Shown piece after piece: positions 1 to 64,000 of a DNA stretch of 64,000 bases. A model generated the notes under the pieces. It ran no database searches, was not told the origin of the DNA, and was given only the letters and a program-made list of their open reading frames with translations. The translations under genes were made by a program, and so were the position numbers. Within the stretch, counting starts at the first letter, position 1. The number at the start of each line of letters is the position of its first letter. This DNA is from a phage: the sequence record PX880100.1, one strand, 5' to 3'.

Positions 1-464
1 CCTGGCTCAAACCCAAACCATTTACGAACTTCTGCAGCCCACATTTCACGAATAGATGTATTCGTACAGATTACCAAAGTTTTCTGGCCAAATTTATACG
101 CAAGCGCAAGGGCTAGGATAGTTTTACCAAATCCAGGCTTACCATTAATAATACAGGTATCATCGCATTCTTCGTATATTGGAAGCTGATCTTCTTCACG
201 CAGCTTGAACTTAGGTTCTGGTATATCTACCGGAGCTAATGTGCGTTTATCAACTAATTCGTATTTTACTCCTTTAGCATCTAATAAATCCAGACGCGTG
301 ATAGGAATCCACTTAATCTCTTTAGCAACAACACCACTATTCTTATACATAATAGGGTATTTACTAGTCATTGTCTCTATGTGATAAGTGGTTTGCTTAC
401 TACAATAATCCCAAAGTTCATCATCGGGCTTGAAATAGGCTTTATTAGATATAACAACCTTCAT
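1..464 (-). CDS. helicase-like P-loop ATPase, N-terminal part (gene runs past window start)
   Basis: Reverse-strand translation from ATG at 464..462 gives MKVV...INGKPGFGKTILALALAY (Walker A GxxGxGKT); start overlaps the stop of the upstream ORF (ATGA). Confidence 0.55.
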   Translation of the reverse strand, partial: MKVVISNKAYFKPDDELWDYCSKQTTYHIETMTSKYPIMYKNSGVVAKEIKWIPITRLDLLDAKGVKYELVDKRTLAPVDIPEPKFKLREEDQLPIYEECDDTCIINGKPGFGKTILALALAYKFGQKTLVICTNTSIREMWAAEVRKWFGFEP

Positions 465-958
465 AATTTTATTCTAAGTCTAGGAATTTCAGGCTCCTCT
501 TGATGGACTTGATAAATAACAGGGCTATTATTTACCAGAATATAGCTTATATAAGCTGGAACATAGGATAATACAAATGGATATGGAACTTTAGCTACAT
601 AGCATTGGTATTTTCCGTTATAAATTCTAGCTGAATGCAAAACTTTAGAGGTGACAACATCATAGAACGTAGTTTTCTTCCAGTTAATAAGATTTCCATC
701 AGAATCTATAAATTGGCTACGCTTTGACCCAACTAATTGAGACAACATTGATATTCTACCTCTAATAGGATAGAGCTTGTATGGTAATTCTTTCCGTTTC
801 TCAAATAGAATAAGCCTACGTTGAGAAAAAGTGCCAGGCAACTTCCTGTTATCTAGCACATATTTATTATACCTTGTTGTAATTACGGAATAATCACCTT
901 CTTGTTCAATTGATACAAATGCCCGTAAAGCATATACGGGCAATTTGAAATCAAGCAC
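461..958 (-). CDS. hypothetical protein (165 aa)
   Basis: Track ORF; 8-nt overlap with the polymerase gene and ATGA overlap with the downstream helicase gene; no motif recognised. Confidence 0.5.
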   Translation of the reverse strand: MLDFKLPVYALRAFVSIEQEGDYSVITTRYNKYVLDNRKLPGTFSQRRLILFEKRKELPYKLYPIRGRISMLSQLVGSKRSQFIDSDGNLINWKKTTFYDVVTSKVLHSARIYNGKYQCYVAKVPYPFVLSYVPAYISYILVNNSPVIYQVHQEEPEIPRLRIKL

Positions 959-3518
959 CGAGAATCCTTCTCACGTTATCCAAATCTTTACATACAGCAA
1001 TAAACTTATCATCCTTGTATTTGCTATGATCTGGATGCTCTTTATCCATTGCAGCTAGTTTCTTATACTCGAACTCTGCATCAAGTAATACACCCTTGAC
1101 ATAACGAGTATATTCATCATCATCAATACAAGCGATTGATGGGTGCTGTTTCTTCATCTTACCACAAGAATAGTCACGAGAACCTCCAGCTTCAGAATCT
1201 GAGTCAATACCAATCGGACAACCAGGAATACTGATACCACGGTCTTTCTGAATATTACGAATCAGGATTTCATTGTATTGGTCGATCAAATCCTCACGAA
1301 CAATAGCAACTACGGAGTCGTGAACCAGCATAACAATCTTCATCTCTTGTTCTAGGCCAAGAGAAATGATCTCATTATCTGCATCTACAGCACCTAAAAG
1401 GAGACTATCAGAAGAAGCAGACTGAATGATTGCGTTAAATCCAGAACGGATTTCTTCACCCTGAACACCACGGTCTTCGGAATGGATATTATGCAGACGA
1501 CGTTTACGCCCAAAGTGACTATAGATAAATCCATGATTCTTGATCTGGTCGTGACATTTATCAATCCAACGCTTAAGCTGCGGGAACTGACCGAAGTAAG
1601 TTTCGATATAGTCCTTCGCATCCGCAACAGTACACTCTACAAACGGTTCTCCTGTCTTAGCAGCCTGTTCCAAAAGAGCTTCGTTAACAGAATGAGCTAC
1701 CTTAGCCGGGCCAGAACCATACAAAATACCAAAGGTGATTGCTTTAGCTGCTTGACGCAGAGCTGGGAATAACTTTTTAACATCACGAGGCTCGCATTGG
1801 AGCTTAAATACCATGTGTGCGATGTTAGAGTGGAAGTCAGGGTATTTATCTGGTTCATTTCTCATGTTGATAAATACTTGTTGCATATTTCTATCACCAG
1901 ATAGAACAGCAGCATAATAAACTTCCGCAGTTGTTAAGTCCCATGCAATTACACGATACCCGGGAGGGGCTACTACACAACCCTTGATAATAGATTCATC
2001 ACGAGGTAACTGTTGCAGATTCAGTTTACCAGAAGAACTCAGACGACCAGAAGTAGTCATATGTTCATGGAAGCCAGTACGAATGCAACCATCAGCATCA
2101 ATGCTCAGAAGAATCTTCTCAACGTAAGTAGAGATCAGCTTAGTCAGCTTACGAATCTCTAGTAGGGTCTTAGCAATTGGATGCTGCGTAGACAATTCGT
2201 TCAGAGCTTCTGCATCTGTAGAGTCTGCTCCAGTATCCGTCAATTTACCTGTTGGAGTTAAGCCAACATAATCAAACAGAAGAACACGGAGTTGTTTAAC
2301 AGAGTTTGGGTTAAACGCTTCGTTCTGATCTTTCTCTAGCTGAACGACTTCTGGATAAGTATACAGCTTTTCACGAGCTTTATTCAGATTATGAGTTAAC
2401 TGGTACTGTGCTTCTTTCAAGCGATCAATAGAAATTGGTACACCACGATCTTCAACACGCTGGAGAAATACGCAACCAGGCATTAGAACATCATAATACA
2501 GACTGCAAAGTTTTTCATTCTTCTCAATTTTTGGTAAGAAGAAATTGTGCAAACGTAGGGTGGCATCGGTATCTTTTGCAGCGTAAGGCCACATAATATC
2601 AAACGGAATTAAATCATAGGTGAAATCTTCTTTCTTGATCTTATGTGCTTTGCAGTAATCATCCTTGAACTTATCTAGTTCAAAGTCATAGTCACCCATA
2701 TCGGTATACTTCATTGCTAGAGATTTCAAGCCATGAGTACCACGACGTTCATCTAGAACATAATGCTGCAACATAGTATCATGGAGCCTGCGTTCTTTAT
2801 GCGCTTTATCAAAAGTAAGTCCCAGATGGTACTTATAAAAGTGCATATCAAACTTCAAGTTGTGAAAAACAATAGTGTGGTTTTCACTATCCAGAATTTT
2901 CTGGAGATAATATACTGCAACCTCTGTGAGACAATCAGAATCGATATATACACCCTGATATTCTTGGTGAGACATAGAAACACCAAGCAGATAACCATCT
3001 CGACAGTATAGTGCTGAGGTTTCGGAGTCGAATGCGACAGGTCCGATAACCATATTATACACCATCTTGATATATTCTTCCGCCTCGTCAGGGTCAGTAA
3101 TAGGACGGTAATCACCAGCTTTTGCAATCTTCTCACGACCATTGATAATATCGTGGATATTTTCTACTGTTGCATCGAAAACTGGTTTCATTTCAGGCTT
3201 AAAGTGTAACTGGGCTGGGCTGATACTCGCAATCCAGTTAGCATATCCATTATACTCTACACGTTTACCAGTATAGTCACCAATGCCTTTCTTACCTGCG
3301 AAATACAGGAAAGGTTCAGCACCTACCAGTATAACAAAATCATAATCATTCGGGTCAAATGGGTTTTCCGGAGTCCCAATAGTAATATGCTTTTTGAGCA
3401 AACGACCGGATAACTTCTCGTTACACATATGGAATACATCAACTTCCTCGCCGTATAGCTGGAAATGTTTATCGTAACGAGTGTTATTTAGAGCTTTATC
3501 AACTACTGCGATTTTCAA
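951..3518 (-). CDS. DNA polymerase, family A (Pol I-like) with 3'-5' exonuclease domain
   Basis: 855 aa; exonuclease motif FDSETSALY, polymerase motif B KAITFGILYGSG, motif C-like LVHDSVV; matches T5-type replicative polymerase architecture. Confidence 0.93.
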   Translation of the reverse strand: MKIAVVDKALNNTRYDKHFQLYGEEVDVFHMCNEKLSGRLLKKHITIGTPENPFDPNDYDFVILVGAEPFLYFAGKKGIGDYTGKRVEYNGYANWIASISPAQLHFKPEMKPVFDATVENIHDIINGREKIAKAGDYRPITDPDEAEEYIKMVYNMVIGPVAFDSETSALYCRDGYLLGVSMSHQEYQGVYIDSDCLTEVAVYYLQKILDSENHTIVFHNLKFDMHFYKYHLGLTFDKAHKERRLHDTMLQHYVLDERRGTHGLKSLAMKYTDMGDYDFELDKFKDDYCKAHKIKKEDFTYDLIPFDIMWPYAAKDTDATLRLHNFFLPKIEKNEKLCSLYYDVLMPGCVFLQRVEDRGVPISIDRLKEAQYQLTHNLNKAREKLYTYPEVVQLEKDQNEAFNPNSVKQLRVLLFDYVGLTPTGKLTDTGADSTDAEALNELSTQHPIAKTLLEIRKLTKLISTYVEKILLSIDADGCIRTGFHEHMTTSGRLSSSGKLNLQQLPRDESIIKGCVVAPPGYRVIAWDLTTAEVYYAAVLSGDRNMQQVFINMRNEPDKYPDFHSNIAHMVFKLQCEPRDVKKLFPALRQAAKAITFGILYGSGPAKVAHSVNEALLEQAAKTGEPFVECTVADAKDYIETYFGQFPQLKRWIDKCHDQIKNHGFIYSHFGRKRRLHNIHSEDRGVQGEEIRSGFNAIIQSASSDSLLLGAVDADNEIISLGLEQEMKIVMLVHDSVVAIVREDLIDQYNEILIRNIQKDRGISIPGCPIGIDSDSEAGGSRDYSCGKMKKQHPSIACIDDDEYTRYVKGVLLDAEFEYKKLAAMDKEHPDHSKYKDDKFIAVCKDLDNVRRILGA

Positions 3519-3580
3519 ATTTAATCTCCTCTTGGTAAGTAAGTATAACTTCAGTGTTTCTTCTCTAACTTACCAATATA

Positions 3581-4471
3581 TTATACCAAATCTTTAAGCG
3601 ATTCAGCAACTAAAATTTCAATACGTTTTGCTAACATATCAATTTCATCTTTGTTTAAGTCACCTGGATCTTTGCCTTCTGGTAGAAGAAAGTTAGCAAC
3701 TACAGGTGTTAAACGCGTTTTTGTACGAATTAGCTTAGCCAATGCTTGTGCAGCCTTATTACCAGAAGCATCATTATCTAATAAGATAACAACAACTTTA
3801 ACACCAGCAATAATATAAGGACTGAACTTATCTGCAATGTTATCCGAGGTAAACTGATGTGTACCAAAGCAGCAAGAAGCATAGTCTATACCATTATCCT
3901 CTAGGTTCAGCATATCAAAGATACCTTCAACTAGAATAAGAACTGGAGTATTATATCGTACAGGGAAAATCGGTGGTGAAACTTGTTTTGGTTTTACTAA
4001 GTATTTAGGAGGGGCAGAACTGTTTATAGAACGACCCAAAAATAGGATATTGCGTCCAACAGCATCTGTGATTGGGAATACAATTCTGCCTTCCCAGTCT
4101 GCTTGGTGTTGGAAAGCAAAATATTTCTTCAAGGTCTTAGAACTTATACCTCGGAAATCACCTTCGAAAAGGTAAGCAGATTCAGGAATTGCAAGATTTG
4201 TAGATCCATTCCTAATCTCTGAAATCTTTTTACGTACCTGCGATAGTCTTGGGGACTGTCGGTACTGAGTCTCATTAAAATAATGGTAAATGCTCGGTAT
4301 ACCTTTACCGAAGCCACAACTCAAGCAGTGCATAATACCTGTTTCAGGATCAATACGCAAACTTGGGTGTTTATCGTCATGATCTGGATTGAGACAACAG
4401 ATGAGGATGTCCCCACCTGTGTCTTTATATTCAATGCCTTTCAGATCAAGTAGTTCTGTTATTCTACTCAT
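3581..4471 (-). CDS. DNA primase (DnaG-like: zinc-binding region plus TOPRIM)
   Basis: 296 aa; N-terminal CCLNPDHDDKHPS...HCLSCGFG zinc-ribbon-like motif, C-terminal VVVILLDNDASG TOPRIM-like motif; 4-nt overlap with helicase gene. Confidence 0.8.
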   Translation of the reverse strand: MSRITELLDLKGIEYKDTGGDILICCLNPDHDDKHPSLRIDPETGIMHCLSCGFGKGIPSIYHYFNETQYRQSPRLSQVRKKISEIRNGSTNLAIPESAYLFEGDFRGISSKTLKKYFAFQHQADWEGRIVFPITDAVGRNILFLGRSINSSAPPKYLVKPKQVSPPIFPVRYNTPVLILVEGIFDMLNLEDNGIDYASCCFGTHQFTSDNIADKFSPYIIAGVKVVVILLDNDASGNKAAQALAKLIRTKTRLTPVVANFLLPEGKDPGDLNKDEIDMLAKRIEILVAESLKDLV

Positions 4472-5991
4472 ATATCGCTGGCCTGTTCACCTGTTGAATT
4501 TTCAGTTTTGTCTTTCTTAGCACGTTTAGGTTGAGCCGGCTTATCCTTCTCAATAGGGATAACGAACTCAGCTTCCATTTGAGATATATCTTCCATTGCT
4601 AGGTTGGTAGTGTTATCCATTCGCAGAGTTTCCCAGTTCATTTTAGGCATAAACTTCACGCTATCAGAAGAACGAGTCTTAACGAAGTCAAACATAATAG
4701 CACCTTGACCATTATCAGCTTTTGCAGCGTTAAGATTAGCAGCCATGTCGGCGGAATCAAGAATCCCCTTTGACATACGTGTTCTACCATCTTGATCAAT
4801 CTGGTAAGGAGCTACACCAGCCACGTTATGTTTCTGGCAGATAGATTTGAAAGACGAGCTAACAACCATCTGTTCTTTCCAGTCATACATATCAATGGTT
4901 TTAGAGTCTGGAAGTCGGGTTTGGTTAATATAGTCCAGTAAAGCTACTGTAACTTTATCTCCATATCTAGCAACTAATTTATTTAATTCTACGTCAACTG
5001 TTGTAATAGATAGCTCAGGGTCATAAACAATAATCATAGGAGTATGTAGCTCATACCCTTCTATTAGCTTACTTTCCATATCGTAGAAATCACTCATCTT
5101 AGCCATTGTGTACTGTTTAACGAAGTTATCGAAAAGCTCTTCACCCCCATTAAACATTCTAGCTCTAGTTCTGGCTAATCTCAATAGAGCTGCACCTTCT
5201 AGAGTATTATTACGCATTGCTAATGCTGATACACCAGCTAACATGGCTAGATTACGTCTAAATACTTCATGTTCTTTCATCTCAATTGAGAAGTATGGAG
5301 CAATATCTCCATTCAAATATTGCTGAACCTGTATGTTTGAACAGATAATGGATTTACCAGTACCACGCCAACCACCAAGCAGTAACGTTTCTGTGCGAGC
5401 TAAACCAATTTGAGCGTCGAACTCATTACAAATACCAAGAGCGATTAAGTTCAGTTTGGTATCTTCTTCTCTCTGGAAAATACGCATGTTATCTGCGTTG
5501 AATACTTTTCCAGTATTCGTTACTTTCTCTTCTAATTTTAAGTGAAGGGAGGCAACTCGGTTGAGAATTTCTCCCTGATCCAGCATTGTTAAATCTTGAA
5601 GCACGTCTGTTTCTAGAAGCTTCAGGAATAAATCTTGTGTATATTCGGCTTCTAGGACTTCAAGTGCCTGTTCCATGCTCACTTCTGGAATTTGAGTGTT
5701 AGCTAAGACGACTAGAGCTTGAGAAAGGCGGGCGTTCCTATTAGCTTCAAGCATAAGTGCGTCAATGGACGGCATTGTGTTATATTTTTTATAATAATTC
5801 TGGACGGCTTGGTAAATTGAGGAGAAAGCGTCATTAAAATGATCTTTATGCAGTTTTGAGAATGTTTCCAATGCTATTTGCTTCTGTTCGGAAGCTAGAA
5901 GCATCTTCAACACTACAGCTTGCACGTTAAACAAGGTCATTCTCCTTTGCACGCTTTCGTGCCTTCTAAATGCAAAAAGGGGAAGGAGCAT
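4468..5991 (-). CDS. replicative helicase-like RecA-fold ATPase
   Basis: 507 aa; Walker A LLGGWRGTGKS; GGAGG-type RBS before ATG at 5991 (alternative start at 5940); operon with primase and polymerase. Confidence 0.7.
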   Translation of the reverse strand: MLLPLFAFRRHESVQRRMTLFNVQAVVLKMLLASEQKQIALETFSKLHKDHFNDAFSSIYQAVQNYYKKYNTMPSIDALMLEANRNARLSQALVVLANTQIPEVSMEQALEVLEAEYTQDLFLKLLETDVLQDLTMLDQGEILNRVASLHLKLEEKVTNTGKVFNADNMRIFQREEDTKLNLIALGICNEFDAQIGLARTETLLLGGWRGTGKSIICSNIQVQQYLNGDIAPYFSIEMKEHEVFRRNLAMLAGVSALAMRNNTLEGAALLRLARTRARMFNGGEELFDNFVKQYTMAKMSDFYDMESKLIEGYELHTPMIIVYDPELSITTVDVELNKLVARYGDKVTVALLDYINQTRLPDSKTIDMYDWKEQMVVSSSFKSICQKHNVAGVAPYQIDQDGRTRMSKGILDSADMAANLNAAKADNGQGAIMFDFVKTRSSDSVKFMPKMNWETLRMDNTTNLAMEDISQMEAEFVIPIEKDKPAQPKRAKKDKTENSTGEQASDI

Positions 5992-6022
5992 AGCCCCCTC
6001 CCCTTAGGTTTAATTTACCAGA

Positions 6023-6790
6023 TTATTCAGCAGCCGCAGCTTTTGCATCCAGTTTAGCACGCTTAGCGGCACCATCATAGTCCTTAGCAACCAGACCGCG
6101 ACGAGACAGCATAGATTTAACACCGCGCTCAGACTTACCAGTTTTCTCAGCGATCTCAGCAACAGTCATGTTAACCAGATCCAGACCTTCTAACAGATCT
6201 TCACGAGTTTTAGCACTTGAAGTTTCCTGTACCGGCATAGCAGCGATACGACCTTCACGAAGTAGGCTCAGAGCTTTACCACGGATCTGCTTGATATTAC
6301 GACCGAAGTGAGCAGCGATAGCTTCAATAGTAGCACCAGCAACAACCTGATTAACAAAATCAGTTTCTTCATCCGGAGTGAAGGAACGAACAGCAGCAGC
6401 TTTTTCAGTTGGCTTAACAGAAGCGGTCATTTCCAGACTCAGGATCTTACCCTGTACCTGTTTAGCACCGAACTGACCACCAGCTACAGCAGCAGCGATT
6501 TCAGCATAGGTATACTGACCAGCATGAGCGTTCAGGAAATCAACCAGTTCAGCTTCCTGCTCAGGAGTCCACGGGGATTTCTGCACTTCGTTAGCTTTTT
6601 GTACTTCAAAACCTTCTTTACGCAGTTTAGAGCCAACAGAGCGAGCAGTAACATCTTTGCCAGTTTCAGCAGCCAGTTCAGCAGCAATAGCAGCTACTTG
6701 TTCTTGAGAGATTACAGAAACACCCAGAGCAGTGGCTTTTGCTTTCAGAGACTCGGTTACACCTTCTACGTTCCAGTTCAGTTTAGACAT
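6023..6790 (-). CDS. putative DNA-binding protein (T5 D5-like by size and position)
   Basis: 255 aa Ala/Glu/Lys-rich protein between helicase and ligase genes; assignment by synteny, not by motif. Confidence 0.4.
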   Translation of the reverse strand: MSKLNWNVEGVTESLKAKATALGVSVISQEQVAAIAAELAAETGKDVTARSVGSKLRKEGFEVQKANEVQKSPWTPEQEAELVDFLNAHAGQYTYAEIAAAVAGGQFGAKQVQGKILSLEMTASVKPTEKAAAVRSFTPDEETDFVNQVVAGATIEAIAAHFGRNIKQIRGKALSLLREGRIAAMPVQETSSAKTREDLLEGLDLVNMTVAEIAEKTGKSERGVKSMLSRRGLVAKDYDGAAKRAKLDAKAAAAE

Positions 6791-7556
6791 TATTATTTTT
6801 CTCCAATAGTTCTTTAATCGACAGGATTTCTATCCCATTCGTTTCGGCTTTCTTATAAGATGAGGAAGAACGTTTTGATTCATCCTCACAGATTAGGTAT
6901 TTGACGTCTTTGGTAACGGATTTCTTAACCGTATATCCTAGACCTTCTAAATAGTTTGTTGCATCCGTTCGATTTGCAAAATCTTGCAAAGATCCGGTAA
7001 TACATACCGCGATTCCATTTGGCTGGGCAACTAAATCATCAGTAACGACGGTTTTAGCTTTAGCACCAGTTGAGAATTTCCACGGTAGTTCGATAACATC
7101 CTTGCCTTGTGGGGAATTTAGCCAGGCTTTATAATTTTCTCCAGCCTTGCCGTCAGCCTTCACATCGTGGAAGCTAGTGCAATTTTGGGATAATTTCTTT
7201 GCTGCAACCTCTCCAATTAGAGGGATTCCTAAAGAACCGAGAACTGAACCAAAGTCAATGTCTCCGCGAACTTTAGTATTTAATTCGCTAATTAACTTAG
7301 CGGCAACCTTGCTACCCACGGCTCTAACCAAATCTTCTTCGGTTAGGTAAAATAGTTCTGAAATCTTCGTCAGCTCCAGCTTCTCAATAGTTTTCGGGCC
7401 AAAGCCCTTTAACTTCATTTTTGTACAGAAGTTCTCAATTAACTTACTTGATTGCGCTGAACAGTTGGACTTATTACGACAGAATAATTGTCCGTTGACA
7501 AGATCTAGCTTAGAACCACAAGAGGGACATTGTGTTGGAATTTCGATTTTCATCAA
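6783..7556 (-). CDS. NAD-dependent DNA ligase, C-terminal subunit (Zn-finger/HhH/BRCT part)
   Basis: 257 aa; CPSCGSKLDLVNGQLFCRNKSNC zinc finger, helix-hairpin-helix-like GFGPKTIEKL, BRCT-like tail; separate gene from the adenylation part. Confidence 0.8.
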   Translation of the reverse strand: MMKIEIPTQCPSCGSKLDLVNGQLFCRNKSNCSAQSSKLIENFCTKMKLKGFGPKTIEKLELTKISELFYLTEEDLVRAVGSKVAAKLISELNTKVRGDIDFGSVLGSLGIPLIGEVAAKKLSQNCTSFHDVKADGKAGENYKAWLNSPQGKDVIELPWKFSTGAKAKTVVTDDLVAQPNGIAVCITGSLQDFANRTDATNYLEGLGYTVKKSVTKDVKYLICEDESKRSSSSYKKAETNGIEILSIKELLEKNNNV

Positions 7557-7583
7557 ATTTCTTCCTTATCAATTTATATAGAT

Positions 7584-7612
7584 ATTATAGCAAGTATTTA
7601 AGCATTTAGCAA
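7584..7612 (-). promoter_or_regulatory. early promoter (TTGCTA -35, 17-bp spacer, TATAAT -10) for ligase C-terminal subunit gene
   Basis: Reverse strand reads TTGCTAAATGCTTAAATACTTGCTATAATATCTATATAAATTGATAAGGAAG upstream of ATG 7556; coordinates approximate. Confidence 0.6.
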
Positions 7613-7755
7613 CTACAATTTTAACTAACTTTGCTTACCCTCGCCATAACTTTCTATCCCTCAACTGAATGATAATAGTATATACCTAAGCGGCGAAAAT
7701 GTCAATAACCACTTTATAATTCCGATATGGTAGATGGGTAGCAAAGGGTTATGTA

Positions 7756-8730
7756 TTAATCGTATACTCGTTCTACTATGCATGGGATTACACCACCAGC
7801 ACGAATCACTCGAATCTGGCAACCGATCTCTAGATCAAGAGAGTTAATATAATCAACGTTATTAAGAGTCGCTTTAACAATTGTAGCATCATCAATAATT
7901 ACTGGTTCAAAATAACCTACTGGAGTTACTTTACCAGAAGCCCCTACCTGCCATTCAACTTTAGTAAGAGTTGTAATCTCGCCTTCTTCATCCTCTTTAA
8001 TGGCGAATGCTCCACGAGGGAATTTATTAGTCCAGCCTTCACGGAAGAATTTGTTGTTGTCATTAATACGAACAACTTTACCGTCCGTCGGAATCCATTT
8101 AAAAAAGGAACGCACATTAACAACTGTTAAGAAGTTCTCATTCTCTAGCCAAAGCATATCTTTTAAATATGCTTCTGTAATACCTACAGATTCAGCAGAA
8201 CACTGGATACCGTATGCAACGAAGATTAAGCCACCTTCCCCGATACGTTGTACGAAATCATCGCTATCTTTGAGGTTAATAGCACCAGAGGCAAAGTTAC
8301 GTTTATTTTCTACTTCTTTTGTAATTAGAACTTCACCAGTGATTTGAGTAGGTACTTTTTGGGAAATCTTTTTAGGGATGTTCAGCAATCTTACGTTGCT
8401 TGTGACATCATTTCCCAGAATACCGTTACCACGAGTTAATGCTTGAACAAATTCACCGTTAATATATAATAGAGAAATTGCACAACCATCTAACTTATCT
8501 GTTTCTACCTGACCTAAAGGATTAAATGGTGGTTTATCCCCACGATTATAATAAACTTTCTGTAAAGAATACATACGGTACAGATGTGGAATATCACCCT
8601 TAGGCCCGATCTCTTCTTCTAATGGGAAGCGTTTTACCAGGCAATCATACTCCTCATCAGAGATTAAAGACATGCCTTGATAATATGCTTCTTGACAACG
8701 CTTAATAAAGCCTTTTACATTATTCATCAT
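7756..8730 (-). CDS. NAD-dependent DNA ligase, N-terminal adenylation subunit
   Basis: 324 aa; KxDG adenylation motif (ETDKLDGCAISLLY); lies ~200 bp upstream of the C-terminal ligase gene. Confidence 0.82.
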   Translation of the reverse strand: MMNNVKGFIKRCQEAYYQGMSLISDEEYDCLVKRFPLEEEIGPKGDIPHLYRMYSLQKVYYNRGDKPPFNPLGQVETDKLDGCAISLLYINGEFVQALTRGNGILGNDVTSNVRLLNIPKKISQKVPTQITGEVLITKEVENKRNFASGAINLKDSDDFVQRIGEGGLIFVAYGIQCSAESVGITEAYLKDMLWLENENFLTVVNVRSFFKWIPTDGKVVRINDNNKFFREGWTNKFPRGAFAIKEDEEGEITTLTKVEWQVGASGKVTPVGYFEPVIIDDATIVKATLNNVDYINSLDLEIGCQIRVIRAGGVIPCIVERVYD

Positions 8731-8935
8731 CGGCGATTTCCATCTTGAGTTCTTTATTATATTGTGTAACCATATCCATCAAATCAGCAGATTCTTTCAG
8801 AAACGAATCTTTGTACGCCTTTTGATTTACTGTGCCTATGCTATCTTGATAATTAATACGTGCTGTGGAAAGTAGATTAAGTTTTGCTTGAATCTTGGGA
8901 AGTGTTACTGTCATAGCCATGATTGATCCTCTCAT
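8720..8935 (-). CDS. hypothetical protein (71 aa)
   Basis: Track ORF; promoter immediately upstream; overlaps ligase gene start by 11 nt. Confidence 0.5.
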   Translation of the reverse strand: MRGSIMAMTVTLPKIQAKLNLLSTARINYQDSIGTVNQKAYKDSFLKESADLMDMVTQYNKELKMEIADDE

Positions 8936-8949
8936 TAATTTATATAAAT

Positions 8950-8978
8950 ATTATATAACAAAACTGAGTTGAAAGCAA
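8950..8978 (-). promoter_or_regulatory. PN25-type early promoter
   Basis: Reverse strand: TTGCTT -35, 17-bp spacer, TATAAT -10, then ATTTATATAAATTAATGAGAGG; approximate coordinates. Confidence 0.6.
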
Positions 8979-9005
8979 ATACATTTATAAAGAAAAAGCC
9001 AAGAA

Positions 9006-9314
9006 CTAGGCATTCTTGGCTTTTAGTTCTTCAGCTCGTTTCTGTACTTCATGTAAAACCTCAGATTCACTAAGAATCTGTGTAAACGCATAGAAAAGCT
9101 GTGATGTTGTTTCTAGGGTGTAAGGAAAAGAGAAGCCAGATTTCGTTGGAAACCATTCATCATTAATATCAAGAAGCCAGTAACGAATACCCATGTATAG
9201 ATTCCCACGAAATTCAGATACTGTTAATCTTACTTGTTCCCCCTCCTTCTCCCAAAGTATGATGGACTGGTCATCAACGTGTCCTTCATAGTTTTGATTT
9301 ACCTGTTCGCTCAT
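9006..9314 (-). CDS. hypothetical protein (102 aa)
   Basis: Track ORF co-oriented with neighbours; no motif recognised. Confidence 0.5.
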   Translation of the reverse strand: MSEQVNQNYEGHVDDQSIILWEKEGEQVRLTVSEFRGNLYMGIRYWLLDINDEWFPTKSGFSFPYTLETTSQLFYAFTQILSESEVLHEVQKRAEELKAKNA

Positions 9315-9364
9315 TTACATATCCCAAATACACAAAAAGCCCCATATAGGGGCTAATTGTTTTC

Positions 9365-9661
9365 TTATCGGCCTACTGGAGAAGCACGATCTAACTCTGA
9401 TTGGAGGCTAGTCACACGACGGACTTTCTCGACAGGAATAAAACGGAAGCTATCATTAGTACGAGAGAAGACAAGGATTTCATCATCTTTCGCTTTACGG
9501 ATACGTTCGCGTTTAATACGCTCAGCCAGATATTTATCTTGGGCCGGATCAAATTCCATTGTACCCTGAAGGTACGTGGTTCCTTTCTGACGAAGTTTCT
9601 CGTAATGAAGATAAAACTCACCAAATTTTTCGCACTGTGCAATAATTTCAGCTTTAGTCAT
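9365..9661 (-). CDS. hypothetical protein (98 aa)
   Basis: Track ORF co-oriented with neighbours; no motif recognised. Confidence 0.5.
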   Translation of the reverse strand: MTKAEIIAQCEKFGEFYLHYEKLRQKGTTYLQGTMEFDPAQDKYLAERIKRERIRKAKDDEILVFSRTNDSFRFIPVEKVRRVTSLQSELDRASPVGR

Positions 9662-9698
9662 AGCTATAGTTCCTTTTGTTGGTGGATTTATCTAAATA

Positions 9699-10109
9699 TT
9701 ACTTAGTGATAGCTCGGATTGCTTCTGCCAGATGAGCAGCCGCTTTACCGGTCAGTTTGTCGATAATTGCATCATCCAGAAAATCTGGTGCTAGGCCAGC
9801 ATCAGAGAATGCTGAACGAAGGTCGGCATGAGCTTGGGCTTTGGAAGTACGAGAACCGCCAGAAGCTTTTTCTCCAGTAGATGCGCTAGATTTAGAAGCA
9901 GAGCCAGCAGCTTTCTTGATATACAAACCTGCTTTAGTCAGCTTCATACGAAAACCGTTCGGAGTTACACCATTTTCCTGGGCAATTTCGCTAACAATTT
10001 CCATGCTAACACCCGGACGTTCATCCTCTGGGAATTGCTCCATACGAGCAACGTATTCGGAAGACATTTTTTCGAACAGTTCATCAGTCCACTGAGTTGG
10101 AGTAGTCAT
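9699..10109 (-). CDS. hypothetical protein (136 aa)
   Basis: Track ORF; Ser/Ala/Lys-rich C-terminal half; no motif recognised. Confidence 0.5.
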   Translation of the reverse strand: MTTPTQWTDELFEKMSSEYVARMEQFPEDERPGVSMEIVSEIAQENGVTPNGFRMKLTKAGLYIKKAAGSASKSSASTGEKASGGSRTSKAQAHADLRSAFSDAGLAPDFLDDAIIDKLTGKAAAHLAEAIRAITK

Positions 10110-10212
10110 ATTTTATATTTCCTTAATTAAGAATTAAACAGAATAGTTCTTTCAAACTATGAGAATATTATATCAAGAATTATAGGATTAAGCAACTGAA
10201 ATTTTTCAGTAG

Positions 10213-10488
10213 TTACTCCACCAGGCCAACAGCGAGCATATCATCAATGCTGGCAATCTCCCAATCGTCGGCAATAGCTTCGCATACTGTTAATGTAACA
10301 ATCTCACTATAGGGATAATTACCAGCTACCCAGGTATGTTGGGTAACTACATCCGAATCAGTATCCAAAGTTAATAATACTAAACCGTTATTATCGTTAT
10401 TCCAACTTTTACGATACACGGTTTTTGTTTCACCATCTTTGAGCAAATCTGTTAGTTTACTCACGGCGTTTTCCTTTTTCTTTATCAA
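10213..10488 (-). CDS. hypothetical protein (91 aa)
   Basis: Track ORF co-oriented with neighbours; no motif recognised. Confidence 0.45.
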   Translation of the reverse strand: MIKKKENAVSKLTDLLKDGETKTVYRKSWNNDNNGLVLLTLDTDSDVVTQHTWVAGNYPYSEIVTLTVCEAIADDWEIASIDDMLAVGLVE

Positions 10489-11161
10489 GTTTCAGGGCAG
10501 CCTTAACAGCTTCGTTAATCAACGTAATAATTTCTTCACGAGTCCATTTATACCCCAGAGACTTTACATCAACCCCTAGCTTTTCCAGATGTTTAACAGA
10601 GGCCAACTCGTAATTCATATAATGAACGTTCTGTTGTTTGCCTTCTGATAAAAGCCATACACGGTAGCAACCAACAGGATTATCCATTGCTTTTTTGATT
10701 TCACCGATACACTGGTATCCAGGAACCCAAACAAGCTCACCAACTGCAAATTCTTCTGCTACAGCATCATCAGGAATAATCGGAGGATTCAATGGATCTA
10801 CAATATCATTCAAACGAAGTAGAGCACCGTAGCGTTCCAGAACAGATTTAACCATTGCTACAGAGCGATAATTACGATCGGCAATTTCTTCAAAAGAATC
10901 ACCAGATAAATACTGCTCAATAACGTTGGCTAACTCGATGCCTTCAATAAGTGTGCCACGTTTCTTTTTCTTCATTTCGGCAACTTGAATCTGGCGGTCT
11001 TGCCATTCTTCAATCATCCTTTCCATAGTTGGATTGGATGATACGCCGAGCATTTCACATGCTGCTTTCTTAGTACCACCGTTCTCCAGATGCTCTATAA
11101 CCTTTTTAAAGACTTCATCCGGAATTTCATGGATATGTTTCTTTCTACGAGAACCAGCCAT
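10457..11161 (-). CDS. hypothetical protein (234 aa), possible HTH regulator
   Basis: Track ORF; N-terminal LENGGTKKAACEMLGVSSNPTMERMIEEW resembles a helix-turn-helix; headed by a PN25-like promoter. Confidence 0.5.
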   Translation of the reverse strand: MAGSRRKKHIHEIPDEVFKKVIEHLENGGTKKAACEMLGVSSNPTMERMIEEWQDRQIQVAEMKKKKRGTLIEGIELANVIEQYLSGDSFEEIADRNYRSVAMVKSVLERYGALLRLNDIVDPLNPPIIPDDAVAEEFAVGELVWVPGYQCIGEIKKAMDNPVGCYRVWLLSEGKQQNVHYMNYELASVKHLEKLGVDVKSLGYKWTREEIITLINEAVKAALKLDKEKGKRRE

Positions 11162-11192
11162 ATTTAAACTCCTCTCTCAAATTTATGAATCT

Positions 11193-11222
11193 ATTATACA
11201 GAAATTTTTTGCACTATGCAAA
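11193..11222 (-). promoter_or_regulatory. PN25-like early promoter
   Basis: Reverse strand: AAAAATTTATTTGCATAGTGCAAAAAATTTCTGTATAATAGATTCATAAATTTGAGAGAGGAG just upstream of ATG 11161; approximate coordinates. Confidence 0.65.
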
Positions 11223-11229
11223 TAAATTT

Positions 11230-11514
11230 TTACGATTCCTTGAGTAAAGAAGCAAGTTCAGCATAGACTTTATCTAACTCAAAGCCGATGCGAAGAGACA
11301 CGTTTGTTTTCCGTTGTTTAAGTAACCACTCGGATATGTTAGGGATGCCAGCTAATCTATGCGGTACCACCCTACATAGCTTTTCCGAAGTGTCGTAAAC
11401 AGGAACTTTACGTTCCTTTACTGGGAACTTCCTTGTTTCCCATTTTTTATTCTTCACTGTCATTTCTAGCACCCAGCTCTGCCATTGCTTCATCATGCAT
11501 ATGTTTCTCCTCAT
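11230..11514 (-). CDS. hypothetical protein (94 aa)
   Basis: Track ORF overlapping the 3' end of the large ATPase gene; no motif recognised. Confidence 0.4.
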   Translation of the reverse strand: MRRNICMMKQWQSWVLEMTVKNKKWETRKFPVKERKVPVYDTSEKLCRVVPHRLAGIPNISEWLLKQRKTNVSLRIGFELDKVYAELASLLKES

Positions 11515-14236
11515 CAGTCATAAACTTATACGGGATTGGCATACACTCGATTTTACAATAGGTTCTGTACCAGTCTACAATATTCTCCGTGTTCATATCC
11601 TTACCAATACCCATCATACCAAGATACATTCTTGCATATTTTGGGTTAGCACTCTGACCTGTTTTAAGGAAGAAATCTTTCTTCTTACCTTTCAGAGCTT
11701 CTATGAATGGTTTGATAGTGACATTTGAACACTTCTTAATATCTTCCCAGAACATCTCGTGCATCTTATGGAAGAATGCAGCTCGATCATTCGGTTTATC
11801 CTTGATATATTGTTCAACATGCTCAACTGTTACATCTTTAATAGACTCAAGATGATAGTAGCGAACAAGAAGTAGTTTAGCTTCATACGCATCTGCATGG
11901 CGTGGAGCACAATAATCAGGAGTTGAATACAAAATAGCTTTGATTCGCTCTTCCGTATATTCCTTCCCAGCACCTTCGATAGTTCCCCAGCTTTCACTGA
12001 AAATATCAATAGTTGCACCCTGATCAAGCAAGTAATAACGTAAAGTACTAGTATAATTCCTAGACTCCAGCTCCCTGCGACGTGCGTATAATTGCTGTGC
12101 TAACTCCAGCCAACCTTCATCAATGTTATATTGCTCAGAACCTGCGGAGAATCCACTCGTAGATTTATCAATAAAATAATAAATGTTCTGAGCGCCACGG
12201 TCGCGCCTGATTGCTTGGAAACGCATGTTTGGCGCTTGGTTGCTGGTTCTAGTAATAACGAATACGTTATCAAAATAGTTGAAATCAACACCACTAGTTA
12301 CGGATGGGCTACATAATAAGCAATCAATTTGTTGGTCAATTAGCTCATTAGTTGTGTAATCCAGAATACGTCGAATATCCACATCAGATGTGGAGTTTGA
12401 GTGGATTTCCTTAACTAACGCACCCGTATTACGACGCAGCGCCATGCCCTTCTCATTCAGTTCATCAGGACCACAATCAGATACCAGAATAGATTTCTCA
12501 CCCATTTCTAGAGAAGTCTGAAGTGCAACCCAAATACTGGATTCATCCGGGAACTCATAAGCATGAGCTTTTGACAGCATCTTACGGTGATGATTATAAA
12601 ATGCTACTGGTTTATCAAACTCAATCAAAGAGCCATATGCTTCAATTGTTTCTGCACTAATATCCCCATCAGATAATATAATAATTTTTGCAGTTGCAAG
12701 AATGTCCCGAAGAACCTGAATACATTCACGACGTTGTTTAACAACCGGGGCGAATAATAGGTCATTCATTACAGCATCACATTCATCGATAAAGATTGCA
12801 TCAATTTGACCAATAAAACTCTTGAACTTATGCAAAGAGTGAATAGTTGTGGACATACGGTCAATAGCACCACGCTTAAAATTAAGCATATCTACAGACT
12901 TATCATATTGTCCTGCACTGAATTTCTTAGCATTTGAAGACACCAGCGCTCTAGTATTGGTAATTGCTAAGAAATTACCTTTAATAACTCCCGAATCTAA
13001 CCAACGCACAACCGCCGTAGTTTTACCTGTACCTAGACTTGCTTTTACAAAAGTCATATAACCTTCTGGTGGCACAGTATTTAATTTCAAGAAGTTATCA
13101 GTTTCTAGAGAATTAGTTTCTAGCTTTTTAAGTGGAATACCTTTTAAAACATCTGGTATATCACGTTTAGAATTATTAACAAATGCTTTCAGAGCCTGTT
13201 TACGACCATTATTAAAGTAATCTTGAATATTGCGACTATTATCTTTAGTTGCAATATATTCTGATAAGGCTGGACGAATTTCTTTTTCTAGCCATGCAAA
13301 ATCAACACCATCCTCCAAAGCTCTATGATAGAGTTTAGGGATAATACGTAGATACACCCCATCCTCAGCTTCTTCTAGTTCGCTGATAGTTTCCTCTACT
13401 TTATCAGAGGCAGCTTTTTTACCTTTAATTTGATCGAGTAAAGAGTAAAACTCCTCCTTAAACTCACCTCTAGTTGTTTCATAGTCAACCAGATTATTGG
13501 GTAAATTTACTTTAGAACCCTTAACAAATACCAGACGTGAAGCACCCTCCGCTTTAAACGGATCTACTATACCATCAATAAATAACGGATCTGCAAAATA
13601 ATGGAGCTGTACGGAAGAGTAATAAGCTAAGTCGGCAATATCAAAGCCATACTTTTGTCTACTACTTTCGTTGATAGATGTAAATAAGAATTTGATTTGA
13701 CCCTGAGTTACTTTAACATTAGATTCTAGTATTAAGTGCATTCGGATACCTGGTTTTAGCCCAGCCGAAGACGATGCATGAGCAATAAACCCTGCATCAA
13801 GAGGAAACATATCCTCACTAATACTATTTAACATTCTAATAATATGTCGAGCCATGCCAACAAGATCAAACTTGTTACAACCACCTGTATCTACAATACC
13901 ATCCACGTCCATTGCAATTATATGACTTGGGTTAGATACATTAAAGTTGCCCTTCTTACGTCGCACATTATTTTTAGGTGCAAGACATCGACCTCGTACC
14001 GCAACGATATGAGGGTCAGACGTTAAACGTCTCATAAGAGGAAGCATTTCTACTAGGGTTTGAGGATCAACTTCATCAATTACATCAAACTTGAAGGGCA
14101 TTGAAGCTGGTTTACCTTCAGGATGCTTTGAGGAAAATCTTTTAGCAAAAAGATAGTCTTCTGCTTTAACTTCTCGCCAATTGCCTGTGGCTAAATCGCG
14201 ATGAAATCCTGCATGACCTTGTAGGATTGAGAACAC
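11447..14236 (-). CDS. origin-binding/replication-initiation type P-loop helicase-like ATPase (T5 D2-like by size and position)
   Basis: Track ORF 11447..14314; Walker A SLGTGKTTAVV; GTG at 14236 preceded by ACAGGAG RBS is the likelier start; family assignment tentative. Confidence 0.6.
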   Translation of the reverse strand: MFSILQGHAGFHRDLATGNWREVKAEDYLFAKRFSSKHPEGKPASMPFKFDVIDEVDPQTLVEMLPLMRRLTSDPHIVAVRGRCLAPKNNVRRKKGNFNVSNPSHIIAMDVDGIVDTGGCNKFDLVGMARHIIRMLNSISEDMFPLDAGFIAHASSSAGLKPGIRMHLILESNVKVTQGQIKFLFTSINESSRQKYGFDIADLAYYSSVQLHYFADPLFIDGIVDPFKAEGASRLVFVKGSKVNLPNNLVDYETTRGEFKEEFYSLLDQIKGKKAASDKVEETISELEEAEDGVYLRIIPKLYHRALEDGVDFAWLEKEIRPALSEYIATKDNSRNIQDYFNNGRKQALKAFVNNSKRDIPDVLKGIPLKKLETNSLETDNFLKLNTVPPEGYMTFVKASLGTGKTTAVVRWLDSGVIKGNFLAITNTRALVSSNAKKFSAGQYDKSVDMLNFKRGAIDRMSTTIHSLHKFKSFIGQIDAIFIDECDAVMNDLLFAPVVKQRRECIQVLRDILATAKIIILSDGDISAETIEAYGSLIEFDKPVAFYNHHRKMLSKAHAYEFPDESSIWVALQTSLEMGEKSILVSDCGPDELNEKGMALRRNTGALVKEIHSNSTSDVDIRRILDYTTNELIDQQIDCLLCSPSVTSGVDFNYFDNVFVITRTSNQAPNMRFQAIRRDRGAQNIYYFIDKSTSGFSAGSEQYNIDEGWLELAQQLYARRRELESRNYTSTLRYYLLDQGATIDIFSESWGTIEGAGKEYTEERIKAILYSTPDYCAPRHADAYEAKLLLVRYYHLESIKDVTVEHVEQYIKDKPNDRAAFFHKMHEMFWEDIKKCSNVTIKPFIEALKGKKKDFFLKTGQSANPKYARMYLGMMGIGKDMNTENIVDWYRTYCKIECMPIPYKFMTDEEKHMHDEAMAELGARNDSEE

Positions 14237-14359
14237 AACAATACTCCTGTGTTGGAAATGAAATAAGTTTTCTTTAGGACTATTCAGAAAGAATAGAACA
14301 ACTGTTACTGTCAATTTCTCAACAAATTAATTGCAAATACTGAAGTGGGGTGGCAACTT

Positions 14360-14540
14360 CCACTTTCACGCTACACTGCCGCTTCACTATACCGCACAAA
14401 TCCTTGAGGATGGCCGCTAAGCCAGATTTGCTCACCTAATGCTTCATGTACTAGCTCATACTAGATGTAGTATACCTTACGTCATCACTTCTCAGAGTTT
14501 TTCACTCTTCCCGTCTCACTTCACAACCACCTCACACTAG
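14360..14540. repeat. iteron-like TCAC(T) direct repeats in ORF-free leader
   Basis: CTTTCACG, CTTCACTA, ATCACTTC, TTCACTCT, TCACTTCAC, CTCACACT recur at ~10-20 bp spacing in a GC-richer ORF-free stretch. Confidence 0.4.
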
Positions 14541-14735
14541 GTTGCTTCGAGGCCTTACCAGGGTTCCTACGGGATGTAGATCGCTAAGTATTCTATTAAT
14601 TATTTGTTTAAAAACCAACACGTAACAGTTAAAACAACCCTTAATGGGGCAGCCTAACTGTTCCGTATCGCGGATTGTAAACAAGAAAAATTAGCAAAAT
14701 CAATTTTTACTAATGTCTCTCGATTCAATATAAAT

Positions 14736-14764
14736 ATTATATCAAGATTTTGGGCATCCTGCAA
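14736..14764 (-). promoter_or_regulatory. early promoter driving ~500-nt leader and the large ATPase gene
   Basis: Reverse strand: TTGCAG -35, 17-bp spacer, TATAAT -10, ATTTATATTGAAT; approximate coordinates. Confidence 0.55.
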
Positions 14765-14840
14765 GTAAAATTTTCCGGATGGTGCTATCATTGGTCTTGA
14801 GTACGAGTAAAACCGAGCCAAAATGACTCGGTTATGTAGA

Positions 14841-15038
14841 TTAGACACTTAAAATACTTCTAATCTCTTCTATATACTTATCTACTTTTTTAGCATCTAC
14901 TTTACTTAGTTTTCCTATGTCAAAATCAGGATCAGTAAACATTCTAGCTATCTCTATCTCTAGAGACTTACTAATTTTCCCTGTAGTATTCCACTTAGAA
15001 ATCTTACCTTTTATCTTCCAAAATTCCTTATTCATCAT
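14841..15038 (-). CDS. hypothetical protein (65 aa)
   Basis: Track ORF co-oriented with neighbours. Confidence 0.45.
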   Translation of the reverse strand: MMNKEFWKIKGKISKWNTTGKISKSLEIEIARMFTDPDFDIGKLSKVDAKKVDKYIEEIRSILSV

Positions 15039-15118
15039 TTAACCCCGGAACATATATCCCAACACGGTTTAATTGTTCTTTAGCTTCTTTGAGAATATCT
15101 GGAGTGTACTCCCAAATA

Positions 15119-15421
15119 TCATCTTCCACCTGTAAAAAAATGGGGCGAACAACCATCATCCGGCACACGACATATGGCCAAACAACGTGGATGGAACAAA
15201 GAGAAATTTAGGGCAACAATTAAACCCATAGCAGACAATTCATTCCAATCCAATTCCCATTCCCCGGCGTATCCAGACAGGAAAACGCCAATGCATGGAT
15301 CATCTATTTGCTGCTCAGGAAAAGTGAAAGAGACTTGTCTTACCCCCAACCAACGTTGTAGCAGCTTCTCCGCACGTTTCACCAAACTAGGATCAATCTG
15401 ACGCCAATATACTTGTTCCAT
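15119..15421 (-). CDS. hypothetical protein (100 aa), paralog of the adjacent gene
   Basis: Shares DDPCIGVFLSGYAGEWELDWNELSAMGLIVALNFSLF with DEAPCIGLIVQVEEGLEEIVGWKELDEMGLVFALNYKLF in ORF 15431..15859. Confidence 0.55.
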   Translation of the reverse strand: MEQVYWRQIDPSLVKRAEKLLQRWLGVRQVSFTFPEQQIDDPCIGVFLSGYAGEWELDWNELSAMGLIVALNFSLFHPRCLAICRVPDDGCSPHFFTGGR

Positions 15422-15430
15422 TCTGCCTCC

Positions 15431-15859
15431 TTAAGCAGTTAAACCTGGGATCATATACCCGAAACGGCGAAGTTTTTGGATACCATCATTCACTTCTTCT
15501 GGTGAGTAAGACCAACCATAACGTTCATTAACCTGAAAACCAGGAGATTCACTAGTTTTATAGTTAACAACGAGGCGATGCTTAGCAGACATAAACAGCT
15601 TATAGTTTAACGCAAAAACTAAGCCCATTTCATCTAACTCTTTCCAGCCGACAATCTCTTCAAGGCCCTCTTCTACCTGAACAATTAAACCAATACAGGG
15701 GGCCTCATCAATATCATCTTTAAAAGCAAAGGAGATTTCGTTATTCTCACACCATATTTTCAAGGAGTTAATAGCCTCATTATACAGGCTAGCCGGGAGA
15801 GTACGCCAAAAGTTAACCAAAATTGGGTTAGCTTCTTTAGAGAAGACATTATTAAACAT
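15431..15859 (-). CDS. hypothetical protein (142 aa), paralog of the adjacent gene
   Basis: Track ORF; C-terminal half homologous to ORF 15119..15421 (tandem duplication). Confidence 0.55.
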   Translation of the reverse strand: MFNNVFSKEANPILVNFWRTLPASLYNEAINSLKIWCENNEISFAFKDDIDEAPCIGLIVQVEEGLEEIVGWKELDEMGLVFALNYKLFMSAKHRLVVNYKTSESPGFQVNERYGWSYSPEEVNDGIQKLRRFGYMIPGLTA

Positions 15860-15861
15860 AT

Positions 15862-16374
15862 TTACACCTTAAATTGTTGTAGGGCTTTACACATTTCAAG
15901 ATCTGGACTAAATTCTAACATATAGCTAACAGCTTTTAAATCCTGAAGATTTATCCCGGTCCTACCGTTGACTATAACCGTTGGATACTGATACATCATA
16001 GCACCCCCATCATCAAGCACACACCAATGTTTGAGCTTATGCTTTTCAACGAAGCGAAGAACAGAATTACCCCTAGATAATCCACCCCCAGTAAAATCCG
16101 TTGTACCAAGAAAACGATCGATAAGACCTAATCCGGTCATAATCTGAACGTTCTCCATCTCATTTCTGACAGAGAACCAAGATGATACTCCAACAATCAT
16201 TATCGGAGAAGGACGAATAAAGTCCTGAAAAGCCTTGAGAAGCGGTTTGAAAACCCAGTCACTTCCAAAGAAAATCTTTTCATCATCAGGTGCATGATGG
16301 TGGGAGATGCTTGAATTGAGCACCCCATCAATGTCCAGAAAAATAATTGGAGTATTACTTATTTCCTGACACAT
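15862..16374 (-). CDS. HAD-superfamily hydrolase (phosphatase/nucleotidase-like)
   Basis: 170 aa; N-terminal IIFLDIDGVLNS matches HAD motif I (DxDG[TV]); 20-nt overlap with upstream Sir2-like gene. Confidence 0.6.
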   Translation of the reverse strand: MCQEISNTPIIFLDIDGVLNSSISHHHAPDDEKIFFGSDWVFKPLLKAFQDFIRPSPIMIVGVSSWFSVRNEMENVQIMTGLGLIDRFLGTTDFTGGGLSRGNSVLRFVEKHKLKHWCVLDDGGAMMYQYPTVIVNGRTGINLQDLKAVSYMLEFSPDLEMCKALQQFKV

Positions 16375-17170
16375 GAGGTCTACCCCCTAAATGAGCTTCT
16401 ACACGAGCAATAAAATCAGGATCACTGAAAGCATCTACCGCACCTTTACTCCAGTAAGGGATACCGCGTTCTTCCAGCTGGTACATCTCACTACGAGTCA
16501 TACCTTGATAGCCAGGTTCCGCCGCTAGGGCACTATCATAGTAGTTAACAACCATTAGCTTGGCAGCAGTCAAATTAAGAACAGGAAATAGTTCCCAGTA
16601 GAAGTTAATTACTTGGTTAGAGCAACCAACCACAATGATCATATCTTGACTGGTAATACCATCAAAAACATTGTACATTTCCGCATATGCTGGAGCATGC
16701 TCTCCAAAGAAGATTACATTAGGTTTAACCCATTTATAATCATCTGGATCAATAGAATTGTATCCTACATCAATAATCCGTTTATTGCTACTATTGTAGC
16801 TATCAGCTACAACAACCTCTTTTAAATATCCGTGAATGTGCAGAATGTCACTATGTGGAACGCCAGCACGCTCAATAAGGTCATCAACGTTGGTAGTCAA
16901 GTTTACTACTTGACCTGGATATTGTTTATACCATTCACCAATACGCAAATGCGCAAGATTGGGTTCAACAGTTTTTAGCTCTTCACGACGCCTGTTGTAA
17001 AACATATGGGTTTTATGATAAAAATTACCACGAAAGGCATGAATATTGCATACCTCTTCTAAGTCATAATCATCCCACAATGCTTTACCACTAGCAGTAT
17101 CAGTACGGAAGGCTCGTACACCGCTTTCAACACTCAAACCTGCACCGCTAATAACAATTAATCTACGCAT
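16355..17170 (-). CDS. Sir2-family NAD-dependent enzyme (zinc-ribbon-less sirtuin-like protein)
   Basis: 271 aa; GAGLSVESGVRAFR, TTNVDDL, HIHG and NVIFFGE motifs in Sir2 order; no CxxC zinc-ribbon cysteines after the HG motif. Confidence 0.7.
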   Translation of the reverse strand: MRRLIVISGAGLSVESGVRAFRTDTASGKALWDDYDLEEVCNIHAFRGNFYHKTHMFYNRRREELKTVEPNLAHLRIGEWYKQYPGQVVNLTTNVDDLIERAGVPHSDILHIHGYLKEVVVADSYNSSNKRIIDVGYNSIDPDDYKWVKPNVIFFGEHAPAYAEMYNVFDGITSQDMIIVVGCSNQVINFYWELFPVLNLTAAKLMVVNYYDSALAAEPGYQGMTRSEMYQLEERGIPYWSKGAVDAFSDPDFIARVEAHLGGRPHVSGNK

Positions 17171-17384
17171 TTTTCACCTGTTCTCTGAAGTTTTGCCCAA
17201 TACTGTCTAATAGCTCAGCTAATTCTTTATTGCCTTTCTCCATTAAGGTATTAGCAATAACTTCTAGCATAGTAGCGCAGGATTCAATACCATCCTTATA
17301 GCCAGTTTCCCAGTGCTGCATTAATGCGTTTTCCAAAGCGGCGTTTAAACCCTTATCTGGTAGCATCGGCTTCGAGAATGCCAT
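17163..17384 (-). CDS. hypothetical protein (73 aa)
   Basis: Track ORF, overlapping neighbours in an operon-like chain. Confidence 0.45.
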   Translation of the reverse strand: MAFSKPMLPDKGLNAALENALMQHWETGYKDGIESCATMLEVIANTLMEKGNKELAELLDSIGQNFREQVKNA

Positions 17385-17577
17385 AAAGTTTCTCCTCTAG
17401 TTCCATAACACGATTTTCATAAGAGGCACGCAACTTTTCAATTGCCAGCGCACGCACTGTAACCTCATTAGAATTAATAGCTAACTGGGCCAGATCTTCT
17501 GTTTCCATACGTCCGTTGTAAATTAAGCGATATTTAAGGTGCTTCACATTCTTAGTCATTATTAAACTCCACTGCAA
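17353..17577 (-). CDS. hypothetical protein (74 aa)
   Basis: Track ORF, overlapping neighbours in an operon-like chain. Confidence 0.45.
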   Translation of the reverse strand: MQWSLIMTKNVKHLKYRLIYNGRMETEDLAQLAINSNEVTVRALAIEKLRASYENRVMELEEKLYGILEADATR

Positions 17578-17932
17578 CTGTTTCTAGGTCTTCATCAGAA
17601 AAACTAGAGTATATATCTTTAAGATACTGTTTAATACTCCAAGTAATATCTTCATACCCATTGGGGCTACGTTGGTATACTTTTAACACTCTATTATACA
17701 CAAATTCAAGATTACATTTTACTTCATCTCTGTCTTCATCAAACAAGCAATATGGGTTATAAGGCGATACATCTAGATTTGTTCCTACCCAATCGCCAAT
17801 AATGGTAGGGTATGCAACACCCTCTATACGCGAGTAATCACCTGTGGCAGCAAAGACAGCCTCCGCAATATCATCCACACCCAGATGGAAACTACCACAT
17901 GTAGATTCAACTATATAAGGCTTTAATTTCAT
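17552..17932 (-). CDS. hypothetical protein (126 aa)
   Basis: Track ORF; PN25-like promoter immediately upstream. Confidence 0.5.
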   Translation of the reverse strand: MKLKPYIVESTCGSFHLGVDDIAEAVFAATGDYSRIEGVAYPTIIGDWVGTNLDVSPYNPYCLFDEDRDEVKCNLEFVYNRVLKVYQRSPNGYEDITWSIKQYLKDIYSSFSDEDLETVAVEFNND

Positions 17933-17960
17933 ATTTTTCTCCTCTCAAATTTATAAATCT

Positions 17961-17989
17961 ATTATATATAAATTTTTGGCTGAAAGCAA
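17961..17989 (-). promoter_or_regulatory. PN25-like early promoter
   Basis: Reverse strand: TTTATTTGCTTTCAGCCAAAAATTTATATATAATAGATTTATAAATTTGAGAGGAG; approximate coordinates. Confidence 0.65.
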
Positions 17990-18024
17990 ATAAAATAAAA
18001 GCCAGGTCGACTAGCAACCCGGCT
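17990..18024 (-). terminator. putative rho-independent terminator after nrdD
   Basis: Imperfect GC-rich hairpin (GCCAGGT...ACCCGGC) followed on the reverse strand by a T-run; approximate. Confidence 0.45.
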
Positions 18025-18031
18025 GATTAGC

Positions 18032-19906
18032 TTATTTAGCTCGAATATCCTGATGTTTCACCCTGCCCATAACCTCGTGCTGTTTGCCGGGGTTAAATGG
18101 ACGAGCACCCGGATTTCCAAGATACCCACAAACTCGACGAGTTACTTCAAGAGTTTCGGGGTCATGATTACCACAGATAGGGCACTTAAATCCATCTTCG
18201 GATGCTATTGTTTCACCTAAGAATCCACATTTACCACAAGAATCCACTGGAGTATTAATACCGAAGTAATGAACCTTACTAGCCGCATAATTAATAACCC
18301 ATTCCAGTGCATCTGGGAATCGTTTCATATCCGGTAGTTCTACATAGGAAATGCACCCACCAGAAGCAATCGGAGTAAAGTTAGACTCATAATCAAATTT
18401 CACGTTAGGAGCAACTTTACGTTCCACATCAAGGTGGTGAGAGTTAGTGTAGTATCCTTTGGACAGAATATCTTCATGCTCCGGGAAATATTCACGGTCT
18501 AGACGACAAAAACGGTCGCATAGGGATTCTGATGGTGTAGCATACAGACTATAACCTAGTTTAGTTTCTTCCTTCTTCTGATCGACTCTATCCCGCATGT
18601 ACTGCAATACACGCTGAACAAACTTGATGCAGGTCTCGGACATTGTGTCTACATCTTTGCCAAACATGAACTGTAGCATTTCATGGCAGCCAATATACCC
18701 TAGAGATACAGAAGCACGGTTATAGAAATGATCGAATACATATTCCTCAGGCCCCAAGCGTAACCCAAAGGCTCCTGACATATAGAGGATGGGTGCAGCT
18801 TTAGCTTGAATGTATTTTAAGCGATCAACTCTCCACTCCAACGCTTTTAATGCTGTATCCACACGTAGCTCAAGCAAATCAAAGAATAGGTCAATATTTC
18901 CCTCAGCTTCGATAGCAATTCTAGGCAAGTTTACAGAAACAACACCTAAGTTATTACGACCGGCAGTTTCACCATCTTCTGTAGCAGCTAGGAATGAACG
19001 ACAGCCCATAGAAACTTTGTAGTCCCCAGTAACTTCCACAACCTTATCATAGCTGATATAATCTGGATACATACGTTCAGCAGTACATTTCATAGCTAAC
19101 TTCTTGATGTCATAATTAACATCTCCTGGTTTCATGTTAACACCATCACGAAGTACAAATACCAGTTTCGGGAAGATAGCTGTACGTTTATTGATACCTA
19201 AACCATCCATGCGTACTTTCAGTATTGCTTTCTGTACTAGACGTGCTTCCCAAGAAGTTCCTAGACCAAAACCAAAGGTAATAAATGGACTCTGACCGTT
19301 AGAGTTGAACATTGTATTGATTTCATACTCTAGACCCTGACAGGCATCATAGACTTCCTTTTCAGTCATCTCCGTAGCCATTACTGATGCTTTGGCTTCA
19401 TCCTTAGTCCAACGTTTTGCAAACGCATGATTTTTGTCATAGGATTTACGAACATAAGGGGCTAATACTTCATCAAGGCGATCTACAGAAGTACCACCAT
19501 ACTGATGGGAGCTAACCTGAGTGATAATCTGAGCAGTAATAGCCGCCGCAGTAGTAATAGAGTTTGGAGTGCTAATTTCAGCATTACCAACCTTCATACC
19601 ATTCTTCAACATATCTTCCAGAGCTACCAGACAACAGTTAGTCATGCCTAATGCAGCATAATCAGCATCATGGAAATGAATATCCCCAATCATATGAGCA
19701 TTTCGAATCTGAATTGGCATTTCTTCTAGAATCAGATACTTACTCAATTCACCTGCAAGCATATCCCTTTGTGTAGGGAAACGTTCTGAGGGTTTATTAG
19801 CATTATTAAACAGCAGCTCTTCATCTGCTGACCCTTCGATAATCTCTTTGCAGTTTCTAATTAACGCCTGCATTTCTTTATACTTTAGTTCTTCATTGCG
19901 ATTCAT
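18032..19906 (-). CDS. nrdD: anaerobic ribonucleoside-triphosphate reductase (class III RNR)
   Basis: 624 aa; C-terminal zinc ribbon CGKCGF...CPICG and glycyl-radical motif RVCGYLG. Confidence 0.9.
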   Translation of the reverse strand: MNRNEELKYKEMQALIRNCKEIIEGSADEELLFNNANKPSERFPTQRDMLAGELSKYLILEEMPIQIRNAHMIGDIHFHDADYAALGMTNCCLVALEDMLKNGMKVGNAEISTPNSITTAAAITAQIITQVSSHQYGGTSVDRLDEVLAPYVRKSYDKNHAFAKRWTKDEAKASVMATEMTEKEVYDACQGLEYEINTMFNSNGQSPFITFGFGLGTSWEARLVQKAILKVRMDGLGINKRTAIFPKLVFVLRDGVNMKPGDVNYDIKKLAMKCTAERMYPDYISYDKVVEVTGDYKVSMGCRSFLAATEDGETAGRNNLGVVSVNLPRIAIEAEGNIDLFFDLLELRVDTALKALEWRVDRLKYIQAKAAPILYMSGAFGLRLGPEEYVFDHFYNRASVSLGYIGCHEMLQFMFGKDVDTMSETCIKFVQRVLQYMRDRVDQKKEETKLGYSLYATPSESLCDRFCRLDREYFPEHEDILSKGYYTNSHHLDVERKVAPNVKFDYESNFTPIASGGCISYVELPDMKRFPDALEWVINYAASKVHYFGINTPVDSCGKCGFLGETIASEDGFKCPICGNHDPETLEVTRRVCGYLGNPGARPFNPGKQHEVMGRVKHQDIRAK

Positions 19907-19935
19907 TATACTCTCCTTCTCTAACTAAGACTACT

Positions 19936-19964
19936 ATTATAACTCATTCGAGGGCGGATGTCAA
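19936..19964 (-). promoter_or_regulatory. consensus sigma70 promoter for nrdD
   Basis: Reverse strand: TTGACA, 17-bp spacer, TATAAT, ~40 nt upstream of the nrdD ATG; approximate coordinates. Confidence 0.65.
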
Positions 19965-20156
19965 CAATATTTTACTATAAAGTTCTGTAACATGATCTGA
20001 GTCAAAAAATTTTATTTGCCAATCTCTATTAAAAATTGTATAATCACGCACTCGTGCACGCGATATAAAATGATTATCTAGTATCACACATCTCACGTTA
20101 AAAGCAAGCAAATTTTTTATTTAAATGCAATATCATAGGCTTATTTAAAATTGTAG

Positions 20157-20185
20157 TTGCTTTTTACTGTATATATTGGTATAAT
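20157..20185 (+). promoter_or_regulatory. early promoter for phoH operon (divergent from the nrdD promoter)
   Basis: TTGCTT, 17-bp spacer, TATAAT, then ATATTTGTAAGTTGATAAAC; approximate coordinates. Confidence 0.6.
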
Positions 20186-20258
20186 ATATTTGTAAGTTGA
20201 TAAACAAGATCTTTTTGTTGATCCTCTGTTAGCGAAGTACACTATAGGAGTGTTATTT

Positions 20259-21011
20259 ATGGGAAAAGCACGTCAAAAAAGAGAGAACCGCAATGGTTCA
20301 AGAAAGCGTGGCAACAAGTATGAGAATAACGTAATTCAGGCTGATTTTTCTAATGATTACGCTAACCCAGTTGCTAAATCCCTAGTAGGTAAAAACCGCG
20401 AGCAAAAATCATATATCAATATGATCAAGAACAACACAGTGACTGTGGGTATTGGTGAGCCAGGTACAGGTAAAACCTTTATTCCGTCTGTTCTTGCAGC
20501 TCAGGAACTTGTAGACATTCACTCAGATATTGAGCAAGTGATCCTCGTACGTCCTAATGAACCTCTAGGTAAGTCTCTTGGTATGCTTCCTGGTGATCTA
20601 GCGGAAAAGCTAGAGCCTTGGTTGGAGCCAATAGCTGATGGTATGAAATGGGCCATCGGCGATCATGCATATAAAGGATATGTCGAACGTCAGAAAATTA
20701 AATTTTTGGCTATCGAACATGCTCGTGGCAGAACTTTCAACAACTCCTATGTAATTGTCGACGAAGCTCAGAATATTTCCGTTGAGGCAATGATTTGTCT
20801 CCTAACTCGTGTAGGGCAAGACTGCCGTTTAATTATCTGCGGAGATATAGCTCAGAAAGACATTAAAGGTGACTCAGGTCTAGCACTCCTTATGGAAGTC
20901 TATGAGAAATACGAAAATGCCCCCTTCTCAATGATCGAATTGATTGATAACGTTCGTTCTGTTGAGTCTAAAGCATTCTATGATATTTTTAAAGACATGG
21001 GGAAGGTGTAA
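20259..21011 (+). CDS. phoH: PhoH-like P-loop ATPase
   Basis: Walker A GIGEPGTGKTF; ATG at 20259 with AGGAG RBS (track ORF starts at in-frame GTG 20250). Confidence 0.8.
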   Translation: MGKARQKRENRNGSRKRGNKYENNVIQADFSNDYANPVAKSLVGKNREQKSYINMIKNNTVTVGIGEPGTGKTFIPSVLAAQELVDIHSDIEQVILVRPNEPLGKSLGMLPGDLAEKLEPWLEPIADGMKWAIGDHAYKGYVERQKIKFLAIEHARGRTFNNSYVIVDEAQNISVEAMICLLTRVGQDCRLIICGDIAQKDIKGDSGLALLMEVYEKYENAPFSMIELIDNVRSVESKAFYDIFKDMGKV

Positions 21012-21012
21012 T

Positions 21013-21255
21013 ATGGGAAACGTCGTTCATCTGAGCCGTAAAACTAAAATACATCGTACTTCACTGAGTGCTGCTAATATGATTACACGTAAGGAAGGGG
21101 AAGAAAGTCCTAAGACAACCCTAGCGTGGAAAATTGTAACCTCAAATCCAAATAAACCATTCAATTATAACGAGCTAAGCACCTCTATAGATATTCTATT
21201 AAAAGAAGTAGCTAGAGCTAAAGTAATTGAACAAGCTAAAAAGCTAGACTGGTAA
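21013..21255 (+). CDS. hypothetical protein (80 aa)
   Basis: ATG at 21013 directly after the phoH stop, GGAAGGTG RBS; track lists a longer overlapping frame from 20944. Confidence 0.5.
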   Translation: MGNVVHLSRKTKIHRTSLSAANMITRKEGEESPKTTLAWKIVTSNPNKPFNYNELSTSIDILLKEVARAKVIEQAKKLDW

Positions 21256-21376
21256 TATACAGGGCCTGGGTATGAAAATACTCGGGCCTTTTCTATCAGA
21301 AAATTTTATTTGCCTAATGACCGATAATAAAGTAGAATATTCCTTAAATCCTGATAACTATAAAAAGGAAAGCCAA

Positions 21377-23707
21377 ATGAGCCATCGCATTGAAAAAGTA
21401 ATTAAACGTGACGGTACTGTAGAAGACTTTGCTCCTGAAAAACTCAATGGTTGGGCAGAGTATGGTTGCAAAACAGTTGATGTAAGTTGGTCAGCCATTA
21501 CTATGGCTGCTCAAAAAACTCTACCTAAAGGGGTTGTAGATTCCGATACTCTGATGGACGCATTAATTAAGGCTGCCGAAAGTCTTATCAAAGATAACCC
21601 AGCATATGATGTGCCCGCAAAGGAATTACGTCTTGCGCAAATGCGTAAACGTCTTTATGACTCTTTCGAACCGCCTTCTCTGCGCTTCTTCCACGACCAT
21701 ATGGTTAGCGTAGGTGCATGGGAAGACATGAGTGCATGGATTACCGATGAGCAATTTGAAGCTCTGAATCAGGTTATCGACCATGATCGTGACCGTCTTT
21801 TTACTAGTGGTGGACTGAAGCAGTTCTTTGATAAGTATTCCCGGCGTAACATAGCCACTGGTGAAATTTATGAAACTCCGCAGTTTGCCTACATGGGTAT
21901 GGCAATGGCGATGCTATCTCAACCTAACTGGACAATTCTAGATGCAATCGACCTCTACAACGCAATGTCACTCCACAAAATCAACGTTCCTACGCCGCCA
22001 CTGGTTGGTCTGCGCTCTAGTGACCGTGGATTTGCTAGTTGCTGCCTCGTGGATTCCACTGACACGTTGGATTCAATCGACACCGCCGAGCACATCGTCT
22101 TCAAAATGGTCGCAGCCAGAGCGGGAATCGGGTATCATCTTGAAAGCCGATCAATTGCTGATCCGGTGCGAAATGGGGCATTCCCGCATTCCGGAAAACT
22201 GCCATATTATCGACACATTGACCGCTCAGTAAAGGCTAATACTCAGCAAACTCGTGGTGGTTCTGCTACAGTGTCTTATCCATACTTCGATCCTGAAATC
22301 ATTCAATTGATGCAGGTTAAGCAACAACGTGCTACAGATGAGAATAAAATCGATAAGATGGATTATTCTCTGAGCTTCAACAATCTTTTGTTAAAACGTT
22401 ATCTGAAAAATGAAGATATTACGCTAATGTCATACTTCTATGCTCCAGAAGTTCATGAAGCGTTTTATAGTGATGACGAGGCTAAATTTGAAGAAATCTA
22501 CGTGGCAGCGGAGAAACGTGTGGCATCTCTTACAAAGATCGACCACGAAGGAAAAACAGTTCCAGCAGCTCCTAAAGTCTGTGCAAAAGAAATCCTAGAT
22601 ACTTGGCTACGTATCCGAATGGAAACAGGACGTATGTATGCTCATCACATCGGGGAATCTAATCGTCACGGTAACTTCCTTGATCCGATCCGTATGACAA
22701 ACCTTTGTGTTGAAATTACTCAGCCTACACGCCCGTTCCATCATATCACAGAGCTGTATAAGACAAAAGAGCAGCTTGATCAAATGAAGCCGGAGGATAT
22801 TGGTGAAGTATCTCTGTGTAACTTAGGTGGTGTTGTACTTGGACGCATGGAATCTCTGGCTGAGTGGGAAAAAACTTGCTACATCCTTCTGAAATTCGTT
22901 GATACAATTATTGAAATTCAGGATTATCCATTCCCAACTATGGAATATACGGCTAAGAAACGTCGTAATGTTGGTATTGGCCTGATGAACGCAGCAGGTG
23001 CAATGGCAGCAGAAGGTCTGGCTTATGAAGGTATTGAAGCCCGTAACTGGATTCACCGTGAGGCTGAAAAACTGTCTTACTTTCTGCATAAAGCCTCTGT
23101 ACGCCTAGCTAAAGAACAGGGTGCATGTGAGTGGTTTGATCGTACTAAACCATCTAAAGGAATTCTGGTAATCGACACTTACAAGAAAACTGTTGATGAA
23201 CTGGTATCCGTAGGTCTAGAAATGGATTGGGAGTCTCTGCGTGCAGATATTCTGAAATATGGTATGCGTAACTCTGTTCTGACTGCTCAGATGCCGGGAG
23301 AAAGTTCTTCTGTTCTGTTAGGTGTTACTAACTCTATTGAACCGCCTCGTAAGATTGTATCTATCAAAGGTAGTGCAGTGAATAAAGTAATTGCAATTGC
23401 TCCGGGTGCAACCGATTGGGAAACGTTAATGAGCTATAAACTGGCTTATGATGTAGATCGTATTGAGTGGATCAAATGGGTAGCAACTATGCAGAAATTC
23501 TTCAGTCAGTCTATCAGTACGAATATGTACTATGACTACACCAAGTTTGAGAATGAAATCATTCCTGGCCCAGTAGTAGTTCGTGATTTCATGACTGCTG
23601 TTAAGTATGGTTGGAAGACTTTCTATTACGCAAACTTCAACACCGCTAATGGTGGTGGTGCAGGAGAAGAATCCGCAGGCTGCGCTTCTGGTGGTTGTAC
23701 CATCTAA
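21377..23707 (+). CDS. nrdA: ribonucleoside-diphosphate reductase large subunit (class Ia)
   Basis: ATG at 21377 (MSHRIEKVIKRDG, ATP-cone-like start) with AAGGAAAG RBS; long RNR-alpha-like ORF; track lists an extended N-terminus from 21272. Confidence 0.85.
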   Translation: MSHRIEKVIKRDGTVEDFAPEKLNGWAEYGCKTVDVSWSAITMAAQKTLPKGVVDSDTLMDALIKAAESLIKDNPAYDVPAKELRLAQMRKRLYDSFEPPSLRFFHDHMVSVGAWEDMSAWITDEQFEALNQVIDHDRDRLFTSGGLKQFFDKYSRRNIATGEIYETPQFAYMGMAMAMLSQPNWTILDAIDLYNAMSLHKINVPTPPLVGLRSSDRGFASCCLVDSTDTLDSIDTAEHIVFKMVAARAGIGYHLESRSIADPVRNGAFPHSGKLPYYRHIDRSVKANTQQTRGGSATVSYPYFDPEIIQLMQVKQQRATDENKIDKMDYSLSFNNLLLKRYLKNEDITLMSYFYAPEVHEAFYSDDEAKFEEIYVAAEKRVASLTKIDHEGKTVPAAPKVCAKEILDTWLRIRMETGRMYAHHIGESNRHGNFLDPIRMTNLCVEITQPTRPFHHITELYKTKEQLDQMKPEDIGEVSLCNLGGVVLGRMESLAEWEKTCYILLKFVDTIIEIQDYPFPTMEYTAKKRRNVGIGLMNAAGAMAAEGLAYEGIEARNWIHREAEKLSYFLHKASVRLAKEQGACEWFDRTKPSKGILVIDTYKKTVDELVSVGLEMDWESLRADILKYGMRNSVLTAQMPGESSSVLLGVTNSIEPPRKIVSIKGSAVNKVIAIAPGATDWETLMSYKLAYDVDRIEWIKWVATMQKFFSQSISTNMYYDYTKFENEIIPGPVVVRDFMTAVKYGWKTFYYANFNTANGGGAGEESAGCASGGCTI

Positions 23708-23716
23708 TATTAACAA

Positions 23717-23738
23717 GGGGACGTATGTCCCCTTTATT
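23717..23738 (+). terminator. rho-independent terminator after nrdA
   Basis: GGGGAC-GTAT-GTCCCC hairpin followed by TTTATT; approximate coordinates. Confidence 0.6.
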
Positions 23739-23766
23739 AGGCCTTTTATGGCTGTAATTTTAAATT

Positions 23767-24249
23767 ATGGAAGAAAAATACAAAGAAATAGCGGGGTTAT
23801 TTGATTATAATCCAGAAACAGGGATATTTACCCATAAAGCTAGAGAAGATAAATCCTTCAATACTAGATTTGCTGGCAAAGAGGCTGGTTCTCTAGAAAA
23901 ATGCTCTGGATATATTGTAATGCAAGTAAAAGGCACTAAGTATTACGCGCATATCCTAGCATTCCTTATCGTTAATGGGTATATTCCAAAAGAAGTAGAT
24001 CACGATAATAGAATACGGCATGATAACCGAGCTATTAATTTAAAGGCCTCTGACAGACACAGTAATGGTAAAAATGTCGGGGCGCACAAAGATAATAAAT
24101 TAGGTATTAAAAATATTCACCAAAAAGCTAGTGGATCTTACCAGGTACAGATAGCCCGTAAAGGTGTAAAATATACTAAAACATTCAAAGAACTTGAGGA
24201 TGCTATAGAGTGGCGCGATATGAAACTATTGGAGCTTGATAGTTTATAA
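23767..24249 (+). CDS. HNH homing endonuclease-like protein with AP2-like DNA-binding domain
   Basis: 160 aa; HNH-type region EVDHDNRIRHDNRAINL and AP2-like segment GIKNIHQKASGSYQVQIARKGVKYTKTF; free-standing between nrdA and nrdB. Confidence 0.65.
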   Translation: MEEKYKEIAGLFDYNPETGIFTHKAREDKSFNTRFAGKEAGSLEKCSGYIVMQVKGTKYYAHILAFLIVNGYIPKEVDHDNRIRHDNRAINLKASDRHSNGKNVGAHKDNKLGIKNIHQKASGSYQVQIARKGVKYTKTFKELEDAIEWRDMKLLELDSL

Positions 24250-24255
24250 TTTTAC

Positions 24256-24284
24256 TTGCTAATCGCTACCTGATTTGCTATAAT
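24256..24284 (+). promoter_or_regulatory. early promoter upstream of nrdB
   Basis: TTGCTA, 17-bp spacer, TATAAT; approximate coordinates. Confidence 0.55.
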
Positions 24285-24315
24285 ATTCCTGAAATAGTGA
24301 GAAAGAGGAAAATCA

Positions 24316-25461
24316 ATGACTACTTTACTAAACCTGAATTGGGATCATACTAACGCTGATCTTTTCCTGGGCGATTCTCTAGGTATCGCAGATTATGTAC
24401 GTGTAGCACATCCAGAACTAGAACGTCTGGCACTTCTGCAACGCTCTCAATTTTGGACTGAAACTGAAATCAGTCTGGAAGCAGATAAGAAACAATGGCC
24501 CAATCTCCCACGTGAAATCCAGGAAATCACACTCCTGAACTTAGCATGGCAGACTCAAACAGATTCCTTTATCAGTCGTGCTCCTGAAGCAGCTATTATG
24601 CCGCTTGTAAGCCGTCCAGAATTGGAAGGTATGCTCAAGCAGTGGAGCTATTTTGAAGACCTGCATAGTCGTGCTTATAGTAATATTATTCGTAATGTGC
24701 TGACTGATCCAGCAGAATTTATTGATTCTGTAACCAAAAACCAAGAAGCATTCGCACGTATCGCTGATTCTGTTGAGCTGTTCGATGAACTGTACCAGTT
24801 AGGTCAGTATTTCATCGCGGTACGTGATCATCGTGGTGACAATACATATCCAGAAACTGAGTTCCCTGAAGTTAAGCGTGAAACTCAGGCTAAACTGTTA
24901 GATGCTTATTTTGCAATCTACGGTCTGGAAGCAATGCAGTTCTACGCATCCTTTGCATGTACTTTTGCTCTAGCAGAGAACGATATTCTGCAAGGTATTG
25001 CTAAAAATCTGCAATTAATCGCTAAAGATGAGGCTCTGCACACCCAGATGTCTAAAACAATCATCCAGATTATGTTCCAGCAGTTTGACAAAGATCTGGT
25101 AGATGAAGCAGTGGCTAAAGCACCAGCACAGCTCCTGAAAACTCTAAAAACTGAGATTGAATGGGGTCATTTCATTTTCAAAGGTCGTAGTCTGATTGGT
25201 TTGAATGCAGAACTTCTAGAAGAATACTTGTACTTTGTGGGGCGTAATGCATTTATGCACATTGGTGTAGAATGGCCTAGTCACTTACCAGTAATCACTA
25301 AAAACCCTATTCCGTGGATCATGAACTGGTTGGATACTACTTCTCTACAGCCTGCTCCACAAGAAATCCAGATTGGTGCAGCCTACCGTGTAGGTCAGGT
25401 AACTGAGACCTCTACTGATACTCTGGAAGATCTGGGCAATGAATTTGGAGATTTCCTATGA
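24316..25461 (+). CDS. nrdB: ribonucleoside-diphosphate reductase small subunit
   Basis: 381 aa; position after nrdA, iron-ligand-like EALH segment; 4-nt overlap with the DHFR gene. Confidence 0.8.
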   Translation: MTTLLNLNWDHTNADLFLGDSLGIADYVRVAHPELERLALLQRSQFWTETEISLEADKKQWPNLPREIQEITLLNLAWQTQTDSFISRAPEAAIMPLVSRPELEGMLKQWSYFEDLHSRAYSNIIRNVLTDPAEFIDSVTKNQEAFARIADSVELFDELYQLGQYFIAVRDHRGDNTYPETEFPEVKRETQAKLLDAYFAIYGLEAMQFYASFACTFALAENDILQGIAKNLQLIAKDEALHTQMSKTIIQIMFQQFDKDLVDEAVAKAPAQLLKTLKTEIEWGHFIFKGRSLIGLNAELLEEYLYFVGRNAFMHIGVEWPSHLPVITKNPIPWIMNWLDTTSLQPAPQEIQIGAAYRVGQVTETSTDTLEDLGNEFGDFL

Positions 25462-25991
25462 TTACAGCAATGTATGCAGTTGGGCCGAATGGGGAGTTCG
25501 GCCTCCGAGGTAAGCTTCCCTGGGGTTCTTTTAAAGAAGAACTAGATGCTTTTTATTCACAATTAGATGTACTAAATCCTGATAATATTATTATTGGGGC
25601 AGGTACTTATTTAGCTCTTCCATATGCCGTTAGGGAACGTATGATTGGAGCTTCTGACCTATTTATTCGTGCTGATCGTCCACTGCCAGATGATATTACA
25701 CATGATATTTACACTCCCATATCAATGATAGGTGATACATTACCTACTTTTCTAAAAGATCAGCAAACAGTAGTTCTAGGTGGAGCTAATCTTCTTCTAG
25801 AAATGTATCAACATGGGCATATTGAAAGTGCTTTTGTATCTACAATCTTTAGTGAACAGAAGCTAGAGGCAGATACACACCTAGATAGTATGATACTGGA
25901 TTATAACTATGAATCCACTCGATTAGTCTATGCAGTTGGCGCAAACAGTGATAACAGCCTGCGATTTGTACAGGAATTGGTTACTTATTAA
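25458..25991 (+). CDS. frd: dihydrofolate reductase
   Basis: 177 aa; N-terminal MITAMYAVGPNGEFGLRGKLPW typical of DHFR; start overlaps nrdB stop and end overlaps thyA start. Confidence 0.8.
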   Translation: MITAMYAVGPNGEFGLRGKLPWGSFKEELDAFYSQLDVLNPDNIIIGAGTYLALPYAVRERMIGASDLFIRADRPLPDDITHDIYTPISMIGDTLPTFLKDQQTVVLGGANLLLEMYQHGHIESAFVSTIFSEQKLEADTHLDSMILDYNYESTRLVYAVGANSDNSLRFVQELVTY

Positions 25992-26830
25992 TGCAACAAT
26001 ACTTAAAAATTTTGACAGATGTAATTTTACTAGGTGAACCCCGTAATGACCGTACAGGAACAGGCACAGTTTCAATTTTTGATTCCTATGCTAAGTTTGA
26101 CCTACGTGAAGGGTTCCCGGCTGTAACTACTAAACGCCTGGCCTGGAAATCAGTAGTAGGAGAACTCTTATGGTTCCTATCTGGGTCTACAAATCTCCAT
26201 GATCTGCGTGTATTCACATTTGGTCGTGACGAAGGACAGTGGACTATCTGGACCCCAAATTATGAAGACCAAGCTATAAGTATGGGGTATGATAAGGGTA
26301 ACCTAGGACCAGTATATGGTAAACAGTGGCGTAACTTTGGTGGGCGAGATCAGATTCTAGAACTTATTGAAGGACTCAAGAATAATCCTCATGGCCGCAG
26401 ACATCTAGTTTCTGCATGGAACGTAGCTGAACTAGACAAAATGGCGTTACCACCATGTCACTACGGCTTCCAGTGTTATGTAAGTAACGATGGATACCTA
26501 GATCTTAAATGGACACAACGTTCTGTAGATTGTTTCCTCGGTTTACCTTTCAATATTGCTAGTTATGCTTTATTAACGCATATATTAGCAAAACTGACAG
26601 GATTAAAACCTCGTTATCTTATCTTTAGTGGCGGTGATACTCATATCTATAATGACCACATGGAACAGGTAGAAGAACAGGTAAAACGTAAACCTCGTGC
26701 TTTACCTACTCTAGTAATGCCAGAGTTTGTAGATCTTTACGATTTATTAGAAAATAATACGGCAGCTTGGTCATTCCATTTAGAGGGGTATGATCCTCAC
26801 CCAGCTCTTAAAGCTAAGATGTCTTCTTAA
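25991..26830 (+). CDS. thyA: thymidylate synthase
   Basis: 279 aa; catalytic-cysteine motif ALPPCHYGFQCYV. Confidence 0.9.
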   Translation: MQQYLKILTDVILLGEPRNDRTGTGTVSIFDSYAKFDLREGFPAVTTKRLAWKSVVGELLWFLSGSTNLHDLRVFTFGRDEGQWTIWTPNYEDQAISMGYDKGNLGPVYGKQWRNFGGRDQILELIEGLKNNPHGRRHLVSAWNVAELDKMALPPCHYGFQCYVSNDGYLDLKWTQRSVDCFLGLPFNIASYALLTHILAKLTGLKPRYLIFSGGDTHIYNDHMEQVEEQVKRKPRALPTLVMPEFVDLYDLLENNTAAWSFHLEGYDPHPALKAKMSS

Positions 26831-26835
26831 CTCAA

Positions 26836-26860
26836 ATAGCCCTTCGGGGCTATTATATTT
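26836..26860 (+). terminator. rho-independent terminator after thyA
   Basis: ATAGCCC-TTCG-GGGCTAT hairpin followed by a T-rich tract; approximate. Confidence 0.55.
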
Positions 26861-26869
26861 AAATTTCAT

Positions 26870-26898
26870 TTGCTTACTGAGTGAAATTTAGATATAAT
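26870..26898 (+). promoter_or_regulatory. early promoter
   Basis: TTGCTT, 17-bp spacer, TATAAT; approximate. Confidence 0.55.
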
Positions 26899-26922
26899 AT
26901 ATTTTATAAATCGGAGACAACT

Positions 26923-27177
26923 ATGGGACTCTTTAAAAAGAAAGTTTATTTAACACAAAGTCAAGAACGTAGGTTCTTAGCTCTGTCTCAATATTATCAC
27001 TTACCTTTCGATCATTTTGTAGAACGGGCGTTAGAACAATTCCTAGAAAAGGAATTAAAGGCAATTAGACCTGAACCGCCAAGAGTACCAAATGATGCAC
27101 AGAGAGGTCATCCATGTATTCCTCCTATGCCGCCAATTCCTCCAGCGACTAGGGTAATTATAGAAGGCGAAAACTAA
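26923..27177 (+). CDS. hypothetical protein (84 aa)
   Basis: ATG at 26923 with GGAGA RBS downstream of the promoter; track ORF extends upstream to 26881. Confidence 0.5.
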   Translation: MGLFKKKVYLTQSQERRFLALSQYYHLPFDHFVERALEQFLEKELKAIRPEPPRVPNDAQRGHPCIPPMPPIPPATRVIIEGEN

Positions 27178-27446
27178 TGTCTATTCTTTTATCTGCTTTA
27201 GAAGCAAAACAAAATACTATTGCTGTTATTAAACAGGAAGTACTTAATCTAGAGTCACTTATTGCCGTAGAGATTGATAAAGCAATCAAAGAAAAAGAAT
27301 TTAACTGCCATATTCAGGGATTAACTGAATATTCAGAAAACGCCAGAAACAGCGTTATGCAACGACTCACTAAACTAGGCTATGTCGTAGAAGCTAAGTA
27401 TGAGCAGCGTGAAGGTTTTTGGCTTGAAATTGACTGGAGCAAATAA
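27177..27446 (+). CDS. hypothetical protein (89 aa)
   Basis: Track ORF, start overlapping the upstream stop. Confidence 0.5.
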   Translation: MSILLSALEAKQNTIAVIKQEVLNLESLIAVEIDKAIKEKEFNCHIQGLTEYSENARNSVMQRLTKLGYVVEAKYEQREGFWLEIDWSK

Positions 27447-27922
27447 TGTCGGTTTTCCACATTTACACAGATGGTGCTTGTAAGTCTAACCCAGGTCCAG
27501 GTGCTTGGGGTTTTATTGTCTATGATGATAACGACGATCGTTTAGGTTCTAAATCTGGTTATAATCCTAAAACTACAAATAATGAGATGGAACTCACAGC
27601 TATTGTAGAAGCTCTACGTTGGTCTGTTAAAAAAGATAATAGACCAATTGCTATCTATACTGACTCTGCTTATTGCAAAAATGGCATGGAAAGTTGGATG
27701 TTTTCTTGGCAAAAGAAAGGCTGGAAGAAAGCAGATGGTGAAGTTCCTCTTAATCTAGAACTTTGGCAGGAAGCATTTAAATTAACACAGCAGTATATCA
27801 ACTTTCATAATACTAATCCTACCTTTATTAAGGTTAAAGGGCATTCTGGTATTAGTGGTAATGAAGCTGTAGATGCATTGTGTAATACAGTTATTACCGA
27901 GCAAGAACTTGCCGATATGTAA
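27446..27922 (+). CDS. rnhA: ribonuclease H (RNase HI-like)
   Basis: 158 aa; MSVFHIYTDGACKSNPGPGAWG N-terminal motif typical of RNase HI. Confidence 0.85.
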   Translation: MSVFHIYTDGACKSNPGPGAWGFIVYDDNDDRLGSKSGYNPKTTNNEMELTAIVEALRWSVKKDNRPIAIYTDSAYCKNGMESWMFSWQKKGWKKADGEVPLNLELWQEAFKLTQQYINFHNTNPTFIKVKGHSGISGNEAVDALCNTVITEQELADM

Positions 27923-27942
27923 TAAATAAATTAAAAATTTTC

Positions 27943-27971
27943 TTGCTTAAAGCCCTCTAATTTAGTATAAT
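27943..27971 (+). promoter_or_regulatory. early promoter
   Basis: TTGCTT, 17-bp spacer, TATAAT; approximate. Confidence 0.55.
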
Positions 27972-27998
27972 ATTCGTATTGAAAGTGAGGAGGGCTTT

Positions 27999-28277
27999 AT
28001 GCGAATTTATAACTCAAATTCACTAGGATTTAAACCATTGAGAAAACGTGCACAATCACCTCGTCAAATAAGAAAGGCTAATATTGGTGAGCCAGAAACA
28101 CGTCTTCCACCCCCTCCAGAACAACGTTTAGTTTATCTGGACGAAGAATTAGCTAAACGCGAAAGAAAAGCTCAAGAAGAGATTGAGCGTAAGAAAATGT
28201 GTACTGCTCCGGCGTATAATAAAGGAGCGTATCAATATGTCTCAGATGCTGAACAAGCTAAGATGGTTGGTAGATAA
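27999..28277 (+). CDS. hypothetical protein (92 aa)
   Basis: Track ORF directly downstream of promoter and RBS. Confidence 0.5.
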   Translation: MRIYNSNSLGFKPLRKRAQSPRQIRKANIGEPETRLPPPPEQRLVYLDEELAKRERKAQEEIERKKMCTAPAYNKGAYQYVSDAEQAKMVGR

Positions 28278-28293
28278 TTTTTAAAAAATTCAT

Positions 28294-28322
28294 TTGCTAA
28301 ACGCTTCAAATTCTCGTATAAT
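28294..28322 (+). promoter_or_regulatory. PN25-type early promoter
   Basis: TTGCTA, 17-bp spacer, TATAAT, then ATACTTCATAAATTGATAAAC; approximate. Confidence 0.6.
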
Positions 28323-28360
28323 ATACTTCATAAATTGATAAACAAAAAGGAAAACAAATA

Positions 28361-28876
28361 ATGGCTAAGCAGAAAAACGCAAAAACTCAAGCAGCTCCGG
28401 CAGTTAAAACTTTCCCGCAGACTGAGGCTAATCGCAAAGCTCGTCTGGAACGTCACCTGCGTAAGCATCCTACCGATGCTCAGGCTGCTCAAGCACTGAA
28501 TAATCCGGCTCCGATTCGTCAGAAGCCTAAAGCTAAAAATGCCACCCGTAAATCCTACAAAATGGTTATGTATGTAGAAAATTACGGACACAAATCTGTC
28601 CCAGTTTCCCTGAGCTTCAACGCTGGGGCTGAATTGTTCTCTCGTAATGGTATGTCTATGAAAGACTATGAGAAGGCAGTTAACCAGAAACGTAAACCAA
28701 CAGCAGATGTATTGCGTGATACTCGTGGACAGTTTGGTTCTGTTAAGCCAAATATCTTTGGCGTAGAGTATAGTAAAGATAATGTTCGTGCTCTGTGTTA
28801 CGGTGTAGGCATTAAGTTCACGGGTGATTCTGCTCGTAAATCTGCTAAACCAGCTCGCAAGCGTAAAGCGAAGTAA
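28361..28876 (+). CDS. hypothetical basic protein (171 aa)
   Basis: Track ORF; Lys/Arg/Ala-rich, possibly nucleic-acid binding; no specific motif. Confidence 0.5.
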   Translation: MAKQKNAKTQAAPAVKTFPQTEANRKARLERHLRKHPTDAQAAQALNNPAPIRQKPKAKNATRKSYKMVMYVENYGHKSVPVSLSFNAGAELFSRNGMSMKDYEKAVNQKRKPTADVLRDTRGQFGSVKPNIFGVEYSKDNVRALCYGVGIKFTGDSARKSAKPARKRKAK

Positions 28877-28939
28877 TAGATAAATAGGGGCAGAAGCCCC
28901 TACAATCTACTAATTCTCTAACTAATCAAGGATATTTTT

Positions 28940-29155
28940 ATGTTCTCTAAGAAACCACGCTCCGTTACTGAAATCGTTGCTTCCTTTACCACTATCACTG
29001 ATGAGCTTCAAGCTCGTATTGAGGCTGATCAAAAAATTGCTGCGGATATTCAGAAACAGCAGGAAGAACTCGCTTTAAAGTTGGCTGAAACCAACAAGAG
29101 TGAAAAATCTGCCCAAACTATTATGGAAAATATCCTTAAACTGCTGGGCAAGTGA
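28940..29155 (+). CDS. hypothetical protein (71 aa)
   Basis: Track ORF followed by a terminator hairpin. Confidence 0.5.
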   Translation: MFSKKPRSVTEIVASFTTITDELQARIEADQKIAADIQKQQEELALKLAETNKSEKSAQTIMENILKLLGK

Positions 29156-29163
29156 TTTAAATC

Positions 29164-29188
29164 AGGGGGCGAAAGCCCCTCTTATTTG
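29164..29188 (+). terminator. rho-independent terminator
   Basis: AGGGGGC-GAAA-GCCCCT hairpin followed by CTTATTTGG; approximate. Confidence 0.55.
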
Positions 29189-29196
29189 GAGAAACT

Positions 29197-29433
29197 ATGC
29201 GTAATTTTGTAGCAAAGAATGATTTTAACCGTGCTAGCACTCATAAGTCCGCTAGAGATTATACACGACTTTCTAGTCATGAGGTAATGGATACCTGTTA
29301 TGAAGAGCTGGAAGGTAGCTGGAATGAGTGGCCCGACTTCTCTATGGAAGAGAACTGGGATGTCAGTGAGGATATGCTTCCTGGTTTTAAAGACCCCAAG
29401 AAGTGGGAGTCTATTAAAGAGACAGCTCTTTAA
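29197..29433 (+). CDS. hypothetical protein (78 aa)
   Basis: Track ORF, no motif. Confidence 0.45.
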   Translation: MRNFVAKNDFNRASTHKSARDYTRLSSHEVMDTCYEELEGSWNEWPDFSMEENWDVSEDMLPGFKDPKKWESIKETAL

Positions 29434-29461
29434 TAGTTTTCTACACAATAAAGGATAAGTT

Positions 29462-30163
29462 ATGAAAGTAAAACCATTTGGTATGCTAGATATTGAATCT
29501 CTGGGAACTCCAGGAGATTGTGGTACTACTCATATCGCAATGCCTTCTTTCGCTTTTGTGGCTATGCATGGAATTGATAAAGACCCTGATCTAATATTTG
29601 TTACTTTGGATGTACAAGATCAGCTTAATTCTGGTGCCAAAGTTACAGCATCTACTCTAGCATTCTGGATGGATCAAGCTAAAAATAGCCCGTCTGCTAT
29701 CCACATTATGGAAGCTATGAAGGAACGTAATCCAAAACTGATTGCCTTCCAAAATGGTAAACATCATTGCACTAATAAACTCGGCTCTAACTATGCTGCC
29801 TACTCTATGGCTAAAAATATTATGGAGTTGGCTTTAGGCGAAAATGCTTTGTATTATGGCAACGGTCCAGAGTTTGATATGACTATCTACTCTGCAAACA
29901 CGTTCCATGCTGGAACCAATGAAGAGGTAGTTCCGTGGAAATTCTGGAATTTGGGTAATGTTCGATCTCTTCGTAACCTCTGGATGCAAGCTGGATACAG
30001 TTATAAAGCTCTAGAGACCGAAGGTATTAGCTGGGCAATAGCTAAAATGGAGAAGATGGACACCATTCGTTATGGGATCTATCCGGTTAAGCACGACCCA
30101 GCATTTGATGCCTTAGTTGAAAGCTATTGTGTTGCAGCTATGATCGAAAAAATGAAAATTTGA
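29462..30163 (+). CDS. putative DEDDh-type 3'-5' exonuclease
   Basis: 233 aa; N-terminal FGMLDIESLG (exo motif I-like D-x-E) and C-terminal YPVKHDPAFDALVE (H-x4-D motif III-like); tentative. Confidence 0.4.
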   Translation: MKVKPFGMLDIESLGTPGDCGTTHIAMPSFAFVAMHGIDKDPDLIFVTLDVQDQLNSGAKVTASTLAFWMDQAKNSPSAIHIMEAMKERNPKLIAFQNGKHHCTNKLGSNYAAYSMAKNIMELALGENALYYGNGPEFDMTIYSANTFHAGTNEEVVPWKFWNLGNVRSLRNLWMQAGYSYKALETEGISWAIAKMEKMDTIRYGIYPVKHDPAFDALVESYCVAAMIEKMKI

Positions 30164-30164
30164 T

Positions 30165-30193
30165 TTGCTTCCGGCCCCAAAATTCTGTATAAT
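30165..30193 (+). promoter_or_regulatory. PN25-type early promoter
   Basis: TTGCTT, 17-bp spacer, TATAAT, then ATATTCATAAATTTGAGAAAAC; approximate. Confidence 0.6.
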
Positions 30194-30233
30194 ATATTCA
30201 TAAATTTGAGAAAACAACAAAAGGAAAACAAAT

Positions 30234-30416
30234 ATGCCAGTATCTAAAAATGTTCGTAAAAATGGTAAGAAAGCTACTCGTAATCTGGGTATCCGTCGTA
30301 TGGCTGAACGTCAATCAGGTGTCCAGAAAATCTTTGATCTGCTAAATCGTGCTAATCCTAAAATTGATAACAGTAAAGATACTGTTCTGCGTACCTTACT
30401 GGCAATGGGTCTGTAA
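30234..30416 (+). CDS. hypothetical protein (60 aa)
   Basis: Track ORF directly downstream of promoter. Confidence 0.45.
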   Translation: MPVSKNVRKNGKKATRNLGIRRMAERQSGVQKIFDLLNRANPKIDNSKDTVLRTLLAMGL

Positions 30417-30468
30417 TAGACCAACTTTAAACAAATTCAAATCTTAAACTTCATATAAGGAAGAAACA

Positions 30469-31107
30469 ATGACCACTCGTATTTCTAAAACTCGTGCTCT
30501 GGCAACCATCAAATCTCTGGAAGCTAAAATCCGTAAAGCTACTGAACAACAGCTTCTGATCGCTGTTGGTGAAGGTAAGGATAAAAACCAGGTTGTAGTT
30601 GGCGCTGCAATCGAAGTAGCTGATCTGTCTACTCGTATTAAGACTGATTTCCAGTCTCTGCTGGATATGATGTCCCAGCGCGATCGTATCAAAGCTGCTC
30701 TGATTAAAAGCAATGCGGAAACAATCGTTGAGATTGGCTCTCGTAAGATGACTGTTGCGGAAGCAATTGAAGCTAAGCGTTCTATGGAACTTAAAGCTCA
30801 ACTGCTGGCTAACATGCGTAAGCAGTTCCATGCCGCTACAGTTAAGTTTAATGCGCAGAAAGCACAGTTTGATGCTAAATATGAGCGTTTGCAGGATAGC
30901 ATGGCTACCCGCGATAAGAAAACTTCCGAAGATGAAGTTAAAATGCAGCTCAACCTGCTGGAACTCAAGAATACTCCATTCTTGATTGATCCGCTGGAAC
31001 TGGAGAAGCTGATTAAGCAGCATGACGAGGAATACCAGGACTTTGCAACAAATGTTGACTTTGTTCTGTCCGAGTCTAACGCCTCTACCTTCATTGAAGT
31101 AGAGTAA
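30469..31107 (+). CDS. hypothetical coiled-coil protein (212 aa)
   Basis: Track ORF; Ala/Glu/Lys-rich helical sequence. Confidence 0.5.
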   Translation: MTTRISKTRALATIKSLEAKIRKATEQQLLIAVGEGKDKNQVVVGAAIEVADLSTRIKTDFQSLLDMMSQRDRIKAALIKSNAETIVEIGSRKMTVAEAIEAKRSMELKAQLLANMRKQFHAATVKFNAQKAQFDAKYERLQDSMATRDKKTSEDEVKMQLNLLELKNTPFLIDPLELEKLIKQHDEEYQDFATNVDFVLSESNASTFIEVE

Positions 31108-31490
31108 TAATTTAAAAGCTAGTAAATCGGTAGACGAAAGCCCAAGCATCTTACCTCGCAGCAGCGGTTGAAATACGAGGTTAAATAAGACCGCTGACCA
31201 TACTATAAAGTATAATCTATTGGAGATTATGTTTATTACACCAGCCTTTTAAGCTGACACGTAAGAACAAAGCGTCGTTGATATTACCGACACAACTTCA
31301 AAGATCAACATTTAAGTATGAAAGCTGAAAAGTTTAAAGAACTCAAACTTCTAAACTTCTAAAGCTAAAAGATGCAAAGTATTCGTTGATGATTCAAACC
31401 CTAGATCAAAGGTACATGGCTCATAAGATATGGCCTGTGGCGCCTCTAGGCTGTTTATCGGTTTACTAGTTTCACAATTTAAAAATGTAT

Positions 31491-31519
31491 TTGCTAATTT
31501 ATTAAGTTATCTGTATAAT
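31491..31519 (+). promoter_or_regulatory. early promoter
   Basis: TTGCTA, 17-bp spacer, TATAAT; approximate. Confidence 0.55.
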
Positions 31520-31549
31520 ATATTTTTAAATTGATGAAACGAGGCTATT

Positions 31550-31867
31550 ATGACTTTTCATATTTTGATTGATGATGTGCGTAATCTTCACGGAATGGAC
31601 ATTATCATTCGAACCCCAGAAGCCGCTGTAGAGTTTCTGAATAAAACTGATACCACCGGCCATTTCGTTTATATGGATAATGACTTGGCTGTAGATGGTA
31701 TGGAAGGTTATCAAATTCTTCGTTTACTCTTAGAATTTGGGCAGAGACCAAAGAAAGTGGTACTAGTAACCTCGAACCCAGTAGCTAAGCAAAATATGCG
31801 TAATGATTTGCTTGACTTAGGGTATAAAGAAAATCCCAATCGTGTTGAATATGATTGGCAGGAGTAA
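31550..31867 (+). CDS. hypothetical protein (105 aa)
   Basis: Track ORF downstream of promoter. Confidence 0.5.
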   Translation: MTFHILIDDVRNLHGMDIIIRTPEAAVEFLNKTDTTGHFVYMDNDLAVDGMEGYQILRLLLEFGQRPKKVVLVTSNPVAKQNMRNDLLDLGYKENPNRVEYDWQE

Positions 31868-31872
31868 AAAGA

Positions 31873-32322
31873 ATGAAGGCAGCTTTGCTTTTAGTAGCTG
31901 CCCTTACCTTCAGCTTTAGTAGTCAGGCATCGCACGATGCAAAAGAAATAGATTGCATTGCTAAAAATATCTATTTCGAAAGTCGTGGTGAGGGCATAAA
32001 GGGAATGACGGCGATTGCACATGTTACTAAAAACCGTGTAAACTCCGGTAAATTCCCAGATTCCTACTGTAAAGTAGTATATCAGTCTAACCAGTTCTCT
32101 TGGGTATCTAAGAGACCAAAAGTTGATAAAACTGATGAGGCTTGGCAAACCGCTAAGAATTTAGCTAGAGTGATATACTACGTTGATTTACCACAAGATC
32201 CTACATATGGAGCACTTTACTTCCATAGTGGTAAAGATAAACCTTACTGGACAAAGAAGTTTAAGAAAACAACTAAGATTAAGGGACATACGTTTTATAA
32301 ACCTGTTGTCACTAAAACTTAA
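31873..32322 (+). CDS. secreted SleB/CwlJ-like cell-wall hydrolase
   Basis: ATG at 31873 with GGAG RBS; signal peptide MKAALLLVAALTFSFSSQA; conserved segment IAKNIYFESRGEGIKGMTAIAHVTKNRVNSGKFPDSYCKVVYQSNQFSW. Confidence 0.6.
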   Translation: MKAALLLVAALTFSFSSQASHDAKEIDCIAKNIYFESRGEGIKGMTAIAHVTKNRVNSGKFPDSYCKVVYQSNQFSWVSKRPKVDKTDEAWQTAKNLARVIYYVDLPQDPTYGALYFHSGKDKPYWTKKFKKTTKIKGHTFYKPVVTKT

Positions 32323-32330
32323 AAATTTAC

Positions 32331-32359
32331 TTGCTTAAATACTTAAATTTCCGTATAAT
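32331..32359 (+). promoter_or_regulatory. early promoter
   Basis: TTGCTT, 17-bp spacer, TATAAT; approximate. Confidence 0.55.
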
Positions 32360-32390
32360 ACTTCCATAAATTAATGAGAGGAAGCGAAAT

Positions 32391-32561
32391 ATGAAATCAG
32401 TTGTAATTATTGGTGTTAACACTCGCGGTATTCGTACTACGAAAACTGTTAAAACTTCCAACGTTGCTGAGATCACTACGAACCCTAAAAAGTTTGATTT
32501 CGCCAAAGTCTCAGCAGTTATGACAGAACAATCTTTTAACCAAGCGTTAGGAATGAAATAA
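32391..32561 (+). CDS. hypothetical small protein (56 aa, below track cutoff)
   Basis: ATG at 32391 with GAGAGGAAG RBS after the promoter; stop overlaps ATG of next gene (TAATG). Confidence 0.5.
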   Translation: MKSVVIIGVNTRGIRTTKTVKTSNVAEITTNPKKFDFAKVSAVMTEQSFNQALGMK

Positions 32562-33004
32562 TGGAAGAGAATATTTTAGATGTTTTGCGTAGAGCTTTGC
32601 AGGATTCTAAGTTTAATGGTTCTGATAAAGAAGTCGCTAAAAGCTATCAGACCATAATCGGGGATCTTCAGCGTATTGATAAAGATTTCATCACTTCTGA
32701 ACAATTTGTGTCTTATCTCAAAGCTCAACTAAAAAGCATTAACCAGATGAAAGCTAAACTTCATGGTCAAGATCTTGATAGTTATAGCTTGCAGTCCGCT
32801 CAGTATGAATACATTCTAAATAAGTGGTTGCAGGAGTATCTGCCTCCTCAGTTATCTGATACTGAGATTCGTAAATACTTTGCAGAATTAGTTAAGCTAA
32901 ACCCTGGAATTACAAAAGGTATGCTGATGAAAGCGATTAAGGAAGAATTTCCTGGGCGTTATGATGGTGGTACTGCTGCTCAGATTGCTGGCGAATTTAA
33001 TTAA
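32561..33004 (+). CDS. hypothetical protein (147 aa)
   Basis: Track ORF; translationally coupled to the upstream small ORF. Confidence 0.5.
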   Translation: MEENILDVLRRALQDSKFNGSDKEVAKSYQTIIGDLQRIDKDFITSEQFVSYLKAQLKSINQMKAKLHGQDLDSYSLQSAQYEYILNKWLQEYLPPQLSDTEIRKYFAELVKLNPGITKGMLMKAIKEEFPGRYDGGTAAQIAGEFN

Positions 33005-33012
33005 AAATTTAT

Positions 33013-33041
33013 TTGCTAAATGCTTATAAATTCTGTATAAT
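33013..33041 (+). promoter_or_regulatory. PN25-type early promoter feeding an ORF-free RNA region
   Basis: TTGCTA, 17-bp spacer, TATAAT, ATATTCATAAATTAGAGAAC; no ORF for the next ~800 bp; approximate. Confidence 0.6.
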
Positions 33042-33264
33042 ATATTCATAAATTAGAGAACAGCGAGCCGATTACGCTGAGTGCAGAATCCCAACCGGAG
33101 CGCATTGAATAGAGTCGGTGGGTTAGTTGTAAAACTAGTACACAGGGGGCGGCAATCCCGGTTAGTGGCTAGAACGTGTAAAATGAGGCGTCTGAAACCT
33201 CTCCCCTAAACTCTTCTCTAATTTATAAATAGTGGGGTGTGGAAATCACTTATGTAGTAACACT

Positions 33265-33336
33265 GCCGTCCTAGTATAATTGGTATTATCAAGCCGTAAC
33301 TGGTGGAAGATGTAGGTTCGAATCCTACGGTCGGTA
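33265..33336 (+). ncRNA. tRNA-like element (T-arm and acceptor stem present, anticodon arm not foldable by eye)
   Basis: GTAGG-TTCGAAT-CCTAC T-arm and GCCGTCC/GGTCGGT acceptor pairing (one mismatch); no convincing anticodon stem; possible pseudo-tRNA. Confidence 0.3.
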
Positions 33337-33838
33337 AGAACTGGATAACTGATGCTTTTAACGTAAAAGCTTCCGAGGTTAGTTGCGCACTGCCTAAACC
33401 ACGCGGTAGTTGGTTCCAGACTAACCAACCAGTCTGCTGAATAGTTTTATTACGATTTAACTATGTCCAGGCTAAAGAAGAACTTTAGAAGGTATTCTAG
33501 GATAGTGAAGTTCTTTCTCCACATCGGAGTAGTTTTTCAAGCTATCCACAAAGTGGGAAATGCTGACATGAGAGATGTCACTAATGGTGCACAATAGCAC
33601 AGGTAATTCGCGATAATTCCTGTTGAGTAGCAGCAAAAGGCGGGAAGTCATGACCCCAAGCCTAACCGAGTCCTCAATATACCGCAGGACATAACCACTA
33701 AGTCACCCTGACTTAAACTGGAAAATAATAGACGTTACTGTATTTTGTCTTGAAATACTTAATGAGTGAGACTTATGACTCTCCCGGTATCGTCTGTATT
33801 TTTAAGAGTTTTTACGAGAGTTCTTAAAAATACTTAAA

Positions 33839-33913
33839 CGGGGTGTAGTCTAAGGGAGAGGCAGGAGTCTTCTAAATTCCTTTATGCAGGTTCGAATCCT
33901 GTCACCTCGGCCA
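33839..33913 (+). tRNA. tRNA-Arg (anticodon UCU)
   Basis: Acceptor CGGGGTG/CACCTCG, D-arm GTCT..AGGC, anticodon arm GGAGT-CTTCTAA-ATTCC, T-arm GCAGG-TTCGAAT-CCTGT, encoded CCA. Confidence 0.7.
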
Positions 33914-33947
33914 ATTTTATTAACTGTAACTAAAACAAAGGAAATAT

Positions 33948-34895
33948 ATGTTTAATACTAAAAATATGAAAGAACTGACTTCTGAGCAGAAAGTAATTCG
34001 TACTATTAAACGTTGGGGGATTGGTGCTGTAGTTGGTTTAGCAGGTTTAGTTCTAGCTCTTAACTCCTATACCGTTGTTCAAGACGGTACTGTTAAGACC
34101 CAGACTTTCTTGGGTAAAGTTGATCCTAATCCAGTATTACCTGGTTTCCATGTTGTAAATCCTTTTGCTTCTTTTGATACTTTTAGTACTAAAGATATTG
34201 CTCTAAAATTAGATAAACTTCAGGTTCCTAGTCAGGATAAGTTTAAATCCACTGTTGACCTGACTGTTATGTTGCAGTTTGATGGTTCTAAAGCACCGAT
34301 TAACCGTATTAATGCAGGTAATCAGGATCAAGCGTTAGACAAATATGTAACTGAAAAATTACTGTCTACTATTCGTGAGTTTGGTAAGTCTGTACCTAAA
34401 GCACAAGATTTATTTGATGCTAAAATTCAGGCTCAATTGCAAACTGCAATTCAACAGGAAGTTGAAGAGTATGCACGCCCATATGGTTACACAGTTAAGC
34501 AGGTGTTCCTTCAGGATATTACTTTGCCACCGGTAATCATGGAACAGGTACAGAATACCAAAGTTCGTGAAGAACAGGTTAATGCTGCTAAAGCTGAATT
34601 AGCTCGTGTTGAACAGGAAGCACAGCAAAAAGTTAAACAAGCAGAAGCAGATCGTGAAGCTCGCAACAACCAAGCTATTGCTAATGAACGTGACGCAGAT
34701 GCTAAACTGTACGCAGCTAAGAAAGAAGCTGAAGCTAACGCCGCATTGCAACGTACCATTACTCCTGAGATGATTCGCTGGAAGCAACTGGAAGTTGAAA
34801 TGATCCGTGCTCAGAAGTATCAAGGTGGTGTACCACAGACGGTAGTTGGTACTGGTTATGATGGCCAAATGATCATGGATATGCGTAATAAATAA
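33948..34895 (+). CDS. SPFH/band-7 (prohibitin/HflC-like) membrane protein
   Basis: 315 aa; N-terminal TM helix (WGIGAVVGLAGLVLALN), central SPFH-like region, C-terminal coiled coil rich in A/E/Q/K/R. Confidence 0.6.
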   Translation: MFNTKNMKELTSEQKVIRTIKRWGIGAVVGLAGLVLALNSYTVVQDGTVKTQTFLGKVDPNPVLPGFHVVNPFASFDTFSTKDIALKLDKLQVPSQDKFKSTVDLTVMLQFDGSKAPINRINAGNQDQALDKYVTEKLLSTIREFGKSVPKAQDLFDAKIQAQLQTAIQQEVEEYARPYGYTVKQVFLQDITLPPVIMEQVQNTKVREEQVNAAKAELARVEQEAQQKVKQAEADREARNNQAIANERDADAKLYAAKKEAEANAALQRTITPEMIRWKQLEVEMIRAQKYQGGVPQTVVGTGYDGQMIMDMRNK

Positions 34896-34919
34896 TACCC
34901 GCATGTAACATCTGAAGTA

Positions 34920-34954
34920 AGCCCTGCGTTTCCTGGAGAGCGCAGGGCTTTTCT
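34920..34954 (+). terminator. rho-independent terminator
   Basis: AGCCCTGCG...CGCAGGGCT hairpin followed by TTTCT; approximate. Confidence 0.6.
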
Positions 34955-34991
34955 ATATAATGTAATTATAAAACTAACTAGGAGATTAAAC

Positions 34992-35510
34992 ATGGGTGTT
35001 GATGAATTAACACAGCATCTTCTATCTAGAGGATTTGATGCAGATAAATATCATTGCTGGTTAAGTCCGGAAGGATGGCTAACAGTCCCGTTGTATGATT
35101 TCTCTGGGATGTTGAGGGGCTATCAAACTTATAATCCTTCTGCTCCAAAAGGTCATGGTAAGTATCCCTTTGAAGCTAAATATTTTACCTATTCTACTAC
35201 CCAGTGTGTATGGGGATTAGAAACTCTCAATGGAGATGAAAAAGTAGTATTGATCGCTGAATCTGTATTTAAGGCAGTTGCGTTACATAACGCTGGTTAT
35301 CCAGCCCTAGCAATGTTGGGTTCTTCTCCAGGAAAAGCGTTATTAAAGCAACTGAAATTATTACCTTTTAAATTGGTAGCTGTCGGGGATAACGATCCTG
35401 CGGGTGAAAAATTTGCTAGAAAATTAAACGGCTTTGTTTCTCCTGTAGATGTGGATGAGATGTCTACCGAAAACTTGAAAAATTTTCTTGCTATGAAGCT
35501 AAATTTCTAA
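34992..35510 (+). CDS. hypothetical protein (172 aa)
   Basis: Track ORF with GGAGA RBS. Confidence 0.5.
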   Translation: MGVDELTQHLLSRGFDADKYHCWLSPEGWLTVPLYDFSGMLRGYQTYNPSAPKGHGKYPFEAKYFTYSTTQCVWGLETLNGDEKVVLIAESVFKAVALHNAGYPALAMLGSSPGKALLKQLKLLPFKLVAVGDNDPAGEKFARKLNGFVSPVDVDEMSTENLKNFLAMKLNF

Positions 35511-35531
35511 TATAATATATCTTATAAATTC

Positions 35532-35620
35532 GGAAGAATAGCATAACGGTATTGCAGCAGATTGCTAATCTGTCGGTTTGAAATATAGCCTTGTGGGTTC
35601 GATTCCCACTTCTTCCGCCA
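35532..35620 (+). tRNA. tRNA-Ser (anticodon GCU), class II
   Basis: Acceptor GGAAGAA/TTCTTCC, 3-bp D-stem, anticodon arm GCAGA-TTGCTAA-TCTGT, long variable arm, T-arm GTGGG-TTCGATT-CCCAC, encoded CCA. Confidence 0.7.
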
Positions 35621-35626
35621 AATTCT

Positions 35627-35704
35627 GGTTCTCAAGCTCATATGGTATGAGCACCCAGCTCATAACTGGAAGGTACGTAGGTTCGAATCCTCGGGGAGCC
35701 ACCA
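35627..35704 (+). tRNA. tRNA with CAU anticodon (Met or Ile2 type)
   Basis: Acceptor GGTTCTC/GGGAGCC with G-U pairs, D-arm GCTC..GAGC, anticodon loop CTCATAA, encoded CCA; T-stem has two mismatches, so fold is uncertain. Confidence 0.5.
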
Positions 35705-35922
35705 ACTTAATTAGGGGATTACAAGTGGAATTATACATAGTTTATGTTGTGTTTATTCAAGATAGAGAATACCCTGATGAATATAAAAAAGGATATAGGT
35801 TAGCCAGAGCTACCTCTGAAGTCCAAGCTATGGATAAAGTGGCAGATTATATGATTACGGTAGAAAACGTACACTATATCGACTACCTTGAGGCCTCAAA
35901 AGTAATTGACTAAGGAGACTAT

Positions 35923-36108
35923 ATGTCCAAGTTTCAAGAACTCAAGCAAGAGCTAGAAGAATGTGCCTGCCCTGAGTGTAGGGGAATTGGTGAAAGTTCT
36001 GATGCAGAAGCAGGAGATACTTTTTGCAATATCTGGGTTTGCCCAAATTGCAATGGTACAGGTATTAATCCTAACTGTGGTATTTCTCTAGATATTGAAA
36101 GAGGGTAA
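35923..36108 (+). CDS. small zinc-ribbon-like protein (61 aa)
   Basis: Track ORF; CxxC...CxxC cysteine pairs (CACPECRG, CPNCNG); AAGGAG RBS. Confidence 0.5.
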   Translation: MSKFQELKQELEECACPECRGIGESSDAEAGDTFCNIWVCPNCNGTGINPNCGISLDIERG

Positions 36109-36209
36109 TATCTGTGAAACTAAAAGATTATTATATTGGTTGGTTTGTGGGACTAGTAGTAGGATTTTCACTAGGCTATAATATGTATCAACTAATAAAC
36201 TGATTACAC

Positions 36210-36286
36210 GGGGGTGTAATCGAATTGGCATAGGTACTGGACTTAAAATTCAGGTTTTGTGGGTTCGAATCCCACCACCCCTACCA
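36210..36286 (+). tRNA. tRNA with UAA anticodon (Leu-type anticodon, short variable arm)
   Basis: Acceptor GGGGGTG/CACCCCT, anticodon arm CTGGA-CTTAAAA-TTCAG, T-arm GTGGG-TTCGAAT-CCCAC, encoded CCA; D-arm not cleanly resolved. Confidence 0.5.
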
Positions 36287-36301
36287 AATTAAGGAAATAA
36301 G

Positions 36302-36469
36302 ATGTATAGACCTCCACCTCCGCCAACACGTCGTTCTAGAGAAGTTATCCTCATGGAATTGACTAAAAACTTCAAGGCAACTCTTGAAGATAGAGATTTA
36401 GGCACGGATGAAGACATTGATTTTATTTGTAGACTATTAAAGATGAAACTGGAGAAACAACATGGCTAA
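36302..36469 (+). CDS. hypothetical small protein (55 aa, below track cutoff)
   Basis: ATG at 36302 with AAGGAAATAAG RBS right after the tRNA; proline-rich N-terminus; overlaps the next ORF start. Confidence 0.5.
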   Translation: MYRPPPPPTRRSREVILMELTKNFKATLEDRDLGTDEDIDFICRLLKMKLEKQHG

Positions 36470-36668
36470 TCCTGAAATTACCGCACAACGTTTCATGCTT
36501 AAAGGCATGATTGCTGAAGCAGGTATGACTCAAGAGGTTGCAGACTTTCATAAGCAAATTCTTGATATTATAACTCTAGCTAAAGAGACTGGAGAAAAAG
36601 AGCACGCAGCAGCAATTATGGCTATATCTCTTATTAGTCTAGACTTGGCTGAAGAATCTGGAGTTTAG
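36462..36668 (+). CDS. hypothetical protein (68 aa)
   Basis: Track ORF. Confidence 0.5.
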   Translation: MANPEITAQRFMLKGMIAEAGMTQEVADFHKQILDIITLAKETGEKEHAAAIMAISLISLDLAEESGV

Positions 36669-36698
36669 CTCCTCCAAATAGAATTTTTAAAAATGTAC

Positions 36699-36728
36699 TT
36701 GCCTTTTGCTTTAAATTTCTGATATAAT
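36699..36728 (+). promoter_or_regulatory. early promoter
   Basis: TTGCCT, 18-bp spacer, TATAAT, then AGTTATATAAATTGATGAAGGAG; approximate. Confidence 0.55.
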
Positions 36729-36758
36729 AGTTATATAAATTGATGAAGGAGTTAACTA

Positions 36759-37034
36759 ATGCAAAATCGTGTTATAGCAACTGGTATTGAAAGTGCAATC
36801 TGTAAATCCTGGGAAGGCTGGGAAGGTGAGATTGAATGGCTTTATTTCTATGATGTAGAACTTCTGCCGGAAGTTAAAGCTAAATGTGTTGAAGCTGGAA
36901 TGGCTCCAGATGCAAAAGCTGATATTGATATTTCAATGTCTGAACTTAAAGGCCGTGTAATTACTGTTAGTGATGAGGGTGAAGAAGTTTTCGAACTTCC
37001 ATTCTCCTTAACTGTCACTCCTAAGTTCGACTAA
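36759..37034 (+). CDS. hypothetical protein (91 aa)
   Basis: Track ORF downstream of promoter. Confidence 0.5.
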   Translation: MQNRVIATGIESAICKSWEGWEGEIEWLYFYDVELLPEVKAKCVEAGMAPDAKADIDISMSELKGRVITVSDEGEEVFELPFSLTVTPKFD

Positions 37035-37070
37035 CTAATACAGCACTGAGCAAGTTCTTTAAAATTTGAC

Positions 37071-37099
37071 TTGCTCAGTGCCTTAAAACTTGGTATAAT
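37071..37099 (+). promoter_or_regulatory. early promoter feeding a tRNA block
   Basis: TTGCTC, 17-bp spacer, TATAAT; followed by a 14-bp inverted-repeat leader hairpin and tRNAs; approximate. Confidence 0.5.
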
Positions 37100-37161
37100 A
37101 GTTATCTAATTTGGAAACATATTTAAAAGTGTTTAAACTAGTATTTGAATACTTTTAAATA

Positions 37162-37267
37162 TGTTGGATTAGTATCGTAGAGGTAGCGAAGCAGACTGTA
37201 AATCTGCCGACTCGGAAGGGTCTCGGGTGGTTCGACTCCATCATCCATCATCCATCATCCAACACCA
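37162..37267 (+). tRNA. tRNA-Tyr-like (anticodon GUA), class II, atypically long; boundaries uncertain
   Basis: Perfect anticodon arm GCAGA-CTGTAAA-TCTGC, D-stem TCG/CGA, T-arm GGTGG-TTCGACT-CCATC; 3' region carries ATCCATC-ATCCATC-ATCCAAC then ACCA; GTTGGAT pairs with the last copy. Confidence 0.5.
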
Positions 37268-37274
37268 AATTTAA

Positions 37275-37351
37275 GTCCTGTTAGACAAACTGGTAAAGTC
37301 ACTACCCTTTCAAGGTAGGATTTGCGGGTTCGATCCCCGCACAGGACGCCA
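37275..37351 (+). tRNA. tRNA-Glu (anticodon UUC)
   Basis: Acceptor GTCCTGT/ACAGGAC, anticodon arm CTACC-CTTTCAA-GGTAG, T-arm GCGGG-TTCGATC-CCCGC, encoded CCA. Confidence 0.8.
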
Positions 37352-37360
37352 ATTTCTGCA

Positions 37361-37436
37361 TTCCTAGAGTGTTACTGGACAGCATGTCGGTCTCCAAAAT
37401 CGTACGGTCTAGGTTCGAGTCCTAGTAGGTTTGCCA
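37361..37436 (+). tRNA. tRNA-Trp-like (anticodon CCA), acceptor pairing unresolved
   Basis: Anticodon arm TCGGT-CTCCAAA-ATCGT and T-arm CTAGG-TTCGAGT-CCTAG with encoded CCA; spacing to neighbouring tRNAs fits, but 5' acceptor strand could not be paired by eye. Confidence 0.4.
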
Positions 37437-37442
37437 AAATTT

Positions 37443-37517
37443 GCACCTTTAGCTGAGATGGATTAGCGCTTGCCTGAAGAGCTTGAGAGGTTCGTTCGAT
37501 ACGAACAGGGTGCACCA
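37443..37517 (+). tRNA. tRNA-Phe-like (anticodon GAA)
   Basis: Acceptor GCACCTT/AGGGTGC, D-arm GCTG..TAGC, T-arm GTTCG-TTCGATA-CGAAC, encoded CCA; anticodon loop CTGAAGA but stem has two U-U mismatches. Confidence 0.55.
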
Positions 37518-37519
37518 AA

Positions 37520-37807
37520 TTGAGGGGGCTGCTGATGCATCCTGAAAACTTCTTTATTTACTGCGCTGATAAGTCGCTGAAACGTAGAATTAACAAAGTC
37601 TATCATTATCGTGCTAGTCAACAGCCTTATGTATATGCTTTTGACGGTGATCACATTCCATTAGAACAATTATCTTGTGATTACATGATATTGAAGAACT
37701 TTGACGAGACAAAGATCTCAAGCGTTCATAATCGACAGAATCCCTTAACGTGGAAATATAAGAAGAAAAAGAAAGGCATCAAATTCTTAAAAAATGTAGT
37801 TGCTTAG
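37520..37807 (+). CDS. hypothetical protein (95 aa)
   Basis: Track ORF starting 3 nt after the tRNA; TTG start. Confidence 0.45.
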   Translation: MRGLLMHPENFFIYCADKSLKRRINKVYHYRASQQPYVYAFDGDHIPLEQLSCDYMILKNFDETKISSVHNRQNPLTWKYKKKKKGIKFLKNVVA

Positions 37808-37828
37808 TTTCCAAAAGTTCTGTATAAT
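37800..37828 (+). promoter_or_regulatory. PN25-type early promoter
   Basis: TTGCTT, 17-bp spacer, TATAAT, then AATTACATAAATTGAACTGGAG; approximate. Confidence 0.55.
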
Positions 37829-37857
37829 AATTACATAAATTGAACTGGAGAAGCAAC

Positions 37858-38082
37858 ATGACAGAACAAGAATTGAATGAACGTAAGCTGGTAATGCTCC
37901 GCTTACTAAACATTTTCTCTGGTATGGATGGGGGTATTGACTTTGTTCATCTACGTTCTTTTGTAGAAGAAGCAGAAGGTGAATCTATCACTAAAATCCT
38001 TAAACATATGGGTTTACTATTAGATGCTGCTGGTGTAGCAACGGAATATAACCTCGAAGATCTACCGGAGCGTATTAAATGA
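37858..38082 (+). CDS. hypothetical protein (75 aa)
   Basis: ATG at 37858 with GGAG RBS; track lists an extended frame from 37840. Confidence 0.5.
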   Translation: MTEQELNERKLVMLRLLNIFSGMDGGIDFVHLRSFVEEAEGESITKILKHMGLLLDAAGVATEYNLEDLPERIK

Positions 38083-38267
38083 AGAAGCCAAAAGCTAAAT
38101 TAGTTAAGTTCGACTGTTGTGACACAGAAATCTTATTCACTAAGTTTGGTGAATTTAAGATGTGTGAATGTGGAACATGTGGTTATGATCATGGTGATGG
38201 ATATTATTGCAGGACTCTTGGACCAGCAAATCTAATCCACTTTTCATGGCCGGAAGATAAAGAATAA
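38079..38267 (+). CDS. small zinc-ribbon-like protein (62 aa)
   Basis: Track ORF; cysteine clusters FDCCDTE and CECGTCGYDHGDGYYC; 4-nt overlap with upstream gene. Confidence 0.5.
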   Translation: MKKPKAKLVKFDCCDTEILFTKFGEFKMCECGTCGYDHGDGYYCRTLGPANLIHFSWPEDKE

Positions 38268-38269
38268 TT

Positions 38270-38344
38270 GCATCCTTGTCCGAGTGGCTTAGGTGACGGT
38301 CTGCAAAATCGTCTAGGTTGGTTCAATTCCAGCAGGGTGCTCCA
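38270..38344 (+). tRNA. tRNA-Cys (anticodon GCA)
   Basis: Acceptor GCATCCT/AGGGTGC, anticodon arm ACGGT-CTGCAAA-ATCGT, T-arm GTTGG-TTCAATT-CCAGC, encoded CCA. Confidence 0.7.
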
Positions 38345-38350
38345 AATTCA

Positions 38351-38433
38351 GGGTCGTTAGCCAAGCGGTTTGGCGGTGGACTGTTAATCCATGTCGAAAG
38401 ACAACGTAGGTTCGAATCCTACACGGCCCGCCA
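38351..38433 (+). tRNA. tRNA-Asn (anticodon GUU) with an enlarged (~13-nt) variable region
   Basis: Acceptor GGGTCGT/ACGGCCC, D-arm GCCA..TGGC, anticodon arm GTGGA-CTGTTAA-TCCAT, T-arm GTAGG-TTCGAAT-CCTAC, encoded CCA. Confidence 0.65.
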
Positions 38434-38535
38434 AATTCTGTGTAGAGTTAAGTAAACCGGTAGCCAACCAGCTATCATTGCTGACATCGAATTCAGCCAC
38501 AGATACCATTTTCATTAATAACTGAGGAAACAAGC

Positions 38536-38721
38536 ATGTCCAAGAATGTAATTGCGCAGCTAGAAGTTCATCGTGATAGCACTATCAACAATATTGAAGT
38601 TGAGAAGAAATACATCGAAGAACTTAAACATGATATACTAGTAAGTCTCAACCGTCTTAATGTACGAAAAGAGTTTCTTAAAGAACTTAATGCAGCTATT
38701 GAAAAACTCAAAGCTGAGTAA
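38536..38721 (+). CDS. hypothetical protein (61 aa)
   Basis: Track ORF with GAGGAAAC RBS. Confidence 0.5.
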   Translation: MSKNVIAQLEVHRDSTINNIEVEKKYIEELKHDILVSLNRLNVRKEFLKELNAAIEKLKAE

Positions 38722-38730
38722 ATGAATTAT

Positions 38731-38807
38731 GCGACCGGGGCTGGCTTGGTAATGGTACTCCCCTGTCACGGGAGGGAATGTGGGTTCAAATCCCATCGGT
38801 CGCGCCA
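38731..38807 (+). tRNA. tRNA-Asp (anticodon GUC)
   Basis: Acceptor GCGACCG/CGGTCGC, anticodon arm CTCCC-CTGTCAC-GGGAG, T-arm GTGGG-TTCAAAT-CCCAT, encoded CCA. Confidence 0.8.
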
Positions 38808-38824
38808 AATAAGGTAGGTTAGCT

Positions 38825-38983
38825 ATGGAACGTAGAGAGTTTACTCCAGAAGAGATAGAGCAGATAAAAGAATCTGCTACGAAAAATGCTAGAATATCTC
38901 TGTCACTAGAAGGTATCATTATTAGTGATGTAAACTTTGAAAAAATCAAAGCCATAGCTGATGAACTGGAAAAAGTAATTTAA
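38825..38983 (+). CDS. hypothetical small protein (52 aa, below track cutoff)
   Basis: ATG at 38825 with AAGGTAGG RBS between two tRNAs; acidic helical peptide. Confidence 0.45.
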   Translation: MERREFTPEEIEQIKESATKNARISLSLEGIIISDVNFEKIKAIADELEKVI

Positions 38984-38984
38984 T

Positions 38985-39060
38985 ACATCCATAGCTCAAT
39001 GGTTAGAGCTACCGCCTCTTAAGCGGAGGGTTCTAGGTTCAAGTCCTAGTGGGTGTACCA
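38985..39060 (+). tRNA. tRNA-Lys (anticodon CUU)
   Basis: Acceptor ACATCCA/TGGGTGT, D-arm GCTC..GAGC, anticodon arm CCGC-CTCTTAA-GCGG, T-arm CTAGG-TTCAAGT-CCTAG, encoded CCA. Confidence 0.65.
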
Positions 39061-39086
39061 AACTAAACTAGCACGAGAAATATACT

Positions 39087-39434
39087 ATGCGTAATGCTAA
39101 AGAAGAGTTGTTACTTGCCTTAAAAAATACTAATTCTGAAGTTAAGTGTATTAAAATAGAATTCGGGTATTATGGGGACAAAAAAGTTTGGGTATTACCT
39201 CTGGGGTATACAGAAGAAGATATTGGGGATTTTCTTAATAACCTAGACTTTGAGTATGATTCTGGTTATGGTGGACAACTACTTTATGGTAATGTATGGT
39301 TTGCCGATGGAACCTGGCTAGAACGTGGGGAATATGATGGAGCTGAGTGGTGGGAATACAAGGCTACTCCAGCAATTCCAGAGGAATGCCGAACAATTAA
39401 TGGTGAAGTAGATAATACTTTAAGGTTAAACTAA
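39087..39434 (+). CDS. hypothetical protein (115 aa)
   Basis: Track ORF. Confidence 0.5.
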   Translation: MRNAKEELLLALKNTNSEVKCIKIEFGYYGDKKVWVLPLGYTEEDIGDFLNNLDFEYDSGYGGQLLYGNVWFADGTWLERGEYDGAEWWEYKATPAIPEECRTINGEVDNTLRLN

Positions 39435-39438
39435 TAAA

Positions 39439-39538
39439 ATTTCAGTGCAGAACACGGAGCTAGCAATTCGGAAGTGCTGACTCATGATAAGCTGCCTATG
39501 TACTTGCAAAGCGGTCGTGTCCAAGACTCGGACTCTTG
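39439..39538 (+). ncRNA. structured ORF-free element closed by a ~10-bp long-range stem
   Basis: TTCAGTGCAG at the 5' end pairs with CTTGCACTGAA at the 3' end, enclosing internal hairpins (GTCC-AAGACTC-GGAC); no ORF. Confidence 0.35.
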
Positions 39539-39556
39539 CACTGAAAACAATCAAAC

Positions 39557-39684
39557 ATTCTAGCGTGGTTGATGGGGAAACCAGCTTGGCTAGGGCAGAA
39601 GCTCGTTCGATTCGAGTGAAAGAATGGTTCTCGTAAGTCCGCACAAGTGATAATAGGTTCGAGTCCTGTCTAGAATGACACTAT
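39557..39684 (+). ncRNA. tRNA-like element of atypical length (~128 nt)
   Basis: ATTCTAG...CTAGAAT acceptor-like pairing, D-arm-like GGTT-GATGGGGA-AACC, two T-arm-like motifs; too long for a canonical tRNA. Confidence 0.3.
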
Positions 39685-39826
39685 AAAGTTTACTTATTAT
39701 GTAGGTTCCGATAGATCGGCGGGTCTATTCTGGCATTTAAGAGAGGTCTCGCAAACTTCTTTGTCAGCCGTGGGGTTGGTAGCCTCCAGGTGGCCTACAC
39801 AATAAGTAAATTTATTAAAAATTCAT

Positions 39827-39855
39827 TTGCTATTTCTCTTAATTATCTGTATAAT
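39827..39855 (+). promoter_or_regulatory. PN25-type early promoter
   Basis: TTGCTA, 17-bp spacer, TATAAT, then ATATTTTATAAAGTGAAGAGAAGG; approximate. Confidence 0.55.
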
Positions 39856-39887
39856 ATATTTTATAAAGTGAAGAGAAGGAAAGCAAA

Positions 39888-40046
39888 ATGAAACACAAGA
39901 TAGCTCAAGTTTTTATGGCATTATGGTGTATGCCAATAGCTATAACAGCATTTAATCTAGATACTTTTACTATAGAAGAAAAATGTATCGGATTAGTTAG
40001 TGGCTTTAGTATGCTTGGCTTATCTTTGTTGTGGTTGAAGAAATAA
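39888..40046 (+). CDS. hypothetical small membrane peptide (52 aa, below track cutoff)
   Basis: ATG at 39888 with GAAGGAAAG RBS after the promoter; hydrophobic sequence; stops 4 nt before tRNA-Pro. Confidence 0.5.
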   Translation: MKHKIAQVFMALWCMPIAITAFNLDTFTIEEKCIGLVSGFSMLGLSLLWLKK

Positions 40047-40050
40047 TATT

Positions 40051-40128
40051 CTCCGTGTAGCTCAGTTTGGCCAGAGCGTTTCGTTTGGGGCGATAGGGTC
40101 GGGGGTTCAAATCCTCCCACGGAGACCA
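40051..40128 (+). tRNA. tRNA-Pro (anticodon UGG)
   Basis: Acceptor CTCCGTG/CACGGAG, D-arm GCTC..GAGC, anticodon loop TTTGGGG (stem with one U-U), T-arm GGGGG-TTCAAAT-CCTCC, encoded CCA. Confidence 0.7.
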
Positions 40129-40134
40129 AACAAT

Positions 40135-40212
40135 TGCGGGTTAGATCTCTGGTAGAGATCGCTAGTCTCATAAGCTAGAAAGAGGTAGGTTCGATTCCTG
40201 CACCCGCTTCCA
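40135..40212 (+). tRNA. tRNA with CAU anticodon (Met-type; T-T mismatch at pair 1-72)
   Basis: Acceptor TGCGGGT/ACCCGCT, D-arm GATC..GATC, anticodon arm CTAGT-CTCATAA-GCTAG, T-arm GTAGG-TTCGATT-CCTGC, encoded CCA. Confidence 0.6.
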
Positions 40213-40232
40213 TTTTAATAGAGGATTTCGAA

Positions 40233-40400
40233 ATGAAAGTATTTCGATTAGTAGTAAGTGACAAACGCTTAGGTAAGAATACATCAAAATCCTTACTTGC
40301 TCATTATGGTAGAAATTGGGATGAAGTAATGGCAGAGTTTAGTACTAATCACTCTTACTTGAAAGTTCACTCTATTAAAGAAGTATACAATGGTTACTAA
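40233..40400 (+). CDS. hypothetical small protein (55 aa, below track cutoff)
   Basis: ATG at 40233 with GAGGA RBS between tRNAs. Confidence 0.45.
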   Translation: MKVFRLVVSDKRLGKNTSKSLLAHYGRNWDEVMAEFSTNHSYLKVHSIKEVYNGY

Positions 40401-40401
40401 T

Positions 40402-40480
40402 AGATCGCTAGCTCAATAGGTTTAGTAGCATCCGACTTTTAATCGGAAGGTTCTGGGTTCAAGTCCCAGGCGATCTACCA
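40402..40480 (+). tRNA. tRNA-Lys (anticodon UUU)
   Basis: Acceptor AGATCGC/GCGATCT, anticodon arm TCCGA-CTTTTAA-TCGGA, T-arm CTGGG-TTCAAGT-CCCAG, encoded CCA. Confidence 0.8.
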
Positions 40481-40484
40481 ATTT

Positions 40485-40558
40485 GCTCGGTTAGTTTAAT
40501 GGGAGAACCCCGTCTTTACATGGCGGTTGAGATAGTTCGATTCTATCACCGGGTACCA
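40485..40558 (+). tRNA. tRNA-Val (anticodon UAC)
   Basis: Acceptor GCTCGGT/ACCGGGT, anticodon arm CCGTC-TTTACAT-GGCGG, T-arm GATAG-TTCGATT-CTATC, encoded CCA. Confidence 0.8.
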
Positions 40559-40577
40559 ATTAACTCAAAATAAGGAA

Positions 40578-40937
40578 TTGCAAATGCAATTATCAAGCAA
40601 GATTCAAGGTTATTTCGGTCATGTGACAATGGAGTTCGCTATCTCTAAAGGTTGGGACTTCGAACAAGATTTAGCTGAGTTCTACAAAGATATTGATCTG
40701 AACGTACCGTACATGGGACTTTCTACTGGTCAGGAGATCACAGAAGCCGATGTATTCAAGGCAAGTCAAGGTGAGGTAACACCTAGTTTTGCCGAGTTCT
40801 GGTTAGGCATTACGTTAAAAGAAGATGCACCAGATAGTGGTGTACTAATGTCTAGTATGCACTCTGGAAGTTCCGATTACCTTTTCATTAGCGATGTTAA
40901 GGAAATACAAGAAGTCTGCAAAAATGTACTTGCTTGA
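40578..40937 (+). CDS. hypothetical protein (119 aa)
   Basis: Track ORF (TTG start; in-frame ATG at 40584) with AAGGAATTG RBS. Confidence 0.5.
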   Translation: MQMQLSSKIQGYFGHVTMEFAISKGWDFEQDLAEFYKDIDLNVPYMGLSTGQEITEADVFKASQGEVTPSFAEFWLGITLKEDAPDSGVLMSSMHSGSSDYLFISDVKEIQEVCKNVLA

Positions 40938-40957
40938 TGCTTAATTTCTTGTTATAA
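40929..40957 (+). promoter_or_regulatory. PN25-type early promoter feeding an ORF-free leader and tRNAs
   Basis: TTGCTT, 17-bp spacer, TATAAT, then ATTTATATAAATTGATGAGGAG; approximate. Confidence 0.55.
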
Positions 40958-41195
40958 TATTTATATAAATTGATGAGGAGAAATCCTCATCATAGTTCAC
41001 TAAGGTATTAGCTCGACCTAGGACTGGCTGCCAAAAAGCACGATCCCTACGATTCGGGAGAAGTTCTAGATTGGTCCACTAGATTCAGCGGCAACTGAAT
41101 AGTGTATTGGGTTTGCGAGATGACGTAGTTCCTTCCGCTCTAAGCGAAGGTGCTGTAGTTACGCCGAGCTAATAGCCTTAGTAAACTAAAGAATT

Positions 41196-41274
41196 TGGGG
41201 AATGGGTCTGCATGGAGTGGACACCTCGCTTGCACCGAGGACATCAGAACGGTTCGATTCCGTTATTCTCCACC
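41196..41274 (+). tRNA. tRNA-Ala (anticodon UGC)
   Basis: Acceptor GGGGAAT/ATTCTCC, D-arm GTCT..GGAC, anticodon arm CCTCG-CTTGCAC-CGAGG, T-arm AACGG-TTCGATT-CCGTT, encoded CCA. Confidence 0.8.
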
Positions 41275-41279
41275 AAATA

Positions 41280-41356
41280 CGCGTGATTGATGGAATTGGC
41301 ATACATACCGTCCTTAGAAGTCGGGTTTTGAGGGTTCGAATCCCTTGTCACGCACC
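41280..41356 (+). tRNA. tRNA with UAG anticodon (Leu-type anticodon, short variable arm)
   Basis: Acceptor GCGTGAT/GTCACGC, anticodon arm CCGTC-CTTAGAA-GTCGG (one mismatch), T-arm GAGGG-TTCGAAT-CCCTT, encoded CCA. Confidence 0.5.
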
Positions 41357-41468
41357 AAATTTGATGGTCAGAGTAAATTAAACCTACTATCTCGGTTGAG
41401 CTGTTTTAATGGGTTCGAATCCCAGCGAGGCGTAACTGCCTGGTGTGATAGAGGCATCATCTTATTAT

Positions 41469-41559
41469 TGGAAGAGCAAATCGAATTGGCGACGAAAACC
41501 GCTTGGAAAGTGGCTGACTGGTAAAACGGCTTGAGAGTTCAAATCTCTCCTCTTCCGCC
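41469..41559 (+). tRNA. tRNA-Ser (anticodon GGA), class II
   Basis: Acceptor GGAAGAG/CTCTTCC, anticodon arm ACCGC-TTGGAAA-GTGGC, long variable arm, T-arm GAGAG-TTCAAAT-CTCTC, encoded CCA. Confidence 0.7.
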
Positions 41560-41571
41560 AAACAATTTATA

Positions 41572-41666
41572 TGGTAGGTCAATCCAATGGCTGGCGTGGG
41601 ACTCCGACTTGAAATCGGTTGATCGTAGTGATACGGTGTAAGGGTTCGATCCCCTTACCTACCTCC
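41572..41666 (+). tRNA. tRNA-Ser (anticodon UGA), class II
   Basis: Acceptor GGTAGGT/ACCTACC, anticodon arm TCCGA-CTTGAAA-TCGGT, long variable arm, T-arm AAGGG-TTCGATC-CCCTT, encoded CCA. Confidence 0.7.
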
Positions 41667-42032
41667 AAATCTTGAAGTATGCCGGAATCGGTAGACGGGG
41701 CTGCCTAAAAGGTTTATAGGGAACATCCACTCCCTGCAACATACCCCATAAAGCGGCTGAGATAAATGGTCTATCTCGTGAAGGTTCAAGTCCTTCTGCT
41801 TCTTGATACATCAATGGCTCAAAGTGTAACGGCGCTATTTGATGCGCTTAGTAAGACTTCCCCGACATGCGTTCGGGAGTAAGCTGCTAAGGCTAGAGTA
41901 GAAGAGTTTCTGAGAGCCGCCACAATTGAAGATTCGTACTCGTCTTGAGCTGCGTGCAATAGGAGATAACTTGATTAGTATTCTAGAACATGCTAATTGA
42001 GGAAGGTTTCGCTAACCCTGCGAGTTTTCAAT

Positions 42033-42109
42033 TGTGGCTATATCATAATTGGTTAATGATCCTGATTGTGAATCAGGCCTATGTGGATTCGAATTCCACT
42101 AGCCACCCC
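42033..42109 (+). tRNA. tRNA-His (anticodon GUG)
   Basis: Acceptor GTGGCTA/TAGCCAC, D-arm TCAT..ATGA, anticodon arm CCTGA-TTGTGAA-TCAGG, T-arm GTGGA-TTCGAAT-TCCAC, encoded CCA. Confidence 0.85.
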
Positions 42110-42135
42110 AAATTAACTTAAATAGGAAATAAAAT

Positions 42136-42330
42136 ATGGCTGATTTCTGCAAACAATGCTCCATTGATATGTGGGGCAGAGATACTGGTGATCTTTCTGG
42201 TTTGATTACAGAAGCTGAAGTTAAAGAAGGCTACGGTGCTGTTGTGATTTGCGAGGGATGCGGAGTTATTCGAGTAGATCATGAAGGCAAACGTTTGGAA
42301 GAATCTGAGCCAACAACAATTTTTCCGTAG
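42136..42330 (+). CDS. small zinc-ribbon-like protein (64 aa)
   Basis: Track ORF; CKQCS...CEGCG cysteine pairs; AGGAAATAAA RBS. Confidence 0.5.
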   Translation: MADFCKQCSIDMWGRDTGDLSGLITEAEVKEGYGAVVICEGCGVIRVDHEGKRLEESEPTTIFP

Positions 42331-42342
42331 AATAAAAATTAT

Positions 42343-42418
42343 TGGGATGTAGATCAATTGGCAGATCGTCGGCCTCTGACTCCGAAGGCTCCACGTTCGA
42401 TCCGTGGCATCCCAGCCA
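42343..42418 (+). tRNA. tRNA-Gln (anticodon CUG)
   Basis: Acceptor TGGGATG/CATCCCA, D-arm GATC..GATC, anticodon loop CTCTGAC, T-arm CCACG-TTCGATC-CGTGG, encoded CCA. Confidence 0.7.
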
Positions 42419-42424
42419 AATAAT

Positions 42425-42500
42425 TGGAGAGTAGTGTAACGGTTAGCACAACGGCCTTTGACTCCGTTAATGGTAGGTTCGATTCCTCCTTCTCCAGCCA
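42425..42500 (+). tRNA. tRNA-Gln (anticodon UUG)
   Basis: Acceptor TGGAGAG/TTCTCCA, D-arm GTGT..GCAC, anticodon loop CTTTGAC, T-arm GTAGG-TTCGATT-CCTCC, encoded CCA. Confidence 0.7.
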
Positions 42501-42508
42501 AATAATAA

Positions 42509-42584
42509 GCGGTTAAGCACACGGGTTGTGTCGCAGGCCTTCCAAGCCTCGCTGAGTAGGGTTCGATTCCCTCTAGCCGCTCCA
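42509..42584 (+). tRNA. tRNA-Gly (anticodon UCC)
   Basis: Acceptor GCGGTTA/TAGCCGC, anticodon arm AGGC-CTTCCAA-GCCT, T-loop TTCGATT, encoded CCA. Confidence 0.65.
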
Positions 42585-42600
42585 ACTTTAAGGGGACATT

Positions 42601-42822
42601 ATGCACGTTTTTGAGTTTCGTAATAAAAGTACCGATAAACGAGTTATTGTTATCGGGGAAACATACCGAGCATACGAACAAACTGACGGCTCTGTTATCC
42701 TGAATGACGAAAAAGGAGGTTTTAGCTTTTATCCCAAAGAAACTTACGAAGAATTTCGTACAAAGTTTCTTCTACCAGACTGGCTAGAAGTAGCGCAGCA
42801 ACGAGAACCCGAAGATGGCTGA
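42601..42822 (+). CDS. hypothetical protein (73 aa)
   Basis: Track ORF with AAGGGGAC RBS. Confidence 0.5.
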   Translation: MHVFEFRNKSTDKRVIVIGETYRAYEQTDGSVILNDEKGGFSFYPKETYEEFRTKFLLPDWLEVAQQREPEDG

Positions 42823-42979
42823 TAACCTAAAAGTCAAGATCGATAAACAAAAGAAACGTGTCGAAGTAGAGATTGGTGAAGAACGTGTAGCCTTCACCTT
42901 TGAATTTCTACAACAAATGGCAATGACAGTTATGACTGATAAGTCTCCTGTTATTGAAAAAGAAATCCCGTTGAAATAA
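42815..42979 (+). CDS. hypothetical small protein (54 aa, below track cutoff)
   Basis: ATG at 42815 overlapping the upstream stop; ends 10 nt before tRNA-Thr. Confidence 0.4.
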   Translation: MADNLKVKIDKQKKRVEVEIGEERVAFTFEFLQQMAMTVMTDKSPVIEKEIPLK

Positions 42980-42988
42980 CGGGCTATC

Positions 42989-43063
42989 GCTCCTAAAGCA
43001 TTGTTGGCGATGCAGTTGCCTTGTAAGCATCTGAACCGGGTTCGATTCCTGGTGGGAGCACCA
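42989..43063 (+). tRNA. tRNA-Thr (anticodon UGU)
   Basis: Acceptor GCTCCTA/TGGGAGC, D-arm GCAT..ATGC, anticodon loop CTTGTAA, T-arm CCGGG-TTCGATT-CCTGG, encoded CCA. Confidence 0.75.
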
Positions 43064-43078
43064 AATTTAAAAATTCAT

Positions 43079-43107
43079 TTGCTTTCTCTCTTATTTCTTG
43101 TTATAAT
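43079..43107 (+). promoter_or_regulatory. PN25-type early promoter
   Basis: TTGCTT, 17-bp spacer, TATAAT, then ATTTATATAAATTAATGAGAGGG; approximate. Confidence 0.55.
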
Positions 43108-43137
43108 ATTTATATAAATTAATGAGAGGGAAGCCAA

Positions 43138-43431
43138 ATGAAACGTTATCTTTCTGTTGTGTTCCAAACTGGTGGTCAGCGCTATACTTACGAATTTCCT
43201 GGCTCTTGGAAAGTCAAAGAAGGTGATCAAGTAGTTGTATTAACACCGCGTGACGGGTATAAGGTAGTAACGGTTAAGCAAGTATTTTCAAAAGACTATG
43301 AACCGTCTAAGTCTATTAACTATAAGATGATTCATGGTGTAGTTCGTCAAGTACCACGAGCGGAAGTCGAAATCAAAGTAGATAAAGATGATAAACTTAA
43401 ATATACCTCTTGCATAGACGAGTTGCTATAA
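43138..43431 (+). CDS. hypothetical protein (97 aa)
   Basis: Track ORF downstream of promoter. Confidence 0.5.
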   Translation: MKRYLSVVFQTGGQRYTYEFPGSWKVKEGDQVVVLTPRDGYKVVTVKQVFSKDYEPSKSINYKMIHGVVRQVPRAEVEIKVDKDDKLKYTSCIDELL

Positions 43432-43637
43432 TGAGGATTACTTTTACAGAAAAGATTATGAGTAATGGTGTTATGATCATTACCGCATGGGACAGTAATC
43501 AGTGGTGTAGTGTTTCAGGTATTAAGCCTGAAGAACAAACACTAGAAAATATCTCAAAGATTAAGCGAAGAATGGCAGAACGTGCACGACTTCCAGGTGC
43601 ACCTAGAAATGGCAAACGTTCTGCTGTGAAATGTTAA
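43431..43637 (+). CDS. hypothetical protein (68 aa)
   Basis: ATG at 43431 overlapping the upstream TAA (TAATG); track lists a longer frame from 43410. Confidence 0.45.
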   Translation: MRITFTEKIMSNGVMIITAWDSNQWCSVSGIKPEEQTLENISKIKRRMAERARLPGAPRNGKRSAVKC

Positions 43638-43638
43638 T

Positions 43639-43715
43639 GCTTCGGTAGCTTAGCGATCTAAAGCACTCGGCTGATAACCGAGAGATCGGGGGTTTAAATC
43701 CCTCCCGGAGTACCA
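43639..43715 (+). tRNA. tRNA-Ile (anticodon GAU)
   Basis: Acceptor GCTTCGG/CCGGAGT, D-arm GCTT..AAGC, anticodon arm CTCGG-CTGATAA-CCGAG, T-arm GGGGG-TTTAAAT-CCCTC, encoded CCA. Confidence 0.8.
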
Positions 43716-43811
43716 AATTTAGGAATTAAGACTATGCGTCCAGGAAAGTTTAGAAAAGCTAATTGGTCTAAAGAGTATAAAGAATACTTACTTAGTCTAG
43801 TAAAACATAAC

Positions 43812-43887
43812 AGTTAGTTGGCAGAGTGGTTATGCACCTCCTTCATACGGAGCGACTACAGTGGTTCAAATCCACTACTAACTACCA
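43812..43887 (+). tRNA. tRNA-Met (anticodon CAU)
   Basis: Acceptor AGTTAGT/ACTAACT, anticodon loop TTCATAC, T-arm AGTGG-TTCAAAT-CCACT, encoded CCA. Confidence 0.7.
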
Positions 43888-43924
43888 TTAAAACAGCTAG
43901 AGATAGCTAAATATAGGAGCAATT

Positions 43925-44119
43925 ATGTTAACAGTTAAAATAATGTCCACTGATGGTGGTGAGCAGATTCATGTTGGTAAAAGCGTAGGGTTTAACCCCA
44001 GAAATAAAAGCATAGCTATTTCTGGAATAGATCAAGCAATCTTCTTAAAAGAAGATGAAGTAGCATACGTTATGAACCAAACCGGTAAGACAGTTTCTGT
44101 ATATCGTGGTAAACTATAG
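43925..44119 (+). CDS. hypothetical protein (64 aa)
   Basis: Track ORF with AGGAG RBS. Confidence 0.5.
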   Translation: MLTVKIMSTDGGEQIHVGKSVGFNPRNKSIAISGIDQAIFLKEDEVAYVMNQTGKTVSVYRGKL

Positions 44120-44161
44120 AGAATAAAGAGCTGAGCCAATTTCTAACATCAGGGAGATCTA

Positions 44162-44530
44162 ATGAAAGCATATCAAAATCTTAAATCTGGAGTAATCAAC
44201 CTCGTTCATGAAAATCAGATCATTCAACTATACTCCGATAACGGTGAACTTAAACAGAAAGTTCTAGTTGAAGACCTAGAAGGTATCACACCACAATTCG
44301 ATCCCGAAGCCTTCCGTGAGGTCAAAGTGGAAGTCGCCCCTCAAATCGAAGGTGGTCAACACCTAAACGTCAATGTGTTAAGCCGTGATCAGCTTTTGGA
44401 TGCGCAGAAACATCCTGAAAAATACCCTCAATTAACTATCCGTGTTTCAGGGTACGCTGTACGTTTTAACGCACTGACGCGTGAACAACAGAACGACGTT
44501 ATTAGTCGTACATTTACTCAGGCGATGTAA
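44162..44530 (+). CDS. autonomous glycyl-radical cofactor-like protein (GrcA/YfiD-like)
   Basis: 122 aa; C-terminal [31 protein letters not shown] closely resembles the glycyl-radical motif RVSGYAVRF of GrcA and pyruvate formate-lyase C-termini. Confidence 0.7.
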
Positions 44531-44611
44531 TGGGGTTTGGATACGGTTTCTCCGAACTACGCAAGGTAGTCGAGCAAACTCCATTTATCTCTCAAGTTTT
44601 AGGAGAAATGT

Positions 44612-44926
44612 GTGGATCGAGCATTAAGACGTCATCACCGCCAACGTGTGAAGAACAACCGCAAGAAGTATTGGACAGTCTTTCCACATGAAGAAAGCCC
44701 TAAGCGGTTAGGTATTATCACTACTACTCCTTGCATCTGTTCTTGTTGGATGTGTGGGGACCCTCGCAAATACTATAAGAATAGTAAAGCAGGCATGAAA
44801 ATTTCGGAGATTAGAAAAATGGAAGCAATGATTATGGGCATCTCAAATGATGAATTTGATGGCTTTGTAGGATTCGGAGAAGGAATTAGCTCAGGCTGTT
44901 TCGAAGATGAACGCCCCGATCTGTAA
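44612..44926 (+). CDS. hypothetical protein (104 aa)
   Basis: Track ORF (GTG start) followed by a terminator. Confidence 0.45.
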   Translation: MDRALRRHHRQRVKNNRKKYWTVFPHEESPKRLGIITTTPCICSCWMCGDPRKYYKNSKAGMKISEIRKMEAMIMGISNDEFDGFVGFGEGISSGCFEDERPDL

Positions 44927-44934
44927 TTAATAAC

Positions 44935-44971
44935 AAACCCCAGCTATTGAATAAGTAGTCTGGGGTTTTTC
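44935..44971 (+). terminator. rho-independent terminator
   Basis: ACCCCAG...CTGGGGT hairpin followed by TTTTTCT; approximate. Confidence 0.6.
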
Positions 44972-45047
44972 TGTATACAGGTAAATAATCTATGTATAAT
45001 AAAATTCATCCACATTAGGTTAATTTAAAAGACTTAATGGAGGTAAT

Positions 45048-45395
45048 ATGAGCCGTACTTATCGTAAACAATCTGGTGATCAGTGGTGGAAGTCTAAAGA
45101 ACACTTCTCTCAAGAATATTCTTTCTTCAAAGAAAATGGCTACTGGATTCGTGTTATTTATGCCAAATCCTGGGACGACATCAAAAAAGAAATGAAGGAA
45201 GCAACCATTCGTAATGAGAAAAAGGATGGTTATAACTGGAATTCCATTAGTAAGAATGTTAAGTGGCACTCTAATAAAATGGTTCGTCAAGGGAATCGTC
45301 AAGAACTCCACCGCGTGATGAAAGATCCAGAAAATTACGATTATAATCGCGATCATGACATGCGTAAGCGTGGGTTATGGTGGTGCTATGACTAA
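45048..45395 (+). CDS. hypothetical protein (115 aa)
   Basis: Track ORF with GGAGG RBS. Confidence 0.5.
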   Translation: MSRTYRKQSGDQWWKSKEHFSQEYSFFKENGYWIRVIYAKSWDDIKKEMKEATIRNEKKDGYNWNSISKNVKWHSNKMVRQGNRQELHRVMKDPENYDYNRDHDMRKRGLWWCYD

Positions 45396-45412
45396 ATTCT
45401 GAAATAATTCAT

Positions 45413-45441
45413 TTGCTAAACCTCTCTTTTCTTGCTATAAT
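45413..45441 (+). promoter_or_regulatory. PN25-type early promoter
   Basis: TTGCTA, 17-bp spacer, TATAAT, then ATATTTATAAATTGATGAGAGAGG; approximate. Confidence 0.55.
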
Positions 45442-45471
45442 ATATTTATAAATTGATGAGAGAGGTTTGAA

Positions 45472-45753
45472 ATGAAAAATCGCCTAGACTGTGCCATTCA
45501 TGTTCTTGAACATGATGTTACTGGAACCTGTATGTCCTACCATGAAGCAGGTCGTTTAATTAAAGAACGTGTGGCAGATGTGTGCGGATTGAAGATTACT
45601 GCTGAGGAAGCTGATGATCTTTTAGGTCAAGCACTGGAGAAAACCGAAATGTTCCTCTGCGATTCTTGTTCTTGGTGGTGTGAAGCTCACGAACGTTCTT
45701 TCAACGATTATGATGTATGTCGTGATTGTAGTGGGGAGGATGAAGATGAATAA
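45472..45753 (+). CDS. hypothetical Cys-rich protein (93 aa)
   Basis: Track ORF; CDSCSWWC...CRDCSG cysteine pairs; acidic C-terminal tail GEDEDE. Confidence 0.5.
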   Translation: MKNRLDCAIHVLEHDVTGTCMSYHEAGRLIKERVADVCGLKITAEEADDLLGQALEKTEMFLCDSCSWWCEAHERSFNDYDVCRDCSGEDEDE

Positions 45754-46045
45754 GTTTATTATTGCACTGATGATCTCCGCAGTTAGTTTCGGTTCTCTGG
45801 CGTCTACCAAAGTTTCTATGAAAAATGGTAATGTTAAAGTCCAACAGAGCGGCATTATTACCGAGTATGGTAAAGTTCGTGATGTTAAAGAACGTAATGG
45901 TAAGGTAGAAATCTATACTAATAAAAACTTCTCTACTCCAGCCGTTACTATTAGCAAACGCGGTGAAATAACCACTCAACGTACTAATAGCTCCAGTTCT
46001 TTTACTTGTCGTTATGATTGCGACTTTGAAGGTGAAGATGAATAA
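45746..46045 (+). CDS. hypothetical secreted protein with signal peptide (99 aa)
   Basis: ATG at 45746 inside GAAGATGAATAA junction; N-terminal MNKFIIALMISAVSFGSLAS signal-like sequence; track frame extends upstream to 45680. Confidence 0.5.
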   Translation: MNKFIIALMISAVSFGSLASTKVSMKNGNVKVQQSGIITEYGKVRDVKERNGKVEIYTNKNFSTPAVTISKRGEITTQRTNSSSSFTCRYDCDFEGEDE

Positions 46046-46433
46046 TTTAGACCCTAGAATTAAATTTGCAATTACAGAAATCCAAGATCAAATTGATGAG
46101 GACTTCACTGTTTGGTCAAGGTCTGGTAATGGAGAATATTGCCAGCTTTATAGCATGAAAATGGGTATCTCAATTGAGCTTAATATCAACTCTGAAGGCA
46201 GAGTAGAAGCCCAACCCATGTTCAGTGTTCCAGGCTTCTCTGGATTTGTTGCAGGTATAAAATTGTGTCTACCAAATAACCATCTTCATCGAGTTATTTG
46301 TCAGCTAGAGACTATTAAGCATTTCTTGCCAGAAGATAACATTAATGACTACTACCACGAAGTTGTAGCAGCTCATATGATGAAAGAATCTAAACGTCGG
46401 AGAGAAGAACGTGAAAAGACTAAACATCAATAG
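46038..46433 (+). CDS. hypothetical protein (131 aa)
   Basis: ATG at 46038 inside a second GAAGATGAATAA junction; track frame starts at 46014. Confidence 0.5.
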   Translation: MNNLDPRIKFAITEIQDQIDEDFTVWSRSGNGEYCQLYSMKMGISIELNINSEGRVEAQPMFSVPGFSGFVAGIKLCLPNNHLHRVICQLETIKHFLPEDNINDYYHEVVAAHMMKESKRRREEREKTKHQ

Positions 46434-46707
46434 CACAGTGCAGATTCCAGCAACTAAGGATGTTTTAACATTCCTACGGAGTGAAAACGCTCAGTTTTGG
46501 CATGATCATGTTGTAAAGAACGGTAGTACTCCAGATGTAGTTGCCTTTGCTAAAAAACGTATCGAAGAATATAAAGATCCAGAGATTAAAGATGGGATGA
46601 TTACTATGCAATTGTGGGTAGCCATGAATACGTTTGGACCTACTATGAGTCTAGGAGTTACTCCACTGTTTACTAATATTCTAATTAATGAAAAGGATCT
46701 GAAATGA
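46411..46707 (+). CDS. hypothetical protein (98 aa)
   Basis: Track ORF overlapping neighbours. Confidence 0.45.
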   Translation: MKRLNINSTVQIPATKDVLTFLRSENAQFWHDHVVKNGSTPDVVAFAKKRIEEYKDPEIKDGMITMQLWVAMNTFGPTMSLGVTPLFTNILINEKDLK

Positions 46708-46988
46708 TTATCTCTCCATTTGCTCTTTGGTTCGTCATTGGATCTATAGTAGCTATTTACAGCTTGGTTGATGATCTGTATATTTCTAAGAATAAAGATG
46801 TAATATTATACGTTATACATAAAACTCGACCGTTAGATCTGCCTCCTCTTGATGATAAAACATTACTCAGATGTGCTAGATCTATGATATTTATTGTGGA
46901 TATTCTTCTAGGCCCAACATCTGTATTTTTCTTTTATAGAAAGACTCGTAATATGAAAAAATTTAAAGCTGAAATGCAGAATACCTAA
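46704..46988 (+). CDS. hypothetical membrane protein (94 aa)
   Basis: Track ORF; hydrophobic N-terminus ISPFALWFVIGSIVAIYSL. Confidence 0.45.
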   Translation: MIISPFALWFVIGSIVAIYSLVDDLYISKNKDVILYVIHKTRPLDLPPLDDKTLLRCARSMIFIVDILLGPTSVFFFYRKTRNMKKFKAEMQNT

Positions 46989-47098
46989 AGAACTCGCGTA
47001 GGACCGAGTTGCGTCACCTGCAGCTGTTACGGATAAGGGAGTCGTGCCCCTTAGTGCGGTAAGTGGTGAGGTGGCTGCTAGCCATAACTGGAGATAAT

Positions 47099-47443
47099 AT
47101 GACTACATTACTAATTCTTGTTACAACTTGGTTTTTAATCGGTGCTGGATATGCGATAGCTATTATTAGACATCTGGACGAATATTCTGCTGAATGGTTT
47201 GTTAAGTATCTACGTATTGATGATCAAGAACAGAAGTTTAAAGATGAAAAGCAGAAAAAAGCAGTAAATAATATGACAGCCAAAGAATGCTTGTTCTACA
47301 TGCGTATTGTAGGGTTCTTTGGACTATTAGTTGCTGGCCCAATTGGTTCTACCATTGCCCCGTATAAAGAAACAGTTGCTGACATCAAATTGTGGAGAAA
47401 TGCAGGGGTACTACGCAAAGCTAGAGAAACTAATATTACATAA
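47099..47443 (+). CDS. hypothetical membrane protein (114 aa)
   Basis: ATG at 47099 with GGAGATAAT RBS; two predicted TM segments; track frame starts at 47063. Confidence 0.5.
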   Translation: MTTLLILVTTWFLIGAGYAIAIIRHLDEYSAEWFVKYLRIDDQEQKFKDEKQKKAVNNMTAKECLFYMRIVGFFGLLVAGPIGSTIAPYKETVADIKLWRNAGVLRKARETNIT

Positions 47444-47538
47444 GATTGATATTAAAATCAACTTACTAGCAAAAGCAAATAATGACAAAGCCCAGCCTGC
47501 AAAGTTGCGACTGGGCTATTTTTATAATAAAATTTTAG

Positions 47539-47567
47539 TTGCTTAGATGCCCAAACTTTTGTATAAT
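47539..47567 (+). promoter_or_regulatory. early promoter
   Basis: TTGCTT, 17-bp spacer, TATAAT; approximate. Confidence 0.55.
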
Positions 47568-47598
47568 ATGTTTATAGATTGAGGCAAGAGGATTAAAT

Positions 47599-48297
47599 AT
47601 GAGGATTATTTCTAAGTTCGCCGATGTGTATGATTTGCAGAACAGTTTGTTAGACCCAGATCGTGTTTGGGAACGTAAAACTGAAGAGTTGCTGGTTAAA
47701 GTAACCGATGATGCAGAAAAGAACATTGTGCACACTCGCCAGGTATTTCGTGATGGTTCGCTATCTTTCCGTGGTGATTTCGAATATTTTGTAAACCCAC
47801 TATTTGTTGCAGGTGAAGTTTACTGGTTACACGAGCTATACTGCTGGCATCCAGCATTTAGCTTCAAAACGTTTAATCTCGACACTATGTTCGATAAAAT
47901 GGAAGAGATGGGATTGCATGCTCGTTCTTACTTAATGGATAAGAGTCGCGGAGATGTTCGTGAAACAATGCGTGATTTGCTCGCTGAAGCAAAACCTAAA
48001 GCAGAACGTATCTTATCCGAACTGCGTGTACCGATTGCATATGTGAAAGGTATTAAAAAGAACGATAACGATGATGTTCGTAACTTCGTGATTCAGACTA
48101 ACATTCGTTTCCATCAGTCAGGTATTCCGTGGCAGGAAATTGAAAGTAACTTATACCGTTTACACCAAGTTCTCGAACAGTATATCTTTGGAGTACTAGG
48201 AACTGGTGAGCCTGATATGATTAAAGTATCAGATAAAGACAGGTTAGCAGCGCATGGATTTGATACAAAAACTTCTTTCAGGAATATGGCACGGTAA
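47599..48297 (+). CDS. hypothetical protein (232 aa)
   Basis: Track ORF with AGAGGAT RBS. Confidence 0.5.
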   Translation: MRIISKFADVYDLQNSLLDPDRVWERKTEELLVKVTDDAEKNIVHTRQVFRDGSLSFRGDFEYFVNPLFVAGEVYWLHELYCWHPAFSFKTFNLDTMFDKMEEMGLHARSYLMDKSRGDVRETMRDLLAEAKPKAERILSELRVPIAYVKGIKKNDNDDVRNFVIQTNIRFHQSGIPWQEIESNLYRLHQVLEQYIFGVLGTGEPDMIKVSDKDRLAAHGFDTKTSFRNMAR

Positions 48298-48703
48298 GTG
48301 GTATATCCTGGGAGCAGGTCTAGCGATAGGCATCGGGTTTGGTACTTATCACTTAGTAGATAAAGTGGAGACTCTAGCAGGTGATCTTGCAGTAGCTACT
48401 AAAAAGATCTCTTCTCTAGAGACTTCGCTTAATAAGGTGAAAGCTGAAAGCGAACTTCGTGAGACTAGAATGAATCAGTATTTCACGATGAATAACATTT
48501 CGCAAACAGATCTAGACAAAAAGATTAAGCAGTTAGATAAAGCTCTTAGTCGACAAGATATTATAGCTGCAAAGCCTGGATTGGTAACATTAATTGCTAA
48601 AAAGCAGAGTAAAGAGTTCGAGGAAAGATTAGCGTGTTTAACTGGAAACTTGGAATACTGCTCGCAGCCGCAATCACAATCACAGGCTGTGCAGAAGAAA
48701 TAA
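48254..48703 (+). CDS. candidate i-spanin (TM anchor plus coiled coil)
   Basis: 149 aa; one N-terminal TM helix (WYILGAGLAIGIGFGTY) followed by helical, charged periplasmic-type sequence; lipoprotein gene embedded in its 3' end. Confidence 0.45.
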   Translation: MDLIQKLLSGIWHGKWYILGAGLAIGIGFGTYHLVDKVETLAGDLAVATKKISSLETSLNKVKAESELRETRMNQYFTMNNISQTDLDKKIKQLDKALSRQDIIAAKPGLVTLIAKKQSKEFEERLACLTGNLEYCSQPQSQSQAVQKK

Positions 48704-48987
48704 AACCAGAGCCATCTCATGAGTTAAAGCAAGCTCATGTAGACTGGCCTAAAGGACTTCAACCGTGTAGCTTTGACTTTAAGTTTGAAAAGAAATTAGC
48801 TACAAATGGAGAAGATGGCGTAGTAGTTGTTGTACCATATAAAGATTGGAATATGTTGGCAAAATGCCGTGAGGCAGAATATTCATATATTTCACGACTG
48901 ACTGGTATGGTTTGCTTCTATCGCCAAGATTTACAAGAAAAACGTTGCTTAGTTTACTATCCACCAATTAACAATAGGAAAGATTAA
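48634..48987 (+). CDS. candidate o-spanin (outer-membrane lipoprotein)
   Basis: 117 aa; GTG start with GAGGAAAG RBS inside the preceding gene; signal peptide with lipobox-like LAAAITITGC; stop overlaps dNMP kinase ATG. Confidence 0.45.
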   Translation: MFNWKLGILLAAAITITGCAEEIKPEPSHELKQAHVDWPKGLQPCSFDFKFEKKLATNGEDGVVVVVPYKDWNMLAKCREAEYSYISRLTGMVCFYRQDLQEKRCLVYYPPINNRKD

Positions 48988-49739
48988 TGTCAGTATTAGT
49001 CGGTTTACATGGTGAAGCTGGTTCGGGAAAAGATACCGTTGCAAAATTAATTATCGATTGGTGTAATGACACGTATCCAACGTGTTTATCCCGTCGTTAT
49101 AGTTTTGCTAAGCCCGTTTATGAACTTGCATCCGTAATCCTCGGTGTAACTCCAGAGTTTCTAGGAGAGCGCAGGGGAAAAGAGATTGACCAATGGTTTA
49201 CGGTCACACAATCTCAGTTGGAGCGAGCCAGGGATGTATGGTTTAAGTACGGTATCGATAAGTTCGAAGATTTCTCGTACGTTTGGCCTATTTTTGAGGA
49301 AAAATATCTTAATCCTCAACAACTTATATCAGAGAATAAAGAAGACGGTCTTTATAGTTTATTTATTTCTCCGAGAAAAATGTTACAGCTCGTAGGAACA
49401 GAGCTAGGAAGGCAGCTGGTGCATGAACGCATTTGGCTCATAATTCTGGAGCAATCCATCTCTAAAGACGACCCAGATGTCGCCGTAATAACAGATGTTA
49501 GATTCCCCAATGAAGGAGAGCTACTCAGAGAAACAAACCATTTAGATATGGATTCTTTGATAGTAAATGTAGTACCAGCTGAGCAGAAGTTCACTATTAA
49601 ATCAGATCATCCATCTGAAAGTGGTATTCCTGCAAAATATATTACTCACGAATTAGTTAATAAATTCGATGGTATCAATAACCTTAAACTAGAAGTTTAT
49701 AACTTCTGTGACTTAGAGCTAGAACCACTAGTTGGATAA
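48987..49739 (+). CDS. dnk: deoxynucleoside monophosphate kinase
   Basis: 250 aa; P-loop LVGLHGEAGSGKDT at the N-terminus. Confidence 0.7.
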   Translation: MSVLVGLHGEAGSGKDTVAKLIIDWCNDTYPTCLSRRYSFAKPVYELASVILGVTPEFLGERRGKEIDQWFTVTQSQLERARDVWFKYGIDKFEDFSYVWPIFEEKYLNPQQLISENKEDGLYSLFISPRKMLQLVGTELGRQLVHERIWLIILEQSISKDDPDVAVITDVRFPNEGELLRETNHLDMDSLIVNVVPAEQKFTIKSDHPSESGIPAKYITHELVNKFDGINNLKLEVYNFCDLELEPLVG

Positions 49740-49751
49740 TCAAGGATCGCT

Positions 49752-50351
49752 ATGACTAATAAAAAAGAAGAAAAGACTAACCTGTTTCACTCCATTCGCC
49801 AATCTAATGAGTATACCTTTTTCTTTGATGAAGAATTAGGCCCGCCGGATGAATACCGTGATTTATCAATGGTACTTATGCAGGCAAATGAGGACGACGA
49901 AATTAATCTGATGATTAATGGCCCAGGTGGTTATGTTGATACTGCTGCACAGTTATCTAACTTAATTGCTAATTGCCGTGGAACAGTTATAGGGCATCTG
50001 GTTGGTCCTAGTGCTTCTGCTTACTGTACAATTTTCCTATCCTGTCATGGATGGGTAGTACATCCACATGCTACGCTAATGGGACACACGTTCTCTGGCG
50101 GATTCTGTGAGAAGGGTCAAGAAATCAAGAAAGCCTATGAATCTTACAACAAGTTCGTAGAAGATATGATGCTAGATGTCTACTATCCGTTCTTCTCAAT
50201 AGACGAAATCGACGAGATGGTAAAAGACAACAAAAATATCTATCTAGATAGCAAAGAAATCCATAAGCGTATTGAAATCTTGGCGAAATATCGATCTGAG
50301 CAGTATAATAAAGCCCAGTTACCTCAATCCGAGGAGTATAACGAAGAGTAA
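49752..50351 (+). CDS. ClpP-like serine peptidase (S14 family-like)
   Basis: 199 aa; INGPGGYVDTAAQ (cf. ClpP INSPGG), GPSASAYCTIF (catalytic Ser context), VVHPH (His). Confidence 0.55.
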   Translation: MTNKKEEKTNLFHSIRQSNEYTFFFDEELGPPDEYRDLSMVLMQANEDDEINLMINGPGGYVDTAAQLSNLIANCRGTVIGHLVGPSASAYCTIFLSCHGWVVHPHATLMGHTFSGGFCEKGQEIKKAYESYNKFVEDMMLDVYYPFFSIDEIDEMVKDNKNIYLDSKEIHKRIEILAKYRSEQYNKAQLPQSEEYNEE

Positions 50352-50360
50352 GTAGTTTTA

Positions 50361-50393
50361 AGCCAGGGTTTAACGACCCTGGCTTTTCTTTTA
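50361..50393 (+). terminator. rho-independent terminator
   Basis: AGCCAGGG...CCCTGGCT hairpin followed by TTTCTTTTAT; approximate. Confidence 0.6.
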
Positions 50394-50454
50394 TCTAAAA
50401 TTCTTCTTGACAACGACAAAATTTTGTGCTCCAAAGAAAATCTTTAAAAACACA

Positions 50455-50482
50455 TTGTAATTTTCCTCCAAAATTAGTATAA
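50455..50482 (+). promoter_or_regulatory. promoter for the holin-endolysin pair
   Basis: TTGTAA -35-like, 16-bp spacer, TATAAT; approximate. Confidence 0.45.
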
Positions 50483-50507
50483 TGGTACTGGTTAGAGGAG
50501 GTTACAA

Positions 50508-51164
50508 TTGGAAAAGTTCTTACAATTATTAACGGTACTGCTCCAAGAAGCGAAAGATCCAGCATCGCTTCTTAAACGTCTGCTAACTATCTTAGTTGCT
50601 GTCATTATTTTCTTATTTGTTAGTAATACTAGCGAGGTGATGTCATTCTTAAAGACTTTCTCCACGTCTGCGGTTCTACAGGATGTTCAAACTCAAAGGA
50701 TAGATAACTTTCCTAATGTAGCTAGAGAAAAGAGCATGGTACTCTTTTCTCAAACGGGTGCGGATGCTGTTTTTGTAGTCAAGTATAAACCCGATGCCAT
50801 TAATGATTATTCTAACATTATTGCATGGGAAAGCAATGCGCAATTAGATAGGGCTGACTTGGCCGATAAAGCAGTAAATAAAACGTCTGAGCTATACAGA
50901 CGTCACTTAGAGGGCTTTAACTACGCATCGGATTTAAGTGTAAGAGTAAATAAATATACGGGGTTAAATATACCTGCGTTTAAGAATGTTACTTTTAATT
51001 ACATATACACTTGTCCATATTTCAATCTAAACAATATCTATGCTGGATATATTGGTATTGCTTGGAAAGATAATCCTGTAGATGCAGCCGATTCTGAGAA
51101 ATTCAAGGAATATTTAACAAAGCTCTGTTCCCCACAACAGAGATCTTTAGGTAGATCAATATGA
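50508..51164 (+). CDS. holin-like membrane protein
   Basis: 218 aa; TTG start after GAGGAGG RBS; TM segment LLTILVAVIIFLFV; stop overlaps endolysin ATG (ATGA). Confidence 0.5.
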   Translation: MEKFLQLLTVLLQEAKDPASLLKRLLTILVAVIIFLFVSNTSEVMSFLKTFSTSAVLQDVQTQRIDNFPNVAREKSMVLFSQTGADAVFVVKYKPDAINDYSNIIAWESNAQLDRADLADKAVNKTSELYRRHLEGFNYASDLSVRVNKYTGLNIPAFKNVTFNYIYTCPYFNLNNIYAGYIGIAWKDNPVDAADSEKFKEYLTKLCSPQQRSLGRSI

Positions 51165-51574
51165 GTTTTAAATTTGGTAAAAACAGCGAAAAACAATTAG
51201 CTACCGTTAAGCCAGAGCTACAAAAAGTAGCTCGTAGAGCTTTAGAATTATCTCCATATGATTTCACGATCGTACAGGGTATTCGTACAGTAGCACAAAG
51301 TGCCCAGAATATTGCTAATGGTACCTCATTTTTAAAAGATCCTAGTAAAAGCAAGCATATTACTGGGGATGCGCTTGATTTTGCTCCATATATTAATGGC
51401 AAAATTGATTGGAATGACTTAGAAGCATTTTGGGCGGTTAAAAAGGCTTTTGAACAAGCGGGTAAAGAACTAGGTATTAAACTTCGTTTTGGTGCTGATT
51501 GGAATAACTCCGGAGACTATCACGATGAAATAAAACGTGGTACCTATGACGGCGGTCATGTCGAACTAGTTTAA
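51161..51574 (+). CDS. lys: endolysin, L-alanyl-D-glutamate peptidase (M15 family)
   Basis: 137 aa; zinc-ligand pattern SKHITGDALDF ... GDYHDEIKRGTYDGGHVE typical of M15/VanY-type peptidases. Confidence 0.8.
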   Translation: MSFKFGKNSEKQLATVKPELQKVARRALELSPYDFTIVQGIRTVAQSAQNIANGTSFLKDPSKSKHITGDALDFAPYINGKIDWNDLEAFWAVKKAFEQAGKELGIKLRFGADWNNSGDYHDEIKRGTYDGGHVELV

Positions 51575-51585
51575 TTAATAACTGA

Positions 51586-51608
51586 GGCGGGAATATTCCC
51601 GCCTTTTT
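51586..51608 (+). terminator. rho-independent terminator after endolysin
   Basis: GGCGGG-AATATT-CCCGCC hairpin followed by TTTTT. Confidence 0.65.
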
Positions 51609-51651
51609 AGGCAAAGGGGGCTTTAATAATTTTTGAAGATAGGAGAAAGCC

Positions 51652-52068
51652 ATGTTTGCAGAACTATTCACTATGATGCTGCTAGGTATCTGGAAAATAA
51701 GTCTAGTAGTATTCGTTTTAATGATAGTCTTCACTATCATTGCATTAACTACCCGAAATAGCTTATTAATAAAGGTTATTCACGGACTAGAGTATATAAT
51801 TATGGGTTCATTCGGCGTTTGTAAATGCAATTGCCATAGAGATACGAAATATTGTTGGTTATGGATGGAACTAGAGAATCCTATATCCATAGCTTTGGCT
51901 GTTTCATTCGGTATGATTCTTATGGCCCTTACTCTAGCATTAATACCTTTGATGTTAGCTGGGGGAGTTACAGCGTATTTCACCCTTTTCTCCCCGATAC
52001 TTATGTACTCAATTTACCCAGTAACTATGTATCTAGTTAGGAAAAAATTTATACATGCAGTAGATTAA
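51652..52068 (+). CDS. hypothetical multi-pass membrane protein (138 aa)
   Basis: Track ORF; several hydrophobic segments. Confidence 0.5.
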   Translation: MFAELFTMMLLGIWKISLVVFVLMIVFTIIALTTRNSLLIKVIHGLEYIIMGSFGVCKCNCHRDTKYCWLWMELENPISIALAVSFGMILMALTLALIPLMLAGGVTAYFTLFSPILMYSIYPVTMYLVRKKFIHAVD

Positions 52069-52081
52069 GATAAAAAAGTAG

Positions 52082-52110
52082 TTGACTTTTAGCCCTAGTT
52101 ATTATATAAT
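52082..52110 (+). promoter_or_regulatory. early promoter
   Basis: TTGACT, 17-bp spacer, TATAAT, then ATATACATAAATTAGTTAAGAGAGG; approximate. Confidence 0.55.
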
Positions 52111-52143
52111 ATATACATAAATTAGTTAAGAGAGGTATATATT

Positions 52144-52575
52144 ATGTCTGATCGTTTCTATACTCAAATGGCGGAGCATTTTCGTATACCACATTACGAG
52201 CTAAACATTGCACTCCGTGATCATGACTCTCCTGAGTACAAAAAGCTCGAAAAGAAAGCGGAAAAATCTATTGATACAAAGGTAGGTGCATCTATGTCTA
52301 AGGGCAAAAAGTTAACTCGTCTTGATCTTAATAAAATTTTAACTGAACTTTTGGGTACTGATATTGAGGGTGCTAAATTACCGCTTATTGTACTAGAGAC
52401 TATGATTAAAAAGGTCAAAAATAAAGAATATAAGAAGGTAGAAGTCCCAGAAGGCAGATTAAAGGCTCCTTATCAGGAAGCATTAACCGAGTGTTTGGGT
52501 GTAAATCTTGATCTGAGCACCGCAACCGTAAAAACTATGAAAAACTTCTTAGAGGCCATTAATAACTATGAGTAA
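52144..52575 (+). CDS. hypothetical protein (143 aa)
   Basis: Track ORF downstream of promoter. Confidence 0.5.
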   Translation: MSDRFYTQMAEHFRIPHYELNIALRDHDSPEYKKLEKKAEKSIDTKVGASMSKGKKLTRLDLNKILTELLGTDIEGAKLPLIVLETMIKKVKNKEYKKVEVPEGRLKAPYQEALTECLGVNLDLSTATVKTMKNFLEAINNYE

Positions 52576-52858
52576 ATTAGTATATCTATTGAAAGGTTCC
52601 ACCTGCAATCCTTGCAAGATGTTTGAGCCAGTATTTGATAAAGTAGTCAGTGACTATAATTTGGAAATCCATAAAGAGACTGATAATACAGAATTAATGC
52701 AGAAATTTGGTGTGCGCCAAGTTCCTGTAGTAGTTCTAGCAGATCGCTTACCTAATGGTCGAGTAGAAGCCAATCATATTTTGATTGGACGTCAGCTTCG
52801 TAAAGAAACTATGCACGAAGCTATTAAAAATTTCCTGGATGATAATCCAGAGGACTAA
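52568..52858 (+). CDS. thioredoxin/glutaredoxin-like protein
   Basis: 96 aa; N-terminal CxxC active-site-like motif STCNPCK. Confidence 0.55.
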   Translation: MSKLVYLLKGSTCNPCKMFEPVFDKVVSDYNLEIHKETDNTELMQKFGVRQVPVVVLADRLPNGRVEANHILIGRQLRKETMHEAIKNFLDDNPED

Positions 52859-52865
52859 TAAACAA

Positions 52866-52896
52866 AGCCTGATCTTAGCGGATCAGGCTTTTATTT
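52866..52896 (+). terminator. rho-independent terminator
   Basis: AGCCTGATC...GATCAGGCT hairpin followed by TTTATTTTAC; approximate. Confidence 0.6.
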
Positions 52897-52899
52897 TAC

Positions 52900-52928
52900 T
52901 TGCTTTTTGCTAAAAATTTTGGTATAAT
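52900..52928 (+). promoter_or_regulatory. early promoter
   Basis: TTGCTT, 17-bp spacer, TATAAT; approximate. Confidence 0.55.
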
Positions 52929-52955
52929 ACTTATATAAATTGATTGGAGGATTAA

Positions 52956-53201
52956 ATGTTAGCGGAACAGGCAAAACGTTTAGCCAGGATAAATAGAGCT
53001 GCCCTTCTTAAGAGCAGAAAGAAACCATATAAATATGTTAAAAAGAGAATAGTTTCTTCTGTGGGGATTGGAGGTTCTTTTGTACAGTTTAATCGTGATG
53101 AAATCAGTTATGAGGCTATAAAAGCCCTCTATAAAGAGGGTTATACTCTACAACTATCTAATGATTATGGCACAACTATTTTAACTGTTATTTGGGAATA
53201 A
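52956..53201 (+). CDS. hypothetical protein (81 aa)
   Basis: Track ORF. Confidence 0.5.
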   Translation: MLAEQAKRLARINRAALLKSRKKPYKYVKKRIVSSVGIGGSFVQFNRDEISYEAIKALYKEGYTLQLSNDYGTTILTVIWE

Positions 53202-53203
53202 TT

Positions 53204-54067
53204 ATGAAAAAAGAATTTAATGTACATAAAACTCTAGTAGTGCCAGATGACGCCAACTTGTTTTTCGTCGGTGATATTCATGGATGCAATGATTTGCTAG
53301 AAGATGCACTGAAATTAGCTGGGTATAATAGCAAAAAAGATTGCTTAGTATGTGTTGGTGACTTAATTGACCGAGGCACACAAAACCTACAAGTTTTAGC
53401 CAAATTCCTGTATAATCCACATTTTGTCAGTGTCCGTGGTAATCACGACCAGTTTATGATTGCAGGAGATTGGGCTAATTGGATGTATAACGGTGGTATA
53501 TGGGCTATGGAAGAGCTGGATGCAGACACCATTAAAAATATCGCCGAAGATATGGCTGAAAAAATGCCAGTATTCCTAACTGTTAGACATCGTGGTAAGA
53601 AGTATGGTGTTGTTCATGGTGGTGTACCTTTTACATACAAAGAATGCGGTAATGAGGTAGAAACCCCAGTATGGGATAATCTTATTGCACAAGTAGAAGC
53701 AGCTAAGGAAGACCCACATGACCATCCTGGATACCATATTGAACCATATTTATGGGATCGAGATGTAATCCAAGAAATAGGCTTCTACTTGTCCAAAAAC
53801 GGTGAGGAACATCCGTATTTTCAGCGTTATGCAGGATTTAAAGAAAAATACATGGTAGAAGTGCCCGAAGTTAAAGGGGTAGATTTCGTGTTTCATGGAC
53901 ATACTGGAGTACCTTACCCACTTCTTTATAAAAACCGTGTTTACCTTGATACTGGCGGTGTTTTCAACGGGCAGTTGACGGTTGCGCAAGTTAACGATGA
54001 AACTGGCAAAATCACCACATTTACCACAGACAAAAATAATAGCTGCGGTGTACAGAGGATTCTTTAA
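53204..54067 (+). CDS. Ser/Thr protein phosphatase (calcineurin-like metallophosphoesterase)
   Basis: Motifs GDIHGC, GDLIDRG, GNHD in canonical order; ATG at 53204 (track frame begins at TTG 53192). Confidence 0.8.
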   Translation: MKKEFNVHKTLVVPDDANLFFVGDIHGCNDLLEDALKLAGYNSKKDCLVCVGDLIDRGTQNLQVLAKFLYNPHFVSVRGNHDQFMIAGDWANWMYNGGIWAMEELDADTIKNIAEDMAEKMPVFLTVRHRGKKYGVVHGGVPFTYKECGNEVETPVWDNLIAQVEAAKEDPHDHPGYHIEPYLWDRDVIQEIGFYLSKNGEEHPYFQRYAGFKEKYMVEVPEVKGVDFVFHGHTGVPYPLLYKNRVYLDTGGVFNGQLTVAQVNDETGKITTFTTDKNNSCGVQRIL

Positions 54068-54366
54068 TGAATGATAGAATGAAAGAGGTACGAGAAGAAT
54101 TACAAGCCATGCATATTGATGCCCTTCGTTGGAGGGCATTAGTTAATGCTTTCGTCAAAGGAGATACCGGAGTAATATATTCTGGAATAGCAGTCAATTT
54201 TTGTTTTAATTCTCCTGCTGAAATAGAGATAGAGACAAGGCTTACTACCTATCTTAATGAGGTAGACCTTAAGGAAGGAGAGACTCCTGAGGAGTTTAAA
54301 ACCAAAGTGTTAACCTCTTGGGTTGATAGTTTAATACAGAATAAGGAAAAGAGTAATGAAAGTTAA
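54067..54366 (+). CDS. hypothetical protein (99 aa)
   Basis: Track ORF, start overlapping upstream stop. Confidence 0.5.
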   Translation: MNDRMKEVREELQAMHIDALRWRALVNAFVKGDTGVIYSGIAVNFCFNSPAEIEIETRLTTYLNEVDLKEGETPEEFKTKVLTSWVDSLIQNKEKSNES

Positions 54367-54946
54367 ATTCTGGTCAGACTTGCACTTAGACCACCCTGGA
54401 GCGTTACGTTTCCGTCCGTGGTTTAAGAACATGAAAGAGCACGATGAGTATATTCTAGATACTTTGTCCAAGCATATTGGTAAGCGAACAAAACTTATTT
54501 TGCTAGGGGATATTGCAGTAGGTCGTGAAGGTCTGGCCAAATTAAAGTCGGTTATCCACAATGTTCCTAACCAACTCATTATGGGTAATCATGATGCGGA
54601 ACGTCAAGGACTGAGCATTAGGGACTTAGCAGAAGTTTATGATGATATTCAGGCTCTAGGTAAACAGACTGGAGGTGGCAAAAAGTTTTGGCTATCTCAC
54701 TGCCCTTTACATCCTAATGAACTTCGTGGCAAACTAAATATTCACGGACATGTACATACTATTTCTTTACGTGACCCACGTTATATTAATGTCTCATTTG
54801 AAATGAGTAAAACTCCAGTTCCACTAGAGGATATTGTGTCTGGTAAGTTTACTAGCTATGACAGAGTAGTTAATTGTACTACCGGTGAAGTATTACAAAT
54901 AGGGGAAGATGTAGCTGCTGTATTACGTGGTGATATAAATGTCTGA
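54356..54946 (+). CDS. metallophosphoesterase (second calcineurin-like phosphatase)
   Basis: 196 aa; LGDIAVGREG and MGNHD motifs, GHVH near C-terminus. Confidence 0.65.
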   Translation: MKVKFWSDLHLDHPGALRFRPWFKNMKEHDEYILDTLSKHIGKRTKLILLGDIAVGREGLAKLKSVIHNVPNQLIMGNHDAERQGLSIRDLAEVYDDIQALGKQTGGGKKFWLSHCPLHPNELRGKLNIHGHVHTISLRDPRYINVSFEMSKTPVPLEDIVSGKFTSYDRVVNCTTGEVLQIGEDVAAVLRGDINV

Positions 54947-55054
54947 GTATATAGCTGAGGCTATTATTAAACGAATCATACAAGCGATAGCAATACTTAT
55001 AATCCTTTGTATTGCTATTGGTACGGGATTAGGCATTTTAATTAAAAGTTTTAT

Positions 55055-55083
55055 TTGCTAAAATGCTTAAGTTTCTGTATAAT
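55055..55083 (+). promoter_or_regulatory. early promoter
   Basis: TTGCTA, 17-bp spacer, TATAAT; approximate. Confidence 0.55.
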
Positions 55084-55113
55084 TACTTTATAAATTGATG
55101 AGAAGGAATCAAA

Positions 55114-55545
55114 ATGAACAAAGTTGATAAAGCTCTAGTTTTCGCAGCAGCAGATAAGTTTGAACAAGTTAAGGCAACTTTCCGAACCCTGTTCCAGTCT
55201 TACGTTCAGGATAAGTCTAATCCTATTTCTGAACGTTTGATGGTCTGGGAATGCCATGCCTGCAATGCCCTATTAATTGCGGATTATCGTAGCGATATAG
55301 ATAAAGATCTGTGCGAAATCCTTATCCCTGAGGAGGCAGAACGTTATCAGTTAATCTCTTTCCAAGATTTGGCGGAACATATCATTCCTGATGATCTTTG
55401 GGATAAATACTACGGTGATCCTGAGGACGAAGGAATGACTCCAGAAGCCTGTATTGAGCTGATCTGCAAAGATCATCCTGAAATTGCAGAGAAATTTGAA
55501 AAAGTTTTTGCTTCTGAGTTCTCCGGCGTTGTTAACGATTGGTAA
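55114..55545 (+). CDS. hypothetical acidic protein (143 aa)
   Basis: Track ORF downstream of promoter. Confidence 0.5.
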   Translation: MNKVDKALVFAAADKFEQVKATFRTLFQSYVQDKSNPISERLMVWECHACNALLIADYRSDIDKDLCEILIPEEAERYQLISFQDLAEHIIPDDLWDKYYGDPEDEGMTPEACIELICKDHPEIAEKFEKVFASEFSGVVNDW

Positions 55546-55562
55546 GTAATTAAAAAATTCAG

Positions 55563-55591
55563 TTGCTTTAAGCCTTAAAATTCTGTATAAT
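55563..55591 (+). promoter_or_regulatory. PN25-type early promoter
   Basis: TTGCTT, 17-bp spacer, TATAAT, then AAGTTCATAAATTAATGAGAGAGG; approximate. Confidence 0.55.
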
Positions 55592-55623
55592 AAGTTCATA
55601 AATTAATGAGAGAGGAAATTCTA

Positions 55624-55875
55624 ATGGAAAACATGACTAAAAACGAAATGGCTAACGTTCTGGCAATTCTCCTCGACATGCAGGGTTTTGAGGGTCAGCT
55701 CATGAAGATGTCTATTCCGGCAATGAAAAAGATGTATGATTCTCTGAATAAGAATGCTATGGCGTTCAACCTCGCAAAACAGGAAGCACGTTTTGCGAAA
55801 GAGCATCAAGCGACTGCCGAACGTCGTGCAGCATCTTTTGAGCGTGAAGTTAAGCAACTGAAAGGTAAGAAATAA
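55624..55875 (+). CDS. hypothetical protein (83 aa)
   Basis: ATG at 55624; track frame begins at 55606. Confidence 0.5.
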   Translation: MENMTKNEMANVLAILLDMQGFEGQLMKMSIPAMKKMYDSLNKNAMAFNLAKQEARFAKEHQATAERRAASFEREVKQLKGKK

Positions 55876-56039
55876 TGGAAAGGGTATCAATTGCACTCCT
55901 ATCATTACTTATAGGAATACTAGTATATAATATGGTTGCTCTTAACATACACTTAACCGAAGTAGACAAGTCTCTCCATGAGCTAAATGTAGAGATTTGC
56001 AAAGTAACTCCAAATAACGAAAAATGTAAGGGTATTTAA
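55875..56039 (+). CDS. hypothetical small membrane peptide (54 aa, below track cutoff)
   Basis: ATG overlapping the upstream TAA (TAATG) and stop overlapping the next ATG; hydrophobic core IALLSLLIGILVYNMVAL. Confidence 0.45.
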   Translation: MERVSIALLSLLIGILVYNMVALNIHLTEVDKSLHELNVEICKVTPNNEKCKGI

Positions 56040-56320
56040 TGTTAATTGAAATTCTTATTGGATTGTTAGTGCTTATGACACTAGCAGCGATTGGTGGGAT
56101 TATTGGTATTGTAAGCATACGAAAAAATATGGAGAGTATGCTTATTACTAATAGTGGACTCCACTGTCGCTTAATAGAACAAGAACAAGATATTGAACTA
56201 GCACAAAGACGCTCAGATATTCTAAAAGAAAAACTAAACAATATTGAAGCAATAGTTGGGAATACAAAATTACCTAATAAAGTGATGCGTGCACAGATAA
56301 TTACGGAGATTAAAAAATGA
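56039..56320 (+). CDS. hypothetical membrane protein (93 aa)
   Basis: Track ORF; N-terminal TM segment. Confidence 0.5.
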   Translation: MLIEILIGLLVLMTLAAIGGIIGIVSIRKNMESMLITNSGLHCRLIEQEQDIELAQRRSDILKEKLNNIEAIVGNTKLPNKVMRAQIITEIKK

Positions 56321-56562
56321 TGATGTTTATTCTAGCGTTTTATCTAATTGTGGTTGGTGTACTGGTTACTAAATACCACACATGGACGCCAAAGAATGTT
56401 GTTAAGGTAGCCTTATTTGTTATCCCAGTTCCACTTATTATCTTTTCTATGTTACTGGTGATGTTAGTTGGTAAAGTAACAAAAACCGATATTAAACGTA
56501 TTGCTGATGAATTACAACAGTCTTGTGATATGGTAGAGGATATTCTCAAAGATGAAGCTTAA
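56317..56562 (+). CDS. hypothetical membrane protein (81 aa)
   Basis: Track ORF; two hydrophobic segments. Confidence 0.5.
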   Translation: MMMFILAFYLIVVGVLVTKYHTWTPKNVVKVALFVIPVPLIIFSMLLVMLVGKVTKTDIKRIADELQQSCDMVEDILKDEA

Positions 56563-56878
56563 TTTTAATGAATTAAATACCTTACATGAGATACTACAGT
56601 TTGTAAATAATAATATTAGTATTCCAGATGATACATTAGAAGTTCTCACGTTAATCGAGAAAAAGGTAGGAATTGAGATTGAGGACTCTTGGAAACCACT
56701 CTCTGTATTAACACCACTTAATATGAAAGTGATAGTTAAAAATATTGATACTGGTGAAGAGTGTGAAATGATTCGTAAAGAACTAGCTGATAGCTATTCA
56801 CCAAAGTCTGTAGTAATGTACCATGATGATACCGCTAAGACTCTACAGACAGCTAATTACGTATGGCGTCTCCCATGA
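56552..56878 (+). CDS. hypothetical protein (108 aa)
   Basis: Track ORF. Confidence 0.5.
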   Translation: MKLNFNELNTLHEILQFVNNNISIPDDTLEVLTLIEKKVGIEIEDSWKPLSVLTPLNMKVIVKNIDTGEECEMIRKELADSYSPKSVVMYHDDTAKTLQTANYVWRLP

Positions 56879-56977
56879 TTGATTTAGTACCAATTACTGC
56901 GGGGCTACTAGCACTATTAGTGCTCGCAGTTTTTATTATTGTGGAGCAGGCCAAAGTAATAAGGAGACTTAAAAACA

Positions 56978-57178
56978 ATGATAAAACGTCTTGTTTATCA
57001 GGCACCAAAGATTGTAACTGAGTATTTTGTATTACTGCCTCAGATTGTATTTCTAACAGCGTTATTTAATATACTTTTTCAACATCTAGGAATAACGGAA
57101 AATATCTTCTACACTTCTGAACTACTTCCTTTTATGTACGAAGGCATCATCGTGGCAATTAACGGAGTTCGTAAATGA
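56978..57178 (+). CDS. hypothetical membrane protein (66 aa)
   Basis: Track ORF; hydrophobic. Confidence 0.45.
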   Translation: MIKRLVYQAPKIVTEYFVLLPQIVFLTALFNILFQHLGITENIFYTSELLPFMYEGIIVAINGVRK

Positions 57179-57636
57179 CAGCACTACAACAACTACAGAA
57201 TTACTGGTTTGATAACCAATTTAACGATCTCTTTATCCAGTTATTTGTCGAAACGAACGGACGCTTCAACTACCGATTCTTTAATAAGTTTCACGAAACA
57301 AAATTCTCGCATACAGAAATTAATGCAGCGATCCAAGACCTAACTGGTTCTAAAGTAATCCAGTATCGTGAAGTCTACTTCACACCAGATTGTTTTGGGT
57401 TTGAATTGTTTAAGAAAGCATATAAATTTGGTAAGTTTGAAGATGCTCGTCAATGGGTTTACGATTTCTGGTACAACACTGATATTGTTCCTAGTCGTGT
57501 GCTGATTCTTAACTGGATTGCTAAGCAACATCCACCTAAAGCTCAATCGTCCTTCTTACCAACTGACACAGGAAATCTCTACCATGACAGAAAAGAAAAA
57601 TCCATTGCTGGAGCAGATGAAGGAATGGGAGAGTAA
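57175..57636 (+). CDS. hypothetical protein (153 aa)
   Basis: Track ORF. Confidence 0.5.
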   Translation: MTALQQLQNYWFDNQFNDLFIQLFVETNGRFNYRFFNKFHETKFSHTEINAAIQDLTGSKVIQYREVYFTPDCFGFELFKKAYKFGKFEDARQWVYDFWYNTDIVPSRVLILNWIAKQHPPKAQSSFLPTDTGNLYHDRKEKSIAGADEGMGE

Positions 57637-57955
57637 TATTGAATCTGGTCTAGTAGACGGAGAAGATATTGTTAACTCTATGTTAGAAGTAACAATAGAT
57701 AATATTAACCCTATTTTGGCCAGTGAAACCTCAGATCTTATAGGACTTTCTAGTACTTTCGATTCTTTAGCTAAATTAGCTTTAGATGATGAAGAGATAA
57801 CCAAAGAAGATCTCGCCTCAGCTATGAATATGGCTATTAACGCTTACATTGGCAAACGTACCGATGAACTTGACAAACAAATCAAAAAGCGTGATACAAC
57901 GTTAAATCTTATGGAAACGGCCACTATTTTAAGAAGTGGTAAACAACTTCATTAA
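57584..57955 (+). CDS. hypothetical acidic protein (123 aa)
   Basis: ATG at 57584 with AGGAAA RBS, in frame with track ORF 57518..57955. Confidence 0.45.
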   Translation: MTEKKNPLLEQMKEWESNIESGLVDGEDIVNSMLEVTIDNINPILASETSDLIGLSSTFDSLAKLALDDEEITKEDLASAMNMAINAYIGKRTDELDKQIKKRDTTLNLMETATILRSGKQLH

Positions 57956-57960
57956 TTCTA

Positions 57961-57994
57961 GAGGCCAGGACTTAATTGTTCTGGCCTTTTGTGT
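57961..57994 (+). terminator. rho-independent terminator
   Basis: GGCCAGGA...TCTGGCC hairpin followed by TTTTGTGTTT; approximate. Confidence 0.55.
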
Positions 57995-58009
57995 TTCAAG
58001 GAACTTCAA

Positions 58010-58213
58010 ATGCAAGTATATGTCCTTACTAGAGATATAAATGAGTATAATCAGGATGGAGAGTATTTTGTAAAAGTATTCGCTGAAAAGCCAAGTAAAC
58101 AACAATTATTAGATGCTGGAGTACCAGAAGACCAGGCTAAGTGTATACTACAAGATAAAGAGTTTACTGGTGATGCTTACGAATGTTTCTACCTTAGCTG
58201 TGAGAATATCTAA
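58010..58213 (+). CDS. hypothetical protein (67 aa)
   Basis: ATG in frame with track ORF 57989..58213. Confidence 0.45.
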   Translation: MQVYVLTRDINEYNQDGEYFVKVFAEKPSKQQLLDAGVPEDQAKCILQDKEFTGDAYECFYLSCENI

Positions 58214-58214
58214 T

Positions 58215-58661
58215 ATGAGAGAAAAAGTAAATGAATTATTAATCGAGGAAGCTAACAACTTCCCAATAAATAGGTTTATCAAATCGGATGGATCTATTAA
58301 TAGAACTAAGATTAAGCAGCTACATCCCGACTTTCAACAAGAAGCGCTAAACCTTATATTTATCAAGAAAGCTGTTGCAGCTCATGGAGTTTTCTTTGGG
58401 TATGAACGTGTAAATTATAAGACAATGCAACAGCAAGTAGAGATCTATTGTCCAGATCATGATGGTTATTACTGGCAAACTGCTAGATCTCATTTAGAAG
58501 GGCATGGTTGTCGACTGTGTGCACACAAGGTTGTGCAGCGTGTCACGGATTATGGAACTTATACAGTACCAGCATGTTATCATAAATTTGTAATTGACGA
58601 TAATCATATAGTTTGGTATAATAAGTTTTCAAAGTTAAGAATGGAGATAAATAGTGAGTAG
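58215..58661 (+). CDS. hypothetical protein (148 aa)
   Basis: ATG at 58215 in frame with track ORF 58113..58661; Cys/His cluster CPDHDGYYW...HGCRLCAHK. Confidence 0.45.
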   Translation: MREKVNELLIEEANNFPINRFIKSDGSINRTKIKQLHPDFQQEALNLIFIKKAVAAHGVFFGYERVNYKTMQQQVEIYCPDHDGYYWQTARSHLEGHGCRLCAHKVVQRVTDYGTYTVPACYHKFVIDDNHIVWYNKFSKLRMEINSE

Positions 58662-58944
58662 CTATATTATATGGTCAAACCCATTAGCAGCACTTAGTAA
58701 CAAACTATTTAAAACAACGTGGGGATATAATGAAATAGACTTAAGCAGTCGCCCAATATCAAATACATGCTCTCTAGTCCCAGATCTGTATAAAGTAGTA
58801 ATAAATAGCGTAGAATATTTGGTTGACGAATTTGATAGAAGACATATACTAGAGGGCATTTATGATAACAATACATCAATGAATGAATTGATAGAACATG
58901 CCCAAATGTGTGATAAAAGCTGGATGTTAATATGGAAGTCATAG
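58654..58944 (+). CDS. hypothetical protein (96 aa)
   Basis: Track ORF. Confidence 0.45.
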   Translation: MSSYIIWSNPLAALSNKLFKTTWGYNEIDLSSRPISNTCSLVPDLYKVVINSVEYLVDEFDRRHILEGIYDNNTSMNELIEHAQMCDKSWMLIWKS

Positions 58945-59165
58945 CAATTATTTTAGTAATTATGTTATTCATCGTAATACTTGTATCTTTTGCTATTATG
59001 CATAGAGCCAGAGAATTAGCAGAAGATGTAGTAAAATTACGGGGTGAGTTGGCCGCTCTCAAACTACAACGTGAAGCTCTCAAGCTATTCGTAGCTCAAG
59101 GTAGCGTGGAGCATACAGCGGAAGACTTCATCATATATCTCAAACGTTACATGGGAATCAAATAA
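58932..59165 (+). CDS. hypothetical membrane protein (77 aa)
   Basis: Track ORF; N-terminal TM segment. Confidence 0.45.
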   Translation: MEVIAIILVIMLFIVILVSFAIMHRARELAEDVVKLRGELAALKLQREALKLFVAQGSVEHTAEDFIIYLKRYMGIK

Positions 59166-59350
59166 TGGAAACTCTTTTTCTTTTAATGCTCGTAGGTTCA
59201 CTGCTATTAATACTAGCACTTCTGCTAATCTGCAACATTCTTAATAATAAGAATCTAGAGTTAAAGTGTGAGAACCAAATCCTTAACCGTGAACTTAAAC
59301 AATATAATCTAGCAGCCCATAAACTGTTAGACAAACTGGAGAATAAATAA
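59165..59350 (+). CDS. hypothetical membrane protein (61 aa)
   Basis: Track ORF; N-terminal TM segment. Confidence 0.45.
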   Translation: METLFLLMLVGSLLLILALLLICNILNNKNLELKCENQILNRELKQYNLAAHKLLDKLENK

Positions 59351-59964
59351 TGTTTACACAACAACCTATTCAAGTAGTACCAGACCATGAACTGAACACA
59401 TGGGATTATAGCTTTAAAGATTTAACTGCTACTGTACAATTCAAATCTATGAAGCTAACATTTGCACACACTGACCTTAGAGCCTGTAAAGATCTTGAAA
59501 GTAAGCTCGAAGATGCTCGTAAGATTTTTGGCACGGCTCGCATCCCGGCTGATAACCTGATTAATGCACTGATCGATGCAGGGTACAAACTTGTGAAGAC
59601 TGAGGTAAATCGTCCCAGTACCCCAGTGACTATTAGAGATCCGTGGCAATCAGGGCCAATCGCAATGCTAAATAACTCCGATAAAAGATTAATGTCGGAT
59701 ATGCACAATGTTCCTTGTGGGGGTGTGATAAGTAGTACGCAGTCATATAAGTTTGCGGAAGATTACGGCCCATCTGTGCAGTTAAAACATACTCAAGAAG
59801 CTTTTGAATCTGATATACGAAGCGCAGCACCTGCGGATGCTGGAGTTTCTAGGAGTTCTGTTTGTACTACTCATTTTAATAATCCTAGTAAACATGGAAG
59901 TTTAGAGGATGCTATTATGGAGGCGTTAGGAGCTGCTCTTAATGAAGATAAGAGAGGTAATTAA
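59350..59964 (+). CDS. hypothetical protein (204 aa)
   Basis: Track ORF, start overlapping upstream stop. Confidence 0.5.
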   Translation: MFTQQPIQVVPDHELNTWDYSFKDLTATVQFKSMKLTFAHTDLRACKDLESKLEDARKIFGTARIPADNLINALIDAGYKLVKTEVNRPSTPVTIRDPWQSGPIAMLNNSDKRLMSDMHNVPCGGVISSTQSYKFAEDYGPSVQLKHTQEAFESDIRSAAPADAGVSRSSVCTTHFNNPSKHGSLEDAIMEALGAALNEDKRGN

Positions 59965-60854
59965 TGGGATTTTATAGTAATAGAAAACCAAAAGGTGTAA
60001 CTGGTAAATTCGCAGTTGAAGAAAGACCTTTTCCACCAGTAGATGTAGAGAAACTACGTGAACTTCTAGAAATGCTAGAAGGTTGCCATGAACGTTGTTA
60101 TTCTGAACTCTCTTTAAATGAGAAACGTGTTGTTGAGATGTTCTGTATTCGTTCAGCTAGAACAGCTAAAGGTACTTCTCCAAAAGATGAAGTAAAAGAA
60201 TACAGAGTTCTAGTGATGCATGCTTGGGCACAACGTTTTGCAGTTCATTCACTTCAGGAATGGTTTAATCTTCCAGCATATAAAGATTTCCATGTTTATG
60301 AAGATGAAGTTATGAATTATAATGAGTTGTATGGTTTGTCTTTCAAAAAGACAGGCTCACCGATGCATGATGCACTCAATTCATTCCCTGATCATTACCT
60401 TCCAGTTCGTGAATACAGAGATCGTGAAGGAAATAAACCCTGCTTCACTATTTGGAACAAGTCTAAGACGATATCTGATCTAGATAATTATTGGTTCCGC
60501 ACAAAAGAAGGATTCCTAGGAACAGAGCCTTTACCTAAGGATCTCAAACCTATCCTTCCGCCTGCGAAACCTAAGCATGAAGTAACGATTGCTATTAATA
60601 GAATAATTCTAGGAGCAGATGATCTTACTAAACAAATCGCCGCAGTTATCGCAGTTCTATTTGATGGTACAAATTCTTCTGCACGTTATGAGAAGCTAAC
60701 AGGTAACAAATTGCAGATACCTAACGAGTTATATGAGAGTTCGTGCAAGATCTATGATAATTTTAGTAAAGTAGATTACCCCGTGAGGTCCATCAAAGAA
60801 CTCATGGAGTATGCGGAGATGGGGATGAAAGGAAATCTCATGTTCGATGAATAA
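59964..60854 (+). CDS. hypothetical protein (296 aa)
   Basis: Track ORF; last rightward gene before the repeat region. Confidence 0.5.
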   Translation: MGFYSNRKPKGVTGKFAVEERPFPPVDVEKLRELLEMLEGCHERCYSELSLNEKRVVEMFCIRSARTAKGTSPKDEVKEYRVLVMHAWAQRFAVHSLQEWFNLPAYKDFHVYEDEVMNYNELYGLSFKKTGSPMHDALNSFPDHYLPVREYRDREGNKPCFTIWNKSKTISDLDNYWFRTKEGFLGTEPLPKDLKPILPPAKPKHEVTIAINRIILGADDLTKQIAAVIAVLFDGTNSSARYEKLTGNKLQIPNELYESSCKIYDNFSKVDYPVRSIKELMEYAEMGMKGNLMFDE

Positions 60855-60861
60855 ACTCTAC

Positions 60862-60890
60862 TTGACGTTATGATTTCTGCATGTTATAAT
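60862..60890 (+). promoter_or_regulatory. promoter directed into the ORF-free repeat region
   Basis: TTGACG, 17-bp spacer, TATAAT; no ORF downstream; approximate. Confidence 0.45.
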
Positions 60891-61193
60891 AACTCTATGA
60901 AATAACATAGAATAAAGAGATCCACCCGGATACGGATAGTGGATGGGAAACTTCTATTTCCCCCGTAGCTTGTCGGAGGGCTAGGGAAATCTTAAGAAGT
61001 TTTGTACCATCTCACGCAATTCGTATCCCAGGGGTGGAGCATCTCTTCCAATCTTTGGGGGATCTTATATTTAAATTAAAGGTAAAACTTTTGACCACAT
61101 AATTTACATTCAAGATGATACACTTGTTGCCACCGCTCTTCCTAGGATGGCACGACACTTTCTAGTAGACTCCTAAGTTTCTAGGAAAATCCT

Positions 61194-61930
61194 GTCGTAT
61201 TTGCACATATTATAGGGCAGTTTCTCTCCTGCTATAAATATCCTAGGCCGGTTTTCCTACACAGGGCGGTTATTGGGAGGGCGGTTATTTCTAGAAGACA
61301 TTTTTCCAAAACACATTTCCAGAATTCATTGTCGGATTCGCACATTGTGTTTCTAGAAATTTATGGTCGGATTTGCACAATCGCCTAAGTTTTTAGGAAC
61401 ATATAATCTCCTGAAAATGGCAGCATTATTTCGGGCCGAAGGCCCATGATTGCCTGAGTTTTTAGAGCCACAAGAATTTTCGCTTGTCAAGCTATTTTGC
61501 CCCATTTAGCTAATAAAATTTTACCTTTTCTGCACTTATCTCAAATTAACCCAAATCTTCTCAACTCTTCCCCAAAATCCCCGCAAATCAGGTGCTCCGC
61601 ACCAAACATGCACCTCTCTCACAGTTCTCTCAAATTTTTCTCGCTCTCTCAACTTCTCCCCGAACTCATACAATCACACACCCTCTAATCGAAGTCACAA
61701 AAATCTTGTCGGATTCGCACAAATAAACCCATGTCGGATCTGCACATACTCTAGCTAATTCCACAGGATTGATGCGCAGCATCGGATTGCTGGAGTTTTT
61801 GGGAAAATTCATTGTCGGATTTGCACACTATAAAAATTTTTCGGGTCGGATTTGCACACTACCAAAAATTGTCGGATTTGCACATACACGCCCACGCGTA
61901 ATCCATGGGGGCAAATGTCGGATTTGCACA
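61194..61930. repeat. nine dispersed copies of a 14-bp motif GTCGGAT(T/C)(T/C)GCACA
   Basis: Copies at about 61194, 61331, 61366, 61708, 61733, 61814, 61845, 61871, 61917, all in the same orientation with irregular spacing (25-342 bp). Confidence 0.7.
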
Positions 61931-61934
61931 AAAG

Positions 61935-61952
61935 CGCAGGGCAATTGCCCTG
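61935..61952. repeat. perfect 18-bp palindrome GCAGGGCAATTGCCCTGC
   Basis: Read directly; could form a hairpin or cruciform. Confidence 0.7.
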
Positions 61953-61972
61953 CTCGCCTGAATGCGAATAAA

Positions 61973-62150
61973 AATGAGAATGATTCTCATTTAAAAAGCG
62001 GAATGCGAATGATAATGATTCGTATTTAAGAATGGAAATGAGAATTATTCAGGAAGTGAAACGATTCTCATTTAAAAAGTGGAATGATTATTAGTTACAT
62101 AGTAAAACGCGAATGATAATGATTCGTATTTAAGAATGGAAGAGAGAAAC
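61973..62150. repeat. interleaved direct repeats and palindromes
   Basis: Unit GATTCTCATTTAAAAAG(C/T)GGAATG occurs twice and unit GCGAATGATAATGATTCGTATTTAAGAATGGAA twice; palindromes AATGAGAATGATTCTCATT and CGAATGATAATGATTCG inside. Confidence 0.65.
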
Positions 62151-62163
62151 ACTATTATTTAAG

Positions 62164-62172
62164 TTATCCACA
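62164..62172 (+). promoter_or_regulatory. DnaA box (TTATCCACA)
   Basis: Exact 9-mer consensus; second copy 73 bp downstream. Confidence 0.55.
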
Positions 62173-62236
62173 GACTTATTAACAGCACGATTTGACTTGA
62201 CAGAATCCTAGCCATTTTGAGGCGTTATTAACAGAC

Positions 62237-62245
62237 TTATCCACA
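62237..62245 (+). promoter_or_regulatory. DnaA box (TTATCCACA)
   Basis: Exact 9-mer consensus; flanked by permuted CAGACTTAT / TTAACAG motifs shared with the first box. Confidence 0.55.
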
Positions 62246-62263
62246 GCTTATCCTACTGTATAA

Positions 62264-62283
62264 ATATACAGTATTCCTACGCA
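62264..62283. promoter_or_regulatory. LexA (SOS) box-like palindrome TACTGTATAAATATACAGTA
   Basis: CTGT-N8-ACAG with AT-rich spacer and palindromic flanks, matching the E. coli LexA-box consensus pattern. Confidence 0.45.
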
Positions 62284-62467
62284 GTGAATAATTCTAATAT
62301 AGCGTTAAAACGTCCTAGATCGCATTCTAACGCGTTTAATTTTGTTGGGGATACTAAAACAAGGGCAAAATTGGAGGAGGCTTAGAAATTAGTTAGCTCG
62401 CTAACGATCACACAAGGCGACACGTAACACCCTAACCATTAGCAGGCTAACCATCGCGGGCGCGGTC

Positions 62468-62488
62468 AAATGAGAATCATTCTCATTT
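62468..62488. repeat. palindrome AAATGAGAATCATTCTCATTT
   Basis: Read directly; related to the AATGAGAATGATTCTCATT palindrome ~500 bp upstream. Confidence 0.65.
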
Positions 62489-62639
62489 GAGAATTGGGGG
62501 CACTTCCCGATAGTTGCGCCCCGTGATTATTACAGTAGTGGGCAACCGTTACGTTTTGCCCACTCCCGCCACTCATCTTGATACCTAGACTTGCGACGGC
62601 GTACTAAAAACCGTTTATACCAGTGATTAAACCATTGTT

Positions 62640-62873
62640 TCATAAATCCTCCTCCGGTAGTCGATGCGTGATTTTTTCCTCCTCCCCGTAGGAATCCGCC
62701 AAATGCTGATAATAACCATCGTGATCATAAATCACTTTATCATACTCGCCACGCTCGACCGCTTGCCGATTCTCCGGCGTATCGGGCACATAAAAAACAT
62801 CAACCATTGTACTAGTTTTGGTCACAATAATTTTATTGCTCATAATAACTCCTAGTAAATATATTTTTGCCAA
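62640..62873 (-). CDS. hypothetical protein (77 aa)
   Basis: Track ORF; higher GC than the rest of the window; GGAGG-type RBS upstream on the reverse strand. Confidence 0.5.
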   Translation of the reverse strand: MAKIYLLGVIMSNKIIVTKTSTMVDVFYVPDTPENRQAVERGEYDKVIYDHDGYYQHLADSYGEEEKITHRLPEEDL

Positions 62874-62943
62874 TAGTGGCGAACGTTATCGCCACCAGCG
62901 GAATCATTAGCTGCCTCAACATTACCAACGAAAATATATAATT

Positions 62944-63327
62944 TCATTGCGCCACCTTTCGAAACGCTGTTTCAATACTATCAGCGGTGGATTGAATATA
63001 CGCGCCTTTCATTATCAGGCGCTCGGTGCACACCTTGCGGAAAATATTAATAAAATCATCTTCATTTTCTGCAATTAACGCTTCACCCATAACCTGAACA
63101 TCACAAGATGCAAAGGTCAAAAATTGAAACGCTAGTTCACGGGCAACGACCGCATTGATTTTATAATGCGCCTTGCCCTCATAAATATTAATAACGCCCT
63201 TATAAGCGGGTGAAAGCTGATTCAAATAGTTTGCTAGTAATGCCGGACGGCAATTAGCAACAAAACGATTGCCTTCATAAATAACCATTTTATAACACCC
63301 CACGAAACGCAGCGTAAAAGGTGGCAA
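62944..63327 (-). CDS. hypothetical protein (127 aa; alternative start at 63288)
   Basis: Track ORF; the ATG at 63288 lies 1 nt after the upstream gene stop, suggesting coupling. Confidence 0.5.
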   Translation of the reverse strand: MPPFTLRFVGCYKMVIYEGNRFVANCRPALLANYLNQLSPAYKGVINIYEGKAHYKINAVVARELAFQFLTFASCDVQVMGEALIAENEDDFINIFRKVCTERLIMKGAYIQSTADSIETAFRKVAQ

Positions 63328-63502
63328 AGTGTTTAACCGTTTCAGCGATCACGTTGCCGCGCTTGTCGAATTTTTTCTCAGTAACACGAAAGGCATTTTT
63401 ATTACGTGCTACATATTCGATTTTACAGTCTTCACGCTCGAACGTGTTAACGTCCACCAGCTTAAAGCCTTTCGAACGTGCAAGGGAAACGTTACGAATC
63501 AT
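63290..63502 (-). CDS. hypothetical protein (70 aa)
   Basis: Track ORF with reverse-strand GGAGA RBS. Confidence 0.5.
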   Translation of the reverse strand: MIRNVSLARSKGFKLVDVNTFEREDCKIEYVARNKNAFRVTEKKFDKRGNVIAETVKHFATFYAAFRGVL

Positions 63503-63519
63503 TTTTATTCTCCTTTACC

Positions 63520-63652
63520 AGTCATGCAGCCCAGCAGATAAGAAAACGCAGCAATTACCGCGCCAATAATAACGGCGTGAACACCGAAAGCTATTGCAAA
63601 CAACGATAAAATAGCGCCCAAGATACCCGCCAGAATAGCTCGAAAAATAATC
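63520..63652 (-). CDS. hypothetical small membrane peptide (about 44 aa, below track cutoff)
   Basis: Reverse-strand ATG with AGGAGA RBS; product MIIFRAILAGILGAILSLFAIAFGVHAVIIGAVIAAF is one TM helix; coordinates approximate. Confidence 0.4.
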
Positions 63653-63700
63653 ATTTTTATTCTCCTAGTCAGTGGGGGATATAATATCCCCCGTTACTAA

Positions 63701-63931
63701 TTACATTAAAACAATTTTTGCAGCTTGTTTTTTAGTACAGTGTTCCGCTTTCAGCGTGTCCAGCAAAAAGCCCGCCGTTTGCTGATCGATTTTATCGGCG
63801 TTGTATAGTTCTTGGATGGTGTTATAAGTTTTAGCAATGCCGAACTCCTGCACCATTTCATGAATGATTACGCGATTAGACACCCAACCTTGAGCGGTGA
63901 ACAGATGACTAGCAGAAGAGTATGCAACCAT
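63701..63931 (-). CDS. hypothetical protein (76 aa)
   Basis: Track ORF; followed on the reverse strand by the GGGGGATAT-A-ATATCCCCC hairpin. Confidence 0.5.
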   Translation of the reverse strand: MVAYSSASHLFTAQGWVSNRVIIHEMVQEFGIAKTYNTIQELYNADKIDQQTAGFLLDTLKAEHCTKKQAAKIVLM

Positions 63932-64000
63932 TTTAAGCCTCCAAATTTTTGGGAAATTTTCAATCCACCGTTTTGGTGTAAAGGCATTATAACAAAAAAG

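What the first reader, a model, noticed from the sequence alone, without database searches (positions are those of the whole stretch)
36210..41356. Two tRNAs with leucine-type anticodons (UAA, UAG) but short variable arms
By manual folding, 36210..36286 (anticodon loop CTTAAAA) and 41280..41356 (loop CTTAGAA) have standard acceptor and T-arms with encoded CCA, but only a 4-5-nt variable region; bacterial tRNA-Leu is normally class II with a long variable arm. No class II tRNA-Leu was found. Either these are atypical leucine-decoding tRNAs, tRNAs of another identity with unusual anticodons, or my anticodon-loop register is wrong.
Basis: seen in the sequence. Interest (0 to 1): 0.45.

Follow-up and report, generated by a model that had tools for sequence, protein, structure and literature searches.

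The report
Arm-less leucine tRNAs of T5-like phage
The two genes are real leucine tRNAs of a T5-like coliphage that lack the long extra arm of E. coli leucine tRNAs; identical genes are already annotated as tRNA-Leu in related phage genomes, so the finding is correct but largely ordinary.

Summary
The window is a T5-like phage (98.4% identical to Escherichia phage AKFV33) with a cluster of 24-26 tRNA genes. ARAGORN and Rfam place tRNA-Leu(UAA) at 36210-36286 and tRNA-Leu(UAG) at 41281-41357. Each is 77 nt with an encoded CCA and a 5-nt variable loop (GUUUU). The window has no class II tRNA-Leu.

Both tRNAs look like E. coli tRNA-Leu with 8-10 nt of the variable arm removed. They keep every sequence element reported to define E. 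coli LeuRS identity: A73, A15-U48, G18G19, A20a, and the U8:A14 and U54:A58 tertiary pairs. They lack the Ala mark (G3:U70) and the Ser marks (long arm, G73).

Nineteen distinct 77-nt homologues from unrelated phages align without gaps and covary strongly. In the same phage clusters tRNA-Ser and tRNA-Tyr keep their long arms. UUA and CUA are frequent in the phage genes and align to Leu in a distant relative.

Phage T5 itself carries an 85-nt class II tRNA-Leu(UAG) in the same slot. Class I tRNA-Leu(UAA) is also the ordinary chromosomal form in many Actinomycetota.

Verdict: these are genuine class I leucine tRNAs. Charging by enterobacterial LeuRS is inferred, not shown.

The parts
36210..36286 (+). 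tRNA-Leu(UAA), class I, 77 nt. Anticodon at 36244-36246, anticodon loop 36242-36248, variable loop GUUUU 36254-36258, discriminator A73 at 36283, encoded CCA 36284-36286.
   Evidence: ARAGORN; Rfam RF00005 57.4 bits; 100% identical to the annotated tRNA-Leu of phage AKFV33 and others.
41281..41357 (+). tRNA-Leu(UAG), class I, 77 nt. Anticodon at 41315-41317, anticodon loop 41313-41319, U30.U40 mismatch at 41311/41321, variable loop GUUUU 41325-41329, A73 at 41354, CCA 41355-41357.
   Evidence: ARAGORN; Rfam 47.5 bits; 100% identical to the annotated tRNA-Leu of BUCT632, Kenya-K15 and Bf23.
41197..41275 (+). tRNA-Ala(UGC), 5 nt upstream of tRNA-Leu(UAG). This is the Ala-Leu pair that is syntenic with T5 tRNAA-tRNAL1. 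Context only.
   Evidence: ARAGORN; T5 annotation; alignment A3; synteny blast.
35715..36279 (+). Segment carrying two small ORFs and nearly all of tRNA-Leu(UAA). It has no counterpart in T5, where the HNH endonuclease gene hegA sits instead. Context only.
   Evidence: blastn of the window against T5; T5 annotation.
35532..35620 (+). tRNA-Ser(GCU), 89 nt, long variable arm retained. Internal comparator.
   Evidence: ARAGORN bracket output.
37167..37250 (+). tRNA-Tyr(GUA), 84 nt, long variable arm retained. Internal comparator.
   Evidence: ARAGORN bracket output; Rfam 32.6 bits.
41573..41667 (+). tRNA-Ser(UGA), 95 nt, long variable arm retained. Internal comparator.
   Evidence: ARAGORN bracket output.

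Best explanation
These are two functional phage-encoded leucine tRNAs of the class I (short variable loop) type. They lie in the tRNA-gene cluster of a T5-like phage. The CCA end is encoded in both genes. I infer that they are expressed with that cluster and matured by host enzymes. I also infer that host LeuRS charges them with leucine. That enzyme reads A73 and the D-loop/T-loop/variable-region core (A15-U48, G18G19, A20a, U8:A14, U54:A58), and it does not read the anticodon or the long arm. The tRNAs would then decode UUA/UUG (anticodon UAA) and CUA/CUG, possibly more of the CUN box (anticodon UAG). These codons are frequent in this AT-rich phage, and in E. coli they are served by single-copy, low-abundance tRNAs. 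The arm is missing because enterobacterial LeuRS does not need it. SerRS and TyrRS do use the arm, which explains why tRNA-Ser and tRNA-Tyr keep it. Shown here: the structure, the identity elements, conservation and covariation, the Leu-specific loss of the arm, codon usage, and interchangeability with a class II allele. Inferred: expression, actual leucylation and use in translation.
For: 1) Two independent tools agree on the gene, the anticodon and the 5-nt variable loop.
2) Aligned with E. coli leuZ, leuW and leuV, the only length difference is an 8-10-nt gap in the variable arm. The D arm matches (UGAUGGAAUUGGCAUAC against UGGCGAAAUUGGUAGAC). Identity is about 60% over the 77 shared columns, compared with 62-75% among the E. 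coli isoacceptors themselves.
3) The E. coli leucine identity set given in the Giege review (PMC9976931) is A73, A15-U48, G18G19, A20a and the D/T tertiary pairs, with anticodon and long arm dispensable. All of these are present in both tRNAs. They are also invariant in 19 distinct 77-nt phage homologues, although A15 and G18G19 were imposed by the search pattern on the UAA members drawn from the IMG/VR scan.
4) On those 19 sequences the class I cloverleaf is 97.6% paired, and 17 of 20 pairs show changes on both sides. The covariation score is 0.891, against 0.257 in shuffles and 0.11-0.20 when the partners are slid.
5) Arm loss is specific to Leu. In 120 IMG/VR loci, Ser is 24/24 long and Tyr 14/15 long. 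Leu(UAG) is 12 short and 9 long, and Leu(CAA) is 5 short and 6 long. The same holds inside the window.
6) In the window's ORFs CUA is 17.7 per 1000 codons (20% of Leu) and UUA is 21.6 per 1000 (24.5% of Leu). In E. coli K-12 the figures are roughly 4 and 14 per 1000 (standard codon-usage tables, quoted from memory).
7) UUA and CUA positions align to Leu in homologues from Vibrio phage X1 at 51.5% and 49.4%. Other Leu codons give 42-60%, and Ile/Val/Met/Phe codons give 7-27%.
8) Type phage T5 has an 85-nt class II tRNA-Leu(UAG) in the same Ala-Leu slot, so the two architectures replace each other among close relatives. About 165 records carry the class I allele and about 54 the class II allele.
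9) Hundreds of GenBank records annotate these genes as tRNA-Leu.
Against: No aminoacylation or expression data for the class I alleles were found in the searchable literature. The experimental notes in the T5 record concern its class II tRNA-Leu. Fan et al. 2019 (PMC6614811) report that E. coli LeuRS did not charge the Streptomyces type I tRNA-Leu(CAA). That tRNA has C48 and so lacks the A15-U48 pair, which the phage tRNAs have, but the result still shows that a short variable loop is not automatically accepted. tRNA-Leu(UAG) has a U.U mismatch in its anticodon stem and A37 instead of G37. Some annotation pipelines call it tRNA-OTHER, tRNA-Pseudo or tRNA-Xle. The UAA members drawn from the IMG/VR scan were selected with a pattern that fixes AATTGG and the T loop, so only A20a, U48 and A73 are unbiased for them.
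Confidence: 0.85

Rival explanations
1. Counter-defence variant. The tRNAs are still leucine tRNAs, but loss of the long arm (and perhaps the conserved U30.U40 mismatch) was selected because it makes them poor substrates for host or competitor tRNA nucleases that recognise class II tRNAs or host tRNA-Leu. Translation of UUR/CUN codons would then continue when host tRNA-Leu is cleaved. This adds to the best explanation rather than excluding it.
For: [quoted passage not shown] Phage tRNA-Thr variants resist P2-OLD through a shortened anticodon stem (PMC12445682). The U30.U40 mismatch of tRNA-Leu(UAG) is kept in PVP-SE1 and Felixounavirus KhF1 while the neighbouring pair covaries. The same cluster contains a tRNA-Asn with an added variable hairpin, so the variable region is being remodelled in both directions.
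Against: None of the defence-nuclease papers read reports one that acts specifically on tRNA-Leu or through its arm. tRNA-Leu is only one of many tRNAs cleaved by retron-Kva2. T5 itself carries a class II tRNA-Leu(UAG). Class I tRNA-Leu is also the normal chromosomal form in many Actinomycetota, where no such argument applies. Neutral loss of a dispensable arm explains the data equally well.
Confidence: 0.1
2. tRNAs of another amino-acid identity that carry Leu anticodons. They would mistranslate or recode UUR/CUN codons in the infected cell.
For: The short variable loop is typical of non-Leu tRNAs in Enterobacteria. Some pipelines label the UAG gene tRNA-OTHER, tRNA-Xle or tRNA-Pseudo.
Against: Most synthetases read the anticodon, and these anticodons fit only Leu. 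Among the anticodon-independent enzymes, AlaRS needs G3:U70, but both tRNAs have G3-C70. SerRS needs the long arm and G73, but both have a short loop and A73. Within the window each tRNA's nearest relative is the other Leu tRNA, and both align to E. coli tRNA-Leu. UUA and CUA positions are conserved as Leu in distant homologues at the same rate as other Leu codons.
Confidence: 0.03
3. Non-functional relics or tRNA-like elements, for example decaying genes or mere targets of the homing endonucleases that populate this region.
For: The region is mosaic. T5 has HNH endonuclease genes (hegA, hegC) at or next to both Leu slots. The cluster also contains tRNA-like RNAs without clear function, such as 33265-33336 and the misc_RNA features annotated in T5.
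Against: Both genes are intact cloverleaves with an encoded CCA and Rfam scores well above threshold. About 324 records (UAA) and about 165 records (UAG) hold copies at 95% identity or more. Strong compensatory covariation across unrelated phages indicates selection on the folded RNA.
Confidence: 0.02

Closest known systems
tRNA-Leu genes annotated in published T5-like phages (Tequintavirus and other Demerecviridae, e.g. AKFV33, Bf23, DaisyDussoix, vB_Sen_TUMS_E3)
   Same: The sequences are identical or at least 95% identical, lie in the same positions in the tRNA cluster, and are annotated tRNA-Leu(taa) and tRNA-Leu(tag).
   Different: There is no sequence difference. The records do not comment on the short variable loop, and a few call the UAG gene tRNA-OTHER, tRNA-Xle or tRNA-Pseudo.
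Phage T5 tRNAL1(UAG), T5t10 in NC_005859
   Same: Same anticodon, same slot directly after tRNA-Ala, A73, a similar D arm, and A37.
   Different: The T5 gene is 85 nt with a long variable arm (class II). It is followed by the HNH endonuclease gene hegC, and its 3' half does not align with the window gene. The T5 record notes that it can be converted into an amber suppressor; no such note was seen for the class I alleles.
E. coli class II tRNA-Leu (leuZ UAA, leuW UAG, leuQPV CAG)
   Same: Anticodons, A73, 3-bp D stem with position 13 facing A22, D loop AAUUGG-A-, A15 and U48, and T loop. Identity is about 60% over shared columns.
   Different: The E. coli tRNAs have 8-10 more nucleotides forming the variable stem-loop. 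leuW has G37 where the phage tRNA has A37. The phage UAG tRNA has a U30.U40 mismatch.
Type I tRNA-Leu of Actinomycetota (S. coelicolor tRNA-Leu(CAA), Fan et al. 2019, PMC6614811; chromosomal tRNA-Leu(UAA) of Nocardia, Mycobacterium, Rhodococcus, Arthrobacter and others)
   Same: A 74-78-nt tRNA-Leu with a 5-nt variable loop, A73, the same 3-bp D stem and an AAUUGGCAGA-type D loop.
   Different: These are host chromosomal genes charged by actinobacterial LeuRS. The S. coelicolor CAA species has C48 and was not charged by E. coli LeuRS. The phage tRNAs have U48 and must work with enterobacterial LeuRS.
Class I tRNA-Leu in other phage groups (Felixounavirus KhF1, three genes; Seunavirus PVP-SE1; Pseudomonas phage ZC03; Vibrio phage X1; many IMG/VR contigs)
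   Same: The same 77-79-nt architecture and invariant identity positions, with anticodons UAA, UAG and CAA. PVP-SE1 and KhF1 share the U30.U40 mismatch of the UAG species.
   Different: The phage families and hosts differ. Some clusters mix class I and class II tRNA-Leu genes.
Animal mitochondrial tRNA-Leu
   Same: A short variable loop, and identity carried by A73 and A14 (review PMC9976931).
   Different: These are organellar, AT-rich and structurally relaxed tRNAs charged by a dedicated mitochondrial LeuRS. There is no sequence relationship.

Membership tests
tRNA (Rfam RF00005) | Score at or above the gathering threshold (29 bits) over the full cloverleaf model | tested here: met
   57.4 and 47.5 bits, model positions 1-71 of 71; ARAGORN agrees.
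Leucine tRNA (by decoding) | Anticodon NAA or NAG at positions 34-36 of a 7-nt loop with U33 | tested here: met
   Loops CUUAAAA (UAA) and CUUAGAA (UAG).
Substrate of E. coli-type LeuRS (identity set as summarised in PMC9976931) | Discriminator A73 | tested here: met
   A at 36283 and 41354; invariant in 19 of 19 homologues.
Substrate of E. coli-type LeuRS (identity set as summarised in PMC9976931) | A15-U48 Levitt pair, G18G19 and A20a in the D loop | tested here: met
   D loop AAUUGGCAU and variable loop GUUUU in both tRNAs. Alignment columns 15, 18, 19, 21 and 49 are invariant in A2; for the UAA members drawn from the IMG/VR scan, columns 15, 18 and 19 were fixed by the search pattern.
Substrate of E. 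coli-type LeuRS (identity set as summarised in PMC9976931) | Tertiary pairs U8:A14, G18:U55, G19:C56, U54:A58 | tested here: met
   U8, A14 and T loop UUCGAAU are present in both; the bases are invariant in A2. The pairing itself is inferred from sequence.
Substrate of E. coli-type LeuRS (identity set as summarised in PMC9976931) | Actual leucylation by enterobacterial LeuRS | not testable with these tools
   This needs an aminoacylation assay. No published data on the class I alleles were found.
Canonical bacterial class II tRNA-Leu | Long variable arm (10 nt or more, forming a stem-loop) | tested here: not met
   5-nt variable loop. There is an 8-10-nt gap relative to leuZ, leuW and leuV.
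Type I (class I) tRNA-Leu | Leu anticodon with a 4-5-nt variable loop and A73 | tested here: met
   the same architecture appears in Actinomycetota chromosomal genes.
Alanine identity | G3:U70 wobble pair | tested here: not met
   Both tRNAs have G3-C70.
Serine identity | Long variable arm and G73 | tested here: not met
   Short loop and A73.
Nonsense-suppressor tRNA | Anticodon CUA, UUA or UCA (complementary to a stop codon) | tested here: not met
   Read 5' to 3', the anticodons are UAA and UAG. They pair with the sense codons UUR and CUN, not with stop codons.

The most novel reading that the evidence does not exclude
Phages that infect Enterobacteria have repeatedly dropped the class II arm from tRNA-Leu, added one to tRNA-Asn and reshaped that of tRNA-Tyr, as part of an arms race with host tRNA nucleases. 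On this reading the arm-less tRNA-Leu is a nuclease-resistant replacement for host tRNA-Leu rather than only a codon-usage supplement, and a host or competitor nuclease that targets tRNA-Leu would remain to be found.
Probability: 0.1. Interest if true: 0.6.

Novelty: already known. Interest (0 to 1): 0.25.

Why it matters
The practical point concerns annotation. Short tRNA-Leu genes in phages of Enterobacteria are real and should not be labelled pseudo, OTHER or Xle.

The biological point is a natural experiment. Across many unrelated phage tRNA clusters only tRNA-Leu loses the long arm, while tRNA-Ser and tRNA-Tyr keep it. That matches the in vitro rule that bacterial LeuRS ignores the arm while SerRS and TyrRS use it.

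It also sets up a simple test. A published report says E. coli LeuRS charges only type II tRNA-Leu, and coliphage tRNAs with an intact A15-U48 pair would be a natural counter-example if they are charged. None of this changes how phage tRNA function is understood unless the counter-defence reading proves true.

Tried and rejected
1) Wrong anticodon register or a hidden long arm. Rejected: ARAGORN and Rfam give the same fold.

2) Suppressor tRNAs. Rejected: UAA and UAG are the anticodons, not the codons read.

3) Derivation from another class I tRNA in the cluster. Rejected: each tRNA's nearest neighbour is the other Leu tRNA (58 of 73 aligned bases), and the next best matches score far lower.

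4) A simple deletion of the arm from the T5 class II gene. Not supported: only the Ala gene and the 5' half of the Leu gene align (about 86%). The 3' half and the downstream DNA differ, which looks like cassette replacement next to an HNH endonuclease gene.

5) Promoter and terminator scan of the cluster. Counts did not exceed the shuffled expectation, so it was uninformative.

6) Literature searches for an explicit description of arm-less T5-family tRNA-Leu, for their charging, or for a defence nuclease specific to tRNA-Leu. Nothing was found. Scherberg and Weiss 1970 (PMC283332) is not held in the library, and the other early T5 tRNA papers (e.g. Hunt 1980) did not turn up in the searches.

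7) The idea that class I tRNA-Leu is phage-specific.

Full report
WHAT THE WINDOW IS. A megablast of 35500-44000 finds Escherichia phage vB_EcoS_AKFV33 at 98.4% identity over 100% of the query, and about 600 other T5-like phages of Salmonella, Escherichia and Klebsiella. Relatives fetched for annotation are classified in Demerecviridae, genus Tequintavirus. ARAGORN finds 24 tRNA genes on the + strand between 33839 and 43887. Rfam finds the same genes apart from tRNA-Ala and tRNA-Ser(UGA), and adds two more hits: 35627-35701 with anticodon CAU, and a tRNA-like element at 33265-33336.

THE OBSERVATION. Both are 77 nt. The drawn cloverleaves and bracket strings show:
- a 7-bp acceptor stem;
- a 3-bp D stem with an 11-nt loop (G13, AAUUGGCAU, A22);
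- a 5-bp anticodon stem;
- the loops CUUAAAA and CUUAGAA;
- a 5-nt variable loop GUUUU;
- a 5-bp T stem with loop UUCGAAU;
- discriminator A73 and an encoded CCA.

Rfam's tRNA model aligns both end to end in the same register, at 57.4 and 47.5 bits against a gathering score of 29. tRNA-Leu(UAG) has one U.U mismatch, at positions 30 and 40. [quoted passage not shown] The two tRNA-Ser (89 and 95 nt) and tRNA-Tyr (84 nt) do have stem-loop variable arms.

WHAT THEY ARE RELATED TO. I aligned both tRNAs with E. coli K-12 leuZ (UAA), leuW (UAG) and leuV (CAG), fetched from NC_000913.3. The only length difference is an 8-10-nt gap in the variable arm. The D arm is almost the same, and identity over the 77 shared columns is 57-62%. 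The E. coli isoacceptors are 62-75% identical to each other. Within the window each Leu tRNA's closest relative is the other one (58 of 73 aligned bases), well ahead of any other tRNA. They look like tRNA-Leu bodies without the arm, not another tRNA with a changed anticodon.

IDENTITY ELEMENTS. The Giege review (PMC9976931) summarises E. coli leucine identity as follows:
- A73 is crucial.
- The A15-U48 pair, G18G19 and A20a in the D loop, and the D/T tertiary pairs are essential.
- Minimal tRNA-Leu molecules lacking both the anticodon arm and the variable arm are still charged.

Both window tRNAs have A73, A14, A15, G18, G19, A20a, U48 and U54-A58. Neither has G3:U70 (the Ala mark), nor G73 with a long arm (the Ser marks). 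The other synthetases mostly read the anticodon, and these anticodons fit only Leu.

One published result argues for caution. Fan et al. 2019 (PMC6614811) found that E. coli LeuRS did not charge the Streptomyces type I tRNA-Leu(CAA). That tRNA has C48, so it lacks the A15-U48 pair that the phage tRNAs keep.

CONSERVATION AND COVARIATION. tRNA-Leu(UAA) has matches in 390 phage records, 324 of them at 95% identity or more. tRNA-Leu(UAG) has matches in 566 records, 165 of them at 95% or more. Nearly all are annotated tRNA-Leu, with a few labelled tRNA-OTHER, tRNA-Xle or tRNA-Pseudo-TAG.

More distant 77-79-nt homologues occur in several other phage groups:
- Felixounavirus KhF1, with three class I Leu genes (UAG, CAA, UAA);
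- Seunavirus PVP-SE1, with one class I and one class II gene;
- Pseudomonas phage ZC03, also with one of each;
- the Vibrio T5-like phage X1, with two 77-nt genes.

I scanned IMG/VR with a pattern that accepts either class: AATTGG, then 12-14 nt, CTTAAAA, then 13-40 nt, GGTTCRANTCC. The spacing was bimodal, with 11 class I and 109 class II genes and nothing in between. ARAGORN on those loci found further class I Leu genes with UAG and CAA anticodons that the pattern had not selected.

Nineteen distinct 77-nt sequences align without a single gap. A15, G18, G19, A20a, A22, U48, the T loop and A73 are invariant; for the UAA members drawn from the IMG/VR scan, A15, G18, G19 and part of the T arm (G52-G53, T loop, C61-C62) were fixed by the search pattern. 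On that alignment the class I cloverleaf is 97.6% paired, and 17 of 20 pairs show changes on both sides. The covariation score is 0.891, against 0.257 in shuffles (0 of 500 reach it) and 0.11-0.20 when the partners are slid by 1-3 columns. This is a selected, folded tRNA family.

WHY ONLY LEU. In the 120 IMG/VR loci, 24 of 24 tRNA-Ser and 14 of 15 tRNA-Tyr keep long arms. tRNA-Leu(UAG) is 12 short and 9 long, and tRNA-Leu(CAA) is 5 short and 6 long. In the loci that hold a class I Leu gene, all 13 Ser and all 3 Tyr genes are long. The window shows the same pattern. Of the three class II families, the arm is dispensable for the cognate synthetase only in Leu, which is exactly what established knowledge of the synthetases predicts.

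DECODING ROLE. In 57 non-overlapping ORFs of at least 100 aa (13,158 codons), UUA is 21.6 per 1000 codons (24.5% of Leu) and CUA is 17.7 per 1000 (20.1% of Leu). The window is 39% G+C. In E. coli K-12 CUA is roughly 4 per 1000 and UUA roughly 14 per 1000, and each is served by a single-copy tRNA gene. The codon frequencies are from standard tables quoted from memory; the leuZ, leuW and leuQPV genes themselves were seen.

To check that these codons mean Leu, I compared 15 window ORFs by tblastn with the Vibrio T5-like phage X1 (24-57% protein identity). UUA and CUA positions align to Leu in 51.5% and 49.4% of cases. Other Leu codons give 42-60%, and Ile, Val, Met and Phe codons give 7-27%. A tRNA that inserted something else at these codons would be harmful.

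RELATION TO T5 ITSELF. The RefSeq record of T5 annotates a single tRNA-Leu in its tRNA-gene region. This is tRNAL1(UAG), 85 nt and class II, directly after tRNA-Ala, which is the same slot as the window's class I gene. Its note says that changing the anticodon converts it into an amber suppressor. The Ala genes and the 5' halves of the two Leu genes align at about 86% identity. Beyond that the sequences diverge, and T5 carries the HNH endonuclease gene hegC.

The window's tRNA-Leu(UAA) lies in a 565-bp segment (35715-36279) that T5 replaces with another HNH endonuclease gene, hegA. The T5-type class II allele occurs in about 54 phage records at 90% identity or more, and the class I allele in about 165. 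Phage fp01 combines the class I UAA gene with the class II UAG gene. The two architectures are therefore interchangeable among close relatives in a mosaic region rich in homing endonucleases.

HOW UNUSUAL THIS IS. Most hits are Actinomycetota chromosomes (Nocardia, Mycobacterium, Rhodococcus, Arthrobacter, Gordonia and others). ARAGORN calls them tRNA-Leu(taa) of 74-78 nt, and 105 of the 120 loci hold no other tRNA. Class I tRNA-Leu is therefore an ordinary form in that phylum, as Fan et al. described for Streptomyces, and in animal mitochondria.

The T5-family genes themselves are already deposited and annotated. I found no paper that remarks on their missing arm or tests their charging; Scherberg and Weiss 1970 (PMC283332) is not in the library.

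MECHANISM AND RIVALS. Best explanation (confidence 0.85): these are genuine class I leucine tRNAs, charged by host LeuRS through A73 and the tertiary core. They supply decoding of UUR and CUN codons that the phage uses heavily. The arm was lost because nothing in the enterobacterial system requires it.

A possible added layer (about 0.1) is counter-defence. [quoted passage not shown] Phage tRNA-Thr variants escape P2-OLD through a weakened anticodon stem. The U30.U40 mismatch of tRNA-Leu(UAG) is conserved across phage families. However, no nuclease directed at tRNA-Leu or its arm was found, and T5 itself keeps the arm.

Another identity (0.03) and non-functional relics (0.02) are contradicted by the identity elements, the codon conservation and the covariation.

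VERDICT. Novelty is low, because the genes are already annotated and the architecture is known elsewhere. What remains of interest is the untested charging by enterobacterial LeuRS and the Leu-specific pattern of arm loss across phages. Interest 0.25.

Noticed in passing
window 38351-38433: tRNA-Asn(GUU) is 83 nt, with a 12-nt variable region that contains a GUC-GAAA-GAC mini-hairpin. Asn tRNAs are normally class I. PVP-SE1 tRNA-Asn (85 nt) has a similar insertion, but the T5 and Felixounavirus KhF1 Asn tRNAs do not. This is the opposite change to the one seen in tRNA-Leu.
   Followed up: partly
window 41311 and 41321 (positions 30 and 40 of tRNA-Leu(UAG)); L128:5997-6073; L127:5997-6074: The U30.U40 mismatch in the anticodon stem is kept in PVP-SE1 and in Felixounavirus KhF1, while the neighbouring 29-41 pair changes from G-C to A-U. 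This suggests that the mismatch itself is under selection.
   Followed up: partly
window 41313-41319; alignment A2 column 38: tRNA-Leu(UAG) has A37, whereas E. coli leuW has G37, the position that carries m1G37 in CUN-reading tRNA-Leu (from general knowledge). Position 37 is A in at least 90% of the class I phage Leu tRNAs, and also in the T5 class II tRNAL1.
   Followed up: no
L130:4625-4709 (T5 record 31624-31708); T5 hegC 31022-31606 and hegA 36379-37062: Type phage T5 carries a class II 85-nt tRNA-Leu(UAG) in the same Ala-Leu slot and has no tRNA-Leu(UAA). HNH homing-endonuclease genes sit next to or in place of both Leu loci, so the tRNA-Leu polymorphism coincides with endonuclease-associated mosaic junctions.
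   Followed up: partly
window 35627-35701: A tRNA with anticodon CAU is found by Rfam (38.2 bits) but missed by ARAGORN. It is syntenic with T5 tRNA-Ile2(CAU) and is annotated tRNA-Met in NBSal003.
   Followed up: partly
window 33265-33336: A tRNA-like element (Rfam 35.5 bits) has good acceptor, D and T arms but no clean anticodon arm and no CCA. It may correspond to the tRNA-like stable RNAs of unknown function annotated in T5.
   Followed up: no
window 37167-37250: tRNA-Tyr(GUA) scores only 32.6 bits in Rfam, and ARAGORN draws its acceptor stem with two unpaired positions. Relatives label it tRNA-OTHER or tRNA-Pseudo-GTA. The T5-family tRNA-Tyr is the one reported to resist PtuAB cleavage through its variable loop.
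   Followed up: no
L133-L252 (genome-contig scan): Besides single chromosomal genes in Actinomycetota, nine of the 120 8-kb bacterial loci hold 12-32 tRNA genes each. Several of the listed contigs are from Nostoc and Calothrix. Whether these dense arrays lie in prophages was not checked.
   Followed up: no
L124:2103-2180 and neighbouring genes: One IMG/VR contig with a class I tRNA-Leu(CAA) also encodes a tRNA with anticodon CUA, which ARAGORN labels Pyl. This is a possible amber suppressor in a phage tRNA cluster.
   Followed up: no

What the first reader, a model, noticed from the sequence alone, without database searches (positions are those of the whole stretch)
37162..37267. tRNA-Tyr-like gene with triplicated 3' acceptor-strand heptamer
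The anticodon arm (GCAGA-CTGTAAA-TCTGC) and T-arm are canonical, but between the T-arm and the encoded ACCA lie three tandem heptamers ATCCATC-ATCCATC-ATCCAAC. The 5' strand GTTGGAT pairs perfectly only with the last copy, giving a ~106-nt gene, while spacing of the D-arm suggests a 5' end 4 nt further in. This may be a slippage duplication giving alternative 3' ends, or a modified tRNA whose acceptor region differs from host tRNA-Tyr; host tRNA-targeting nucleases are one conceivable selective pressure.
Basis: seen in the sequence. Interest (0 to 1): 0.45.

Follow-up and report, generated by a model that had tools for sequence, protein, structure and literature searches.

The report
Heptamer expansion inside phage tRNA-Tyr gene
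This T5-like phage carries the family's known defence-countering tyrosine tRNA gene, but with a 14-base tandem repeat expansion, seen in no other sequenced relative, wedged between the T arm and the 3' acceptor strand, which probably weakens or disables the tRNA.

Summary
At 37163-37267 (+) lies a tRNA-Tyr(GTA) gene. Its T arm (37226-37242) is followed by ATCCATC-ATCCATC-ATCCAAC-ACCA, a perfect 7-nt x 3.6 array at 37237-37261 that chance does not explain.

The window is a T5-like phage (Tequintavirus, 98.3% to AKFV33). Apart from 14 inserted bases, gene and promoter are identical to phage SP15 tRNA-Tyr. That tRNA is published as the strongly expressed tRNA that rescues T5-like phages from retron-Eco7 (PtuAB).

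All 164 related phage records and 10 IMG/VR contigs carry one copy (a 91-nt gene). No 2- or 3-copy allele was found in any collection searched.

Compensatory changes among family alleles, and 66 distinct phage tRNA-Tyr genes, fix the 5' end at 37163. They also show that the acceptor 3' strand always abuts the T stem. The "5' end 4 nt further in" is a gene-caller artefact of the insertion.

Best reading: a private replication-slippage expansion that leaves three alternative acceptor registers.
- The last copy pairs perfectly and keeps ACCA, but loops out 14 nt.
- The first copy keeps normal geometry, but has a U-U mismatch and no CCA.

Folding predicts loss of the canonical T stem. The allele is likely hypomorphic or dead. 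This is a low-interest variant of a known gene.

The parts
37071..37099 (+). Promoter of the tRNA-Tyr-Glu-Trp-Phe cluster: -35 TTGCTC (37071-76), 17-nt spacer, TGn-extended -10 TATAAT (37094-99)
   Evidence: Read from the sequence. Identical to the stretch annotated as a T5-type promoter in AKFV33 and to the SP15 sequence. PMC11555353 reports the SP15 tRNA-Tyr promoter as unusually strong. The simple sigma-70 scan missed it because the -35 matches only 3 of 6.
37163..37267 (+). tRNA-Tyr(GTA) gene, 105 nt, from GTTGGAT to the encoded ACCA. It is the SP15-type allele plus 14 inserted bases.
   Evidence: 91/91 identity to SP15 tRNA-Tyr outside the insertion. The 5' end is fixed by compensatory acceptor changes among alleles and by spacing in 66 phage tRNA-Tyr genes.
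37163..37169 (+). Acceptor 5' strand GTTGGAT
   Evidence: Pairs 7/7 with 37257-37263 and 6/7 with 37243-49 or 37250-56.
37175..37189 (+). D arm: TCGT-AGAGGTA-GCGA
37191..37207 (+). Anticodon arm GCAGA-CTGTAAA-TCTGC, anticodon GTA at 37198-37200
37208..37225 (+). Long variable arm (class II): C-GACTC-GGAA-GGGTC-TCG
   Evidence: It differs from the T5-type allele's variable arm. The variable arm is the published PtuAB/Septu cleavage region in host tRNA-Tyr (PMC13096335).
37226..37242 (+). T arm GGTGG-TTCGACT-CCATC
   Evidence: The same T arm occurs in 66 distinct phage tRNA-Tyr genes.
37237..37261 (+). Perfect tandem array TCCATCA x 3.6. Relatives have 1.6 units, so 14 bp (two units) are extra. 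Their exact position within the array is arbitrary, for example 37243-37256.
37243..37249 (+). Heptamer copy 1, ATCCATC. It is the acceptor 3' strand in the canonical position (abutting the T stem): 6/7 pairs with U2-U71, followed by A then TCC, so no CCA.
   Evidence: -23.9 kcal/mol.
37250..37256 (+). Heptamer copy 2, ATCCATC
37257..37267 (+). Heptamer copy 3, ATCCAAC (the ancestral acceptor 3' strand, 7/7 pairs), plus discriminator A and encoded CCA
   Evidence: -27.8 kcal/mol; more than 99% of the modelled ensemble.

Best explanation
The locus is the T5-family tRNA-Tyr(GUA) gene of the SP15 allelic type. It is transcribed from its own strong promoter at the head of a Tyr-Glu-Trp-Phe tRNA cluster.

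In relatives this tRNA is a working elongator tRNA. It also replaces host tRNA-Tyr destroyed by the retron-Eco7/Septu PtuAB nuclease.

In this genome the short pre-existing periodic motif TCCATCATCCA spans the T-stem/acceptor junction. By replication slippage it has gained two further 7-bp units (+14 bp). This step is inferred from the sequence pattern.

The transcript therefore offers three in-register 3' partners for the acceptor 5' strand.
- Pairing with the last copy restores the perfect stem and the encoded ACCA. It leaves 14 unpaired nucleotides between T stem and acceptor stem, which breaks the continuous acceptor/T helix that RNase P, EF-Tu and the ribosome rely on.
- Pairing with the first copy keeps normal geometry. 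It has a U2-U71 mismatch and needs the 3' tail trimmed and CCA added by host enzymes.

The extra copies also let the T-stem 5' strand mispair (GGGUGGU/AUCAUCC).

My inference is that the allele is a recent, private, neutral-to-deleterious mutation that reduces or abolishes the yield of functional tRNA-Tyr. It would be tolerated because the T5 tRNA region is dispensable in hosts without tRNA-Tyr-targeting defences.
For: Identity of the gene:
- 91/91 identity to SP15 tRNA-Tyr, with identical promoter and leader.
- Same gene order as AKFV33, HdH2, SP15 and T5.
- SP15 and T5 tRNA-Tyr rescue phage from retron-Eco7, and mutation of the stems or the anticodon abolishes rescue (PMC11555353).
- The T5 record notes that its tRNA-Tyr becomes an effective amber suppressor when the anticodon is replaced.

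Private expansion:
- 164 phage records match this junction. None has a contiguous match across the array, and those spanning the query cover 14 nt less in the record.
- 10 IMG/VR contigs carry the single-copy form, and none has two or more copies.
- There are no hits in genome contigs.
- The 16 metagenome hits are unrelated sequences.

Not a noisy assembly:
- Against AKFV33 over about 10.9 kb there are 142 substitutions but only 6 gap openings.
- This is the only gap longer than 1 nt, and none of the six lies in a long homopolymer run.

Slippage substrate: relatives already have TCCA-TCA-TCCA at this spot.

Structural constraint broken:
- In 66 of 66 distinct phage tRNA-Tyr genes with this T arm, the acceptor 3' strand starts immediately after the T stem.

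Folding model:
- Probability of the canonical T stem falls from 0.92 (single copy) to 0.03 (window).
- A shifted 7-bp helix reaches 0.62.
- The acceptor pairs with copy 3 in more than 99% of the ensemble.
Against: - No read-level data are available, so the expansion cannot be proven to be in the phage rather than in the assembly.
- No intermediate 2.6-copy allele was found, although two successive slips are needed.
- Function may survive through copy 1. Among 66 natural phage tRNA-Tyr genes, 27 lack an encoded CCA and 2 have only 6/7 acceptor pairs, so a mismatched, CCA-less version lies within the natural range.
- The nearest-neighbour model ignores coaxial stacking, T-loop/D-loop tertiary contacts and modifications. 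It therefore overstates both the advantage of copy 3 and the T-arm misfolding.
- The rest of the gene carries no substitution, so there is no sign of decay. That is expected if the event is recent, but equally expected if the gene is still under selection.
Confidence: 0.55

Rival explanations
1. The expansion is real but the gene still yields a working tRNA-Tyr. The first heptamer, which abuts the T stem, serves as the acceptor 3' strand (G1-C72, U2-U71, then five Watson-Crick pairs, discriminator A at 37250). The 3' tail is removed by host exonucleases or RNase BN, and CCA is added by the host CCA-adding enzyme, as for CCA-less phage tRNA genes.
For: - Copy 1 sits at the only position seen in 66 of 66 natural phage tRNA-Tyr genes.
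- 27 of those 66 lack an encoded CCA, and 2 of 66 have 6/7 acceptor pairs.
- All 66 have A73, which copy 1 preserves.
- Copy 1 is transcribed first, so it can pair co-transcriptionally (inference).
- The truncated RNA folds into a normal cloverleaf at -23.9 kcal/mol.
- TyrRS identity elements (A73, G1-C72, anticodon, long variable arm) are untouched. This is established knowledge of bacterial tRNA-Tyr identity and was not tested here.
Against: - In the full-length RNA, the model places more than 99% of the ensemble on copy 3 and only 3% on the canonical T stem.
- The tail after A73 begins UCCA, with C-rich stretches that slow RNase T (own knowledge).
- All E. coli tRNA genes encode CCA, so this route is the repair pathway rather than the main one.
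Confidence: 0.25
2. The two extra heptamers are an artefact of sequencing, assembly or a minority variant in the lysate. The phage population mostly carries the ordinary 91-nt gene.
For: It is unique among 164 phage records plus 10 IMG/VR relatives, no 2-copy intermediate is known, and no read data are available.
Against: - Sequencing errors rarely create a perfect 14-nt in-phase tandem duplication.
- The surrounding 11 kb shows none of the homopolymer-length errors typical of noisy long-read assemblies: only five 1-nt gaps against a relative that is 1.5% diverged.
- The array (25 nt) is far shorter than a read, so assembly collapse or expansion is unlikely.
Confidence: 0.12
3. The expansion is adaptive. 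It would be an altered acceptor region that evades a host nuclease, a decoy that soaks up a tRNA-Tyr-targeting nuclease, or a slippage-prone on/off switch for the tRNA.
For: - The gene family is under documented pressure from tRNA-Tyr nucleases (PMC11555353, PMC13096335).
- Four allelic types with different variable arms coexist at this locus.
- Over-expressed phage tRNA-Tyr can partly suppress degradation of host tRNA-Tyr by Septu (PMC13096335).
Against: - The published cleavage site is in the variable arm, which is unchanged here.
- Changing the anticodon abolished rescue, which its authors took to mean that the tRNA's role in protein synthesis, not decoy action, is what matters.
- There is no tract-length polymorphism in 164 relatives, so it does not behave as a contingency locus.
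- No known tRNA tolerates a 14-nt insert between positions 65 and 66 (own knowledge; 0 of 66).
Confidence: 0.05

Closest known systems
Phage SP15 tRNA-Tyr (PhitRNA-Tyr_SP15) and phage T5 tRNA-Tyr, the tRNAs that counter retron-Eco7 PtuAB (Azam et al., Nat Commun 2024, PMC11555353)
   Same: Identical promoter, leader and 91 nt of tRNA sequence to SP15. Same position at the head of the Tyr-Glu-Trp-Phe cluster in the tRNA-rich region.
   Different: 14 extra bases (two TCCATCA units) between the T stem and the ancestral acceptor 3' strand. T5 itself carries another allelic type (88 nt, GGGGGAG acceptor, different variable arm).
CCA-less phage tRNA genes matured by 3' trimming and host CCA addition (for example some phage T4 tRNAs; own knowledge)
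   Same: If copy 1 is used, the gene behaves like the 27 of 66 phage tRNA-Tyr genes that lack an encoded CCA.
   Different: Here a perfect alternative partner with ACCA lies 14 nt downstream and competes for the same 5' strand.
Simple-sequence-repeat slippage mutations and contingency loci in bacteria and phages
   Same: A perfect short-period tandem array that grew from a 1.6-unit seed already present in relatives.
   Different: Only 3.6 units, inside an RNA gene, with no length polymorphism among 164 relatives. There is no evidence for reversible switching.
Segmental amplification of the tRNA-Tyr gene in T6 escaping Septu (PMC13096335)
   Same: A repeat expansion that affects a phage tRNA-Tyr locus under nuclease pressure.
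   Different: That case duplicates whole genes (kilobase units) and raises dosage. This one is a 7-bp unit inside the gene and more likely lowers function.

Membership tests
Bacterial-type (class II) tRNA-Tyr | GUA anticodon in a 7-nt loop with U33 and a purine at position 37 | tested here: met
   CTGTAAA at 37196-37202. ARAGORN calls Tyr(gta), and the Rfam alignment agrees.
Bacterial-type (class II) tRNA-Tyr | Long variable arm with its own stem | tested here: met
   18 nt, GACTC-GGAA-GGGTC, forming a 5-bp stem.
Bacterial-type (class II) tRNA-Tyr | G1-C72 and discriminator A73 | tested here: met
   G37163 pairs with C37263 followed by A37264 (copy 3), or with C37249 followed by A37250 (copy 1). 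A73 is present in 66 of 66 relatives.
Bacterial-type (class II) tRNA-Tyr | 7-bp acceptor stem whose 3' strand directly continues the T stem, with no nucleotides between positions 65 and 66 | tested here: not met
   The perfect partner is 14 nt away from the T stem. The abutting copy gives only 6/7 pairs and no CCA. 66 of 66 distinct phage tRNA-Tyr genes and all 164 close relatives meet this feature.
Bacterial-type (class II) tRNA-Tyr | Scores above the curated threshold of the Rfam tRNA model | tested here: met
   32.6 bits against a gathering score of 29. The single-copy SP15 gene has the same score, because the model uses only GGAU/AUCC of the acceptor.
T5-family anti-retron-Eco7 tRNA-Tyr (SP15 type) | Sequence identity with the experimentally tested SP15 tRNA and its promoter | tested here: met
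   All aligned columns are identical from the -35 element to ACCA, except the 14-nt gap.
T5-family anti-retron-Eco7 tRNA-Tyr (SP15 type) | Same genomic position (tRNA-rich region, upstream of tRNA-Glu-Trp-Phe) | tested here: met
T5-family anti-retron-Eco7 tRNA-Tyr (SP15 type) | Intact stems (stem-loop mutations abolish rescue in PMC11555353) | tested here: inconclusive
   All stems can still form, but the acceptor/T junction is interrupted and the model predicts T-stem mispairing.
T5-family anti-retron-Eco7 tRNA-Tyr (SP15 type) | Rescues phage from retron-Eco7 / is aminoacylated in vivo | not testable with these tools
   Needs plating and tRNA assays.
Phase-variable simple-sequence repeat (contingency locus) | Tract length varies among close relatives | tested here: not met
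   All 164 phage records and 10 IMG/VR contigs carry the same 1.6-unit tract.

The most novel reading that the evidence does not exclude
The expanded allele is made and matured into a stable RNA whose acceptor 3' strand can slide among three registers. That RNA either still works in translation despite a 14-nt loop between the T and acceptor stems, which would be unprecedented for an elongator tRNA, or it acts mainly as a non-translating decoy for tRNA-Tyr-targeting nucleases such as PtuAB.
Probability: 0.06. Interest if true: 0.6.

Novelty: new variant of a known kind. Interest (0 to 1): 0.2.

Why it matters
The underlying gene is one of the few phage tRNAs with a demonstrated anti-defence role.

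- If this allele is crippled, the phage should be sensitive to retron-Eco7/Septu-type defences that its relatives escape. It would be a ready-made natural mutant for testing how much the T/acceptor junction matters.
- It is a practical warning for annotation. The insertion makes ARAGORN and the Rfam model report a shifted or truncated tRNA.
- A reader could mistake a private slippage mutation for a designed feature.

Beyond that, it is an ordinary mutation in a dispensable gene.

Tried and rejected
- **Shifted 5' end.** ARAGORN (37167) and Rfam (37166) both give one. I rejected it. Compensatory acceptor changes in four alleles, the 26/27-nt spacing in 66 genes and ARAGORN's own 91-nt call on single-copy SP15 all place the 5' end at 37163.
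- **Extended helix from the extra bases.** I looked for pairing of the 14 extra nt with the 5-nt connector TAGTA and found no complementarity (by eye; not in any fold).
- **Same expansion elsewhere.** I searched the phages collection, IMG/VR, metagenomes and one genome per species. The only hits were 16 metagenome contigs with the 20-mer in unrelated, non-tRNA contexts.
- **Coding explanation.** The only ORF over the array is a mechanical 37-aa one on the minus strand inside the tRNA. A 7-nt period is not a multiple of 3, so I rejected this.
- **Promoter scan.** The simple scan did not report the real promoter because its -35 is TTGCTC. I relied on identity to annotated and tested promoters instead.
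- **Terminators.** The scan found none in 36700-37900.
- **Not used.** I did not use the protein or structure tools, because no protein is involved.

Full report
**What is there**

The window is a T5-like phage. Its tRNA region is 98.3% identical to Escherichia phage vB_EcoS_AKFV33, genus Tequintavirus. ARAGORN finds 24 tRNA genes between 33.8 and 43.9 kb.

The finding sits at the first gene of a Tyr-Glu-Trp-Phe cluster. Read directly from the sequence, the gene is:

| Element | Sequence | Coordinates |
|---|---|---|
| Acceptor 5' strand | GTTGGAT | 37163-69 |
| Connector | TAGTA | 37170-74 |
| D arm | TCGT-AGAGGTA-GCGA | 37175-89 |
| Position 26 | A | 37190 |
| Anticodon arm | GCAGA-CTGTAAA-TCTGC | 37191-207 |
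| Variable arm | 18 nt, 5-bp stem, GGAA loop | 37208-25 |
| T arm | GGTGG-TTCGACT-CCATC | 37226-42 |
| Heptamer 1 | ATCCATC | 37243-49 |
| Heptamer 2 | ATCCATC | 37250-56 |
| Heptamer 3 | ATCCAAC | 37257-63 |
| 3' end | ACCA | 37264-67 |

Tandem Repeats Finder gives a perfect 7-nt x 3.6 array at 37237-37261. It is by far the longest perfect short-period run in the 64 kb: 18 matched positions, against at most 11 for other periods. The maximum in 200 shuffles was 13, and the expectation from composition is 1.6e-6.

**What the gene is**

The sequence from the promoter to the ACCA is identical to phage SP15, except for a 14-column gap in SP15. The promoter is -35 TTGCTC at 37071-76 and a TGn-extended -10 TATAAT at 37094-99. 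AKFV33 and HdH2 also have the single-copy form, annotated by tRNAscan-SE as a 91-nt tRNA-Tyr.

The SP15 tRNA-Tyr is the tRNA shown by Azam et al. (PMC11555353) to rescue T5-like phages from retron-Eco7.
- The PtuAB effector of that retron depletes host tRNA-Tyr.
- The tRNA is expressed from an unusually strong promoter.
- Mutating its stems or its anticodon abolishes rescue.

A later paper from the same group states that PtuAB/Septu cut the variable arm of host tRNA-Tyr, and that the T5 tRNA resists because of its distinctive variable arm (PMC13096335). The T5 reference record notes that T5's own tRNA-Tyr becomes an effective amber suppressor when its anticodon is replaced. The ancestral gene is thus a known, functional, anti-defence tRNA.

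**Where the 5' end is**

Three results argue against this.

- The T5 family has four allelic types at this locus. Their acceptor strands change together, always starting right after the conserved AAATAT leader: GTTGGAT/ATCCAAC, GGGGGAG/CTCCCCT (T5), GGGGGAA/TTTCCCC (fp01) and GGGCGTT/AACGCCC (EC104).
- I collected 66 distinct phage tRNA-Tyr genes sharing this T arm from IMG/VR. The distance from the acceptor 5' strand to U33 is 26 or 27 nt in 64 of them. The window's distance is 27.
- ARAGORN calls the single-copy SP15 gene as the full 91 nt.

The shifted call is a side effect of the insertion.

**How unusual the insertion is**

- Among 164 phage records that match this junction, none contains two or more heptamer units. 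Full-length alignments span exactly 14 nt less in the record.
- Ten IMG/VR contigs carry the single-copy junction, and none carries a multi-copy one.
- A scan of one genome per prokaryotic species found nothing.
- The 16 metagenome hits to the 20-mer are unrelated sequences.
- In all 66 distinct phage tRNA-Tyr genes, the acceptor 3' strand begins immediately after the T stem, and the discriminator is A.

The expansion is private to this genome, and it violates a constraint that is otherwise universal in the set.

**Origin**

Relatives already contain TCCA-TCA-TCCA across the T-stem/acceptor junction, which is 1.6 units of the same heptamer. Slipped-strand mispairing on the two TCCA repeats gives +7 bp. 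A second slip on the now longer array gives +14 bp. This is inference from the sequence pattern, and no 2.6-unit intermediate was found.

An artefact cannot be excluded without reads. However, the surrounding 10.9 kb differs from AKFV33 by 142 substitutions and only six gap openings. This is the only gap longer than 1 nt, and none of the six lies in a long homopolymer run. That does not look like a noisy assembly.

**Consequences for the RNA**

The acceptor 5' strand can pair in register with any of the three copies.

| Partner | Pairs | Geometry | 3' end | Model energy |
|---|---|---|---|---|
| Copy 3 | 7/7 | 14 unpaired nt between T stem and acceptor stem | encoded ACCA kept | -27.8 kcal/mol |
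| Copy 1 | 6/7 (U2-U71) | canonical, abuts T stem | A then UCC, no CCA | -23.9 kcal/mol |

- In the nearest-neighbour model, copy 3 takes more than 99% of the ensemble.
- The extra copies let the T-stem 5' strand pair out of register (GGGUGGU/AUCAUCC). The modelled probability of the canonical T stem falls from 0.92 in the single-copy RNA to 0.03.
- The model ignores coaxial stacking and T-loop/D-loop tertiary contacts, both of which favour the copy-1 form. A mixture is plausible.
- The copy-1 form is not outlandish. Of the 66 natural genes, 27 lack an encoded CCA and 2 have 6/7 acceptor pairs.
- A copy-3 molecule would have a flexible 14-nt hinge where RNase P, EF-Tu and the ribosome expect a continuous 12-bp helix. 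This rests on established knowledge of tRNA recognition and was not tested here.

**Verdict**

My best estimate (0.55) is a real, recent slippage mutation that lowers or abolishes functional output. It would be tolerated because the T5 tRNA-rich region can be lost in viable phages (T5n and SP15m in PMC11555353).

The rivals are:
- real but still functional through copy 1 plus CCA addition (0.25);
- an artefact or minority variant (0.12);
- adaptive, as evasion, decoy or switch (0.05). The variable arm, which is the known nuclease target, is unchanged. The authors of the rescue study inferred that the tRNA's role in translation is needed. No tract polymorphism exists among relatives.

The gene is already known. 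The allele is a new structural variant of it, of modest interest, mainly as a natural test case and an annotation pitfall.

Noticed in passing
window 37116-37130 and 37151-37165: Perfect 15-bp inverted repeat in the tRNA-Tyr leader (AACATATTTAAAAGT / ACTTTTAAATATGTT). Its 3' arm runs into tRNA nucleotides 1-3, and in the precursor fold it forms a hairpin of about 22 bp that sequesters the RNase P site. The arms are largely conserved in SP15, AKFV33, HdH2, fp01 and EC104.
   Followed up: partly
window 37043-37055 and 37069-37081: 13-bp perfect inverted repeat just after the stop of ORF 36759-37034. Its 3' arm overlaps the -35 element (TTGCTC) of the tRNA promoter. No T-run follows, and the terminator scan did not call it.
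   Followed up: no
window 38351-38433: tRNA-Asn(GTT) is 83 nt because of a 13-nt variable region containing a small hairpin (GTC-GAAA-GAC), which is unusual for Asn. AKFV33 annotates the same length; T5's is 78 nt.
   Followed up: no
L006 (phage DT57C) about 333-415: At the place homologous to tRNA-Tyr, DT57C has an unannotated tRNA-like sequence. It has a GTA anticodon loop and a 3' half identical to the Asn-type end (GGTTCGAATCCTACACGGCCCGCCA), with no matching 5' acceptor strand. It looks like a chimeric remnant lying upstream of the annotated 'RNA3'.
   Followed up: no
L035 (T5), L004 (fp01), L003 (EC104), L007 (SP15): Four allelic types of tRNA-Tyr occupy the same locus in T5-like phages, with the same T arm. 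The 91-nt SP15 type has a variable arm that differs from that of the three 88-nt types, and acceptor stems differ through compensatory changes. Since PtuAB/Septu cut the variable arm, this looks like diversification under nuclease pressure.
   Followed up: partly
window 37170-37174, and the same stretch in relatives: All T5-family tRNA-Tyr alleles have 21 nt between the acceptor strand and the anticodon stem, one more than E. coli tRNA-Tyr. In the SP15 type the best D stem (TCGT/GCGA) leaves a 5-nt connector instead of the usual 2. Several public annotations label this gene 'tRNA-OTHER' or 'tRNA-Pseudo-GTA', although it is experimentally functional.
   Followed up: partly
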